Assembly: GCA_944389645.1 (NCBI GenBank)
Contig: CALXMZ010000033.1
Location: 1-50,335, forward strand
Source: an uncultured Alphaproteobacteria bacterium
GTDB lineage: Bacteria; Pseudomonadota; Alphaproteobacteria; Rs-D84
Direction: 5' to 3'
Length of the DNA stretch: 50,335 nt
Shown here: piece after piece, positions 1-50,335 of the stretch
Numbering within the stretch: position 1 is the stretch's first letter
How the letters are laid out: each line of letters begins with the position of its first letter
Notes under the pieces: model-generated
What the model was told of the DNA's origin: nothing
Database searches by the model: none
What the model saw: only the letters and a program-made list of their open reading frames with translations
Made by a program: the position numbers and the translations under genes

Positions 1-1627
1 AATAGTGATTAGAAGCGCGTGATTTATTAAATTCTAATTTTCCATTATTTACAAAAGCAACTAACTCATGGTCTTTTGTTGCATAGAATATAGGTTTTGG
101 TGTAAGTGCGACAACAGAAATTCCTGCAAGCGTCAGAATAGAAAATAAGATATAGTTAAGTTTAATTTTTACAGGTCTGATGAACATCAAACACATAAAG
201 CCAATTATGAAAAGCATAAGTGCAAGATTTGAAATATGGGGCAGGGATAGTGTAGAGTAAGGAAGTTCGGCAATTTTTGTACCAATGTCCAAAGTAAAAT
301 TATAAACAGATTCTGCAAGAGTTAAAGGTAGATTCCAACCAAACCCTGATGTTAAAGTACCAAGAATAACAAGTGGCATAATAGCGATAGAAAATATAGG
401 CAGCAGGATTAAATTGCCAAGTAAACCGTAAATGGGCAGGCTGTAAAAGTGAGCAATTACAAAAGGTGCAGTAAATACAGTTGCAACTATGGATATTAGG
501 GATGCGGTATAAATAACTTTTAAAATTTTATTATTCGGTATTTTAGGTTTCACATCATTCCATAACCAAACAAGTCCGAATATAGCTGCGAAAGATAATT
601 GAAACCCTGGTTGTATAACATAATGCGGATTCATTAAGAATATAGCGCAGAAAGCAACGCAAATATTCCGCATAGAAATTGCATTTCGTCCAAATATGAA
701 TGCAGCAAATATAAGCGTCGTCATCAAGAACGCGCGAACGGTTGCAACATCTACGCCTGATAAGAAAAGATAAAATAATAAACCTGCCCAAGCGAAGACG
801 AGTGCAGGTATTCTTGCAGGGATGCGTTTGGTAATAGGTGCAACTGCACGAAATATAAAATAGAATATTATAAATAACCAACCAGAAACCAAAGTGATAT
901 GAAATCCACTAATTGACCATACATGACCGACACCAGTTGCGGTCCATATTTTATTATCTGCCTCTGGAACTGCGCTTTTATAACCAAGAACAAGTGTATC
1001 TGCTAAGAAAGACTTAGAAGTTTTATGTAGGTGGTCACGTAATTTGCTTATGCTGCTTTCTTTTGATGAAGATAAAGTTTCGTAATTATTGATATAACCT
1101 GTTGCTGACAGATGGTTAAAATAAGCCCAACGTGCATAATCAAAAGTACCTGGTGCGTCTGAACCAGACGGTCTAAATAGACCGACATTTGCTTTTATCG
1201 TATCACCTATGTTGGGTAGTGTTAGTTCTGGTTTTGCAGAAACTCTGATAATAGCGGTTTTGTTGCTGTCTGCATTTATTTCTGTGGCATTGGTCTTTAT
1301 ATAAATTCTGGATTTGTCATCGGTATAGTCTATCTTTTCAACTATACCTGTGACTTCTATGTCGTGTAATTTTCTAGGTAGTTGAGGCGTATCGATAACA
1401 TGAGTAAATATAGATGCATCACACAGGCCAAATATGAATAAGGATATAGCACGTAAAAAGATTCTTTTAGTTATAAATAAAGTTGCAACCGAAACAATCA
1501 AACCAATTGTTGTAAGGTATAAATTTGGTTCTGTGGGCAGGTTGAAATAAAGGCCCGCACCGAAAGCGATTAAGAACGGTACCCACAGGAACATATTAAA
1601 TGATTGATTTTGCCAGAAATCTTGCAT
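1..1627 (-). CDS. comEC: ComEC/Rec2 competence DNA-uptake channel; runs off the left edge of the window (partial)
   Basis: Read manually, not in the ORF track. ATG at 1627 gives MQDFWQNQSFNMFLWVPFLIAFGAGLYFNLPTEP. The ComEC signature ATGVGHVWSISGFHIT lies near 940-895, followed by many hydrophobic segments. Confidence 0.9.
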   Translation of the reverse strand, partial: MQDFWQNQSFNMFLWVPFLIAFGAGLYFNLPTEPNLYLTTIGLIVSVATLFITKRIFLRAISLFIFGLCDASIFTHVIDTPQLPRKLHDIEVTGIVEKIDYTDDKSRIYIKTNATEINADSNKTAIIRVSAKPELTLPNIGDTIKANVGLFRPSGSDAPGTFDYARWAYFNHLSATGYINNYETLSSSKESSISKLRDHLHKTSKSFLADTLVLGYKSAVPEADNKIWTATGVGHVWSISGFHITLVSGWLFIIFYFIFRAVAPITKRIPARIPALVFAWAGLLFYLFLSGVDVATVRAFLMTTLIFAAFIFGRNAISMRNICVAFCAIFLMNPHYVIQPGFQLSFAAIFGLVWLWNDVKPKIPNNKILKVIYTASLISIVATVFTAPFVIAHFYSLPIYGLLGNLILLPIFSIAIMPLVILGTLTSGFGWNLPLTLAESVYNFTLDIGTKIAELPYSTLSLPHISNLALMLFIIGFMCLMFIRPVKIKLNYILFSILTLAGISVVALTPKPIFYATKDHELVAFVNNGKLEFNKSRASNHY

Positions 1628-1703
1628 ACAGGAAGTATAGGAATTTATTTTATTGTCAGGCAACGAAAAATTTCGTATGATAAAAGCCCATAAGGAGGCT
1701 CTT

Positions 1704-3272
1704 ATGGCAAAGTATATTTTTATCACTGGTGGGGTTGTGTCAAGTTTAGGCAAGGGCGTCGCGGCGGCAAGTTGTGGCGCCCTTCTTCAATCGCGTGGTT
1801 ATACGGTCCATGCGCGAAAGTTTGACCCTTATTTGAATATAGATCCAGGTACTATGTCGCCTTTTCAGCATGGTGAAGTTTATGTGACAAATGACGGGTT
1901 TGAAACAGACTTGGACTTAGGATATTACGAAAGATTTTTAGGAATAAAACTTTCAAGAAACGATTCTGTATCAGGTGGTCGAATATATTGGGATGTTTTA
2001 AATGCAGAGCGTCACGGGGATTACCTTGGGGCGACTGTTCAGATGATACCGCACGTAAGTAATAAGATAAAAGAATATCTAAGTGCTCCGACTGGTACGG
2101 ACTTTGTTGTATGTGAAATAGGTGGAACGGTTGGGGATATCGAAGGCAAGATATTTTTAGAATCCATTCGTCAGTTTGCAAATGATGTTGGTCGAAAGAA
2201 TGTAATGTTTGTGCATTTGACCTTGGCGCCTTATTTAGAAAAAAGCGGAGAATTAAAGACGAAGCCGACCCAGATGTCTGTACGCGAATTATTAGAAAAT
2301 GGTATTCAGGCAGATATGTTGATAGTGCGTACCCCCAGAATGTTATCGTCTGAAGAAAAATCAAAAATAGGTATGTTCTGTAATTTGCCAGCCAAGAATG
2401 TAATAAGTGGTATGGATGTTGATAATATATATAAGATACCTTTGGCGTACGATGCGCAACATGTGTTTGATATTATTGCCGAGCATTTTGATTTACCACC
2501 TGCAGCAGGGAATATGGATAAGTTTCAAAAGATAGAACGGTATTTATCTGCGGACTTACCAGAAGTAAAGATAGGTATTGTTGGAAAATATTTTGATGTA
2601 CCTGATGCATATAAGTCTTTAAACGAAGCACTATTCCATGCGGGTATTCAGAATAACGTGCATGTAAAATTAAAGAAGATAAATGCGGAAGATTTTTCGC
2701 CAGAGCAAGTCGCGGGGCTTGACGGGATTTTAGTACCTGGTGGCTTTGGTACGCGTGGTGTCGGTGGAAAGATTGCGGCAGCAGGTTATGCGCGTGAAAA
2801 TAAAATACCTTATATGGGGATATGTTTAGGTATGCAGGTTGCAGTAATAGAATTTGCAAGAAATGTCGTAGGTATATCAGATGCGGATTCAACAGAGTTT
2901 TCAAAAAATTGTACGCCAGTTATAAATATAATGACAGACCATGATTCTGAAAATATGGGTGGAACGCTTCGACTTGGAGCGTACCCTTGTATAATAAAAT
3001 CTGGTACTTTGGCTGAAAAGGTATACGGGAAGGAACAGATATCAGAACGTCACAGACATAGATACGAGATGGATATATCTTGGGAAGAAAAATTTGCGCA
3101 AAATGGTATGATAATATCCGGTCGCAGTCCTGACGGCAGATTGCCCGAGATAATAGAGTTGAAAGATCATCCATTTTTTATGGCGGGGCAATTTCATCCT
3201 GAATTTCAGTCAAGTCCATTTAGTGGTCATCCGATGTTTAACGCTTTTATTGCTGCAGCAATGAAGAAGTAA
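1704..3272 (+). CDS. pyrG: CTP synthase
   Basis: MAKYIFITGGVVSSLGKG N-terminus, GICLGMQ nucleophile and QFHPEF motifs. AGGAGG SD precedes ATG 1704, so the track start at 1653 is too long. Confidence 0.98.
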   Translation: MAKYIFITGGVVSSLGKGVAAASCGALLQSRGYTVHARKFDPYLNIDPGTMSPFQHGEVYVTNDGFETDLDLGYYERFLGIKLSRNDSVSGGRIYWDVLNAERHGDYLGATVQMIPHVSNKIKEYLSAPTGTDFVVCEIGGTVGDIEGKIFLESIRQFANDVGRKNVMFVHLTLAPYLEKSGELKTKPTQMSVRELLENGIQADMLIVRTPRMLSSEEKSKIGMFCNLPAKNVISGMDVDNIYKIPLAYDAQHVFDIIAEHFDLPPAAGNMDKFQKIERYLSADLPEVKIGIVGKYFDVPDAYKSLNEALFHAGIQNNVHVKLKKINAEDFSPEQVAGLDGILVPGGFGTRGVGGKIAAAGYARENKIPYMGICLGMQVAVIEFARNVVGISDADSTEFSKNCTPVINIMTDHDSENMGGTLRLGAYPCIIKSGTLAEKVYGKEQISERHRHRYEMDISWEEKFAQNGMIISGRSPDGRLPEIIELKDHPFFMAGQFHPEFQSSPFSGHPMFNAFIAAAMKK

Positions 3273-3287
3273 AAATATTAAATTAAG

Positions 3288-3311
3288 AACTGCACCCATT
3301 AGGGTGCAGTT
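3288..3311. terminator. Hairpin between convergent pyrG and gapR, probably a bidirectional terminator
   Basis: AACTGCACCC-ATTA-GGGTGCAGTT, a perfect 10-bp stem. Confidence 0.75.
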
Positions 3312-3336
3312 TAATATTATTTTAAATAATGAGTGT

Positions 3337-3585
3337 TTATAAACCTAATGCATTTCTATACATCTGGGTTAATTCATCTGCTTCGTCTAATTCATCAGGG
3401 TCCATCTTGCGTAGACGTATCATCTGACGAATGTATTTCGGATCAAAACCGGCAGATTTTGCTTCACTATAAATTTCTTTGATGTCTGCTGCGATAGCTG
3501 CAGTTTCTTCATTTAATTTTTCGATTCTTTCAATTATGCTAAGCAATTGCTGATTATCAATTGCACCATGGTTTGCTTCTTTCAT
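3337..3585 (-). CDS. gapR: GapR/DUF2312 nucleoid-associated protein (82 aa)
   Basis: QLLSIIERIEKLNEE...DIKEIYSEAKSAGFDPKYIRQMIRLRK...YRNALGL matches the DUF2312 pattern. AAGGGG SD precedes ATG 3585. Confidence 0.9.
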   Translation of the reverse strand: MKEANHGAIDNQQLLSIIERIEKLNEETAAIAADIKEIYSEAKSAGFDPKYIRQMIRLRKMDPDELDEADELTQMYRNALGL

Positions 3586-3669
3586 GCAGATTTCCCCTTG
3601 TCTTTTTCTGTTTCTTATGATATACAATAAATCGAAAAAATCAAGAAAAACAAAGTATAAAATAAGCAG

Positions 3670-5046
3670 GTGAAAATGCATAAATTTACAAAAGTCACAG
3701 CGTCGATCGGACCTAAATGCGAAGATAAAGAGATTTTAACTAAAATGATACAGGCAGGGGTAAATATGTGCCGCTTGAATTTTAGTCATGATACAGGTGA
3801 TGTTCAGGGGAAGAAAATTGATTTGATACGTGAAATATCTACAGAATTAAATATACCAGTTGCGGTTATGGTTGATTTGCAAGGTCCGAAACATCGTATT
3901 GGAAACTTTGAAACTGAAGACAAATATCCTTTAACAATAGGACAGAAATTTGTTTTTGATACAGATTCTAAACTCGGAGATTCAACGCGCGTTCAGTTGC
4001 CAGATTCAGATGTTTTGGGTTCTTTGAATGTCGGTGACAGAATTTTATTAAATGACGGTAAGATAGAAATGAAAGTAGATTCTGTTGAAAAAGGTAAGGT
4101 CGAGGCGACTGTTTTACGCGGAACAGAAATTTGGTCTAGACGTGGTTTTAATTTGCCGGATACGGAAATAGCAACATCTGTTTTGACGGAAAAAGACAGA
4201 AAAGATTTAGAATACGCATTAACGAAGAATCCGGACTGGGTTGCTATTTCTTTCGTTCAGAAACCGGAAGATATTGCGGAAGTTCGTGATTTTATTGTTG
4301 CGCGTACGTCGCATCCTGTAAAGATCATCGCAAAAATAGAACGTCCGAATGCAGTTGAAAGGATAACAGAAATAGCGGCTGTAGCAGATGGAATAATGAT
4401 TGCACGTGGTGATTTGGCGGTAGAGGTGCCGTTTGAAAAATTACCTGCTATTTCTCGGCATATAATTCGAGAATGCCGTAAAATGAATAAACCTGTTATT
4501 ATGGCAACGCAAATGTTAGGGACGATGGTAAATAGTGAATTCCCGACACGGGCAGAGATAACAGATGTTGCAAATACTGCATATTTGCGTGCAGATTCTA
4601 CGATGACGTCCGAAGAAACGACGATAGGTATAAATCCTGTAAATGTAATTGAAACTATGACGAAGATATTGTCTTATGCAGATAGTGATGCAATTGCTAA
4701 TCCTTATGATTGGTCTCGAATTGATAACGTTCCGGAAAATGATTGGTCTCGAAGTGTTGCATCAATGGCTTACTTAAATAAAGCATCTGCAATAGTTGTA
4801 TTTGCACGTGATACAGATATTGCGACACAGATTTCTTGTCGTAAGCCAGATATTCCTATATTTGCTGTTTGCCGTGAAAGTTTGATTGCAAACCAGTTGT
4901 GTTTAGCGCGTGGTGTATTTCCGATATATGATGAGGATTTGTTCGCAAAGAAAGATGCTTTTAATTCTGCTAGAAAATTTGGTATAAATAATGGGAAAAT
5001 CGTTATAGTAGATGAAGATAAAATTAGTTTACGAACGTTAGACTAA
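3670..5046 (+). CDS. pyk: Pyruvate kinase (divergent; GPK type)
   Basis: RLNFSH, DLQGPK, IAKIE, GIMIARGDL and ATQML..PTRAE motifs. Alternative ATG at 3676. Confidence 0.93.
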   Translation: MKMHKFTKVTASIGPKCEDKEILTKMIQAGVNMCRLNFSHDTGDVQGKKIDLIREISTELNIPVAVMVDLQGPKHRIGNFETEDKYPLTIGQKFVFDTDSKLGDSTRVQLPDSDVLGSLNVGDRILLNDGKIEMKVDSVEKGKVEATVLRGTEIWSRRGFNLPDTEIATSVLTEKDRKDLEYALTKNPDWVAISFVQKPEDIAEVRDFIVARTSHPVKIIAKIERPNAVERITEIAAVADGIMIARGDLAVEVPFEKLPAISRHIIRECRKMNKPVIMATQMLGTMVNSEFPTRAEITDVANTAYLRADSTMTSEETTIGINPVNVIETMTKILSYADSDAIANPYDWSRIDNVPENDWSRSVASMAYLNKASAIVVFARDTDIATQISCRKPDIPIFAVCRESLIANQLCLARGVFPIYDEDLFAKKDAFNSARKFGINNGKIVIVDEDKISLRTLD

Positions 5047-5066
5047 AAATAAAAAATTAAGATGAA

Positions 5067-5098
5067 ATAACGGTGGGAAAACTATTGACCGCCGTTAT
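5067..5098 (+). terminator. Hairpin after pyk
   Basis: ATAACGGTGG...CCGCCGTTAT followed by a T-run. Confidence 0.55.
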
Positions 5099-5125
5099 AT
5101 TTTTTTACTAAAATCTTTGATAGAC

Positions 5126-6322
5126 ATGGAAAGGTTAATTGGGATTTTCTTTGCGATATCTTTGTGTGTTTTCCCCGCTGTGGGTGCACAGTACAAGGCA
5201 GTACTTGTGGCAGATATGGATACGGGACGCGTGTTATATCAGGAAAATGCAAAAGTACAAAATTACCCAGCAAGTTTAACGAAAATTATGACCTTGTATT
5301 TAACTTTTGATGCATTGGAACACGGGCGGTTACATTTAGACGATTATTTAATTGTTTCTCAGTCTGCCGCGTCTGCGTCACCTGTTAAGCTTGGTTTGCC
5401 TGCGGGTAGTAAGATCAAAGTTGAAGACGCGATAAAGGCTTTAACAGTTTTAAGTGCAAACGACGTTGCACGTGTTCTGGCAGAAAATCTAAAAGGTGGT
5501 AAAGAAGGTAACTTTGCAAATTTGATGACTCGGGTTGCAAATGAAATAGGGCTTTCCGGAACTAATTTTGAAAATTCTTCTGGGTTGCCAAATGATGATC
5601 AGTTATCTACTGCGCGTGATATTGCTTTGTTATCAATGGCAATTTATAAGCATTTCCCACAATATTGGAAATATTTTAGTATAAAAACGTGGACTTATAA
5701 TGGTAAGACATACACTAATGGTAATAGATTGCTTGGAACATATCCTGGGTGTGATGGAATGAAAACTGGTTTTACAAATAAGTCTAAATATTCCTTGGTA
5801 GCAACCGCAAAACGTAATGGACATCATCTTATATCTGTAGTACTTGGTGCAGAAAACAAAGATGTGCGTGCAAATGTTTCTACGAAAATGTTAAATAAAG
5901 GTTTTGCTATGTTAGATGGTACAGATAGTTTTTCTCAAACTTACTCAGTGCCAACGCAAAATTCTGATATGGGATATAAAACTTATAGTGTACCTGCGTC
6001 TACAAGCAGTGCGCCAACTTTTAGTGCGGCGTATAATGCCGCAACAGGTGCAGTTGCGAGTAATGATTATAATGATAGTTTAAAGAGTGTTGCAGTGGTT
6101 TCTTCAGGTGGGGCAGGTGTTCAGTTTGGGGCTTTTTCATCGCGTAATTCTGCACAGGCTCAAGTTAATAACGTAAGAAATATTCTTGGCATAAATACTG
6201 CAATTGAGGTAGCTCCGAATGGAATGTTCAGAGTCAGGGCAAATAATTTATCTGAAAGTTATGCACAAAGCATAAAAAATAAAGCTGTAAATGCTGGTAT
6301 AGATTGCTACATTTTTCATTAG
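5126..6322 (+). CDS. Peptidase S11 D-alanyl-D-alanine carboxypeptidase with C-terminal SPOR domain
   Basis: Signal peptide; SxxK (PASLTK), SxN (SAND) and KTG motifs; C-terminal VQFGAFSSRNSA...FRVR SPOR-like region. Confidence 0.9.
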   Translation: MERLIGIFFAISLCVFPAVGAQYKAVLVADMDTGRVLYQENAKVQNYPASLTKIMTLYLTFDALEHGRLHLDDYLIVSQSAASASPVKLGLPAGSKIKVEDAIKALTVLSANDVARVLAENLKGGKEGNFANLMTRVANEIGLSGTNFENSSGLPNDDQLSTARDIALLSMAIYKHFPQYWKYFSIKTWTYNGKTYTNGNRLLGTYPGCDGMKTGFTNKSKYSLVATAKRNGHHLISVVLGAENKDVRANVSTKMLNKGFAMLDGTDSFSQTYSVPTQNSDMGYKTYSVPASTSSAPTFSAAYNAATGAVASNDYNDSLKSVAVVSSGGAGVQFGAFSSRNSAQAQVNNVRNILGINTAIEVAPNGMFRVRANNLSESYAQSIKNKAVNAGIDCYIFH

Positions 6323-6330
6323 GTTAAAAT

Positions 6331-6930
6331 ATGAATTCGAAAATAGAAAAACTTATAAAACAATTTGCAAAATTACCACGTTTAGGATCCAGAGCGGCAC
6401 AACGTATAGTTTTAGCTTTACTACAGGATAAAACGGGAAAGGCGGTAAATTTAGCAAATACTTTGTTAGATGCGGTAGAATCAGTTAGACCGTGTCCGAT
6501 ATGTGGGGTATTAACAGATGCAGAATTTGGTGCATGTGAATTTTGTCGCGATGTATCACGTGCGAATGGTCAGATCTGCGTTGTTCGTGATTTGTCGGAC
6601 GTTTGGACTTTGGAAAAATCTGCGGTATTTCATGGTAGGTACCATATTCTTGGTGGTTTGATTTCAGGAGTGACAGGTATGACTCCAGAAGATCTTAATA
6701 TAAACAATTTATCTTATAGAGTTAAATCAGAAAATATTTCTGAGATAATATTTGCTTTGCCGAATACAGTAGAAGGTAAAACAACGCAACATTATGTAAT
6801 GTCCGTAATAGGAGCAGAATCTTGTGTTAGATTTTCTGAGCTCGCATCAGGTGTACCGCTTGGTGGTGATTTAGATTATCTGGATGACGGTACGTTAACG
6901 CTTGCATTCGGAGGGCGAAAGACTTTATGA
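6331..6930 (+). CDS. recR: Recombination mediator RecR
   Basis: HhH (LPRLGSRAAQR), C4 zinc finger (CPIC...CEFC) and GVPLGGDLDYLD. The TGA stop overlaps the rsmA ATG. Confidence 0.95.
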   Translation: MNSKIEKLIKQFAKLPRLGSRAAQRIVLALLQDKTGKAVNLANTLLDAVESVRPCPICGVLTDAEFGACEFCRDVSRANGQICVVRDLSDVWTLEKSAVFHGRYHILGGLISGVTGMTPEDLNINNLSYRVKSENISEIIFALPNTVEGKTTQHYVMSVIGAESCVRFSELASGVPLGGDLDYLDDGTLTLAFGGRKTL

Positions 6931-7754
6931 GTATAGAAAAAATAAAATCTTTACCGCCTGTATCAGAAATGATGCGTGAAGCAGGTTTGGAACCTAAAAA
7001 GCAATTCGGGCAGAATTTTTTATTTGATTTGAATTTAACGGGGCGTATTGCAAGAAGTGTTCCTGATATAGAAAACTCTGTTGTTGTAGAAGTTGGACCG
7101 GGACCAGCAGGATTAACGCGTGCACTATTATTAGCTGGGGCTAAGCAAGTAATTGCGATAGAAAAAGATAAAACTACCGAGCCTATTTTATCACGAATAG
7201 TAGAAAGTTCGGAAGGAAGATTAACTGTAATTTATGAAGATGCATTAAAAGTTGATTTCTCAAAATTAGGAATTCGTGATTATGCTGTATGTTCTAATTT
7301 GCCATATAATGTTGGAACGGAATTATTTATTAATTGGTTATTATGCGTTGCAAAAGGTGAACCCATAAATTCAATGACATTAATGTTTCAGCGCGAAGTT
7401 GCGCAACGTATAGTTGCAAAACCTGGGAACGCGCAATATGGGCGTTTAAGTATTTTAACGTCCTTGATATCAGATGCAAAAATTTTATTTGAGGTACCTA
7501 ATACTGCTTTTGTACCAAGACCGAAAGTTCAAAGTGCTGTAGTTCAAGTATTACCTAATACGGAAAAAATAAAAAAAATTCGGGATATTGAAAAAGTTGG
7601 GAATCTGACAGCAAAACTCTTTGGTCAGCGTCGCAAAATGGTTCGTGGGATAATACCTGATATTGATTGGAATCAGTTTGGGTTATCAGGTAAAGAAAGA
7701 GCAGAAGATATTGATCCAGAAACTTTTGCACGAATGGCAGAAATTTTGTTATAA
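6927..7754 (+). CDS. rsmA: 16S rRNA m6,2A dimethyltransferase KsgA
   Basis: KKQFGQNFL, EVGPGPAGLT, NLPYN and FVPRPKV motifs. Confidence 0.96.
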   Translation: MSIEKIKSLPPVSEMMREAGLEPKKQFGQNFLFDLNLTGRIARSVPDIENSVVVEVGPGPAGLTRALLLAGAKQVIAIEKDKTTEPILSRIVESSEGRLTVIYEDALKVDFSKLGIRDYAVCSNLPYNVGTELFINWLLCVAKGEPINSMTLMFQREVAQRIVAKPGNAQYGRLSILTSLISDAKILFEVPNTAFVPRPKVQSAVVQVLPNTEKIKKIRDIEKVGNLTAKLFGQRRKMVRGIIPDIDWNQFGLSGKERAEDIDPETFARMAEILL

Positions 7755-7781
7755 TATTTTGTATAAAAAGAGAGAGAGTAA

Positions 7782-9488
7782 ATGTCGATAGCAATATTAA
7801 TATTTTTAGCGGTTTTATTTTTATTTGTCTGTACTTTAAGGCTTGCAAAAATAGGCGCGCTTGTGGCTTTTTTGTTGGCAGGTATAATATCGGGACCATA
7901 TGTATTGAATATGTTTCAATTGACTGACGCGTGGACTTTTTTAGGTGACCTTGGAATCATGTTTTTATGGTTTAATTTGGGGTTAGAGATAAATATGAAA
8001 CGTCTTTGGAATATGAGACGTACAATTTTTGGTTTTGGGGCAGCTCAGGTTTTAATGGTTGCCGTTATGCTGTTCCCTGTATTATTTGGTATTACTTCGT
8101 GGACGATATTAGGGTGTATAATGGTATCGTTGCTTTTGGCAATGTCAAGTACATCAGAAGATATGCAATTACTTATTGAAAGGAATCAGTTAAATACTAA
8201 TATGGGAAGGCAAACTTTTTCTATATTATTGTTTCAGGATTTATTGTCCATACCATTACTGGCGATGTTACCGGTATTTGCCGGTAAGACGTTTAATTTA
8301 GGTGCTACTGCAATTGATATTTTTGTTTTGTCTGCGGCTTTAATCATTAGTGTTGTAATCGTTGGTCGGTTTATATTAAATCCATTAATGAAATTAGTTG
8401 CTCGATTAAAATCTAAAGAAGCGTTTTTATTAGCGATAATGCTTAATATAGTAGCTTGGGCGATAGTAATGGATTTTATAGGGTTGCCAGTTGGTCTGGG
8501 GGCTTTTTTAGCAGGTATGCTATTATCAGAAACTATATATCGTCATCAAATTAGTGCAGAAATTACACCATATTCTATGCTTTTTATGGCCTTCTTTTTC
8601 ATATCTTTGGGGATGGGGTTAGATTTAACGTTGCTAAGTAATAATTGGTATATTTTATTAGCCGGTGTGATAGGTTTAATATTAATAAAATTTATAGCGA
8701 TATTTATTGTAGCGCGCGTTAGACAAGTAAGCATACAAGATTCTGTATCAATTGCTTTAGTTCTTGCCCAAGGGGGAGAGTTTGGTTTGCTTATGTTACA
8801 GACGATAAAAACTTCTGGGATAAATGCATTACCATTAGCGCATCAAGAGATTTTAACGGCTGTAATTATATTATCGATAATGTTGACTCCTATTTTGATA
8901 ACTATTTACGACTCGTTAAGAAAATCTGGAAAAATATTTTCAAATTATTTTCCTGTAGAAAAAAATAGAAAAATTGATGAACAGAAAACGGAAGTTGTTA
9001 TATGCGGTTTCGGTAGAGTAGGGCAGATTATATCACAAATGTTAATAGCAGAAGATATTTCATATGTTGCTGTTGATCTTGATGTTAATGTGGTTATGTT
9101 GGGTAGAGAACAAGGTTTTAATGTTATATATGGTGATACTAGGAATGAAGCGGTTCTTCGTGAAATAGGTGTTAATTCTAGGAAAACGAAAGCGGTTGTT
9201 GTAGCTTTGGATAACGCGAATAACGCAAGAGATACTGTTCTTACCATTAGAAATATTGCTCCAAGAGTAAAAATTTTTGCAAGAGCACGAAATCTAGCGG
9301 ATTCAAAAATCTTATTAGAAGAAGGAGTGGTTGAAGCGCAACCAGAAACTATAGAATCTTCTTTCTTTTTGGGTTATGGGCTTTTAAGTCATTTGGGTAT
9401 ATCTGAAAAGAAAATAGATGATTTATTAAACGAGTTTCGTTCAAATAATTATGAAATGGTGGATAATACGATTGCTGACGAAAAGTGA
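7782..9488 (+). CDS. CPA2 family K+/H+ antiporter with KTN (TrkA-N) domain, KefB/KefC-like
   Basis: Multiple TM helices, LLFQDL, LAQGGEFG and the KTN motif ICGFGRVGQ. Confidence 0.9.
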   Translation: MSIAILIFLAVLFLFVCTLRLAKIGALVAFLLAGIISGPYVLNMFQLTDAWTFLGDLGIMFLWFNLGLEINMKRLWNMRRTIFGFGAAQVLMVAVMLFPVLFGITSWTILGCIMVSLLLAMSSTSEDMQLLIERNQLNTNMGRQTFSILLFQDLLSIPLLAMLPVFAGKTFNLGATAIDIFVLSAALIISVVIVGRFILNPLMKLVARLKSKEAFLLAIMLNIVAWAIVMDFIGLPVGLGAFLAGMLLSETIYRHQISAEITPYSMLFMAFFFISLGMGLDLTLLSNNWYILLAGVIGLILIKFIAIFIVARVRQVSIQDSVSIALVLAQGGEFGLLMLQTIKTSGINALPLAHQEILTAVIILSIMLTPILITIYDSLRKSGKIFSNYFPVEKNRKIDEQKTEVVICGFGRVGQIISQMLIAEDISYVAVDLDVNVVMLGREQGFNVIYGDTRNEAVLREIGVNSRKTKAVVVALDNANNARDTVLTIRNIAPRVKIFARARNLADSKILLEEGVVEAQPETIESSFFLGYGLLSHLGISEKKIDDLLNEFRSNNYEMVDNTIADEK

Positions 9489-9511
9489 GAAAGCTTTTAT
9501 TTGTAATAGAT

Positions 9512-9537
9512 AAAAGTCTCTATTTCCAGAGACTTTT
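9512..9537 (+). terminator. Intrinsic terminator after the Kef gene
   Basis: AAAAGTCTCT-ATTTCC-AGAGACTTTT. Confidence 0.65.
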
Positions 9538-9591
9538 TATATTTGATTTTATTTGTAAGTATTGTTATATTTCAGAAAATAGGTAAAGAAT

Positions 9592-10146
9592 ATGAGAAAT
9601 AAAATCATAAAATATTTAATAATAATATTACTAATTATATTATTAGATCAATTTTCTAAAAGTATTTTATTACATATGATAACTGGTTCTGTGCCTTTAT
9701 TTGGTAATGCATGGGACGTTGTAAGTTATCCTTATTTAATGTCGCAAGTTTTTGATTTCTTTAATATTGTATTTACTTGGAATCCTGGTACGTCGTTTTC
9801 TATGCTTCGTGCTATAGGTGAAGTTGCTCCTATAATTATAATAATAGGAACAGGTTTCATAATAGGTTTTATTGGTTATTATTTATTTATTCGTGCACAG
9901 TCTTATGAAAGATTACCATTGGCATTGATTGTTGGTGGTGCTACGGGTAATTTAATTGATCGCGTTCGTTTTGGGGCTGTAATTGACTTTTTAGATTTTC
10001 ACGTTGGTGGGTGGCACTGGCCGGCTTTTAACGTTGCCGATATTTGCATTGTTGTCGGGGTTTGTTTATTTTTATTAAATTGGTATCTTGCAAGAAGACG
10101 TTGTTTGAAAAATATAAAAGAAAATAAAATTAAAGGTGGTAAATAA
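9592..10146 (+). CDS. lspA: Lipoprotein signal peptidase II
   Basis: DQFSK, WNPGTSFS, GNLIDR, VIDFLD and FNVAD motifs. Confidence 0.95.
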   Translation: MRNKIIKYLIIILLIILLDQFSKSILLHMITGSVPLFGNAWDVVSYPYLMSQVFDFFNIVFTWNPGTSFSMLRAIGEVAPIIIIIGTGFIIGFIGYYLFIRAQSYERLPLALIVGGATGNLIDRVRFGAVIDFLDFHVGGWHWPAFNVADICIVVGVCLFLLNWYLARRRCLKNIKENKIKGGK

Positions 10147-10148
10147 TT

Positions 10149-11738
10149 ATGGTTAGGTATTTAGATAATAATTCCGGGTTTAAACAGTGGAACGCGAATA
10201 AGGAAGTAAACAAATCTTCAAAATCTAAGATTGGTAGTTTTTTTTGGTGGGTTCTTTTATTTTTTGCATCTTGGTGGTTAATAGGTTCATGGATGGCACC
10301 AAAAAATACAGAATACAAAGTTTCTGATGAAAAAACTGTAATAGAAGATTTATCATCAGTTCCGACCTCAGAAATTAGTTCAGAAGATATTTCTGCTGAA
10401 ATTCAGGGTTTACGTATTTCTAATATAAATTTATTAAAATTTGCTAAAAATGGTTCTGATTTTAACTCGAAAACGCACGTTTCTTTATTAAATGACGTGG
10501 GGACTTTTGCAGAAATAGGTTTTATTGCTTCTGGAACAAACGCACCTGTTGCAACAACTGTATGGAAAAAAGAAGGAGATACTTTCATTTGGCGAAACTC
10601 TAGTGGCATTGAATATCGTCGTACTATCAGCATAGATGGTTATGTGGTGACAATAGAAGATGCGATAAAAAATACGTCTGGTAAAGACGTTTCTATTGCT
10701 CCGTATGCTAAAATAGTAAGTTCGAATAATAAACCTTCGTCTGCAGGGGTTTTTACAGGTGCAATTGCTTATGTAAATTCTGATATTGAACGAGACGATT
10801 GGCATGATTTAGATAAAAAGTCTTTTGCTTATTCTACAACTACGGGTTTTATTGGTTTTGCTGATCAATATTGGGAAACCATAGTTTCTATAGATAGTCT
10901 TGATCAGACTTTACGAGTAAAAAAGCAAGATGTAAATTTATATCAATCTGATGTAGTTGCTAATCCAATTTCTATTGCGTCAGGTGAAACGAAAAATTTT
11001 ACTACGAATTTATTTGTTGGACCACGTGATCAGAAGGTTTTGGATTCTGCAAGTAAGAAAATTGCAGGTATAAATGAAACGATGGATTATGGTTGGTTTT
11101 GGTTTTTGGCAAGACCTATGTTATGGGCATTGAATGCATTAAATTCAATTGTTATGAATTATGGTATTGCAATAATTATTTTGACTATTTTATTACGTTT
11201 AGTTATATGGCCTCTTACTAGGAAATCATATACATCAATGATTGCTATGCAGAAAATGCAACCTGAAATGGAGCGTATACAAAAATTGTATGTAAATGAT
11301 AAAGCTCGTATGCAGATGGAAATGATGCGTTTATATCAAACACATAAAACATCACCGATGTCTGGGTGTTTACCGATGTTAATACAGATTCCTATTTTCT
11401 TTGCGTTATATAAAGCTTTGTTAATATCTGTTCAGATGCGTAGTGCACATTTTTTATGGATTCGTGATTTAGCTGCAATGGATCCTTATTTTATATTACC
11501 CATATTAATGGGGTTAACAATGTGGTTGCAACAGCATTTACAGACTGTATCTATGGCAAATAAAGAAACAAATAAGAATGATCCAGTTGCTCAGACGCAG
11601 AAAGCGATGAAGTGGATGCCATTAATATTTACTATTATGTTTGCGTGGATGCCTGCAGGTTTAGTTCTTTATTGGACAGTTTCAAATGTATTCGGAATCG
11701 GACAAATGTATTATATAAAAAAGTATGTAAAAAAGTAA
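10149..11738 (+). CDS. yidC: Membrane protein insertase YidC
   Basis: Periplasmic domain, DYGWFWF, GCLPMLIQIPIFFALY and PAGLVLYW. Confidence 0.95.
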   Translation: MVRYLDNNSGFKQWNANKEVNKSSKSKIGSFFWWVLLFFASWWLIGSWMAPKNTEYKVSDEKTVIEDLSSVPTSEISSEDISAEIQGLRISNINLLKFAKNGSDFNSKTHVSLLNDVGTFAEIGFIASGTNAPVATTVWKKEGDTFIWRNSSGIEYRRTISIDGYVVTIEDAIKNTSGKDVSIAPYAKIVSSNNKPSSAGVFTGAIAYVNSDIERDDWHDLDKKSFAYSTTTGFIGFADQYWETIVSIDSLDQTLRVKKQDVNLYQSDVVANPISIASGETKNFTTNLFVGPRDQKVLDSASKKIAGINETMDYGWFWFLARPMLWALNALNSIVMNYGIAIIILTILLRLVIWPLTRKSYTSMIAMQKMQPEMERIQKLYVNDKARMQMEMMRLYQTHKTSPMSGCLPMLIQIPIFFALYKALLISVQMRSAHFLWIRDLAAMDPYFILPILMGLTMWLQQHLQTVSMANKETNKNDPVAQTQKAMKWMPLIFTIMFAWMPAGLVLYWTVSNVFGIGQMYYIKKYVKK

Positions 11739-11760
11739 AAAACGCCGTTATAGGCGTTTT
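11739..11760. terminator. Bidirectional hairpin between yidC and the convergent ORF
   Basis: AAAACGCC-GTTATA-GGCGTTTT; the loop contains the stop codon of the minus-strand ORF. Confidence 0.6.
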
Positions 11761-12086
11761 AATTTTTTATATAATTTATAAGGTGTCTGAATAAATGGGG
11801 CATATAATCCGATAACCTTTTTTGTAAGATCTACGCAAGTTTTAGATTTTTTATAATTATAAGATTTTATATTATATATGTTTATAAATTCCCAACCCGC
11901 GTTACGTAATAGCTTTAAAGAATCAAGAGTTAGTATAATTTTTTTTATATGATTTTTCTTTATAAACTGAAGCATTATATATTCATTATTTTTGTTTATT
12001 AAGATAGGAGCACAATGTTTATATTTTCTGCAGAATAATTTGGGGAAAAGTTTTGATGTTTTTCTTGAAAAACCTATAATAATCAT
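11748..12086 (-). CDS. Hypothetical 112-aa basic protein, possibly a permuted papain-like (NlpC/P60-type) fold
   Basis: AAAGGA SD. Order of motifs is KHC ... TCVDL..K.IG ... QTPYKLYK. The fold call is an inference. Confidence 0.6.
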   Translation of the reverse strand: MIIIGFSRKTSKLFPKLFCRKYKHCAPILINKNNEYIMLQFIKKNHIKKIILTLDSLKLLRNAGWEFINIYNIKSYNYKKSKTCVDLTKKVIGLYAPFIQTPYKLYKKLKRL

Positions 12087-12140
12087 TTTTTATCCTTTTA
12101 AAAAGAACCCGTACCATAAAAGTACGGATCCAGATAAAAA

Positions 12141-12491
12141 TTATTCTTCAATCCAGCCGCGTTTAATTCCTGCGGTTTCAATTACATTCATTGCACGACG
12201 CCACAAGTCTGCAGAACGATTCTCTTCCCAAATATATTGATGTGGAGCCCGTCTTTTATCACCAAATTTTTTCATTACATTAAGTTGTTCTCGGCTTAAT
12301 TGACCAGATAAATATAATTTTGTTATAAGAGTTTCTACATCTAATAATTCGCATGGGCGTTTTGTGTAAGAATTATGTTTTTTTATGAAACCATTTTGGA
12401 TAGATTTCGAATATAAGAACCAAAACCATAGTTGCTCTGCGTTCTGAAATTTTTCTGTGAAACAATTTAATTGAATATTCTGAGATATCAT
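12141..12491 (-). CDS. Conserved-looking hypothetical protein (116 aa)
   Basis: Strong AGGAGGAG SD; motifs FQNAEQLWFWF, RPCE and LWRRAM..IE...KRGW. Confidence 0.75.
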   Translation of the reverse strand: MISQNIQLNCFTEKFQNAEQLWFWFLYSKSIQNGFIKKHNSYTKRPCELLDVETLITKLYLSGQLSREQLNVMKKFGDKRRAPHQYIWEENRSADLWRRAMNVIETAGIKRGWIEE

Positions 12492-12578
12492 TTTATTCTC
12501 CTCCTTTTTTAATTGCCCGACACGATATATAAAACATCAATGGAAAACTGTAAAACGTTACAACCAAAGGTTGAAATT

Positions 12579-12630
12579 CGAATCAGTTTTCTGATTCGTT
12601 AATAAGTTTTGTTTTCGTATATTCGAATCG
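12579..12630. promoter_or_regulatory. Cluster of three GANTC sites in YGAKTCG context, including a palindrome
   Basis: CGAATCAG-TTTT-CTGATTCG at 12579-12598 and CGAATCG at 12624-12630, upstream of the 116-aa gene. Confidence 0.5.
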
Positions 12631-12652
12631 TGTTTTTTGTGTTTTTTATATA

Positions 12653-12681
12653 AAAAACGCGCTAAGGTTTAGCGCGTTTTT
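12653..12681. terminator. Hairpin downstream of virB10 (second terminator)
   Basis: AAAAACGCGCTAA-GGT-TTAGCGCGTTTTT. Confidence 0.6.
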
Positions 12682-12748
12682 AAAAGCTTTTATATTATCA
12701 TTTTATATTATATCATAAACTCCTATTTTTTTCAATTATTGAATAAAG

Positions 12749-12768
12749 AACCGCCATAAATGGCGGTT
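12749..12768 (-). terminator. Terminator immediately after virB10
   Basis: AACCGCCAT-AA-ATGGCGGTT, 3 nt past the stop codon. Confidence 0.65.
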
Positions 12769-12771
12769 TAG

Positions 12772-15270
12772 TTATAAGATTGGAGGAAAACAGTCCCCCC
12801 CCGTTTCAGGACAACAATTAAAACCTTGTTCGCCCATATCTGTGTATATTTCACCAGGGCAGCAGCCGTATTCGTCAGGTAAAGTACCGTTTTCGTCACA
12901 AGTAATAACATTAACAACCGTTTCTTGTGTTTCTGTTTCTGTTGTCTGGAACGGATTTTGGATAGATCCGTCGTCGTTATAAGTTAACCCAAGTATTTCT
13001 TTATTATAAGTTTCACTACCAGAAATACCTGTTATTGTATTACTATTTGACCATGTGTCATAACTATTAATAGATTGGCCCGGAGAATAATTCGTTTTAA
13101 ATTGATCTTGCTGGTTTTGATACAAGACATCTTGTTTTACGTTATTTATTGCTTGATAATTCAGAGACTGACAATAAGCTAAAATTGTTCTATATTCATA
13201 ACCAGAATTATAAATTTGTTCTAGCATACCTTTATTAATATCCCAAATACCGCTAGAATCTGTCGTGCAATATTGCCCAAGATCAAATGAACGGACTTGA
13301 CCTACCCAAGATGGGTCATTATAGTTTATTGTTACACCTGGGTTAGATCTCCAACTATCATTACGAAAATTTCTTTCATCTTCCATTTTTGTAGCCTTTC
13401 GTACGTTTTCTACAGAGCATTCTTTATTATTATCTGTTCCGCAAGTTATAACTAAGTCATTAGGTGAAAAAATTGTAATGCGAGTCCCAGCAGCAATTGA
13501 GAAAGGTGGTATAGTATTGTCCATTGCATCAACTAGTAGTTTTTGTGCAACTTGGTTCCATGCGGTGATAATTTCGTTTTTTGCTAATTCTGATGATCGA
13601 ACAGTTCCAGATTGCACAACCGTATTATTATCTAGATCAATTTGATTAACAAATGTATCAGCAATAGGAGCAATCATATTAACTGCGGCTGGAACGATTG
13701 CTGTTAGCATTGGCATGACGATTTGTTCTACATAGTCTGTACTACCATGTCCTGGAACACCTGCTCGTCCTTGAGAATCTCCAGAAAATGGTTGACTCTC
13801 AGCATTGTGAAAATTAAACTCCACCCCATTGGGCAAAATAAATTGATACCATTTTATCTGCATGCGACCAATAGATTTGTAAGGACCTGGTAATTCGCCT
13901 GTGACATATCCCAGAATCAAAGTTCCTGTTGGTATTATTACCGTGCGTCCATCGTCAGAATATACGTTTCTATCAACTGTTGCACGTACAGGTAAATTTT
14001 GCCCAGAACATTGACTTCCAATACAATTATATAAAGAAGGATCTGCGCGAACTTCAGAAACAATTGTTGCGGGTATTGGTTTATATTGACGTAATACGAA
14101 CTTTCTATCAAATGGATCAGAAGAAAAAATAGCATTTTTACTACTTGATCCGATAATAGTAGGGTTTTTATTAGATTCTAACTTAATACGAGTTATCTGT
14201 TCTATAGGTTGCATATTTGCACTTTGAGCTAATAATTCTTCTGTCGTTAATTGTCTAGCTTTATTAACTGTTTTCTTTGACACTGGGTTTGATAGCTGTG
14301 GAATTGCCCCATTCGTTATAGATGTGTAACCTATATGTTCTGCATCTGTACCAATTTTTTTCCCATTATCATTTATATCTATTATTATACCGGTATCAGG
14401 GTTATATACTCCTGTTGGAGTATCGCAATTTTTATCTGAAAATGGGTGAAAGTAATAAGCTCCTGCTTCTGGGCGGATCCAACCGCTTTGAATACCAGAT
14501 AAATTGTAACCAGGAAAAGCAAAATCAGAACACTTTTCTGCAGGTGTTTCTTCAGTTAAATTTTCTTTAACCGGTTGAACGTCGATTGATTCCGCAACTT
14601 TTTCTTCTACTGGTTTCATAGTTTTTTCTTCAAAAAAATTATTTGATGAAGCAATTGCATTTATTTCTTTTTCTATTTCTTTTTTAGGTTCTTCTTTTTC
14701 TTCTTTGTCTAAGTTTTCCTGTTGTTGATTATCTATTGAAAATTGTGGGAGAGGCGTTTCTACTATTGGTTCTTTAGCTCCTAATATAAACATAATTTTT
14801 TCACTATCCGTCATTATATTTGACTCATCTACACCATGCCAATCAACGAATAATTCAACCGTTTCTGTTTTCATTTGTTCTGTTGGTCGATACTCTACAG
14901 TAATTGAGCAAGGATTATTTGTATCTATCTGAGCCATAGCAGTACAATTTTCCTGTGGTTTTGTAGATAAACCATTTACTTCCTTACCCCAATTTATTTT
15001 TAAGATTTTTGCAGGTGCGTTAGAAGAAATTTTTATCGTTTCTTTCTTTGTTTCACCGACAACTACATCTGCCCAATTTATAGTATCAGGGTTAATTTTT
15101 AGATTTATCGCAACAGCATCAACGTTTTTAATTTCTTCTTTATCTTTATTCGTTAATAATAAAGTTAACAAAATTAAAACCACAACAAAAGCAGCGATAA
15201 GCAACAGCCATTGAATATGTTTAGGCGTGCTTTTACGTAGTTCTGAAAATTGTTTTTTTATATTATTCAT
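12772..15270 (-). CDS. virB10: VirB10/TrbI family T4SS core protein with extra domains (832 aa)
   Basis: N-terminal TM anchor. TrbI motifs PIPATIVSEVRAD, VRATVDRNVYSDDGRTVIIPTGTLILG, RMQIKW...LPNG, DSQGRAGVPG and IPPFSIAAGTRITIFSPNDL. Confidence 0.85.
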   Translation of the reverse strand: MNNIKKQFSELRKSTPKHIQWLLLIAAFVVVLILLTLLLTNKDKEEIKNVDAVAINLKINPDTINWADVVVGETKKETIKISSNAPAKILKINWGKEVNGLSTKPQENCTAMAQIDTNNPCSITVEYRPTEQMKTETVELFVDWHGVDESNIMTDSEKIMFILGAKEPIVETPLPQFSIDNQQQENLDKEEKEEPKKEIEKEINAIASSNNFFEEKTMKPVEEKVAESIDVQPVKENLTEETPAEKCSDFAFPGYNLSGIQSGWIRPEAGAYYFHPFSDKNCDTPTGVYNPDTGIIIDINDNGKKIGTDAEHIGYTSITNGAIPQLSNPVSKKTVNKARQLTTEELLAQSANMQPIEQITRIKLESNKNPTIIGSSSKNAIFSSDPFDRKFVLRQYKPIPATIVSEVRADPSLYNCIGSQCSGQNLPVRATVDRNVYSDDGRTVIIPTGTLILGYVTGELPGPYKSIGRMQIKWYQFILPNGVEFNFHNAESQPFSGDSQGRAGVPGHGSTDYVEQIVMPMLTAIVPAAVNMIAPIADTFVNQIDLDNNTVVQSGTVRSSELAKNEIITAWNQVAQKLLVDAMDNTIPPFSIAAGTRITIFSPNDLVITCGTDNNKECSVENVRKATKMEDERNFRNDSWRSNPGVTINYNDPSWVGQVRSFDLGQYCTTDSSGIWDINKGMLEQIYNSGYEYRTILAYCQSLNYQAINNVKQDVLYQNQQDQFKTNYSPGQSINSYDTWSNSNTITGISGSETYNKEILGLTYNDDGSIQNPFQTTETETQETVVNVITCDENGTLPDEYGCCPGEIYTDMGEQGFNCCPETGGDCFPPIL

Positions 15271-15293
15271 AATTTAATCCGCATTCATACAAG

Positions 15294-16829
15294 TTACTGA
15301 ATTCTTACGACGCTGCAACTTACTCCCTGAGATTTGGTCAATTGATCGCATAGCTTTTGCGCTGTATCTATATCCGATAGCGGACCTATACGAAGGCGAT
15401 ATAAACGAGCTGCAGAAGATTCTGCACCTAACTCACCGACACCTTGTTCATCAACAGCAAAGAATACCATATTTTCATATGGGCTTAAAATACCCGTACC
15501 CTCATCCCCACTAAATTTTGATAATAAATTAGCCCAATAATCATTAAGAGCCTTCACAGAAGTGTCAGATTTTAATTCAACTGCAACGCCCGTCTGATTC
15601 GAGGTTATTAATGGTATGTTAGATTGCGGTAAGAAAGAACCTGCAGTTAATCGTTCTGTCGGTATCATTGAAACGCCACTAGCTGTTGAAGAACCATAAG
15701 TTTGTACAGGTAAACCATAACCAGCAGGCATATAATAACCCGTTGTTGATGCCCCCATTGTATTACCAACAAACATAGGTGTTGAAGTATAGTTACCAAC
15801 AGAAGAATTTATTGCCGATAAATCCGCATTATAAGCGATATTATTTAACGATTGCCCAGATAACATACTCTGAGCAACATTTGCTTCAGCTAAAGCCATA
15901 ACAGATGCTGTGTCAGCAATTAAGAAAGGTTTTTCACGTTTTTTTATACATACAATACGTTGACCGCTACGAAGAACCATATCACCAACCGCTTCAACTA
16001 TAAGCAATCTTCCGTCTTCACCGTCTGTTCTGAAGCTAACAGGTGATTCACCACCTTCTACTAACAGGGATACTACTGGACGTTGCGTCATTGAAATTAC
16101 TTTATCTCCGAAATCAATATACGTAAAGATTTGATCGCGCCAAACTCTTTCTGGTGCAATGACATAATCATCTGGATTAGGAACGAATATATCCATATCA
16201 AATCTAAATTCTGACGGATCTATTTTCATTGATTTTATCCAACCATAATCTTCACCATCTACGCCGACTGTATTACTAGTAGAAGATACTTTTTTGAAAA
16301 TGGAGGAAGCCCCACCACCAGAGTTTGCAGAATTAGAAGATGCACTTGGTAAAGTTGCATTACCATCAAGAACGACATCTACTTGGGAATACGTTATTTC
16401 ACTTGAGTTAGATGGTTCACAACGAAGATAAAATATATATTGATTTCCGGATTTACCGGTTACGATAAAATTCGTATCAGAACCTTGATTACTTGGTTGC
16501 GGATTTATTAGAATTTTATTTCCGCCTTGTGCAGCTTCAAATGCGAATAAACCGTCAGAGCCCACGACGGCATCTTCGATCTGTTCACCATTTGGTAAGG
16601 TTATCATAGTTACCATACCGTTACGAAGTTTTATAGGTAACACGCTACCTTTTGACCAGCTTAGTTGAGCATATCCTGGTTTCGTGCTACCAGATGCCAT
16701 ATTTGCATTTGGATTATCCCATGCTTCCTGAATGCCGGCCGCCATAGATGCTTTTGTATCACATAAAGCGCATAACATAGTCAGACATAATATTGATATA
16801 TTTAACTTTATCATTTTTGCGAACGTCAT
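15294..16829 (-). CDS. virB9: VirB9/TrbG family T4SS core protein fused to a C-terminal SPOR-like domain
   Basis: Signal peptide; IKLRNGMVTMITLPNGEQI..VVGS, TNFIVTG...YIFYL and PERVWRDQIFTYIDFG...LRSGQRIVCI. ATG 16829 has an AAGGAA SD; the track start is 16844. Confidence 0.85.
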   Translation of the reverse strand: MTFAKMIKLNISILCLTMLCALCDTKASMAAGIQEAWDNPNANMASGSTKPGYAQLSWSKGSVLPIKLRNGMVTMITLPNGEQIEDAVVGSDGLFAFEAAQGGNKILINPQPSNQGSDTNFIVTGKSGNQYIFYLRCEPSNSSEITYSQVDVVLDGNATLPSASSNSANSGGGASSIFKKVSSTSNTVGVDGEDYGWIKSMKIDPSEFRFDMDIFVPNPDDYVIAPERVWRDQIFTYIDFGDKVISMTQRPVVSLLVEGGESPVSFRTDGEDGRLLIVEAVGDMVLRSGQRIVCIKKREKPFLIADTASVMALAEANVAQSMLSGQSLNNIAYNADLSAINSSVGNYTSTPMFVGNTMGASTTGYYMPAGYGLPVQTYGSSTASGVSMIPTERLTAGSFLPQSNIPLITSNQTGVAVELKSDTSVKALNDYWANLLSKFSGDEGTGILSPYENMVFFAVDEQGVGELGAESSAARLYRLRIGPLSDIDTAQKLCDQLTKSQGVSCSVVRIQ

Positions 16830-16846
16830 ACTTATTCCTTCCATTT

Positions 16847-17521
16847 TTAAATATTTGTATCTTCTAAGAACCCTGTATCTAGTGGATCACCATTTCCAGA
16901 TAATATTTCATATTCTGAAACCCTAATACCCAGCGGGTTATTTATTCTGTCTACCCACTTAAGATTTTTTTCATTTTCTAATTTTATTTTTATTTTATAC
17001 TCTTTTTTATCTGACTGTCCATTAATATCTGAACAGAAATAACGAAACGTTATAGCATAAGTGTCATTTGTCCGTGGTTCAATCGCATTATTATCAAATT
17101 CAACAGAACATGAAAACTCAAAATCAGGAATACTAGACATTAACGCGTTCCACATACTTGTTTTTGTGAATTCGTTGTAAACGTTTTGATTTGACCATGT
17201 ATAAACGATACCGTTTAAGTCGTTATTCCATTTGGTCCGCATTACGTTTATATTAGGTATAATTTCGTTTCTTGCTTTTACGTATTCTTGAATAAATGCA
17301 CGTTTATAAGGTTCAATATTTTCATCAGACGGTTGCATTTCCGTTAATACAATCTGTAAGTTATTTTTTGGTACACTCATCAAGAAGAAGATTTGTGGTC
17401 TATTGGTGGGGAACATGTTGTACAAGGTAATGATCATAGTAATAACCACGACAATCATCGTTGCGAAAATGAACGTCATTAACCGTGATAATAAAATTGG
17501 TGGTTCGACGCGGTCTTGCAA
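16847..17521 (-). CDS. virB8: VirB8/TrbF family T4SS protein
   Basis: Single N-terminal TM, FIQEYVKARNE and C-terminal RINNPLGIRVSEY (NPLG motif). TTG start with GGAGAGG SD. Confidence 0.85.
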   Translation of the reverse strand: MQDRVEPPILLSRLMTFIFATMIVVVITMIITLYNMFPTNRPQIFFLMSVPKNNLQIVLTEMQPSDENIEPYKRAFIQEYVKARNEIIPNINVMRTKWNNDLNGIVYTWSNQNVYNEFTKTSMWNALMSSIPDFEFSCSVEFDNNAIEPRTNDTYAITFRYFCSDINGQSDKKEYKIKIKLENEKNLKWVDRINNPLGIRVSEYEILSGNGDPLDTGFLEDTNI

Positions 17522-17547
17522 GTGTTCCTCTCCTTATATTTAAAAAG

Positions 17548-17577
17548 ATTGTAGACAAAAAAGCAAGGGGTGTGCAA
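17548..17577 (-). promoter_or_regulatory. Sigma70-like promoter for the virB8-10 operon
   Basis: TTGCAC-N18-TACAAT on the minus strand. Confidence 0.5.
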
Positions 17578-17633
17578 GTAAAAAAGTACTATATAAACGC
17601 ATTTTCGTTAAAAAAATCGGTTTAATTTTTTTC

Positions 17634-17662
17634 TTGCTTGTTTTCGTTTAAAAAATTATAAT
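17634..17662 (+). promoter_or_regulatory. Sigma70-like promoter for tRNA-Trp-secE-nusG
   Basis: TTGCTT-N17-TATAAT. Confidence 0.6.
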
Positions 17663-17753
17663 ATTTCCGCTTGATTTTTTATGCAGGTGTGCTATCGTGA
17701 GCCAGACTATTAAGGTTCGCGGTAAATAAAGACAGGGTAAATGTTAACGTAAA

Positions 17754-17827
17754 AGGGGCATAGTTCAACGGTAGAATATCGGTCTCCAAAACCGCGGATG
17801 AGGGTTCGATTCCTTCTGCCCCTGCCA
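17754..17827 (+). tRNA. trpT: tRNA-Trp (CCA)
   Basis: Cloverleaf with AGGGGCA/TGCCCCT acceptor, anticodon CCA at 17786-17788, TTCGATT T-loop and encoded CCA. It sits in the usual position before secE. Confidence 0.97.
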
Positions 17828-17870
17828 AGGATTTAAATCCGTTTAGTAGTCAGATACATAGGCAAAATTT

Positions 17871-18050
17871 ATGAAAAAAATACTAGAATACATCAAGTCT
17901 GTTCGGGGAGAATGGTTTAAAATTGTATGGCCATCACGTGATAGCGTTATTCGTGCGACGATAATGATTTTGGTGTTTTCTGGTTTGGCAGCGCTGTTCT
18001 TTTTTGTTATTGACAGCGTTTTAAATACGATTGTGGGTTGGATTTTCTAA
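17871..18050 (+). CDS. secE: Preprotein translocase subunit SecE (59 aa)
   Basis: Read manually: MKKILEYIKSVRGEWFKIVWPSRDSVIRATIMILVFSGLAALFFFVIDSVLNTIVGWIF, with the E..K..WP motif plus a TM. Confidence 0.93.
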   Translation: MKKILEYIKSVRGEWFKIVWPSRDSVIRATIMILVFSGLAALFFFVIDSVLNTIVGWIF

Positions 18051-18068
18051 CGGGCAAAGGAAGTGCGT

Positions 18069-18602
18069 ATGGAAGATAAAATGCAATGGTTTGTTGTGAA
18101 TGTTCATACTGGTTGCGAGGATAAGGTTGCAAGGGGGCTACGTGAACAGATAGACAAACGTCGTTTAAATGCTTATTTTGGGGAAATTTTGGTACCGACG
18201 CGTGAAATTACCGAAATTAAAGCTGGTAAACGTGTAAAATCAGAAAAGAAATTTTTCCCGGGTTACATAGTTGTTCAAATGGTAATGAATAACGAAACTT
18301 TTTCGTTAGTAAAATTGATGCCACAGGTTGTGATGTTTCTTGGTGCTAAAAACAAACCTATTGCGGTCAGTGAAGAAGAGGCGCGTCGTTTGTTAAAGCA
18401 GGTAGAAGAAGGTTCTGTTGTTACGGAAGATATTGAATATGAAGTCGGACAAGAAGTTCATGTAATAGATGGTCCCTTTGCTGGATTTAATGGGGTTGTA
18501 TCAGAAGTGGATAATTTGAAACAGAAAATGACTGTTATTATTTTAGTATTCGGTCGTGAAACTAGTGTAGAGTTAGACTTTGCGCAAGTTGAAAGAGTTT
18601 AA
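18069..18602 (+). CDS. nusG: Transcription termination/antitermination factor NusG
   Basis: WFVV..HTGCE, FFPGYI and KOW motif VIDGPFAGFNG...FGRET. Confidence 0.97.
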   Translation: MEDKMQWFVVNVHTGCEDKVARGLREQIDKRRLNAYFGEILVPTREITEIKAGKRVKSEKKFFPGYIVVQMVMNNETFSLVKLMPQVVMFLGAKNKPIAVSEEEARRLLKQVEEGSVVTEDIEYEVGQEVHVIDGPFAGFNGVVSEVDNLKQKMTVIILVFGRETSVELDFAQVERV

Positions 18603-18663
18603 TCGGGTAACCGACGTGCATGTGAAAGGCATGCTTGTGGTAGATAGCCATATCGTACCACAA
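18603..18663 (+). promoter_or_regulatory. Structured rplK leader, probably the L1 autoregulatory site
   Basis: Hairpins GCATGT-GAAA-GGCATGC and TTGTGGTA...TACCACAA just upstream of rplK. Confidence 0.5.
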
Positions 18664-18688
18664 ACACAACGAAAAATGGAGTGAATAA

Positions 18689-19120
18689 ATGGCAAAAAAA
18701 GAAGTAAAAGGGATTGTTAAATTAGTAGTCCCTGCAAAACAGGCAAATCCTGCGCCTCCTATTGGGCCTGCGTTGGGTGCTGCTGGTGTAAATATCGCAG
18801 AATTCTGCAAACAGTTTAATGATAAAACTGCTGATAAAGAACCAGGAATGCCAATTCCTTGTATAATCACAGTTTATACAGATCGCAGCTTTGAATTTAT
18901 TATGAAGCTACCACCTGTATCTTATTATATTAAAAAAGCTTTGAAATTGAAGATAGGGTCTCACAAACCAGGTCGTGATTTTGTAGGGACGATTACAAAA
19001 GCACAGATTAAAGAAATTGCAGAAAGTAAAATGCCTGATTTAAATTGCTCTACCATTGAATCTGCTATGAATATCGTTGCGGGTCAATGCCGTTCTATGG
19101 GCGTAAAGGTGGAGGAATAA
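18689..19120 (+). CDS. rplK: 50S ribosomal protein L11
   Basis: [12 protein letters not shown] and FCKQFN. Confidence 0.98.
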
Positions 19121-19123
19121 GAT

Positions 19124-19798
19124 ATGAAACAGACAAAAAGACAAAAAACATGGGAACAATTGGATAAAGACAAAGTCTATTCTTTATCTGAAGCTATTGA
19201 AGCGTTACGTCCTTATTGTTCTAAAAAGTTTGATGAAAGTTTAGAGATAGCGATTCGTTTAGGGGTTGACGTAACGAAAGCTGATCAGAATATTCGTGGA
19301 ATGTTATCTTTGCCGAATGGTACTGGTAAGAAAGTCAGGGTTGCTGTGTTTACCGTTAATGGCGTAGACGAAGCAAAAAAAGCTGGTGCAGACATTGTTG
19401 GTGGCGATGATTTAATAGAAAAAGTCGCAGCAGGTGAAGTTAATTTTGATCGCGTTATTGCGACGCCTGATATGATGCCAAAATTGTCAAAAGTTGCACG
19501 TATTCTTGGACCAAAAGGTTTAATGCCTAATCCAAAGTTAGGTACTGTGACAAACAATGTTGCAGAGGCTGTTGCAACGGCAAAAGCCGGTCAGATTGAG
19601 TATCGTGCTGAAAAGAAGGGTATCATTCATGCAGGTATAGGAAAAATGTCATTTGCAACGGAAAAATTGGTTGAAAATGCAAATGCATTAATTGATCAGT
19701 TGAAAAAGGTAAAACCTGCTTCTGTAAAAGGTCAGTATATTTTGGGTGCTTCGATTTCGACGACCCAAGGTCCTGGTTTAAAGGTAGAAGTAAAATAA
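19124..19798 (+). CDS. rplA: 50S ribosomal protein L1
   Basis: KFDES, LPNGTGK and LGPKGLMPNPKLGTVT. Confidence 0.98.
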   Translation: MKQTKRQKTWEQLDKDKVYSLSEAIEALRPYCSKKFDESLEIAIRLGVDVTKADQNIRGMLSLPNGTGKKVRVAVFTVNGVDEAKKAGADIVGGDDLIEKVAAGEVNFDRVIATPDMMPKLSKVARILGPKGLMPNPKLGTVTNNVAEAVATAKAGQIEYRAEKKGIIHAGIGKMSFATEKLVENANALIDQLKKVKPASVKGQYILGASISTTQGPGLKVEVK

Positions 19799-19843
19799 TA
19801 AACGTGGTTAGGTAAGATAGTACCTAGTCGCGAACGAGATTTC

Positions 19844-19930
19844 TGTCCGAGACTGATGGTGTTTTGAAAATGACTTAATTTTCATCATAGACAAAGAAAA
19901 GATTCTTTGGGGCAGAATGTGAAGGCCCCA
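19844..19930 (+). promoter_or_regulatory. L10 leader (rplJL autoregulatory RNA)
   Basis: TGTCCGAGACTGATGG...CTTAA...CATCATAGACA resembles the L10-leader core and lies in the 219-nt rplA-rplJ gap. Confidence 0.6.
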
Positions 19931-20017
19931 CTCGATGTAAAAATCGAATGGAAAGTTTAACAAGACAGGGGATTTTAGGAACCAGTTTTCTGAAATCTTG
20001 TAAGTAAGGGTAAAAAG

Positions 20018-20494
20018 ATGAGACGCGAAGAAAAATCAGATTTGATTTCAGCGTTGCAGTCGTCTTTAAAAGAAGCAAACGGGGTTTTCGTTATTGAAAA
20101 CCATGGTTTGACGGTTAAAGAAATGGAAGCTTTACGTAATGAGTTGCGTCCATTAGTTTCTATTTTTAAGGTCGTTAAAAACCGTCTGATGAAGTTAGCT
20201 TTAAAAGATACCGACTTTGAACCTGTGTCCGAGATGATGAAACGACCGACGGCGGTTGCGGTTGCAACTGATAGTTTGGCGGTAACCAAAGTGTTGGCGA
20301 AATTTGCGGAAGAACACCCAAATTTCTCAATTATTGGTGGAAAAATGGATGCAGATGTTCTAAGTAAAGACGACATTGTGCAATTATCCAAACTACCATC
20401 CCTGTTGGAAATTCGTGGTACAATCGCACGTATATTGGTCGAACCAGCGTCACGTTTGGCACGTGTTTCTGCAGAGTATGGAAAAAAGAATTAA
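20018..20494 (+). CDS. rplJ: 50S ribosomal protein L10
   Basis: GLTV.EM..LR, VVKNRL and LSKLPS; synteny. Confidence 0.96.
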   Translation: MRREEKSDLISALQSSLKEANGVFVIENHGLTVKEMEALRNELRPLVSIFKVVKNRLMKLALKDTDFEPVSEMMKRPTAVAVATDSLAVTKVLAKFAEEHPNFSIIGGKMDADVLSKDDIVQLSKLPSLLEIRGTIARILVEPASRLARVSAEYGKKN

Positions 20495-20541
20495 AATATA
20501 CCAGAATGATGACATTCTGAATATTGTATAGGAGCAAAAAA

Positions 20542-20907
20542 ATGGCAGATATTCAAAAATTAGTTGAAGAATTGTCAAAATTAAGTGTTATGGAAGCAGT
20601 TGAATTATCCAAAGCTTTAGAAGAAGCTTGGGGTGTAAGTGCAGCAGCAGCAGTTGCAGTTGCAGCTGGTCCAGCAGCAGCTGCCGCTGAAGAAAAGACA
20701 GAATTTGACGTTGTATTAGCAGAAGCTGGTGCAAATAAATTAGCTGTTATTAAAGCGGTTAAAGATATTACTGGTTTAGGTTTAAGCGAAGCGAAAGCTT
20801 TGGTCGAGTCCGCACCGAAAACAGTAAAAGAAGCTGTTGCAAAAGATGAAGCCGATAAAATGAAAGCTACATTGGAAGCAGCTGGTGCAAAAGTTGAATT
20901 GAAATAA
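20542..20907 (+). CDS. rplL: 50S ribosomal protein L7/L12
   Basis: [14 protein letters not shown], Ala-rich hinge, EEKTEFDV and [15 protein letters not shown] precedes ATG 20542. Confidence 0.98.
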
Positions 20908-20949
20908 TTCGGCAGAGGAACGTTCTAGTTCCTTAAAAGAAAAAGATAA

Positions 20950-21016
20950 GTCGCGATAAATTGCGACGAAACGCTAACCCACTTAGGTATAAAAACTTAA
21001 GTGGGCGCAAAAGCGT
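20950..21016 (+). promoter_or_regulatory. Hairpins in the rplL-rpoB spacer (attenuator or processing site-like)
   Basis: GTCGCGAT-AA-ATTGCGAC and CCCACTTAGG...CTTAAGTGGG nested in ACGCT/AGCGT. Confidence 0.4.
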
Positions 21017-21082
21017 AAAAAGATAATAACGATAGATTATGTTCTCGTTTGCAAAAAGCACAACAAAAAAGGATCAAGACCC

Positions 21083-24000
21083 ATGGCAGTTATCCAGAAA
21101 TTCAGAAAATATTTTGATAAAAGTATTTTGCAAACTCCGTTACCTGATTTAGTTGAAATTCAATACAATTCTTACAGAGATTTCTTGCAGGATGACGTTG
21201 AACCTCAGAATAGAAAAAATATCGGTTTACAGAATGTTTTTTCTTCGATGTTTCCAATTAAAGATTATGCGGGTGTTGCGGATTTAGAGTTTGTAGAATA
21301 TAAATTGGATAAACCCGTATATAACGTAAAAGAATGTATGTTACGTAATTTGACGTATTCCAGTAAGCTTAAATTAAAGTTAAGATTAATTTTATGGGAT
21401 GTCGCCGAAGACGGTAAAAAGACTTTACGTGATATAAAAGAGCAAGAAATATTTATGGGTGAAGTACCGTTAATGACGGAAAGGGGAAGTTTTATAGCAG
21501 CAGGGGTAGAGCGCGTAATCGTTTCTCAGATGCATCGTGCTCAAGGTGTGATTTTTGCAACTACGAAAGAAGCAAAAATTGCTGGTAACCCTATAACGTA
21601 TACTGCTCGTATAATTCCTGAACACGGTAGCTGGATAGATTTTGAAGAGTATAAAGGTATAATATACGTTCGTATAGATCGTCGTCGTAAAATACCTGCG
21701 ACTGTTTTATTACGTTGTTTGCCTTCTGCAGAAGATGAAAAGAAATGGTTTGCAGATCCACGTAAATCGAATATTCGTGGAATGGATGACGCAGAAATTT
21801 TAGGTAATTTCTATAAACGTATGCCTTTATCTTTTGACGGTAAGATGTGGATTGGTGAAACATCTGTTTTTGAAGGTTTAGATAAATATCGCTTAAATTA
21901 TGATTTAATTAATCCGAAAGATAAAAAAATATTAGCTAATAAGGGTGACCGTATCAATGCTAAACGTTTATCAAAAATTATGAGCACTTCTAAAGAATAC
22001 GGTATTATGCCGGAAGCTTTAGTCGGTGAATATTTATTTGACCCCGTTATGAACGGAGAAGAAGTAGTTTTTCAAGCCGGTACAGAAATTACAGAAGAAG
22101 TACTAGAGGATATAGAGAAATTAGGTATTAAAAATATTTCTTTAATTTCGATAGACAATACTACAATTACTTCACATATGCGTAATACATTGATAGCAGA
22201 TAAGACGACAAATCGTGAAGAAGCATTGATCGAAATTTATAATGTAATCAGACCGGGTGAACGTCCGACAGTGGAAGCGGCAATTAATTTATTCATGCGT
22301 CAGGGATTTGATGCAGCATATTATGATTTATCGGCAGTCGGTCGTTTTAAAATGAATAAGCGTTTGAAGATAGATTCAGGTAAAAAACCGGAAGATGAAC
22401 GTTTATTGACAAAATCTGATTTCTTGGCGGTATTAAAGACGCTGACCAATATCATTGATCATAAGGATACAGTGGACGATATTGATAATCTATCCAATCG
22501 TCGCGTTCGCACAGTGGGGGAATTATTAGAACAGAACTTCAGAACAGGCATGGTTCGTATTGAACGCTTGGTTCGTGAAAGTCTGTCTTCACCAAATATT
22601 GCGAACATGCAGCCACAAGATGTTATCAATGTAAAGCCATTGATGTCTTTGGTTTCCGAATTCTTGGGAACATCACAGTTATCTCAGTTTATGGATGCAT
22701 ATAATCCGTTATCAGAAGTAGAACATAAGCGTTTGATTTCTGCGTTGGGGCCTGGTGGTTTGAACCGTGAGCGTGCTGGTATTGATGTCCGAGACGTTCA
22801 TCCGACTCATTATGGTAGATTGTGTCCTATTCACACACCAGAAGGTGCGAACATTGGTTTGATTAACCATCTGGCAACATATGCGCGTGTAAATCCGTAC
22901 GGATTTATTGAAACGCCATATTATGTTGTAGAAAATAGTAAAATTACAGACAAGATGGTTTATTTGACCGCGGATGAAGAATTGGGGCATAAGATAGCAC
23001 AAGGTAATACACCTATGAATTCTAATGGTGTGCTGGCTGAAGATATGGTAACAGCACGTGTTGACGGTGAATTTACTATGGTTCCAAAGGAAGAAGTTGA
23101 CTTAATTGACGTTGAACCACGACAGGTGGTATCCATTGCAACAGGTCTGATACCGTTTGTAGAAAACGACGACGCGAACCGTGCTTTGATGGGATCAAAC
23201 ATGCAACGTCAGGCAGTTCCGTTATTACGTGTTCAGGCACCACTTGTTGGAACAGGTATTGAACGTGAAGTTGCGCGTGATTCTAGAACTGGTAAGGTTG
23301 CAAAGCATAGCGGTATAGTAGAATCTGTTGATGCAAATCGTATCGTGGTAAAATGTATGAACAGCCGTAATGTTGTGACAGGTGTTGATATTTATAACCT
23401 AGAGAAATTTGAACGTAGTAATAGTGAAACATTGGTACATCAGAAACCATTAGTAAAAGTCGGTGATCGTGTATCAGCAGGTGATATTATAGCGGATGGT
23501 TCTTCTATGAACTACGGTGAATTAGCTTTAGGGCGTAATGTCTTGGTGGCGTTCGTTCCATGGCGTGGTTATAATTACGAAGACTCTATTGTTATATCAG
23601 AGCGTATTTCACGTGACGATGCGTTTACATCTGTGAAGATTGTTGAAAAAGAAATCAAAGTTCGTGATACTCAGTTGGGACCGGAAAGTCTGACGCGTGA
23701 TATTCCAAATGTAAGTGAAGAAGCGTTAAAGAACTTGGATGAATCTGGTATTATTTACGTTGGTGCGCGCGTTAAACAAGGTGATATTTTGGTTGGGCGC
23801 GTATCACCAAAATCAGAAACTTTGTTGACACCAGAAGAAGCATTGTTGCGTAATATCTTTGGTGAAAAAGCATTGAATGTTAAAGATTCTTCATTGAAGG
23901 TTGGACCAAATGAAGAAGGGACGGTTATCGGCGTTAACGTATTAACTCGTCATGGTGTAAAGAAAGACGAACGTACGCAGATGATCGAGCTGCAAAAGAT

Positions 24001-25219
24001 AGAAAAGATAAACAAAGATAGAGAAGAAGAAACATCTATCATGGAAAAAAGTTTTGCAGATCAGGTTTTCCAAATTGCAGAGGGTCAAATCATTGATGCT
24101 GGTACCGGTAGTTTGAAACCATTTGTTGGTAAGAAACTTACAGAAGAAGTCTTTGAAGGTATAAGACCAGCTGATGTTAAAAAATTGGTTGTACGTAATA
24201 AAGAAGCGCAGGCAAAAATTGATGAACTACGTGAACAGCATGTTGCTAAATTGAAAGAATTGAATGAGAAAGCTGATGCGGAAGTTGCAAAAGTAACAGA
24301 AAGCAATTCTTTGGCAGCTGGTGTTTTGAAAGAAGTAAAAGTTTATATTGCGCACAAGATGAAGTTGCAGCCTGGTGATAAGATGGCGGGTCGTCATGGT
24401 AATAAGGGTATAGTATCAAAAGTAGTACCTATTGAAGATATGCCATATATGGAAGACGGTACACCAGTAGATATTGTATTGAATCCATTAGGTGTACCAA
24501 GTCGTATGAATATCGGTCAGATATTAGAAACTCACCTTGGTATGGCAGCGCGTACGTTAGGTCAGCAAATCGGCGAAGTTCTGGAAGAAGTAAAACAGAA
24601 ACGTGCCGTAACGGATGATTTGCGTACGATTATGGGCAAAGTTTATGGTAAAGAAATTGCCGAAAAGTTGGAAAAAATGACGGATACAGACGTTCGTGCA
24701 GAAGCATCGTTGTTAAAAGATGGTGTACCGATGGCAACACCCACATTTAACGGTGCAAGTCCAGAAGATATTCGTTCCATGTTGAAACTAGCTAAACTAC
24801 CAGAATCCGGGCAATTTACTCTGTATGATGGTATGACGGGTGAAAAATTTGCACGTCCTGTAACGGTCGGTGTAATGTACATGTTGAAATTGCATCACTT
24901 TGTTGATGAAAAGATTCATGCACGTTCAATTGGTAATTACTCTTTGGTAACGCAGCAACCGTTATCTGGTAAGGCTCATATGGGGGGTCAGCGTTTAGGT
25001 GAAATGGAAGTTTGGGCGTTAGAAGCACATGGTGCTGCTCACTTACTACGAGAAATGTTGACTGTAAAGTCTGATGATATAACTGGTCGTACGAAGATGT
25101 ATGAATCCATCATATCTGGTAGTAATGATATTCAGACGGGTACACCAGAGGCCTTTAACGTGTTCGTTCGCGAATTACGTGGTTTAGGTTTGTCAATGAC
25201 ACCAAAGAAAATAGATTAA
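21083..25219 (+). CDS. rpoB: RNA polymerase beta subunit
   Basis: SQLSQFMD, TPEGANIGL, GDKMAGRHGNKG and GGQRLGEMEVWA. Confidence 0.99.
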   Translation: MAVIQKFRKYFDKSILQTPLPDLVEIQYNSYRDFLQDDVEPQNRKNIGLQNVFSSMFPIKDYAGVADLEFVEYKLDKPVYNVKECMLRNLTYSSKLKLKLRLILWDVAEDGKKTLRDIKEQEIFMGEVPLMTERGSFIAAGVERVIVSQMHRAQGVIFATTKEAKIAGNPITYTARIIPEHGSWIDFEEYKGIIYVRIDRRRKIPATVLLRCLPSAEDEKKWFADPRKSNIRGMDDAEILGNFYKRMPLSFDGKMWIGETSVFEGLDKYRLNYDLINPKDKKILANKGDRINAKRLSKIMSTSKEYGIMPEALVGEYLFDPVMNGEEVVFQAGTEITEEVLEDIEKLGIKNISLISIDNTTITSHMRNTLIADKTTNREEALIEIYNVIRPGERPTVEAAINLFMRQGFDAAYYDLSAVGRFKMNKRLKIDSGKKPEDERLLTKSDFLAVLKTLTNIIDHKDTVDDIDNLSNRRVRTVGELLEQNFRTGMVRIERLVRESLSSPNIANMQPQDVINVKPLMSLVSEFLGTSQLSQFMDAYNPLSEVEHKRLISALGPGGLNRERAGIDVRDVHPTHYGRLCPIHTPEGANIGLINHLATYARVNPYGFIETPYYVVENSKITDKMVYLTADEELGHKIAQGNTPMNSNGVLAEDMVTARVDGEFTMVPKEEVDLIDVEPRQVVSIATGLIPFVENDDANRALMGSNMQRQAVPLLRVQAPLVGTGIEREVARDSRTGKVAKHSGIVESVDANRIVVKCMNSRNVVTGVDIYNLEKFERSNSETLVHQKPLVKVGDRVSAGDIIADGSSMNYGELALGRNVLVAFVPWRGYNYEDSIVISERISRDDAFTSVKIVEKEIKVRDTQLGPESLTRDIPNVSEEALKNLDESGIIYVGARVKQGDILVGRVSPKSETLLTPEEALLRNIFGEKALNVKDSSLKVGPNEEGTVIGVNVLTRHGVKKDERTQMIELQKIEKINKDREEETSIMEKSFADQVFQIAEGQIIDAGTGSLKPFVGKKLTEEVFEGIRPADVKKLVVRNKEAQAKIDELREQHVAKLKELNEKADAEVAKVTESNSLAAGVLKEVKVYIAHKMKLQPGDKMAGRHGNKGIVSKVVPIEDMPYMEDGTPVDIVLNPLGVPSRMNIGQILETHLGMAARTLGQQIGEVLEEVKQKRAVTDDLRTIMGKVYGKEIAEKLEKMTDTDVRAEASLLKDGVPMATPTFNGASPEDIRSMLKLAKLPESGQFTLYDGMTGEKFARPVTVGVMYMLKLHHFVDEKIHARSIGNYSLVTQQPLSGKAHMGGQRLGEMEVWALEAHGAAHLLREMLTVKSDDITGRTKMYESIISGSNDIQTGTPEAFNVFVRELRGLGLSMTPKKID

Positions 25220-25301
25220 GTGGCGGTGGCTAAAAGCATTATAATAAAAAGTAACGCCGCTAGCCACGCAATATTTTTAGCTACTGAAAGGAGCAAAATA
25301 C

Positions 25302-28300
25302 ATGACCAATATGTTGCAGAAGATATTCGGACAAATTGAAAATAAGGAACAATTTGATGCTTTGCGTATAACAATTGCATCACCAGAAGAAATACTTTCT
25401 TGGTCACATGGTGAAGTTAAAAAGCCAGAAACTATTAATTATCACTCTTTAAAACCGGAACCAGAAGGTTTGTTCTGTCAGCAGATCTTTGGACCAGTAA
25501 AAGATTATGAGTGTGCTTGTGGTAAGTATAAAAGAATAAAATTCCGTGGCGTTGTTTGCGAACGTTGCGGTGTAGAGGTAGGATCTTCTACCGTTCGTCG
25601 TGAACGTATGGGGCATATTAAATTAGCTATGCCTGTTGCGCATACATGGTTCTTGCGTGAAGGTAAAATTGCAACTTTATTAAACAATTTACCACAGAAA
25701 AAGTTGGAACAGGTCATTTCTTATGATGCTTATATCGTTATTGAACCAGGTTTAACAAATTTAAAACAATATGATGTTATCAGTGAAGATGAATATCAGA
25801 ATGCGGTTGAAGAATTCGGTGCAGATGCATTTCATGTAGGTATCGGTGCAGAAGGTATCAGAAGCATAATTGCTAATCTGGATATGGGGGATGAACGTAC
25901 TCGTTTACGTGCAGAGTTAGCAGAAACTAAATCTGAAGCGAAACGTAAAGCGTTAATTAAACAGTTGAAGTTGGTTGAAGCGTTTTTAGATTCCAAGACA
26001 GATCCAGCATGGATGTTACCAGATGTTATTCCTGTAATACCACCCGATATGCGTCCATTAGTAACTTTGGATGCAGGTCATGTTGCAGCATCCGATTTGA
26101 ATGATTTATATCGTCGCGTAATCATCCGCAATAATCGTCTGAAAAGATTTATGGAAATGCACGCACCTGAAATCATCGTTCGTAATGAAAAGCGCATGTT
26201 GCAAGAAGCTGTAGATTCTTTGTTCGATAATGGGCATAAAGCGCGTCCAATGGTTTCACAGAACCGCCGTCCATTAAAGTCTTTGTCTGATTCTTTACGT
26301 GGTAAATCGGGGCGTTTCCGTATGAACTTGTTAGGTAAACGTGTTGATTATTCCGGTCGTTCTGTAATTGTTTCTGGACCATCTTTGAAATTGCATCAGG
26401 TTGGTCTGCCAAAGACTATGGCGTTGGAATTATTTAAACCATTTGTTTATGCAAGATTGTTGGCAGGTGATTATGCTAATACTTTGAAGACAGCACGTAA
26501 AATGGTCGAAAACGGTGAAGATATCGTTTGGGAAATTTTGGAAAAAGTTATTTACCAACATCCTGTATTATTAAACCGTGCACCTTCGTTACATAGATTA
26601 TCTATGTTAGCGTTTGAACCGGTTTTAATTGAAGGTAAGGCAATTCGTTTACATCCTTTGGTTTGTAAAGGTTTTAATGCTGACTTTGATGGTGACCAGA
26701 TGTCCGTTCACGTTCCTATTTCATTGGAAGCGCAGTTAGAAGCACGCACTTTGATGTTGTCTTCTAATAACGTTTTGTCACCTGCGAACGGTGAACCGAT
26801 GATCGTACCTTCTCAAGACATGGTTTTAGGTGTTTACTATATTTCATTGATTAATGGGGAACATACTGAAAAGTCACCGCGTTTTGCGAATATGGATGAA
26901 GTACAGTTGGCTTTGGAAAATAAGACAATAACTTTACATACGCCTATTATTGCTCGTATTAATGGTAAAACATACAAGACAACAGCCGGTCGTATGATTT
27001 TAGGTGAATTATTACCTAAATCAGAAAATATGCCTTTCGATTTGGTAAACAAAGTTATGCCTGTAAAAGAAATCAAAGCATTATTAGCAACAACATATGA
27101 ACGTTGCGGTGATAAAGAAACAATTTTATTAGCAGATGCTTTGAAAAATACAGGTTTTGAACAGGCGGCACGAAGTGGTATTTCAATAGGTTTTGATGAT
27201 ATTGTAATTCCAGAGGAAAAGAAAACTTTGATTGCAGAATCAGAAAAAGCGGCAGAAGAAATTGAAGAACAATATCAGAACGGTTTATTGTCAGGTGGTG
27301 AAAGACATAACAAGTTAATTGACTTATGGCAGAAAACAACCGATAAATTGGGTGACTTGGCTTATGCTGCTTTGGGTAAAACAACCGGTGATAACTGGAA
27401 TTCTGTATTGATGATGGCATTATCTGGTGCTCGTGGTTCAAAACGTCAGATTCAGCAGTTGGCAGGTATGCGCGGTATGATGCAGAAGCCAGATGGTTCC
27501 ATTATAGAAGTTCCTATTATTTCGAACTTTAAGGAAGGTTTGACTATGGCGGAATACTTTACGTCGACGCATGGTGCGCGTAAGGGTATGTCGGATACTG
27601 CTTTGAAGACGGCGGACGCTGGTTATTTGACACGTCGTTTGGTTGAATTGGCTCAGAATACAGTTATTACAGAACACGATTGCGGGACAACAGAATATAT
27701 AACTGCAAAACCAGTATATCAAGGTAGTGCGTTGTCAGTTGCTCTTGGAGACGTAGTTCTGGGACGTACAGCAGCTCATGATATAGTTCATCCGATCACA
27801 AAAGAAGTAATAGTTCCTGCGGGTGAGTTAATTAATAAAGCCGCTGCAAAGAAAATAAATGAATCCGGGTTACCAAGTGTGGATGTTCGCAGCGTATTAA
27901 CTTGTTGCAGTGACGGTTTGTGCGCGAAATGTTACGGTATGGATTTGTCGCGTAATGCGCTGGTTCATGTAGGTGAAGCTGTCGGTGTTATCGCAGGACA
28001 GTCTATTGGTGAACCTGGTACTCAGTTAACTTTACGTACTTTCCATATTGGTGGTGTTGCAGCAGGTGGAGCAGAAAGTCACTTTATCGAAGTTCCTGTT
28101 TCTGGTACTATAAAGTTGTCTGGTGTGAATACAATTAAAAATTCTGCCGGTCGTATTGTAGTATTGTCAAGAAATGGTGAATTATCAGTGGTTGATGATA
28201 ATGGTGAAGCGCAATTTACAAGCAGTTTGCCATATGCATCAATGTTAATTGTAAACGATGGTGACAAGGTAGAAAAAGGCGCAAAAGTTGCAGAATGGGA

Positions 28301-29411
28301 TCCTTATTCAAATACGATCATAGCGGAAAAAAACGGTATTGTTCAGTTTAATGACTTGATTGAAAACGTATCTTATCAGGAAGAAGTTGATTCTATGACA
28401 GGTATTGTTTCTCGTAAAGTAATTAACTGGAAAGCGAATACAAAGAAAGCGTTAAACCCTGCAATTACATTGGTAAATGAAAAGGGTGAGATCTTATCCT
28501 TGGGTGGTAAGAAGATTGCAGAGTACTTATTACCTATGTATTCTATTTTGAACGTAGCAAACGGTGCAACTGTTGCTGCTGGTGACGTACTGGCAAGAAT
28601 CCCTGTTCAGTCAAAACGTACGAGTGATATTACCGGTGGTTTGCCACGCGTAAACGAATTATTAGAAGTTCGTAGACCTGCAAACCCAGCTTTGTTAGCA
28701 GAAATAGACGGTACTATCGAGTTAGAGGATGCAAAATCAAAGATAATAGTTCGTATTGTTCCAGATAATGGGACCGCACCTGTTGAATATGCGGTACCAA
28801 AAGGTACGAATTTATTAGTTCGTAGCGGTGACGTTGTAAGAAAAGCTGATAAGTTAGTTGATGGTGATCCTGTACCGCAAGATATTTTACGTATTTTGGG
28901 GCAGAAAGCATTAGCAACCTTTATGGTAGAACAGATACAGCAAGTTTATCGTCTGCAGGGTGTGGTAATTAACGATAAGCATATTGAAATTTTGATACGA
29001 GAAATGACTCGTCGTGTAGAAATCACGAACCCAGGTGATACAGGATTCTTGATGGGGCAAGTCGTTGACCGTGTTGATTTTGAAGAAGAGAATACTCGTG
29101 TTATTCATGATGGTGGTAAACCGGCAGAAGCATCACAAGTTTTGGTTGGTTTGACGCGTGCATCTTTGACAAGTCGATCTTTCATATCTAACGCCTCGTT
29201 CCAACAGACTACGAAAGTATTGGTTGATGCAGCAATTAGTGGCGCAACTGATAAATTGGTTGGTATCAATGAAAACCTGATTGTCGGTCGTCTGATACCA
29301 ATCGGAACGGGTGCATATGTACGTCGCGTTCGTGAAATTGCGAAAGCAGAAGAAAAAGCTGAAAAGCTTGCTCGTGAAGGTGGTACGCAACAGCAGTTGT
29401 TGGATATCTAA
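25302..29411 (+). CDS. rpoC: RNA polymerase beta' subunit
   Basis: N-terminal zinc finger, catalytic NADFDGD and QSIGEPGTQLTLRTFH. Confidence 0.99.
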   Translation: MTNMLQKIFGQIENKEQFDALRITIASPEEILSWSHGEVKKPETINYHSLKPEPEGLFCQQIFGPVKDYECACGKYKRIKFRGVVCERCGVEVGSSTVRRERMGHIKLAMPVAHTWFLREGKIATLLNNLPQKKLEQVISYDAYIVIEPGLTNLKQYDVISEDEYQNAVEEFGADAFHVGIGAEGIRSIIANLDMGDERTRLRAELAETKSEAKRKALIKQLKLVEAFLDSKTDPAWMLPDVIPVIPPDMRPLVTLDAGHVAASDLNDLYRRVIIRNNRLKRFMEMHAPEIIVRNEKRMLQEAVDSLFDNGHKARPMVSQNRRPLKSLSDSLRGKSGRFRMNLLGKRVDYSGRSVIVSGPSLKLHQVGLPKTMALELFKPFVYARLLAGDYANTLKTARKMVENGEDIVWEILEKVIYQHPVLLNRAPSLHRLSMLAFEPVLIEGKAIRLHPLVCKGFNADFDGDQMSVHVPISLEAQLEARTLMLSSNNVLSPANGEPMIVPSQDMVLGVYYISLINGEHTEKSPRFANMDEVQLALENKTITLHTPIIARINGKTYKTTAGRMILGELLPKSENMPFDLVNKVMPVKEIKALLATTYERCGDKETILLADALKNTGFEQAARSGISIGFDDIVIPEEKKTLIAESEKAAEEIEEQYQNGLLSGGERHNKLIDLWQKTTDKLGDLAYAALGKTTGDNWNSVLMMALSGARGSKRQIQQLAGMRGMMQKPDGSIIEVPIISNFKEGLTMAEYFTSTHGARKGMSDTALKTADAGYLTRRLVELAQNTVITEHDCGTTEYITAKPVYQGSALSVALGDVVLGRTAAHDIVHPITKEVIVPAGELINKAAAKKINESGLPSVDVRSVLTCCSDGLCAKCYGMDLSRNALVHVGEAVGVIAGQSIGEPGTQLTLRTFHIGGVAAGGAESHFIEVPVSGTIKLSGVNTIKNSAGRIVVLSRNGELSVVDDNGEAQFTSSLPYASMLIVNDGDKVEKGAKVAEWDPYSNTIIAEKNGIVQFNDLIENVSYQEEVDSMTGIVSRKVINWKANTKKALNPAITLVNEKGEILSLGGKKIAEYLLPMYSILNVANGATVAAGDVLARIPVQSKRTSDITGGLPRVNELLEVRRPANPALLAEIDGTIELEDAKSKIIVRIVPDNGTAPVEYAVPKGTNLLVRSGDVVRKADKLVDGDPVPQDILRILGQKALATFMVEQIQQVYRLQGVVINDKHIEILIREMTRRVEITNPGDTGFLMGQVVDRVDFEEENTRVIHDGGKPAEASQVLVGLTRASLTSRSFISNASFQQTTKVLVDAAISGATDKLVGINENLIVGRLIPIGTGAYVRRVREIAKAEEKAEKLAREGGTQQQLLDI

Positions 29412-29432
29412 TCAAGATAATAGAAACATAAC

Positions 29433-29467
29433 CGCTCGACATGCTTTAGTTTTAAGTGTGTCGGGCG
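29433..29467 (+). terminator. Hairpin after rpoC
   Basis: CGCTCGACATGCTT...AAGTGTGTCGGGCG, with G-U pairs. Confidence 0.6.
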
Positions 29468-29482
29468 TTGTGAGTTAAAAGT

Positions 29483-29881
29483 ATGAAAGAAATTCCTGCA
29501 ATATTTTGTGATATAGATGGTGTTGTAAATAAGAAGTTTGCAATTGCTAACTATGACCGTTTCGGTGAACCGAATGAAAATATGATACGGGTTTTAGAAA
29601 CGTTAGGGAAGGATTTTACGATAGTTTTTATAACAGGTCGGTGGGCGATGGGGCAACAGAAGGTAGAAATGCATATAAATGGTTTACTTCCGAATATAAA
29701 AAAGCGAATATTCTGTAAACCGCATAATTACCCCGGGACTACGGCGGATTATAAATTAGCAACGATAATCGCATTAGAAAAACAAGGGTATAAGTTTTAT
29801 ATGGGGCTGGACGACCACAGTGCAGTAATAGGTTTGATGCATAATCATGGTATGTTTGTGGCTCAGGTTATATCAGATTAA
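29483..29881 (+). CDS. Small capless HAD-superfamily phosphatase (PNK 3'-phosphatase-like)
   Basis: Motif I CDIDG, motif II ITGR, a conserved K and motif IV LDDH. Confidence 0.75.
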   Translation: MKEIPAIFCDIDGVVNKKFAIANYDRFGEPNENMIRVLETLGKDFTIVFITGRWAMGQQKVEMHINGLLPNIKKRIFCKPHNYPGTTADYKLATIIALEKQGYKFYMGLDDHSAVIGLMHNHGMFVAQVISD

Positions 29882-29945
29882 AGTTTTCCTTGCAAAAGCG
29901 CAAGATTTTAATAAAATAACAAACTGTAAATAAAAGGATAATGAA

Positions 29946-30095
29946 ATGGCAACGCCGAAAAGTAAAACAAGTAAAGCACGTTCTGCACAGCGTCGGTCTC
30001 ATGACGCATTGTCAATAATGCCATGCAGCGTATGTAAAGTATGCGGTGAGAAAAAACGTCCGCATCATATATGCCCTGCATGTGGTGCAAAATAA
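29946..30095 (+). CDS. rpmF: 50S ribosomal protein L32 (49 aa, Zn-ribbon form)
   Basis: Read manually: MATPKSKTSKARSAQRRSHDALSIMPCSVCKVCGEKKRPHHICPACGAK; lies upstream of plsX. Confidence 0.95.
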   Translation: MATPKSKTSKARSAQRRSHDALSIMPCSVCKVCGEKKRPHHICPACGAK

Positions 30096-30160
30096 AGAAA
30101 AAACGAAAAACAAAGGCGGAAGTGCACACGAACGTGCCTTTCTGCTTTTTTTAATGTACT

Positions 30161-31219
30161 ATGTCGACAGAAAAGAAAATTATAGCTATTGATGCAATGG
30201 GAGGGGATAAAGGCCCTAATGCTGTTCTTGGTGGGATGAATCAATTCTTATATCAGAATGGTGAGGATAAAGTTTTCTTTCGTTTGTTTGGCGACGAAAA
30301 AATTTTACGAAAATTATTAACGAAATATCCTCGTGTTGCACGTAATTGCGAGGTAATTCATGCACCTAATGCGATAAAAGGTACAGATAAAGTTCGTGAT
30401 GTAATTAGACATTCACAAGATACTTCTATGTATATGGCCATAAAAGATGTTCGTGAAGGGAATTCTGCAGCTGTTGTTAGTGCTGGAAATACGGGAATAT
30501 TGATGTCTTTATCAAAGTTAGCATTAAAGACGATAGACGGTATTTCAAGACCTGCAATTACAACAATGTTACCATCTGGTGGTGGGGATTCTAGGGTTGT
30601 AGTTTTAGATCTTGGGGCGAACGTTCAATGCGACGAAAGTAATTTATTTGATTTTGCTGTTTTAGGTAGTGTTTATGCAGAAGTAATCGGTAAAATGCCT
30701 AGACCAAAAGTTGGCGTTTTGAATATTGGTGAAGAGGATACGAAAGGTAATGAGACCCTTCAGAAATTAAATAAATTATTAAGTGACCACAAAGATAAAT
30801 TGCCGTATGAGTATATAGGTTTTGTGGAAGGTAATGATATTGGCGGAGGAAACGTTCAAGTTGTCGTAACCGATGGTTTTACTGGGAATATAGTATTAAA
30901 AACGGTTGAAGGTACAGCAAAACTTATAAAACGTGTATTAGTTGATAATTTTAAAAAGTCTATTCTTGCCATGGTTGGTGCCTTTTTCTTGGTACATGTT
31001 TTTAAGCGGTTAAAAAACAAAATAGATCCGCGTTCTTATGCCGGGGCAACTTTCTTAGGTTTGAAGGGCTTTGCTGTCAAGACTCATGGTAATAGCGATG
31101 CATTAGCTTTCGCAAATTCTATAAAATATGCCGCAGATTTAACCGGTGCTAATCTTAATGGATTGATTGAAGAAAGAGCGAAAGCGGTTGCGCATATAAG
31201 AGAAGGAATATTATCTTAA
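30161..31219 (+). CDS. plsX: Phosphate acyltransferase PlsX
   Basis: IAIDAMGGD, SAGNTG, LDLGAN, LNIGEE and DGFTGN. Confidence 0.97.
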   Translation: MSTEKKIIAIDAMGGDKGPNAVLGGMNQFLYQNGEDKVFFRLFGDEKILRKLLTKYPRVARNCEVIHAPNAIKGTDKVRDVIRHSQDTSMYMAIKDVREGNSAAVVSAGNTGILMSLSKLALKTIDGISRPAITTMLPSGGGDSRVVVLDLGANVQCDESNLFDFAVLGSVYAEVIGKMPRPKVGVLNIGEEDTKGNETLQKLNKLLSDHKDKLPYEYIGFVEGNDIGGGNVQVVVTDGFTGNIVLKTVEGTAKLIKRVLVDNFKKSILAMVGAFFLVHVFKRLKNKIDPRSYAGATFLGLKGFAVKTHGNSDALAFANSIKYAADLTGANLNGLIEERAKAVAHIREGILS

Positions 31220-31257
31220 ACAAAAAGAATTTTTTATAGGAATATAAGAATATTGAT

Positions 31258-31283
31258 AAAAATCGCTTTTTAAGCGATTTTTT
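31258..31283 (+). terminator. Intrinsic terminator after plsX
   Basis: AAAATCGCTT-TTT-AAGCGATTTT followed by a T-run. Confidence 0.65.
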
Positions 31284-31295
31284 TATTGTATTTGA

Positions 31296-34025
31296 ATGGA
31301 GAGAAAAATGTTTTTAATAAAAAAAATTCCTTTTTGCATGATTGCTTTTTACGGTATTACCGCATATGGGGTAGATGTCGGGGATTTTAGTTCTTTTTAT
31401 AACGCTTACAAAACGAATACTGCGCAAAATGATATAACGATAACGGCAGATTTAACGGCAAATCGCTTAGTTGGTGTAGCAGGAAGCGTGATTACAAATA
31501 TTGATGGTGGTGGGTATAATTTTATAGGAGATAATTACAATGGTTTTACTGTTTCAAGTGATAGCAGTATTTCTTTCACAAATGTCGGGAATTTTAATGT
31601 TTCTGGGCAAAGTGCAACAATAGAGAATTCCGTTAACGGTTTTTATCAATCTGGGCAAGGGGCAGTATTTTCAAATACAGGGGGTAATTTAAATATAGAA
31701 AATTCTGCATTTAATAATAATTCTTCACGGTATGGTGGCAGTGTAGTTTATCAAACCAATAGCGGTAATTTAAGTATATTAAATAGCGTTTTTCAAAATA
31801 ATAGTGTAACGCGTAGCAATGGCGGCGTAATTTATAATCAGTATAGAACAACTGCAAATATAGCAGGTAGTTATTTTCAAGAGAATTCTGCTAGTAATTA
31901 TGGTGGTGTAGTATTTAATGATGGTGAAATAACGGTTTCGGATAGTGTTTTTAGTTCTAATACAGCGACAAGTGGGGCGGCTATATATAATTCAAATACA
32001 GTCACAATGAATAACGTTGATTTTATAGGTAATATAGGTACAGAAAGTGTAGGAGCTGTTTATACTACAGGTATGATGGATATAACAAATAGTACATTTG
32101 GAAATAATAAAGGTGAAACAGGGGGGGCAATAGGTGTTTACGGAATTATAGGAGATGGCTTATATACTGTCGTAAAAAATTCTACATTTACTGGTAATAG
32201 TGCGATGTATGGTGGTGCGCTTTATAACTGGGATGATACATACATAATAGATAGTAGTTTTGTGAATAATACGGCAACGGATGGAGGTGGTGCGATTTTT
32301 AATATAAATGCATTGTTTTTAATAGCGCAGAATTCGGATATAGAATTTACAGGTAATACTTCTTCTGGTGAATCTAATGCGATATATACTTCAGAAACGT
32401 TAGGGCTAAATGCAGCAACTGATTATCAAATAGTTTTCAACGATAAGATAACGGGTTCAGGTTCCATAGTAATAAATAATCCGTATACGTTGGAAGAAAG
32501 TGTTATGCCAACGGGTGGAACAGTATTGCTTAATGAAGATATGAGTGGTTTTAGCGGTGATGTAACAATAGCATCAGGAACAGTTCTGGTTAGTGATAGC
32601 GGTAAATTTTTTAGTGCAAAGGATTTGCAGGTAACGGGTGGGGTTTTAGATTTAGGAACTACGAATACCATAATAAATACTGCAACATTTGAGTCTGGAA
32701 GTACATTAAAATTAAACATACAAAATGCAGATACGTATGGATATTTAACGGCAGATACATTTACAATATCTGAAGGCGCATTGTTAAGCGCTGTTTTAGG
32801 GCCAGATGCAATGCAGGGAAGAGAAAGTTTGCAGGTGCAATTGTTGCGTAGTTCTACGGATATAACAGATAATTTTCTACCTGACATAGATAATAATATT
32901 TATGCTTTCGTAAAATTAGGTAATGGTTGGTATGAAGTGATGCAAGAAAACACGTTTTTAGAGATTATAAAAAATTCTGGTGGTTCACAGAATAATGAAA
33001 ATACTGCTATAGGTTGGCAGAATGCCTCAATAGGTGAGGGTATTATTGCAGACGAAGTTTATGAAAGGTTAGATTATTTACTTCAAGTAGATGCTGGGGG
33101 ATATATAAAAGCTTTAACAGCTCTTGCGCCATCAACCGCTCCTTTAATGGAAATACTAGGTAATTTACATACAGAAAGATATGAGAAATTATTATCTTTT
33201 GACTCTAATAATCGTGAAGAATTTTACATAAGTAATGGTAAGTTTTGGATGGCAGGTTTAGGTGGGGGCAGTAGATTAAAAGAAGATAAATTTTATGCAG
33301 ATTTTGATATTTATGGTTATGGTATAGGTATCGGTGCAGAATATTATAAAAAAAACTTAACTTTAGGTATCGCTTATAATTATCAATACGATAGATTGAA
33401 GAGTTGGGCCAGAGTACTACACGCCCCCACACATGGTATAGGTGGATATGCAAAATATAATTATGGGAATTTTATTTGGAATAATGCATTAAGTTTTTTT
33501 TATAGTAACATAAGTGAAACAAAAAATGTAGCAGGTATTCAACTATTTGATGATTTTGGGCTTTATACCAATTCTATTTGGTCAGATATAGGTTATAGTT
33601 TATCTTTTAATGAATTAAAAATAACTCCTTTTGTAGGTACAAAATATACTTTTTTACATAGAAATAAATCTATTGATAGTGCTGGGCAAGAAATTTCTTC
33701 TGCTAATTTAGATTTTTTAAGTACGTATACAAAATTTATTACAGAATATAAATTTATTTATAATGAATCTTTTAGTTTTTTACCTAGTTTAGAATTAGGT
33801 ATTTCATATGATTGGCTTGCAGATATAGATAATGTAAACGTTGTCATAAGTGATACAGAATATTATATATCAGCAGAACGTTTAGCAAGCTGGCAAGGTT
33901 TAGTCGGATTAAAATTTAAATTTAATTTTGGCGTTTTATACAATTTAGAAGTAGGAGCTGATTTTACGTTTCGCGATGGGTATAATAATTATACCGGTAT
34001 GATAAAAGGAAGTATGAGATTTTAA
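31296..34025 (+). CDS. Autotransporter with Pmp-like (FxxN / GGA[I/L/V]) beta-helix passenger
   Basis: Signal peptide, repeated FxxN...GG(A/V)(I/L/V)(Y/F), and a C-terminal ~270-aa aromatic beta-barrel ending in F. Confidence 0.85.
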   Translation: MERKMFLIKKIPFCMIAFYGITAYGVDVGDFSSFYNAYKTNTAQNDITITADLTANRLVGVAGSVITNIDGGGYNFIGDNYNGFTVSSDSSISFTNVGNFNVSGQSATIENSVNGFYQSGQGAVFSNTGGNLNIENSAFNNNSSRYGGSVVYQTNSGNLSILNSVFQNNSVTRSNGGVIYNQYRTTANIAGSYFQENSASNYGGVVFNDGEITVSDSVFSSNTATSGAAIYNSNTVTMNNVDFIGNIGTESVGAVYTTGMMDITNSTFGNNKGETGGAIGVYGIIGDGLYTVVKNSTFTGNSAMYGGALYNWDDTYIIDSSFVNNTATDGGGAIFNINALFLIAQNSDIEFTGNTSSGESNAIYTSETLGLNAATDYQIVFNDKITGSGSIVINNPYTLEESVMPTGGTVLLNEDMSGFSGDVTIASGTVLVSDSGKFFSAKDLQVTGGVLDLGTTNTIINTATFESGSTLKLNIQNADTYGYLTADTFTISEGALLSAVLGPDAMQGRESLQVQLLRSSTDITDNFLPDIDNNIYAFVKLGNGWYEVMQENTFLEIIKNSGGSQNNENTAIGWQNASIGEGIIADEVYERLDYLLQVDAGGYIKALTALAPSTAPLMEILGNLHTERYEKLLSFDSNNREEFYISNGKFWMAGLGGGSRLKEDKFYADFDIYGYGIGIGAEYYKKNLTLGIAYNYQYDRLKSWARVLHAPTHGIGGYAKYNYGNFIWNNALSFFYSNISETKNVAGIQLFDDFGLYTNSIWSDIGYSLSFNELKITPFVGTKYTFLHRNKSIDSAGQEISSANLDFLSTYTKFITEYKFIYNESFSFLPSLELGISYDWLADIDNVNVVISDTEYYISAERLASWQGLVGLKFKFNFGVLYNLEVGADFTFRDGYNNYTGMIKGSMRF

Positions 34026-34032
34026 AAAACAG

Positions 34033-34060
34033 AACCGTCAACAATTACTTATTGACGGTT
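34033..34060. terminator. Hairpin between the convergent autotransporter and the 111-aa gene
   Basis: AACCGTCAA-N10-TTGACGGTT with a U-run on the minus strand. Confidence 0.7.
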
Positions 34061-34123
34061 GCTCCCTTCCTTCTGGTTCCCCAGAAACTTTTATACTCTT
34101 TTATTTACCGCACATAATATGTT

Positions 34124-34459
34124 TTATGCGGCTTTGGCAAATTTTTTGTTTGATTCTTCATCGTTTGCATCAATTATCTTTTTTGCTTCTGTAAATACCA
34201 TTTCTTTTACTTTTAAAGCCAACGTTTTTGTATCTAAACTTTCTGCTGCAATATCAAAATTATCTGTTCTTATTTGTAATGAAACATAAGCACCAACCAA
34301 AGAATCTTTTGATAAATCTTCAATTGATCGCGGAGAATTATTTTTACCGATTTGTAATTCGTCGGCCAAAGATATTATTTGACGATCTTCATTAACCCAG
34401 ACTGTTGTAGTTAAAACTTGGTTAAGAGCAATCATTATTTCTTTTATATTTTTTGACAT
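34124..34459 (-). CDS. Hypothetical 111-aa protein ending in an ssrA-tag-like peptide
   Basis: Strong AAAGGAGGG SD, its own promoter and terminator; C-terminus ANDEESNKKFAKAA. Confidence 0.8.
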   Translation of the reverse strand: MSKNIKEIMIALNQVLTTTVWVNEDRQIISLADELQIGKNNSPRSIEDLSKDSLVGAYVSLQIRTDNFDIAAESLDTKTLALKVKEMVFTEAKKIIDANDEESNKKFAKAA

Positions 34460-34627
34460 GTGCGGTTCCCTCCTTTTCGGGTTTTATTTTTAACAAATTT
34501 TGTATGTACAAACTGTATTTACAAAAATTTAAGTTAAAATTATTTGTTTTTATAATTTTTTCGCAGAAAACCGATGTTTTTATGGCTTTTTGCGAATTTT
34601 TAAACTTTTCTCCTTGTCTATACTTGG

Positions 34628-34657
34628 ATCTTAGAACAAAAACGAATCGCAGGTCAA
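34628..34657 (-). promoter_or_regulatory. Sigma70-like promoter with GANTC (CGATTCG) in the spacer
   Basis: Minus strand TTGACC-tgCGATTCGtttttgttc-TAAGAT, 18-nt spacer. Confidence 0.55.
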
Positions 34658-34699
34658 GAGAAAAATATAAAAATTTTAAATTTATTTAAAGGTATAAAA

Positions 34700-34754
34700 T
34701 ACCATATTTAAAATATTATTTACCATTGACAACCATAAAATACCATGCTAAATT
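34700..34754 (+). promoter_or_regulatory. mraZ promoter overlapped by 10-bp-periodic direct repeats (putative MraZ operator)
   Basis: WACCAT at 34700, 34721, 34731 and 34741; TTGACA(34726)-N17-TAAATT with TGn. Confidence 0.7.
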
Positions 34755-34807
34755 TTTTATGAAGTCAGAAAGGGTGATGGCGTAAGCCTAAAAACATAAA
34801 AGTAAGA

Positions 34808-35254
34808 ATGTCATTATTTCTCTCATCTTATGAAAATCGTTTGGATACAAAAGGGCGAATATCTGTACCTGCATCCTTTCGGGCTTCTGTTTCTAACGAA
34901 AAATTTTCTGGCGTTGTTTTATATAGATCTTTTACGAATAAATGTATTGAAGGTTTATCTATGTCAAGAATGGAGCAATTGGCTTCTGCTACAGATAAAT
35001 TAGATATATTTAGTAACGAGTTAGATGATTTGTCGGCGATGTTATTTGCAGATGCAAGACCGCTTAATTTTGACGTAACAGGTAGAATAATTATACCGGA
35101 AGATTTATTAAAGTATGCCGACATTAAAGAAAAAGCTATTTTTGTTGGTCGTGGTAATAGTTTTCAGATATGGAACCCAGAATCATTTAAAAAGGTTCAG
35201 GATAAATCCTTAAATAATTTACGTTCTATTCGTCCAAATTTAACAATTCTTTAA
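34808..35254 (+). CDS. mraZ: Division/cell-wall cluster transcriptional regulator MraZ
   Basis: Two DxxGR repeats (LDTKGRISVP and FDVTGRIIIP) and VGRGNSFQIW. Confidence 0.95.
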   Translation: MSLFLSSYENRLDTKGRISVPASFRASVSNEKFSGVVLYRSFTNKCIEGLSMSRMEQLASATDKLDIFSNELDDLSAMLFADARPLNFDVTGRIIIPEDLLKYADIKEKAIFVGRGNSFQIWNPESFKKVQDKSLNNLRSIRPNLTIL

Positions 35255-35258
35255 TTAT

Positions 35259-35282
35259 AAAAGCGCCCTTCAGGGCGCTTTT
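35259..35282. terminator. Bidirectional terminator after mraZ
   Basis: AAAAGCGCCCT-TC-AGGGCGCTTTT. Confidence 0.8.
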
Positions 35283-35302
35283 ATGGTTATATTCTTGGAC
35301 AT

Positions 35303-37543
35303 TTAATCTTTAACGCAAGTATTCGTTTTAGAGCTATATGTATAACCTGTTTCGCAAGAGCATAATGGGTATTTACCTTGTGTGCTTGCACCATGTTCGG
35401 CGGAAGTAGGGCAAGACATACATTTGTTCATACTTGATATATATGAAGCTGTATTTTCTGTACAAACACAATCTGGATATGTACCCGTTGTATTTGATGG
35501 GCATTCTGGATTGGATAATACTTTATTTACCCATTCGTTAGCGCTTGCCTCTTGGGCGTCTGTAACAGACATACAAGTTGTTATGACAGATTTACATGCA
35601 TTTATTGCTATGTTTGTACTTGTCGGATTTGATGCATTATAATTGTTCTGTGATAAGCATGAAGATACATCTGTAATACAATCTTCTGCATAATCAGACA
35701 AAATTTCGTCTTGCATAGACTTTATTTGTATTAAAGTACGACTTAAAAATTCTTTAATTACATCATTGTCTGGTTTATATTTTAAATTCTGACCTGAGCC
35801 GCTATAAGTTATATCTTGGCATTTGTTTAATACAGACATGCACATACCGTAATTTTTACCATCTGAATCATCATGATAACCGATTTTATTCTGTAAAAAT
35901 TCGGACATATTCGTTGTACTAGGTTTTGAAGGTAAAGAAGATTTTACTGTTGAGCTTATATAATCACTGAGCGTGCCATTAGTCCATGCGTTAGAGTTTG
36001 TATCGTAATTCCACGTCTCATAGATAACAGCATTTTCATCATTTGGTGCACCTGGTGCGCTTCCAACGACTATGTCTCCATTAACAATATATTTTCCACT
36101 TGGGTCTAAACAGTTTTCGTAATCGCTACCACAGACAAAATCATCTTGCATACAAGAATCTAATGCATTTACGCAACCACGTAAATCATATGAGTTTTTC
36201 TGCTGAGCAACCAAAAGACGGGCTTTTTGTAAAACGCTTTTAGCGTTTCTGACTGTTGCTGCCATTTGGTCGTTAGATTCTGTTAATGTTCGTTCGTATA
36301 TTATGCATTGTTTGTCTATTTCTAAGTCATAAGAGTTAGTTATAACTGAAATATCCACACCTTGTGCTTGGCAGCTATTTAAGACCGATGCTTTACAGCG
36401 TGCAGCAGCTGTTTTGTAAAGCTGTTCACCACGTTGGTTACTGATAGAAGATGTATCAGTAGTTGTACCAAGTAAATTGCTTAAATTAAAACCAGTACTA
36501 TCTATTGTAAAATCTAATAATCCAGATAAATCTAAGCTTAATCCTGTTGTAGAACTTGTTGATTTACCAGATTCTACATCTATGATCATTTTTTTAATTT
36601 TATCTAAATCATTTTTTAATTGAGTATTATCGGTTGTTGTTTGCATCTCTAATTCGGCTTCTGTTTGTGTAAACAACGTTTCTACTTCATCTGCTGTTAA
36701 TCCGATATATTGAATTTTTTGTGCAACGTCTTGTAATTCTTCTGTTGCTTTTTTTAACGCTTCTTCTGTTTCCGAATAATTTTTCAGATTTGCACTACAA
36801 CTACAACGTCCCTGGTTGTCATCTAATACATTACAGAAATTATCCATGCAAGACGTATATTGAGCTTTGCAAAAATCTGTAATTTGAGCTAGTTCATCCA
36901 TTGTTATACTTGATGATACAGAAGTATCACTTGTTGAAACGCTTGTTGTTGATGTGCCTGTCCTGACCGTTGGTACGCGAGCACTTACGGATGATGTATT
37001 TACTCCTACTCTACTAGTTATATATAACGGTTGGTTAACTGTATCCGTTTGAACAATGGAGGAGCGCGCTGTGGTTGCGTTGTTCGTTTGAGTATTACGT
37101 GCAGTTACGCCCGGAGTTTTTGTTGTTGTCGTCGTCGTCCGTGCGGTAGTCGTTGGACGTCTATTCGTTGTAGTCGTTGTGGTTGTAGTCGGAACGGTTC
37201 TTGTCGCTGTTGTCGTTGCTGCTCTACTAGTTACCGAACGAGATATGTTTGCGTTTGTATTGCGATTTGATGTATTACGACTCGTCGTAGAAGATGATGC
37301 GACTGCTCTGGACGTTGCTGCTCTACCGCTTGTATTCCTTGGGCTAACTGTGCTTGGAGTTACAGGGTTTACGACTGTTTTCTGTTGTTCTTTTTCTTCT
37401 GTTTTATCAGAAGAATCTTTCGGCGTAGTGTCGGAATATTCTTCGTTATATTCCATTACATCTTCATAATAATATGCCGGAACAACCTCTGCAAAAGCTG
37501 GTAAAACAAGCAAACTACTAAGTACAGCAATAAAACGTTTCAT
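35303..37543 (-). CDS. Secreted protein with a Thr/Ser/Arg-rich low-complexity region and Cys-rich domains (746 aa), function unknown
   Basis: Signal peptide (…LPAFA|E), poly-Thr tracts, CxxxYxxCMDxFC, a coiled-coil stretch and EGF-like C-terminal Cys repeats. Confidence 0.8.
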   Translation of the reverse strand: MKRFIAVLSSLLVLPAFAEVVPAYYYEDVMEYNEEYSDTTPKDSSDKTEEKEQQKTVVNPVTPSTVSPRNTSGRAATSRAVASSSTTSRNTSNRNTNANISRSVTSRAATTTATRTVPTTTTTTTTNRRPTTTARTTTTTTKTPGVTARNTQTNNATTARSSIVQTDTVNQPLYITSRVGVNTSSVSARVPTVRTGTSTTSVSTSDTSVSSSITMDELAQITDFCKAQYTSCMDNFCNVLDDNQGRCSCSANLKNYSETEEALKKATEELQDVAQKIQYIGLTADEVETLFTQTEAELEMQTTTDNTQLKNDLDKIKKMIIDVESGKSTSSTTGLSLDLSGLLDFTIDSTGFNLSNLLGTTTDTSSISNQRGEQLYKTAAARCKASVLNSCQAQGVDISVITNSYDLEIDKQCIIYERTLTESNDQMAATVRNAKSVLQKARLLVAQQKNSYDLRGCVNALDSCMQDDFVCGSDYENCLDPSGKYIVNGDIVVGSAPGAPNDENAVIYETWNYDTNSNAWTNGTLSDYISSTVKSSLPSKPSTTNMSEFLQNKIGYHDDSDGKNYGMCMSVLNKCQDITYSGSGQNLKYKPDNDVIKEFLSRTLIQIKSMQDEILSDYAEDCITDVSSCLSQNNYNASNPTSTNIAINACKSVITTCMSVTDAQEASANEWVNKVLSNPECPSNTTGTYPDCVCTENTASYISSMNKCMSCPTSAEHGASTQGKYPLCSCETGYTYSSKTNTCVKD

Positions 37544-37722
37544 GGCAAAAAATCCCTTCTATTGCTACTCATTTTATCATAATGTGTATAATATATCAAA
37601 TGAAAAAATGTTCTTATGTCTGTAAGTATTAAGTTTTTACTTTTGTTGTTTTTATATTTTAGTTTATGGATTTTTACTTGTAAATCTTGTTATAGTAAAT
37701 ATAATAACTGAAAAGGTAAAAA

Positions 37723-39309
37723 ATGGTTTTGTTTAAAAAGGTATCTTTTTTTATTTTATCGTTACCATTAGTCGGTTGTACAACAGTACCGACAACTTTA
37801 CATGATGAAAAATTAAAAGATTATTCTCCGAAAATAACAGCAGAAGATTTTATCTATGATCCGATGAATACGCCGATTGCAAAGTACTATGAAAAAGAGT
37901 TAAAAGCTGAAGAAGATATAAGTGGTGCAACATTAATAGAAGACGGTTTATCTGCTTTCGTTATAAGAGCAGCTTTTGCAAGAATGGCGACAAAGACAAT
38001 AGATTTACAAACATATATTTATAGTAATGATTTTTCGTCAAAAGTTTTAATAGGTGAGTTAAAAAAAGCTGCTGATAGGGGAGTCAAAATACGTGTTTTA
38101 ATTGACGATTATGGCACGAAGTCGGATATCGTTGATGTTATGTTACTAAATCAACATCCTAATATAGAAGTTAAAGTTTTTAATACTGTGGCAAATCGTT
38201 CAAAATTGTTATATTACCCTCAGTTTTTAATGGATTTTAATCGTTTAAACTCTAGGATGCATAATAAGCTTTTCATTGTAGATAATATTGCATACATAAC
38301 TGGTGGTAGGAATGTAGGAAGTAATTATTTTTATCCTGAAACAGCCTCTAACTTTTCAGATACAGATGTTTTATTTGTTGGTGATATGACGAAATATGCA
38401 ACTGCTAGTTTTGATGAGTATTGGAATTACCATTTATCAATACCTGCTTCCGTTTTTCCAAAATCAAAATCAAAAAAGGATGCTAAAAAGTTAGAAAAGA
38501 AATTTAAAGAAATAGAGAAAGAAAGTTCAGATAGCATAAATCAATATAATAAGATCATTTCAATGGTTCAGAAGGAGTATCAGAATAAAAATTTTGATTT
38601 CTGTTGGGGACACGGAAAGTTTTTAGCGGATCCTCCATACAAAGTTGAAATGACAATGGAAGAAAAAGAAAATTATCGTGGGGATATAATAAAAGAATTA
38701 ATGCGTTTATGGAATCAGACAGATAATTCTGTATATATTTCTGCTGCATATTTCGTCCCTGGTGAGGGTGGTTTAGATCATATGTTAAAAGAAGAAAAAT
38801 CTGGTGTTCATATGACGGTAGTAACTAATTCGTTGGCGTCAACAAATGCTCCTACGGTTTATGCAAAATGGGAAAAATACAGAAAGCAGTTAATTGATTC
38901 TGGCGCAGATGTATATGAATTTATGTTGTCTGCAGAAAATTTACGCGGAAAGGAACATGATAGAGAAAGAAAACAATCTAGTTTTTCTGTTCTGCATAGT
39001 AAAACGATGGTTTTTGACGATGATATTTCTTGGATAGGTAGTTTTAATTTAGATCCAAGAAGTGCTTGCTATAATACAGAAAATGTTGCGATTTTTGAAA
39101 GTAAAGAATTTGCGGATAGATTGCGTGAAATGATTATTAGAGATACAAAAACTTCATGGCATGTTACAATAGAAAACGGTAGTACGGTTTGGACAGGTAG
39201 TAGACCTGGTGACGAAAAACCGCGTGTATATAATAAATCTCCGGATACAAGCATATTTAGACGCATTTGGAAGAATATTACGAACCTTGTTCCAGAGAAG
39301 TTCGTGTAA
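37723..39309 (+). CDS. Phospholipase D family protein, ClsC/YmdC-like cardiolipin synthase; probable lipoprotein
   Basis: Two HKD motifs (MHNKLFIVD and LHSKTMVFD), GGRNVG and GSFNLDPRS; lipobox LVGC. Confidence 0.88.
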   Translation: MVLFKKVSFFILSLPLVGCTTVPTTLHDEKLKDYSPKITAEDFIYDPMNTPIAKYYEKELKAEEDISGATLIEDGLSAFVIRAAFARMATKTIDLQTYIYSNDFSSKVLIGELKKAADRGVKIRVLIDDYGTKSDIVDVMLLNQHPNIEVKVFNTVANRSKLLYYPQFLMDFNRLNSRMHNKLFIVDNIAYITGGRNVGSNYFYPETASNFSDTDVLFVGDMTKYATASFDEYWNYHLSIPASVFPKSKSKKDAKKLEKKFKEIEKESSDSINQYNKIISMVQKEYQNKNFDFCWGHGKFLADPPYKVEMTMEEKENYRGDIIKELMRLWNQTDNSVYISAAYFVPGEGGLDHMLKEEKSGVHMTVVTNSLASTNAPTVYAKWEKYRKQLIDSGADVYEFMLSAENLRGKEHDRERKQSSFSVLHSKTMVFDDDISWIGSFNLDPRSACYNTENVAIFESKEFADRLREMIIRDTKTSWHVTIENGSTVWTGSRPGDEKPRVYNKSPDTSIFRRIWKNITNLVPEKFV

Positions 39310-39353
39310 TATAAAAATATTGACAAATTTTTTCGTGTAGTATATTCGTTTGT

Positions 39354-40528
39354 ATGGAGGATGAAGTAATAAATATTTCGAAAGTCTTGCAAAATGAAGA
39401 AGAAGAACCATTTTTTAAGTCGGTATACAATGGGTTTATGGATTTGTTTTCCAAAAAGCGTTTTGCAAAGAAGTGGGCTTTTGCGCCTGTTGATATAAGG
39501 CTTCGTTGTACAAATAAGTGTGAGACGAGAATTGCGCGCATTGTTTTGAGTGTAGTGGACCAAACCAGGCTTTAAATTATATATCTGTTGAAGATGCGAA
39601 ATATTATTTAAATTCTTTTTCTAGATTAAAATCTGTTTATATGACAGGTGGTGAATGGTCTTTGATATATGATGTGGAACCGCATTATATGTTAAAAATG
39701 TTTAAAGAATTTGATATATCAAAGACAGATGTGTATTGTTTGCAGACTAATTGTAGATGGGTATTTGGTCCGAAAAGAGCAGAGATATTAAGCGATTTAT
39801 TACAGATTCAGAACGAGCTTGCTAAAAAAGGAAAGCAATTAAAATTAAGCACATCAGTTGATAGGTATCATTCACCGAAAATAGCAGATTGTGTAAAAGA
39901 GTTGATATCTTGTATTGCAAGAGATAAAAGATTTAATGCAACGAAAATTGTTATAATGTCTGCTTGTATAGATTCCGGTATGGCAAGGGAAAAAGTTTTA
40001 TTGCCGGACTTTTTTAAATCTCGTGGTGTGACATTAAAATTTGAATCTCAGAATATGCTGTTTTCTCCGTATTTCTATGTGTGTTATGCAAATAATGTAA
40101 GAATTGTGGTTCATGAAGAAGGACCTACGATGCGAATTGGTAGGGCTGCACAAAATGATTTCGGATATAAAATATTTTATCCGTCTTTGCAGTGTGGCGG
40201 GCTTACAAAAGACACTCTTTGTATGGAATTATCTATGCAGGAAAACGGTATGATGAAGTGGCATAGTTATTATGATTGGAATATCGTAACGTCGTATAAA
40301 GATAAGAACGGTAAAAATAAACCTATTGAGCAGATAAAATCAGAATTGATAAATGCGGCATGGAAAAAAGAATTTAAAGAAAATATGAAGGAATGTATGC
40401 TTTTTAGCATACCTGTTTATGGTTTGTTACGTCGCATAAAAATAAATAAAGAAATAGAAAAATCATATTTAGAAAATACGAAAAAAATAATAATACGGTT
40501 AAAAGATGTTAATTATCTTTCTTTGTAA
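39354..40528 (+). pseudogene. Radical SAM protein split by a 2-nt frameshift inside the CX3CX2C motif
   Basis: Removing 2 nt at about 39522-39523 joins TNKC to DENCAHCFECSGP...VYMTGGEW and gives one 390-aa ORF from the track ORFs 39354-39575 and 39641-40528. Confidence 0.8.
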
Positions 40529-40537
40529 AGAAAATTT

Positions 40538-40684
40538 TTAATGCTTTGTTTTGCATTTTTTTGCGTTTTTATCGGCAATAGACAAAGCAATAGCGACTGC
40601 TTGTTTATGCGGTTTACCGGCTTTAATTTCGGTTCTAATATTTTCAGAAATTGCTTTACGGGAACAACCTTTTATTAATGGCAT
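40538..40684 (-). CDS. Small basic hypothetical protein (48 aa)
   Basis: Read manually: [48 protein letters not shown], with an AGGAG SD. Confidence 0.75.
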
Positions 40685-40768
40685 AAAAACTCCTGCTAAT
40701 TTTTATTTGATATTTTATCACGATAAATTACGAATTTAATAAGATTTGTTTCTTATAAGGTAGTAAAA

Positions 40769-41098
40769 TTAACTATGTGCAATCAAATGCATTACTATAC
40801 TTATAAAAAATATTATAGTTATTATTCCTAAGATGATTTTTTGTGTTTTGTGGTTACTTTTTTCATGGCAATGTTCACATTTGCATTTACAATCACGTAA
40901 TACTAAATACCAGGATAAGATCAACATACAAGCAGAGAAAAAAAATAACCAAGGTTCGAACCAATGAGGTATGAATTCTGCATGTGCAAATTCCGGAGCA
41001 AATAAAGATATTATAGATAATAAGATAGGTAACACACAACAAAAGATGTGCGGTAAAATGCTTGCGATGATTCCGATTTTTATAGCTTTGTTTTTCAT
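40769..41098 (-). CDS. Small 3-TM membrane protein with Cys/His motifs (MerC/MerT-like, putative metal transport)
   Basis: PHIFCCVLP in TM1 and a CKCKCEHCH loop. Confidence 0.6.
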   Translation of the reverse strand: MKNKAIKIGIIASILPHIFCCVLPILLSIISLFAPEFAHAEFIPHWFEPWLFFFSACMLILSWYLVLRDCKCKCEHCHEKSNHKTQKIILGIITIIFFISIVMHLIAHS

Positions 41099-41116
41099 AA
41101 AAATTCTTTAATTCTG

Positions 41117-41192
41117 TGGTATCCCCAACAGGAATCGAACCTGTATCAAAGGTTTAGGAAACCTCTATTCTATCCGGTTGAACTATGGGGAC
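41117..41192 (-). tRNA. tRNA-Arg (CCT)
   Basis: Minus strand GTCCCCA TA GTTC AACCGGATA GAAT A GAGGT TT CCT AA ACCTT TGAT ACAGG TTCGATT CCTGT TGGGGAT A CCA. Confidence 0.95.
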
Positions 41193-41226
41193 GAGAACAA
41201 GTATATTTTATTCAAAGATTTTAATA

Positions 41227-41255
41227 TTGCAAGTTGTAATCGCGGTTTGTATAAT
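41227..41255 (+). promoter_or_regulatory. Sigma70-like promoter for fabH-ihfA
   Basis: TTGCAA-N17-TATAAT. Confidence 0.65.
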
Positions 41256-41277
41256 AAATCAGAAAAAAGGAAATTTT

Positions 41278-42216
41278 ATGGGAAGTAAATTGATTGGTTA
41301 TGGTTCTTATTTGCCTGAAAAGGTTATGGTCAATCAAGATTTTGAAAAGATAATGGATACATCTGATGAATGGATAGTTCAGCGCACAGGGATGCGAGAA
41401 CGTCATTTTGCACGAGATGACGAAACCGTTGCAGATATGGCAACGATTGCTGCGCAAAGGGCTTTGGATAATGCGAAGCTTTCAATAAATGACATTGATT
41501 TGATAATAGTTGCTACGACAACGTCAGAGCTAGATTTTCCTTCGGTTGGGGTGCAAGTATTCGGTCATTTGGGGGCAACGAATAATGCTCCTGCATTTGA
41601 CGTTCGCGGTGCGTGTACTGGGTATATTTACGCGTTGCATTGTGCTCGTGCATTTTTTTCTGCTGGCATGCATAATCGTATAATGATTATTGGTGCAGAA
41701 AAGATGACGCGTTTCATTGATTGGACAGATAGAAGCACGGCGGTATTATTTGGTGACGGGGCTGGTGCATTGATATTTGAACATTCTACATCAAGTTATT
41801 CTGGTATAATTGATACCGTTGTTATGTCAGATGGGAAAGAGTTTGATATGTTACATGGTTCGTTAGATCATAAGATTATAATGAATGGACCAGAAACGTA
41901 TAAGAAAGCCGTAACATTAATGCCTGAAGCAGCAACTTATATAATGGAGCATGCAGGTATAACTGCTGATAATGTAGATTGGATTATACCTCATCAGGCA
42001 AATTTGCGGATAATTCATAGTGGGGCAGAAAGATTAGGGTTCCCTTTTGAAAAGATTTTAGTGACGGTTGATAAGCACGCAAATACAAGTGGGGCTTCAG
42101 GTGTATTGGCTTTATCATATGCATTTGATAACGGTATAATAAAGAAAGGTCAGTTAATATTGTATCCTGCGTTCGGTAGTGGTTTAACGTGGGGTGCGGC
42201 TTTAATTAGGGTGTAG
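41278..42216 (+). CDS. fabH: Beta-ketoacyl-ACP synthase III
   Basis: GSYLPE, DTSDEWI, catalytic GACTG / PHQAN / ANTS, and FGDGAGA. The track start at 41185 overlaps the tRNA and is too long. Confidence 0.96.
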   Translation: MGSKLIGYGSYLPEKVMVNQDFEKIMDTSDEWIVQRTGMRERHFARDDETVADMATIAAQRALDNAKLSINDIDLIIVATTTSELDFPSVGVQVFGHLGATNNAPAFDVRGACTGYIYALHCARAFFSAGMHNRIMIIGAEKMTRFIDWTDRSTAVLFGDGAGALIFEHSTSSYSGIIDTVVMSDGKEFDMLHGSLDHKIIMNGPETYKKAVTLMPEAATYIMEHAGITADNVDWIIPHQANLRIIHSGAERLGFPFEKILVTVDKHANTSGASGVLALSYAFDNGIIKKGQLILYPAFGSGLTWGAALIRV

Positions 42217-42219
42217 AAA

Positions 42220-42507
42220 ATGGCAACGATAACAAGAAGTGATTTTGCAAATAGATTGCGTGAGCGTTTCGGTTTAACGACAAGCGATGCTTACAAATTA
42301 GTAGACATTGTATTTGATGAAATAAGTGAATCTTTGATAAACGGTGAAGAAGTAAAATTTGCCGGTTTTGGTAGTTTTAAGATTCTGACGAAAGCGCAAC
42401 GTATGGGAAGGAACCCGAAAACGGGGGTTCCTGCTGTAATTAGTGCTCGTAAAGTTGCGTCCTTTAGACCAAGTAGTGAATTTAGGAAACGTGTCGCAGA
42501 AAAATAA
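42220..42507 (+). CDS. ihfA: Integration host factor alpha (HU/IHF family)
   Basis: GFGSF and RMGRNPKTG...ISARKV.SFRPS; fabH-ihfA synteny. Confidence 0.85.
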   Translation: MATITRSDFANRLRERFGLTTSDAYKLVDIVFDEISESLINGEEVKFAGFGSFKILTKAQRMGRNPKTGVPAVISARKVASFRPSSEFRKRVAEK

Positions 42508-42588
42508 ATACCGGTAAAAACCGGCATTTTTATTGTTGGACTTATAAATTTGATATGCTTAATAAAAGACCGATAAAGACCGTTTCTT

Positions 42589-44583
42589 TTACCATAGAGT
42601 TATACGATTTTCTGGGGCAACATACATTTTATCAGTTGGTTTTATATTAAAAGCTTCATACCAAGCGTTTATATGAGGAAGTGTTCCATTAACACGCCAC
42701 CGAGCCAAAGAATGTTCATCCATTTTTGTTAATCGAAGAGCTTCTTCGTCACGTATGTTTTGTGCCCATGCTCCAGCATATGCGATAAAAAATCTTTGAT
42801 CAGCACTAAGACCTTCAACGTTATTTGTTTGTACTCCAAAGTTTTTATATGCAGTAAAGGATATTGTTATGCCGCCATAGTCCGCTAAATTTTCACCAAG
42901 CGTGAATTCACCGTTGGCATGTACGCCTGGGGCAATTTCTATTTTGTTGAAAAATTCTTTCAATATATTTGCCCGAACTTCAAAACCGCTTGCGTCATCT
43001 GCTGTCCACCAGTCTTTTAGGTTACCTTCTTTATCAAATTTTCGGCCAGAATCATCGAACCCATGTGTCATTTCGTGTCCGATTACGCTTCCGATTGCTC
43101 CATAATTAAACGCATCATCTGCGGACATGTCAAAAAAAGGCGGTTGTAAAATTCCTGCAGGGAAACAGATTTCATTCGTAGAAGGGTCATAATAAGCATT
43201 TATCTCGTGCGCATTCATATACCAAATTGTCGGGTCTTTTCTTTTACCAATTTTTTCTAACCAGAAAGTATCCTCAAACTTAGAGACATTTACCATATTG
43301 TCCCATAAAGATTTTTCCGCACTTATTTCAAGTTTAGAATAATCGCGCCATTTATCTGGGTAACCGATTTTTGCTTTAAAAGTATTAAGTTTTTCTAGTG
43401 CTTTTTCTTTTGTTTCTTTTGACATCCAGTCAAGGTTTTCAATTCGGATTGCATATGCGCGTTGCAAATTTTTAACTAATTGTTGCATACGTTCTTTGGC
43501 ATCTGCAGAAAAATATTTATCAACATACAGATGACCTATTTCTTCGCCCAATGAAGAATCAAGCAGTCCAATTGCACGTTTCCAACGTGGTTTAGGTTCT
43601 TTTTGACCTGCCATTGTACGATTGTAAAAGTCAAAAGATATATCATAAGAAGTGTTGTCCAACAAAGTATCCGCACTGCTTATAATACGATATTTTAAAT
43701 AAGTTTTGATTAGTTCTAAATCTGTATCGTTTATTATAGCAATAGATTCAGCAATTGCTTCTGGTTGATTTATGTTTATATATTCTGCTGCGCTGGCACC
43801 ACGAGCTTGCAGGTATTTATCCCAGTCAAAATTTTTAAAGTTTTCTTTTACTTCTGCGATTGACATTTTATGATAGTTTGCGTGTGGGTCGCGTAATTTT
43901 TCTTTTGGATAGAAAGAATTTGCCATGCGTTCTTCCAGTGCATATAGTTTTTCTACATCGACAGGAATACCAAAATTCAGCATTTGTTTTGCAATAAATT
44001 CTTTATACTTTTTTCTAATTTCTACTGTTTTATCATCTGTGTCGAAATAATAGTCACGAGATAAACCAAGACCACCTTGGCCAATATTGTATAAATAATA
44101 TTCGCTATCTTTTTCGTCTAATGCAACGCCGTCACCCCAGAAAGCAGAAGAAAAAGTATGCATTTTGCCTAAGTATTCAGGTAATTGCTCTTTTGTTTTG
44201 ATATCATCTATTTCTGCAAGATAAGGTTGAACGGGGGTTGTTTTATCTGCATTAAGTTTTTCTTCGTTCATCACGATTTTATATAGAGTTCCGATTTTCC
44301 CGTTATTTGTTTCTGCAATTTCTCGAACTCTTTTCAGGTTTGTTTCATTTAGAATTTCAAATGCACCATACCTTGTGTAATCGTCTGGAATAGGGTTCGC
44401 TTTGCGCCAACCAAGCGTTGCATAATCAAAAAAGTTATCACCAGGTTTTACTGATAAGTCCATGTTTTCTAATTTTATTCCGGCATTCATAGTTTTCTCC
44501 TTTTGCGTGATAACGAAATAAGCAATTGTCACAGCGATTGCTACTGCAATTATTCCGATTATGTTTAATAGTTTGTTCTGCAT
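42589..44583 (-). CDS. M13 family (PepO/neprilysin-like) metallopeptidase with an N-terminal anchor
   Basis: INAYY, FPAGILQPPFF, HEMTHGFD and GENLADYGG. Confidence 0.95.
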   Translation of the reverse strand: MQNKLLNIIGIIAVAIAVTIAYFVITQKEKTMNAGIKLENMDLSVKPGDNFFDYATLGWRKANPIPDDYTRYGAFEILNETNLKRVREIAETNNGKIGTLYKIVMNEEKLNADKTTPVQPYLAEIDDIKTKEQLPEYLGKMHTFSSAFWGDGVALDEKDSEYYLYNIGQGGLGLSRDYYFDTDDKTVEIRKKYKEFIAKQMLNFGIPVDVEKLYALEERMANSFYPKEKLRDPHANYHKMSIAEVKENFKNFDWDKYLQARGASAAEYININQPEAIAESIAIINDTDLELIKTYLKYRIISSADTLLDNTSYDISFDFYNRTMAGQKEPKPRWKRAIGLLDSSLGEEIGHLYVDKYFSADAKERMQQLVKNLQRAYAIRIENLDWMSKETKEKALEKLNTFKAKIGYPDKWRDYSKLEISAEKSLWDNMVNVSKFEDTFWLEKIGKRKDPTIWYMNAHEINAYYDPSTNEICFPAGILQPPFFDMSADDAFNYGAIGSVIGHEMTHGFDDSGRKFDKEGNLKDWWTADDASGFEVRANILKEFFNKIEIAPGVHANGEFTLGENLADYGGITISFTAYKNFGVQTNNVEGLSADQRFFIAYAGAWAQNIRDEEALRLTKMDEHSLARWRVNGTLPHINAWYEAFNIKPTDKMYVAPENRITLW

Positions 44584-44586
44584 TTT

Positions 44587-45645
44587 TTACCTCGTCAAGT
44601 TTAGCAATAAATCTTCCAAAATCAACATGCCTTTTTCTGTAGCAGCAAGTCTATTTTCTGAAATTAGTTTTAATAATTCTGGGTTATTGTTTACGAAATC
44701 AAAGTTTATAATTTTTTTTATGTTAGAATCAAGTTTTACACCACGAATTTGACGAAGCCCGGTGATTAATTTTTCTATTGCACGTACCTGATTAGAAATT
44801 TCTTCGAATTTTTGCTGTTCGCCCATTTGTTCGTACCAAACGTCGTTTATTAAAATGCGACCTGCAGCACCTTGCCCTATACCTATATAAGGTTCGCCAT
44901 CCCAAACATTTTGATTATGGCGACATTCTTGCCCAGGAGAAGCATAATTAGAAACTTCATAACGTGGTAAATTAAGATTTTCGGTTATCGCGGTATACAT
45001 TTCTGCCATTTCTTCGTTGCTTGGCAGTTGCAAATTCATTGTTCCGAAAGGAGTTTCTGGTTCAATGGTTAACTCGTACATAGAACAATGTGTTAAACCC
45101 AAACAGTTAATATCTTTGCATGTATTTATAATGTCTTGATGTGTTTCGTGTGGCAGACCGTAAATAAAATCAGCGGATACGCGCAGATCTAAATTTTGTG
45201 CTGCTATTAATAAGTCTTTTGCTTGTTCCGCGTTATGAATTCTACCCAAGAATTTTAGTTTATCATCGTTTAAAGATTGTATGCCTATTGATAACCTATT
45301 AACCCCTGCTTTTACGAAGTCTGATAATTTATTTTTGTCCAGTGTTCCGGGGTTAGATTCTAATGTAATTTCACAGTGTTTATCTAAGTTAAAGTTAGAT
45401 TTAATAGTTGATATTATATTTTCAAAAGTTTTTATCGGTATTAAAGATGGAGTACCCCCGCCAAAAAATATTGTAGGAATAGAAATTTTACCAAGTTTCC
45501 TAGACCAATATTTTATTTCTTTTAGAATATTTTCTTCGTATTTATCCCAGTCTGGTTCTGTACAGGCGCGTGAAAAAAAAGCACAATAATTGCACTTCTT
45601 TATACAAAATGGTACATGTATATATATGTTATGAGGTTTAATCAT
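44587..45645 (-). CDS. hemW: Radical SAM heme chaperone HemW (HemN-like)
   Basis: YIHVPFCIKKCNYCAF, FGGGTPS, YEVSNYA and CRHN. Confidence 0.9.
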   Translation of the reverse strand: MIKPHNIYIHVPFCIKKCNYCAFFSRACTEPDWDKYEENILKEIKYWSRKLGKISIPTIFFGGGTPSLIPIKTFENIISTIKSNFNLDKHCEITLESNPGTLDKNKLSDFVKAGVNRLSIGIQSLNDDKLKFLGRIHNAEQAKDLLIAAQNLDLRVSADFIYGLPHETHQDIINTCKDINCLGLTHCSMYELTIEPETPFGTMNLQLPSNEEMAEMYTAITENLNLPRYEVSNYASPGQECRHNQNVWDGEPYIGIGQGAAGRILINDVWYEQMGEQQKFEEISNQVRAIEKLITGLRQIRGVKLDSNIKKIINFDFVNNNPELLKLISENRLAATEKGMLILEDLLLNLTR

Positions 45646-45756
45646 ATTGGCATTTTATCTTAAAAGCATAAAAAATCCAGTTATTGATTTAAATGAAAAG
45701 AAAATCTCTTTTTATATGAGTTTTTTTGTGATATAATGCACATACGATAATTAGGA

Positions 45757-47238
45757 ATGAGAGCAGGGTTATTTTCTTTTTTAAGTATATTAACAGTTTC
45801 ATTTGGAGGTTATGCTTCAAGTGAAGGTGTACCGTCTTACTATCAGAATGATACAAATAGTACATCAGCAAGTTCTTCTTATGGTCAATATCAACAACAA
45901 GGTTATACTAAGTATGTAGGCCAAACCGGTGAAAAACAGATAGTTAATAGTCGATCTTACTCGTATCAAGTACCGCGTCAGACTTTGCCGACCATGAATG
46001 GTACGATGACCACGAATGGTATAGCAATGCCAGTTTCAGAAGAACCTGCAACTACCATTTATGCAAAATATGCTAGGCGTTTTGCAGATTTTCAATTTGA
46101 AACTGGGGTAAATTCCATTCTTGAATGGGATGATATGGTGTTCAATGAGATTGGTGTTGGTTTGCAACATAATTTCAATATAAGAAATTTTGATATGTTT
46201 GCGTATGGTGAATATAGTATGGGTTTCATGTCACATGGTGGGTTATCAATGGATTATGATTTAAAACCATATGATGAATCTAAACCAGATTACGGTATAT
46301 TTACTGTTTCTATTGGCGATCAGACTGGTAAGACAAATCATTTTAAGTTAGGTATAGGTGCTCATCATATATGGGATATAGGTGGGTGGAAATTATCGCC
46401 ATCGTTTGGTTACGAAATTTTCAATCATAATTTAGAAATGTCGGATCACTTATATCCCAACCCAGGAATATTCTTACCATTGATGACAAACAAGGGTGAT
46501 TATGTTTATGGTGATGTAAACGGTAATTATTATTCTTTACCGATTAATGCGGAAGCGCCTGAAGATTGGTATCAGGTATGTATGTCACCTGAAGATATAA
46601 AATTAGTGCAGGCTCCTGCGGGTGGTGCATTAGTTGATTTAGGAACAACGCTTGTAACTGGTGATTATGATCCAGCAATGGGTTATATTCCTTGGGGGGT
46701 TGATTCTAATGAGTGTGTAATTATCGGTGGTGATGGCCCTGTATTGGTTGAAGGTACAACGCACATTTATAATACTACGTGGAGTGGTTTTTATATAGGT
46801 TTAGAAGTAGAAAAACAGATGACGTTGAAAGATAATTTACGTTTTTATGTTCAGTTTGGGTTACCAAAATATTCATCTGAAGGTACGTGGCCAAATAGAA
46901 CTGATTGGCAGCAAAACCCTAGTTTTATAGATGAGGGTAGCAATGACGCATATTCTTATTCTGCAGAAATGGAATATAATTATAAGATATCAGATCGTAT
47001 GCAACTGGCCATAAAAGTAGATACAGATTATTTCTACGTTGGTAAAATAGGTGGTGAATTGTATCTTGCAGAATATACAAGTTACGTTTTAGATGAAAAT
47101 GGTATGTATATTTTGGACGATAATGGGTTGCCGATTTTAGAAACGGTGCCTGCAAGTACGCAGTACATCAGTAATCAATTAAATTATGCTACGTGGCAAT
47201 CGTTTGGGTTGCATATAGGCGTTAAATACGCATTTTAA
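45757..47238 (+). CDS. Outer-membrane beta-barrel protein, omptin-like
   Basis: Signal peptide, SILEWDD, SMDYD, amphipathic strands and C-terminal GLHIGVKYAF. Confidence 0.6.
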   Translation: MRAGLFSFLSILTVSFGGYASSEGVPSYYQNDTNSTSASSSYGQYQQQGYTKYVGQTGEKQIVNSRSYSYQVPRQTLPTMNGTMTTNGIAMPVSEEPATTIYAKYARRFADFQFETGVNSILEWDDMVFNEIGVGLQHNFNIRNFDMFAYGEYSMGFMSHGGLSMDYDLKPYDESKPDYGIFTVSIGDQTGKTNHFKLGIGAHHIWDIGGWKLSPSFGYEIFNHNLEMSDHLYPNPGIFLPLMTNKGDYVYGDVNGNYYSLPINAEAPEDWYQVCMSPEDIKLVQAPAGGALVDLGTTLVTGDYDPAMGYIPWGVDSNECVIIGGDGPVLVEGTTHIYNTTWSGFYIGLEVEKQMTLKDNLRFYVQFGLPKYSSEGTWPNRTDWQQNPSFIDEGSNDAYSYSAEMEYNYKISDRMQLAIKVDTDYFYVGKIGGELYLAEYTSYVLDENGMYILDDNGLPILETVPASTQYISNQLNYATWQSFGLHIGVKYAF

Positions 47239-47248
47239 AGGTGTTAAT

Positions 47249-48325
47249 ATGTTTAATAAGAAACTTATTTCTCGCCTTTTGGGCGCTGGTTTATTAATAT
47301 TTCCTTTGAATGTTAGTGCAGATAGGGGAGTGTTTGACATAGATCGTTGGTATGAAGTTATGGATAATATTCGTATTAAAGCGGCCAAACAGAATATTTC
47401 AAAAGATGTAGTAAATGCAACGTTTCGTTCACCGGCTTTTATCCCATCAATTATAAAAAGTGATAGAAATCAGTCAGAATTTAAATTGACTTTAGATGAT
47501 TATTTAAAAAGAACTGTAAGCTCTAAAAGAGTAAGTGAAGGGAAAAAAATGCGTGAAGTTTATCCTACGATGCTGTCAAAGGTGGAGCAGAAGTATGGTA
47601 TACAACCGCATGTAATTTTAGCTTTCTGGGGTTTGGAATCGAACTATGGTACATATAAGGCGGCGCATAAATTAACGGATGCATTTTTAACGTTAATTTA
47701 TGAAGGGAGACGAGAAAGTTTTTTTGAAGATCAACTACTTGCTTTAATGAAAATGGCTGATAAAAATGATTTAGATATAAACGATATTTATGGTAGTTGG
47801 GCCGGTGCTATGGGGCATTTTCAGTTTATTCCTACGACTTTGATGCAATACGGTGCTGACGGTAACGGTGACGGTAAAATAGATATTATTCATAGCGTGG
47901 GTGATGCAATGTTTAGTGCTGGGAACTATCTGAATAAACTTGGTTGGAATCCGAATGAAAAAATCGTTAGAAAAGTTGTTTTGCCGGCAGATTTTGACGT
48001 TGGTTTACTAGACGGTAAAACAAAGAAGACTTTGCAAGAGTGGGCAATGATGGGGGTTACAAATCCAGATGGAACCCCGATACCTATAACAGAGATGATG
48101 GCAGGATTAGTTGCTGATGTAAATGCTGTGTTTGAAAAGCGGGCCGAAATTGCTGCTGCAGCATCTGTAGATGATATAAACGTAAATTATATGGATACGG
48201 ATATCGCGCCGCTACCCGTCATAGAGGCATATTTAACATACCCCAATTTTTACCGTATTAAACGTTGGAATAGCTCTAATTGGTATGCAATAGCAATAGC
48301 AATGCTTGCTGATGAATTGAAATAA
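47249..48325 (+). CDS. Lytic murein transglycosylase (MltB/SLT_2 family)
   Basis: WGLESNYG, GSWAGAMGHFQFIPT, EF-hand-like DGNGDGKID and NF..IKRWNSSNWYA. Confidence 0.92.
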   Translation: MFNKKLISRLLGAGLLIFPLNVSADRGVFDIDRWYEVMDNIRIKAAKQNISKDVVNATFRSPAFIPSIIKSDRNQSEFKLTLDDYLKRTVSSKRVSEGKKMREVYPTMLSKVEQKYGIQPHVILAFWGLESNYGTYKAAHKLTDAFLTLIYEGRRESFFEDQLLALMKMADKNDLDINDIYGSWAGAMGHFQFIPTTLMQYGADGNGDGKIDIIHSVGDAMFSAGNYLNKLGWNPNEKIVRKVVLPADFDVGLLDGKTKKTLQEWAMMGVTNPDGTPIPITEMMAGLVADVNAVFEKRAEIAAAASVDDINVNYMDTDIAPLPVIEAYLTYPNFYRIKRWNSSNWYAIAIAMLADELK

Positions 48326-48412
48326 TGGTTCGTTTTTCCTAATAAAATAATTGATAAGGGTACTTTTCTTTGGTAATCTTGAAGTCATATACATTTATAT
48401 AAAGGATTCTTT

Positions 48413-49372
48413 ATGGCTATTAAAGTTCGAGATTATGAAGTTCGGTTAACCAGAAACAAAGAAGAAAGACGCCAAGTTCGTCAGTTACGTTACGATGTTT
48501 TCGTGGAAGAGGAAGGGGCTTCAGCTACAGAAGAACAGAGGAAATTAGAAGAAGAGTATGACGATTTTGATAGATTTTCAGAATATATGGCAGTTTTTCA
48601 TAAAGGTAAAATCGTTGGTACGTATAGAATTATAGATAGAAACGCTGCAGAAAAAATGGGGGGGTTCTATACAGAATCAGAGTTCAATATATCAAAAATA
48701 AAGCGTGCTTCTGGTAATATTGCAGAAATGTCTCGTGCATGCGTTGCTAAAGAATACCGTGAGGACGCATTAGTTATGCGAATGCTGTGGGCTGGGTTAG
48801 GTGAGTATGTTGTTCGAAGAAAAATAATAATATTGTTTGGTGTAGCGTCATGGGTTGGTGTAAAACCGGTACAATCTGCACAGGCAATTTCATATTTGTA
48901 TTACAACCATTTATCACCGTTAAGGTTAAGAGCAACTGTTTTATCAGAAAATTTTGCCGAAGGCGTTAACCAAAAACTATCACGTATGAATATTTTACCG
49001 CGTGATTTCATTGATGAAAATGATGCGCGTCATCAAATGACTCCTTTGATAAAGGGGTATCTGCGTTTAGGTGCTACTTTTGGGAAGGGGGTTTTTGTTG
49101 ATAAAGCATTTAATTCATATGACGTATTTGTTATGTTGCAGACGAAAAAAATAGATGCGGCATATCAGAAACATTTTTTAGGTAAAGAAAATGCATTAGC
49201 AAATTTGGATTCCAAAGATGGTAAAATTAAAACTTTGGGTAAAATAATGTTGTTCCCTGTAACTGGTTCTTTTAAGATAGTTCGGGCTTTCTTAGAATTT
49301 TTATTACGTGAAGACGCAGTAGATGCAGAGTACATAGAAGATGCAAAAGTTAATGAAGAGGACGATGATTAA
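48413..49372 (+). CDS. olsB: Ornithine N-acyltransferase OlsB-like GNAT protein
   Basis: LRYDVF.EE, DDFD, VGTYR, EMSRACV..YR and PLIKGYLRLGA; coupled to a PlsC-family gene. Confidence 0.8.
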   Translation: MAIKVRDYEVRLTRNKEERRQVRQLRYDVFVEEEGASATEEQRKLEEEYDDFDRFSEYMAVFHKGKIVGTYRIIDRNAAEKMGGFYTESEFNISKIKRASGNIAEMSRACVAKEYREDALVMRMLWAGLGEYVVRRKIIILFGVASWVGVKPVQSAQAISYLYYNHLSPLRLRATVLSENFAEGVNQKLSRMNILPRDFIDENDARHQMTPLIKGYLRLGATFGKGVFVDKAFNSYDVFVMLQTKKIDAAYQKHFLGKENALANLDSKDGKIKTLGKIMLFPVTGSFKIVRAFLEFLLREDAVDAEYIEDAKVNEEDDD

Positions 49373-50193
49373 TGATGGCTGTAAAGAAGCAGAATTTTTT
49401 TAATACGTTATTTGCCATTGTAAAGTTTGGGACTTTTTGGTTGTTAGTTATTTTACAATTACCGATAATATTTTTATTACCTCGTGGTCGTATATCTGTA
49501 TGGTATATGAAAGTGTTTATGAGTTTTCTTTTATGGCTTTCTGGTATAAAAATAATTGTACACGGGAAATTATCTGATCACAGACCATTAATGGTTGTTG
49601 CAAATCATATATCTATATTTGAAATTGCAACGTTTCCGGTTGCGTTTGGTGGAAGTTTTATTGCAAAGAAAGAAATGGAAAATTGGCCGTTAGTTGGATG
49701 GGTATCTCGTAAATTCGGAGTTGTTTTTGTGGATCGTCGCCCATCACATGCAAAAGATGCTTTGAAATTAGTGCAAGAAAGCGTCTCAAAAGTTAGCTAT
49801 CCGATGTTTTTGTTTCCAGAAGGTACGACAACTAATGGTGCGTATGTAAAGCAATTTAAAAGTACTTTATTTAATTTTGTTGAGAATTCGGATGTTGTCG
49901 TTCAGCCGATGGCTATGCATTATCGGTTTCGTGACGGTAGTTCTATTAGCGATGAAGATTTAGCAGAGCATTTTGCATATTTTAATAATTCTAATCAGGA
50001 TATGGGACCAAGTTGTTCTCGTGAACGTAGTGCATTTGGTCAAGTGTTTCATATTATGGTTTTAGGTGGTTTTAGGGTAGAGATAACTGTTATGCCTCCA
50101 CCGCCGCTGGCGGGAATGGATAGAAAGCAGATTGCAGAAACTCTGCACAAAATAGTTTCTGATAAATATATGGAATTAAAGAATAAAAATTAA
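49372..50193 (+). CDS. PlsC family acyltransferase, probably lyso-ornithine lipid acyltransferase OlsA
   Basis: ANHISIFE, FIAKKE, FVDR and FPEGTTTNG; overlaps the olsB stop codon. Confidence 0.85.
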   Translation: MMAVKKQNFFNTLFAIVKFGTFWLLVILQLPIIFLLPRGRISVWYMKVFMSFLLWLSGIKIIVHGKLSDHRPLMVVANHISIFEIATFPVAFGGSFIAKKEMENWPLVGWVSRKFGVVFVDRRPSHAKDALKLVQESVSKVSYPMFLFPEGTTTNGAYVKQFKSTLFNFVENSDVVVQPMAMHYRFRDGSSISDEDLAEHFAYFNNSNQDMGPSCSRERSAFGQVFHIMVLGGFRVEITVMPPPPLAGMDRKQIAETLHKIVSDKYMELKNKN

Positions 50194-50214
50194 AAAATAA
50201 AGAGAATAAAGATT

Positions 50215-50335
50215 ATGAAAACAGCGATAACACCGACGCGTGCGGAAAATTTTAGTGAATGGTATCAAAATTTAATTGTTGCAGCAGATTTGGCAGAAAA
50301 TTCACCTGTTCGTGGTTGTATGACAATTAAACCTT
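50215..50335 (+). CDS. proS: Proline--tRNA ligase, archaeal/eukaryotic-like type; N-terminal fragment only
   Basis: Read manually: [40 protein letters not shown]. Confidence 0.88.

Follow-up and report, generated by a model that had tools for sequence, protein, structure and literature searches.

The rvh T4SS of the Rickettsiales is described in the accessible text of Gillespie et al. 2009 (PMC2653234) as a chromosomal, vertically inherited P-type system of reduced alphaproteobacterial genomes, with its genes split into islets among housekeeping genes. The same text describes a tandem array of five virB6 genes, duplicated virB4, virB8 and virB9 genes, a VirD4 protein without a conserved relaxase, no detected VirB5 and core proteins with some affinity to ComB proteins. 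The archetypal P-type systems are VirB/VirD4 of A. tumefaciens, Trw of R388 and Tra of pKM101, each encoded in one operon. The bacteria-killing X-T4SS of X. citri is a chromosomal VirB/VirD4 system that acts on neighbour cells and does not transfer DNA; its hallmarks are the VirB7 N0 domain and the XVIPCD effectors. The ComB system of H. pylori is chromosomal, split and derived from a T4SS, and ComB systems are not known to contain VirD4 or VirB11.

The window analysed here (50,335 nucleotides) is an entire contig of a 768-kb MAG, which is 79% complete. The nearest named relatives belong to Candidatus Enterousia, gut Alphaproteobacteria with tiny genomes. For the order Rs-D84, reduced genomes without TCA cycle, respiration and standard uptake transporters are described in the accessible part of PMC12306168. 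The window contains three close-packed ORFs, virB8-virB9-virB10, all on the minus strand, and the following features:

2-1753: comEC, partial, about 11 kb from the virB8-10 operon
12749-12768, minus strand: intrinsic-terminator-like hairpin immediately after the virB10 stop (8-bp stem with 5 GC pairs, T-rich tail)
12772-15270, minus strand: virB10, enlarged, 832 aa
12775-12930, minus strand: Cys-rich C-terminus of VirB10 (residues 781-832), a module about 40-50 residues long
13441-14133, minus strand: C-terminal barrel of VirB10 (residues 380-610)
14770-15117, minus strand: PapD/ASH-like beta-sandwich of VirB10 (residues 52-167), predicted periplasmic, directly after the membrane helix
15294-16844, minus strand: virB9, 516 aa, with a C-terminal SPOR domain
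15297-15632, minus strand: SPOR-like, putatively peptidoglycan-binding tail of VirB9 (residues 405-516)
16847-17521, minus strand: virB8, 224 aa, TTG start, bitopic inner-membrane assembly factor
17548-17576, minus strand: weak candidate promoter upstream of virB8
17754-17827, plus strand: tRNA-Trp
17871-18050: secE, followed by nusG, rplKAJL and rpoBC

The first-pass annotation, made from the sequence alone, had described three tightly packed genes for T4SS core components, and this was verified by profile search. The Pfam scores of VirB8 (PF04335, E 2.6e-12, 47.5 bits, cut-off 23.2), VirB9 (CagX/VirB9, PF03524, E 1.2e-21) and VirB10 (TrbI/VirB10, PF03743, E 7.4e-16, residues 397-606) are all higher than the curated cut-offs require. 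Matches to the VirB9, VirB10 and ComB10 equivalogs of NCBIfam lie far under their cut-offs, as does every other NCBIfam equivalog score obtained, and the proteins are therefore divergent. VirB8 contains a single N-terminal hydrophobic segment starting at residue 7, and its orthologues in 80 Enterousia loci are 42-75% identical. The neighbourhood of tRNA-Trp, secE and rpoBC as well as comEC were found as annotated. Among the 31 window ORFs scanned, apart from virB8-10, there is no VirB4, VirB6, VirB11, VirD4 or other T4SS family, no relaxase or integrase and no att repeat. The G + C content of the operon (0.33-0.37) corresponds to that of the genome.

The operon had also been called stand-alone, a description that does not hold for the genome as a whole. 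Contig C39 carries virB3 and virB4 (PF03135, E 4.3e-14), with VirB4 longer than 605 aa and cut by the contig end, and virD4 (739 aa, PF02534, E 2.9e-48) is located on contig C23, with an RNA methyltransferase gene on one side and fabZ/lpxD on the other. On contig C29 (6210-12775) there are five adjacent polytopic genes, three of which are clearly related to TrbL/VirB6-matching genes of a relative from another family (G040), while B6a and B6d show only a weak VirB6 resemblance. A VirB2-like candidate of 121 aa on contig C18 has no family match of its own. Each of these other vir genes lies among housekeeping genes. VirB11 was not found in the 79% complete assembly; contig C19 ends one gene short of the site syntenic with the VirB11 gene of the relatives. 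The VirB11-like ATPase of the same-genus genome G003, the only copy checked, has TIGR02788 (VirB11) as its best match (E 6.8e-43). Both Walker motifs, A and B, are intact in the VirD4 of the genome itself and in VirB4, for which the full-length copy of G003 was used; in VirB11 of G003, Walker A is intact. VirB1 and VirB7 were not identified. VirB5 was over the cut-off in 0 of 41 genomes, a search of unproven sensitivity because its control also matched no genome.

For the conservation analysis, 41 genomes were searched, comprising the genome itself and 40 relatives sampled from the order. VirB9 (single copy), VirB10 and a VirB6b orthologue are each present in 40 genomes and VirD4 in all 41, and a second T2SSE-family ATPase, encoded by a VirB11-sized ORF (about 292-391 aa), was found in 36. 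Between dacC and rpoB, G003 has the identical gene order, whereas the flanks of virB8-10 differ in both genomes examined from other families (G040 and G028). All VirB4 sequences group in a single clade (support 100). Median dN/dS values of 0.27 (virB8), 0.10 (virB9) and 0.18 (virB10) indicate purifying selection. These data agree with the chromosomal, vertical inheritance that had been proposed. Neither a patchy, plasmid-like distribution nor a lack of VirB4 together with relaxed selection, which the first-pass annotation had named as arguments against its reading, was found.

The gene content and its dispersal, the conservation and selection, and the predicted folds make it fairly probable that virB8-10 encodes the envelope-spanning core of a complete, dispersed P-type T4SS, vertically inherited in Candidatus Enterousia and throughout the order, which most likely delivers substrates to, or acts on, a partner cell. 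VirB8 would nucleate the inner-membrane assembly, and VirB9 would form the periplasmic and outer-membrane rings, probably anchored to peptidoglycan by the SPOR domain at the end of a flexible tail. VirB10, which also bears extra periplasmic modules, would connect the inner membrane with a pore that its antenna helices form in the outer membrane. Energy would be supplied by the ATPases VirB4, encoded here, and VirB11, encoded in relatives, with VirD4 as the putative substrate receptor. VirB3, the five-gene polytopic array with at least three VirB6-like members and the VirB2-like candidate, all from separate housekeeping loci, may complete the machine, so that dispersed gene products would assemble into one apparatus. 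Since every genome searched has the coupling protein but a conserved relaxase is lacking, protein substrates delivered into a partner cell, or another action on it, are the most likely function. Ankyrin matches in the genus are weak, and neither an effector nor a target was identified. A role directed at a partner cell would fit a bacterium with a metabolism so reduced that it could not live alone.

The system is laid out like rvh, which had been named as a precedent and describes the arrangement better than a stand-alone operon does. As far as rvh is covered by the accessible text of PMC2653234, the two share the chromosomal, vertically inherited islets in a reduced genome, the tandem array of five genes (here with at least three VirB6-like members), VirD4 without a conserved relaxase, some affinity of core proteins to ComB proteins and the lack of a detected VirB5, for which the control search was also silent here. 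In contrast to the duplicated rvh genes of that text, virB4 and virB9 are single-copy here. Further differences are virB11 and virD4 being unlinked to virB8-10 in the Enterousia genus, smaller VirB6-like proteins (396-478 aa), the SPOR tail of VirB9 and the extra domains of VirB10. The likeness concerns the arrangement, and among the VirB4 representatives looked up, the nearest 20, no Rickettsiales name occurs. Compared with the archetypal P-type systems, the families VirB3, VirB4, VirB6, VirB8-B11 and VirD4 are shared, and solved core chains of R388 and pKM101 can be superposed on the models of the VirB9 N-terminal domain and the VirB10 barrel. In contrast to these systems, the genes are dispersed, relaxase and T-DNA-type substrate machinery are absent, no VirB1, VirB5 or VirB7 was identified, the VirB10 core is at most 31% identical, and there is a SPOR domain on VirB9 and a PapD-like domain and C-terminal extension on VirB10.

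VirB9 consists of a signal peptide, an N-terminal domain (about 55-160), a C-terminal O-layer domain (about 195-305) that is nearly invariant order-wide, a variable linker and the SPOR domain, and its full-length identity across families of the order is 41-44%. The best Foldseek match of its AF2 model is VirB9 of Xanthomonas citri (6gyb_B, E 2.7e-10); TrwF of R388 is matched in its N-terminal domain (7o3t_B) with a TM of 0.78 and an rmsd of 1.8. As a special case of substrate delivery, a contact-dependent bacterial-killing or interbacterial system resembling X-T4SS, which would inject toxins into gut neighbours, was considered. The X. citri match, the presence of its VirB10 among the top matches, the dense population of the gut and VirD4 without a conserved relaxase are consistent with it. 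This is nevertheless unlikely, as the match to structures of R388 and Cag is just as good, and a genome of about 0.9 Mb offers scant room for toxin arsenals. The genes are also dispersed, which differs from X-T4SS.

The AF2 model of VirB10 comprises an N-terminal tail, a membrane helix (17-40), extra periplasmic domains, an antenna-helix barrel and a genus-specific C-terminal extension. The long helices 512-533 and 559-586 occupy the outer-membrane antenna position, with a hydrophobic segment from residue 516 on. Foldseek matches were obtained to CagY (6x6k, E 1.1e-11), TrwE (7o3j_A), Xanthomonas VirB10 (6gyb_C) and TraF (3jqo). Among PDB sequences, VirB10 is matched best by ComB10 of H. pylori (2bhv, E 3.2e-5), and the NCBIfam score for ComB10 (53.6 bits) is near that for VirB10 (58.9 bits). 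Together with comEC 11 kb away, this recalls DNA uptake, in which VirB8-10 would carry DNA over the outer membrane and ComEC over the inner membrane, an option raised in the first-pass annotation. It is disfavoured and appears improbable because both the coupling protein VirD4 and an ATPase resembling VirB11 are conserved. Furthermore, the ComB10 score is far under its cut-off of 300 bits, the separate PilB/PilC/PilO pilus cluster on contig C38 could serve ComEC instead, and the regions of about 19 kb compared around the differently flanked operons of G040 and G028 yielded no homologue of comEC.

That the operon is left over from, or still works within, a conjugative element or ICE used for DNA transfer or release is very improbable, in agreement with the earlier annotation. 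The component families are those of conjugation, the name given automatically by NCBI reads 'P-type conjugative transfer protein', one relative (G030) encodes a relaxase over the cut-off (PF03432), and conjugative plasmids account for 378 of the 552 records matching VirB10. However, all 552 are below 60% identity, with 31% as the best value for the barrel (tblastn), the relaxase is over the cut-off in just one of the 41 genomes, TrwC (PF08751) in none of them, no integrase or att repeat was found in the window ORFs scanned, the composition is that of the genome, and the genes lie singly among housekeeping genes in conserved synteny.

The tail of VirB9 matches the Pfam SPOR model (PF05036, E 9e-7, 29.6 bits, cut-off 21) at residues 476-514, aligning to its second half only, and 11 of 12 tails compared across the order match SPOR (best E 4.2e-9). 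The predicted structure (pLDDT about 75-80) has the SPOR-type beta-alpha-beta-beta-alpha-beta order; Pfam match and predicted fold order are shared with the SPOR proteins FtsN, DamX, DedD and RlpA. A profile of the tail gave no significant sequence match in the PDB and no SPOR chain. Y482, R483, L484, R485, P488, C499 and C510 are invariant, and E423 in the first strand is near-invariant; canonical SPOR domains typically have Gln at the equivalent position. VirB9-SPOR is present in further small-genome Alphaproteobacteria, and no paper on SPOR fused to VirB9 was found in the literature searched. The Legionella T4SS core contains an OmpA-like peptidoglycan-binding subunit, DotK, to which the tail may be likened as a plausible tie of the outer-membrane complex to the cell wall. 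In VirB10, the PapD/ASH-like domain (pLDDT about 88) has Foldseek matches to ASH/PapD-like structures, e.g., 6fvi (E 1.5e-5), residues 55-131 give a weak NCBIfam choice-of-anchor D match, and C109 and C121 are invariant order-wide. The Cys-rich module is also C-terminal in three other ORFs of the genome (jackhmmer) and recurs in ORFs of each same-genus genome searched; it is genus-only and absent from VirB10 of the nine genomes compared from other families.

These unusual additions, the position of the operon apart from all other vir genes and the conserved PilB-type ATPase cluster could suggest a truly stand-alone, non-secretion scaffold, serving as envelope tether or type IVb pilus partner independently of VirB4 and VirD4. 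The likelihood of this is very low: VirB3, VirB4, VirB6-like proteins, VirB11 and VirD4 accompany the core in essentially every genome, which is hard to explain if the core works without them, and VirB10 keeps the antenna helices of a secretion pore. A functionless, decaying relic, as might be suspected from the missed equivalog cut-offs and the missing VirB1, VirB5 and VirB7, is barely conceivable given ORFs intact in 40 of 41 genomes, dN/dS values of 0.10-0.27, the near-invariant VirB9 C-terminal domain and intact ATPase motifs.

In two metatranscriptome libraries, each from a different study, there are small contigs that map inside virB10 and virB9 with at most two mismatches, and one spans the virB9/virB8 junction. 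This is a weak hint that the operon is expressed; such contigs could come from contaminating DNA. The annotated regulatory elements could be confirmed in part. The weak candidate promoter (9 of 12 consensus positions) is plausible by position only, with promoter-like sites in 11500-18200 at chance level (30 found, 29.5 expected). A terminator claimed near 12653 was not reported by the terminator scan, whereas the hairpin after virB10 was, and terminator-like sites in the region exceed chance (11 versus 3.6 expected).

The assembly comprises 768 kb on 46 contigs with a G + C content of about 35% and is estimated to be 79% complete. On its contig C33 (50,335 bp), which the window covers in full, three T4SS core genes with abutting ORFs were identified, the protein family matches of which are all above the gathering cut-offs:

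16847-17521 (-): virB8, 224 aa, Pfam VirB8 (E 2.6e-12)
15294-16844 (-): virB9, 516 aa, CagX/VirB9 (E 1.2e-21) and C-terminal SPOR (E 9e-7)
12772-15270 (-): virB10, 832 aa, TrbI/VirB10 (E 7.4e-16)
12768-12749: hairpin terminator directly 3′ of the virB10 stop codon

The NCBI pipeline names the virB9 product "TrbG/VirB9 family P-type conjugative transfer protein". VirB9 and VirB10 are divergent, because the scores against the NCBIfam equivalogs for VirB9, VirB10 and ComB10 were far under their cut-offs. Upstream of the operon and on the opposite strand, tRNA-Trp, secE, nusG, rplKAJL and rpoBC are located. Downstream, two small conserved ORFs are followed by yidC, lspA, a Na+/H+ exchanger gene, ksgA, recR, a D-Ala-D-Ala carboxypeptidase gene, pyk, pyrG and a partial comEC. 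The first-pass annotation had placed two terminators behind virB10, of which the one at 12749 corresponds to the detected hairpin; for the other, at 12653, the terminator scan reported none nearby. The promoter proposed 5′ of virB8 is retained as a candidate only, with a weak match (9/12) of a kind that occurs at chance rate in this region. Just beyond the virB10 terminator, two ORFs of 112 and 116 aa were found at 11748-12086 (-) and 12141-12491 (-), which are without family match and have counterparts at 42% and 63% identity in G003, a genome of the same genus.

The alignment of VirB9 against species-representative genomes resulted in 311 confirmed loci. In the best 80 of these, VirB9 is 71-85% identical to the query and the genomes are gut MAGs, with "Candidatus Enterousia ..." among the titles. 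An assignment to the Chlamydiae, suggested by Chlam_PMP and Pom matches in the window, was rejected because these closest relatives bear the names Candidatus Enterousia or Alphaproteobacteria. Near-identical DNA occurs in chicken-gut and other gut metagenome runs of several studies. Furthermore, in two metatranscriptome libraries, each from a different study, small contigs were located inside virB10 and virB9, and one spans the virB9/virB8 junction. This weakly suggests that the operon is expressed, DNA carry-over being a possible source of these contigs, in which uncovered stretches carry no information on absence of transcription.

The operon had initially been described as stand-alone. This view could not be upheld, since the same genome encodes virB3-virB4, virD4, a VirB6-like array and a VirB2-like candidate elsewhere:

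C39: VirB3-like ORF of 98 aa (weak, E 7.8e-4), then VirB4 (PF03135, E 4.3e-14), the ORF of which is interrupted by the contig end; a SufBD gene adjoins both
C23: solitary virD4, 739 aa, flanked by fabZ/lpxD and by a gene for an RNA methyltransferase; PF02534 (E 2.9e-48), plus TraG-D_C and TrwB_AAD_bind
C29, 6210-12775: five adjacent polytopic membrane protein genes (B6a to B6e) with 7-9 hydrophobic segments each
C18: VirB2-like candidate of 121 aa with signal peptide and two hydrophobic helices

Full-length VirB4 ORFs of 805-829 aa were found in all five near-complete relatives tested, and the VirB4 score against TIGR00929 is 381 bits, under the 643-bit cut-off. Among the C29 proteins, the relationship of B6b, B6c and B6e to each other and to a five-gene array in G040, a genome from another family of the order, is clear; that of B6a and B6d is weak. 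B6b shows 23% identity to one G040 array gene (E 2.7e-23, small database) and remains under the TrbL cut-off (E 1.5e-3). A jackhmmer search with B6b over the ORFs of its own genome yielded nothing beyond B6b itself. The G040 array (G040:C1:148840-158545; positions 3840-13545 of the extracted locus L024) is a larger version of that on C29, with tandem genes of 826, 517, 664, 706 and 552 aa, one of which reaches the TrbL/VirB6 cut-off and another lies just under it.

For order-wide counts, 41 genomes were searched: the genome of the operon, 24 further genomes of its genus and 16 genomes that represent five other families. TrbC (PF04956) was above cut-off in 6 and at E <= 0.01 in 15 of the 41, with no match in the genome of the operon. 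The VirB2-like candidate itself has no family match and is 58% identical to an ORF of G002, another genome searched, that matches TrbC/VirB2 weakly. Directly upstream of it, at C18:25258-26188 (positions 5259-6189 of locus L038), lies an ORF (153 aa as called) for a Cys-rich, lipoprotein-like product with a lipobox-like signal. The pair is kept in G002, and the lipoprotein-like ORF may be a VirB7-type partner. VirB5 (PF07996) was above cut-off in none of the 41 genomes, where the control search likewise matched nowhere.

VirB11 was not found in the 79%-complete assembly. This absence is likely an assembly gap, because contig C19 breaks off when one more gene would have to follow before the syntenic position. 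A second T2SSE-family ATPase with an ORF of about 292-391 aa is present in 36 of the 41 genomes and was not found in G000, G018, G032, G036 and G037. The copy checked, that of G003, has VirB11 (TIGR02788) as its full-length best match (E 6.8e-43; 146.9 bits, cut-off 250), and in family f3 the gene for the VirB11-sized ATPase adjoins virB10, with the two on opposite strands. VirB4 (G003 copy) and VirD4 (own copy) have intact Walker A and B motifs, and VirB11 (G003 copy) has an intact Walker A motif. The sole strong T2SSE-family ATPase in the genome of the operon is a PilB-like protein of 545 aa, encoded together with PilC/T2SSF and a PAP_PilO-like protein in a type IV pilus cluster between gyrB and lpxC (C38:3494-8152, locus L009). 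It is kept in nearly all relatives, and the cluster could serve attachment or ComEC-linked DNA uptake.

Several features support vertical inheritance of the system, as had been proposed. VirD4 was found in 41 of the 41 genomes, the B6b orthologue in 40, VirB10 in 40 and VirB9, as a single copy, also in 40; the genome devoid of VirB9 and VirB10 is 72% complete. The patchy distribution named beforehand as an argument against the proposal is thus not seen for VirB9 and VirB10. In G003, all genes between the carboxypeptidase gene and rpoB follow in the same order, and in two other families the virB8-virB9-virB10 triplet is retained with different flanks. The G + C content of the operon equals that of the genome. 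The vir loci of the genome are distributed over four contigs, with housekeeping genes flanking each, and those of G003 over five sites on two contigs:

G003 C1, 22 kb: virB4
G003 C1, 124 kb: VirB6b (B6b) orthologue
G003 C2, 176 kb: virB11
G003 C2, 278 kb: virB8-virB10
G003 C2, 393 kb: virD4

A decaying relic, marked by relaxed selection and by the lack of any VirB4-type ATPase, is contradicted by the VirB4 on C39 and by the low median NG86 dN/dS of 80 Enterousia loci (virB8 0.27, virB9 0.10, virB10 0.18), values that are approximate because the median dS of about 1.35 is near saturation. For these medians, pairs with a dS of 0.05-1.5 were kept (626/3160 for virB8, 405/3160 for virB9 and 110/2926 for virB10).

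An uptake system of the ComB type had been considered as well. ComB systems are not known to contain VirD4 or VirB11, whereas VirD4 (41/41) and a VirB11-sized ATPase (36/41) are conserved here. For this reason the system is not regarded as ComB-like, and the score against the ComB10 equivalog NF038092 is 53.6 bits at a cut-off of 300.

Nor is the system regarded as a conjugative element, which the first-pass annotation had already disfavored. In the relaxase search with PF03432 and PF08751, PF03432 was above cut-off in 1 of the 41 genomes and TrwC (PF08751) in none, so that a relaxase is neither linked to the operon nor conserved. The search of plasmids with the VirB10 barrel gave 552 records, none of which reached 60% identity (maximum 31%); the closest relatives are therefore not plasmid-borne. 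The sole relaxase above cut-off (G030:C21:2260-2640, PF03432, E 1.6e-37) is probably part of a separate mobile element or of a mis-binned contig.

The models of VirB9 (mean pLDDT 53; alignment A1, 18 sequences) and VirB10 (mean pLDDT 64; alignment A2, 24 sequences) have folds that match solved VirB9 and VirB10 chains. PDB sequence searches with VirB8 and VirB9 resulted in no match. The N-terminal domain of VirB9 is confident in the model and superposes on that of R388 TrwF (TM 0.78). The C-terminal domain is near-invariant across the order and poorly modelled; it is followed by a variable low-complexity linker and a terminal domain of about 100 residues, for which the predicted model shows a beta-alpha-beta-beta-alpha-beta order (pLDDT ~75-80). 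This tail scored 29.6 bits against SPOR (PF05036, cut-off 21) with only model positions 38-76 of 76 aligned, and 11 of 12 VirB9 tails sampled across the order match Pfam SPOR, likewise in the second half of the model only. On the basis of the score above the gathering cut-off and the RNP-like fold order of the model, the tail can be classified as a predicted SPOR domain. A PDB search with the SPOR-tail profile gave chance-level matches only and no chain. Canonical SPOR domains carry Gln at the position where the VirB9 tail has a near-invariant Glu (E423). CagX and SPOR also occur together in large metagenomic clusters. Since a long flexible linker connects it to the O-layer domain above, the SPOR tail would be well placed to reach the peptidoglycan and may fix or position the outer-membrane ring.

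The following segments of VirB10 were distinguished:

Residues 17-40: membrane helix (model)
Residues 52-167: PapD/ASH-like beta-sandwich, confident in the model
Residues 245-315: small conserved beta domain
Residues 380-610: barrel, with helices 512-533 and 559-586 at the outer-membrane antenna position of solved VirB10
Residues 662-727: helical segment, followed by the Cys-rich end
Window 12775-12930 (-): Cys-rich module at the VirB10 end, ~40 residues with six conserved cysteines

Beyond residue 620, the sequence including the Cys-rich module is restricted to the genus; in other families, the tail is acidic and rich in aromatic residues. The module has no matching Pfam family and recurs at the ends of ORFs in all genomes of the genus that were searched. 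In the genome of the operon it also terminates the ORFs C6:1488-1766 (-) and C6:1730-1996 (-), tandem genes for small secreted or anchored proteins of 92 and 88 aa, and C9:7915-10134 (+), coding for a bitopic protein of 739 aa with a long cytoplasmic coiled-coil part.

The occurrence of the VirB9-SPOR core outside the order Rs-D84 was analyzed starting from VirB4. A phmmer search with the full-length VirB4 of G003 against 1.84 billion representatives yielded 2832 matches, and a tree of 124 full-length matches and two locus sequences was calculated with FastTree. Herein, the Rs-D84 sequences group in a single clade (support 100), with 25 sequences as its sister group (support 98). In an even draw of 300 other genomes of the class, VirB4 with 37-42% identity was found in 23 genomes outside the order, one of which has a partial match at 53%; most of the 23 are 1.1-2.5 Mb in size, and the matches in all others were at or below 34%. 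All five genomes taken from the top of this list carry virB3-virB4 pairs and a VirB9 of 40-48% identity with a SPOR-like tail in the same ORF. The VirB9-SPOR core thus occurs beyond Rs-D84 and marks a broader alphaproteobacterial T4SS lineage. While virB4 and virB9 form one cluster in one of the five genomes (G097), they are located on different contigs or 140 kb apart in the other four. In the class-level relative G058, a second, more distant VirB9 (ORF of 292 aa, 33% identity) and a second VirB4 (25% identity) share one contig (G058:C19:22026-32254), which indicates a putative second T4SS beside the VirB9-SPOR one.

The system resembles the Rickettsiales vir homolog (rvh) in the splitting of its genes into separate chromosomal islets (own genome and G003), in its five adjacent polytopic genes (C29 and G040; on C29 three clearly and two weakly VirB6-like), in its vertical inheritance and in that no VirB5 was found, a comparison limited by the control search for PF07996 without matches. 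Unlike in rvh, where virB4, virB8 and virB9 are duplicated, virB4 and virB9 are single here: one VirB4 match per genome was obtained in 5/5 genomes, and of the 40 genomes matched by CagX, 39 gave a single match, the two matches of the remaining one (G022) being halves of one gene split over contigs. Because these duplications are absent, the system was classified as organised like rvh and not as a member of it; its lineage may include or adjoin rvh. Rickettsiales names are absent among the 20 nearest VirB4 representatives looked up, four of which carry a name and two of these an organism name ("Alphaproteobacteria bacterium" and a "Sphingorhabdus sp." MAG).

Gene content, the preservation of the antenna helices and the undamaged ATPase motifs together indicate a working trans-envelope channel. 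VirD4 is conserved everywhere and no conserved relaxase was found, which points to protein or other non-conjugative substrates that are delivered to another cell. The machine most likely delivers them to a eukaryotic or bacterial cell, and effector-translocating as well as bacteria-killing VirB/VirD4 systems are known functions in keeping with this. A comparable proposal of non-conjugative substrate delivery to another cell exists for rvh (PMC2653234). Tentatively, and with the odds somewhat against it, we propose that the dispersed, peptidoglycan-anchored VirB9-SPOR T4SS is a partner-interaction organelle of a small-genome clade of Alphaproteobacteria (Rs-D84 and several families) and a sister phenomenon to rvh outside the Rickettsiales. 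If this is true, the abundant gut Enterousia would be obligately associated with cells, as symbionts or parasites of protists, of the host epithelium or of other bacteria, with effector injection or resource extraction through the machine, and the genus-specific Cys-rich tail of VirB10 together with the module-sharing proteins would add an exposed layer for recognition.

The uncultured gut bacteria of Enterousia and the order Rs-D84 are widespread and have genomes below 1 Mb. That purifying selection keeps a complete T4SS in genomes of this size makes it a strong candidate for the means by which the cells depend on a partner. In the available part of a genomic paper from 2025, Enterousia is placed in the uncultured order Rs-D84, which as a whole is described as having reduced genomes without TCA cycle, respiration and standard uptake transporters; the terms "secretion" and "T4SS" do not occur in this part (PMC12306168). 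In the literature apart from Begmatov et al. (2023) on Enterousia, no published account of a T4SS in Enterousia/Rs-D84 or of a VirB9-SPOR fusion was found. New are the genome-wide inventory that places the operon in a complete dispersed system, the order-wide component counts and the extension of the VirB9-SPOR core past the order Rs-D84. The dispersed, VirB6-expanded layout would extend beyond the Rickettsiales, and a T4SS core with its own cell-wall anchor is pointed to. VirD4, VirB9-SPOR and the VirB10 surface modules offer concrete experimental targets.

The search for ATP/ADP translocases (PF03219) gave no match and is uninformative, as the control search matched nowhere either. The ankyrin search, made for hints of a eukaryotic target, revealed only a weak match conserved in the genus, located in a protein of about 1230 aa (C21:15886-16053 in the genome of the operon). 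Two clear ankyrin-repeat ORFs are present in G040 (C1:282235-282504 and C1:389-634). Within the window, the ORF at 35303-37543 (-) codes for 746 aa without Pfam match at E <= 1e-5. Furthermore, a 909-aa protein with Chlamydia-PMP-type repeats (31296-34025, +) and a 493-aa protein with a weak match to a Protochlamydia outer-membrane protein family (45757-47238, +; E 2.3e-8) are encoded there, both of which are probably surface proteins.
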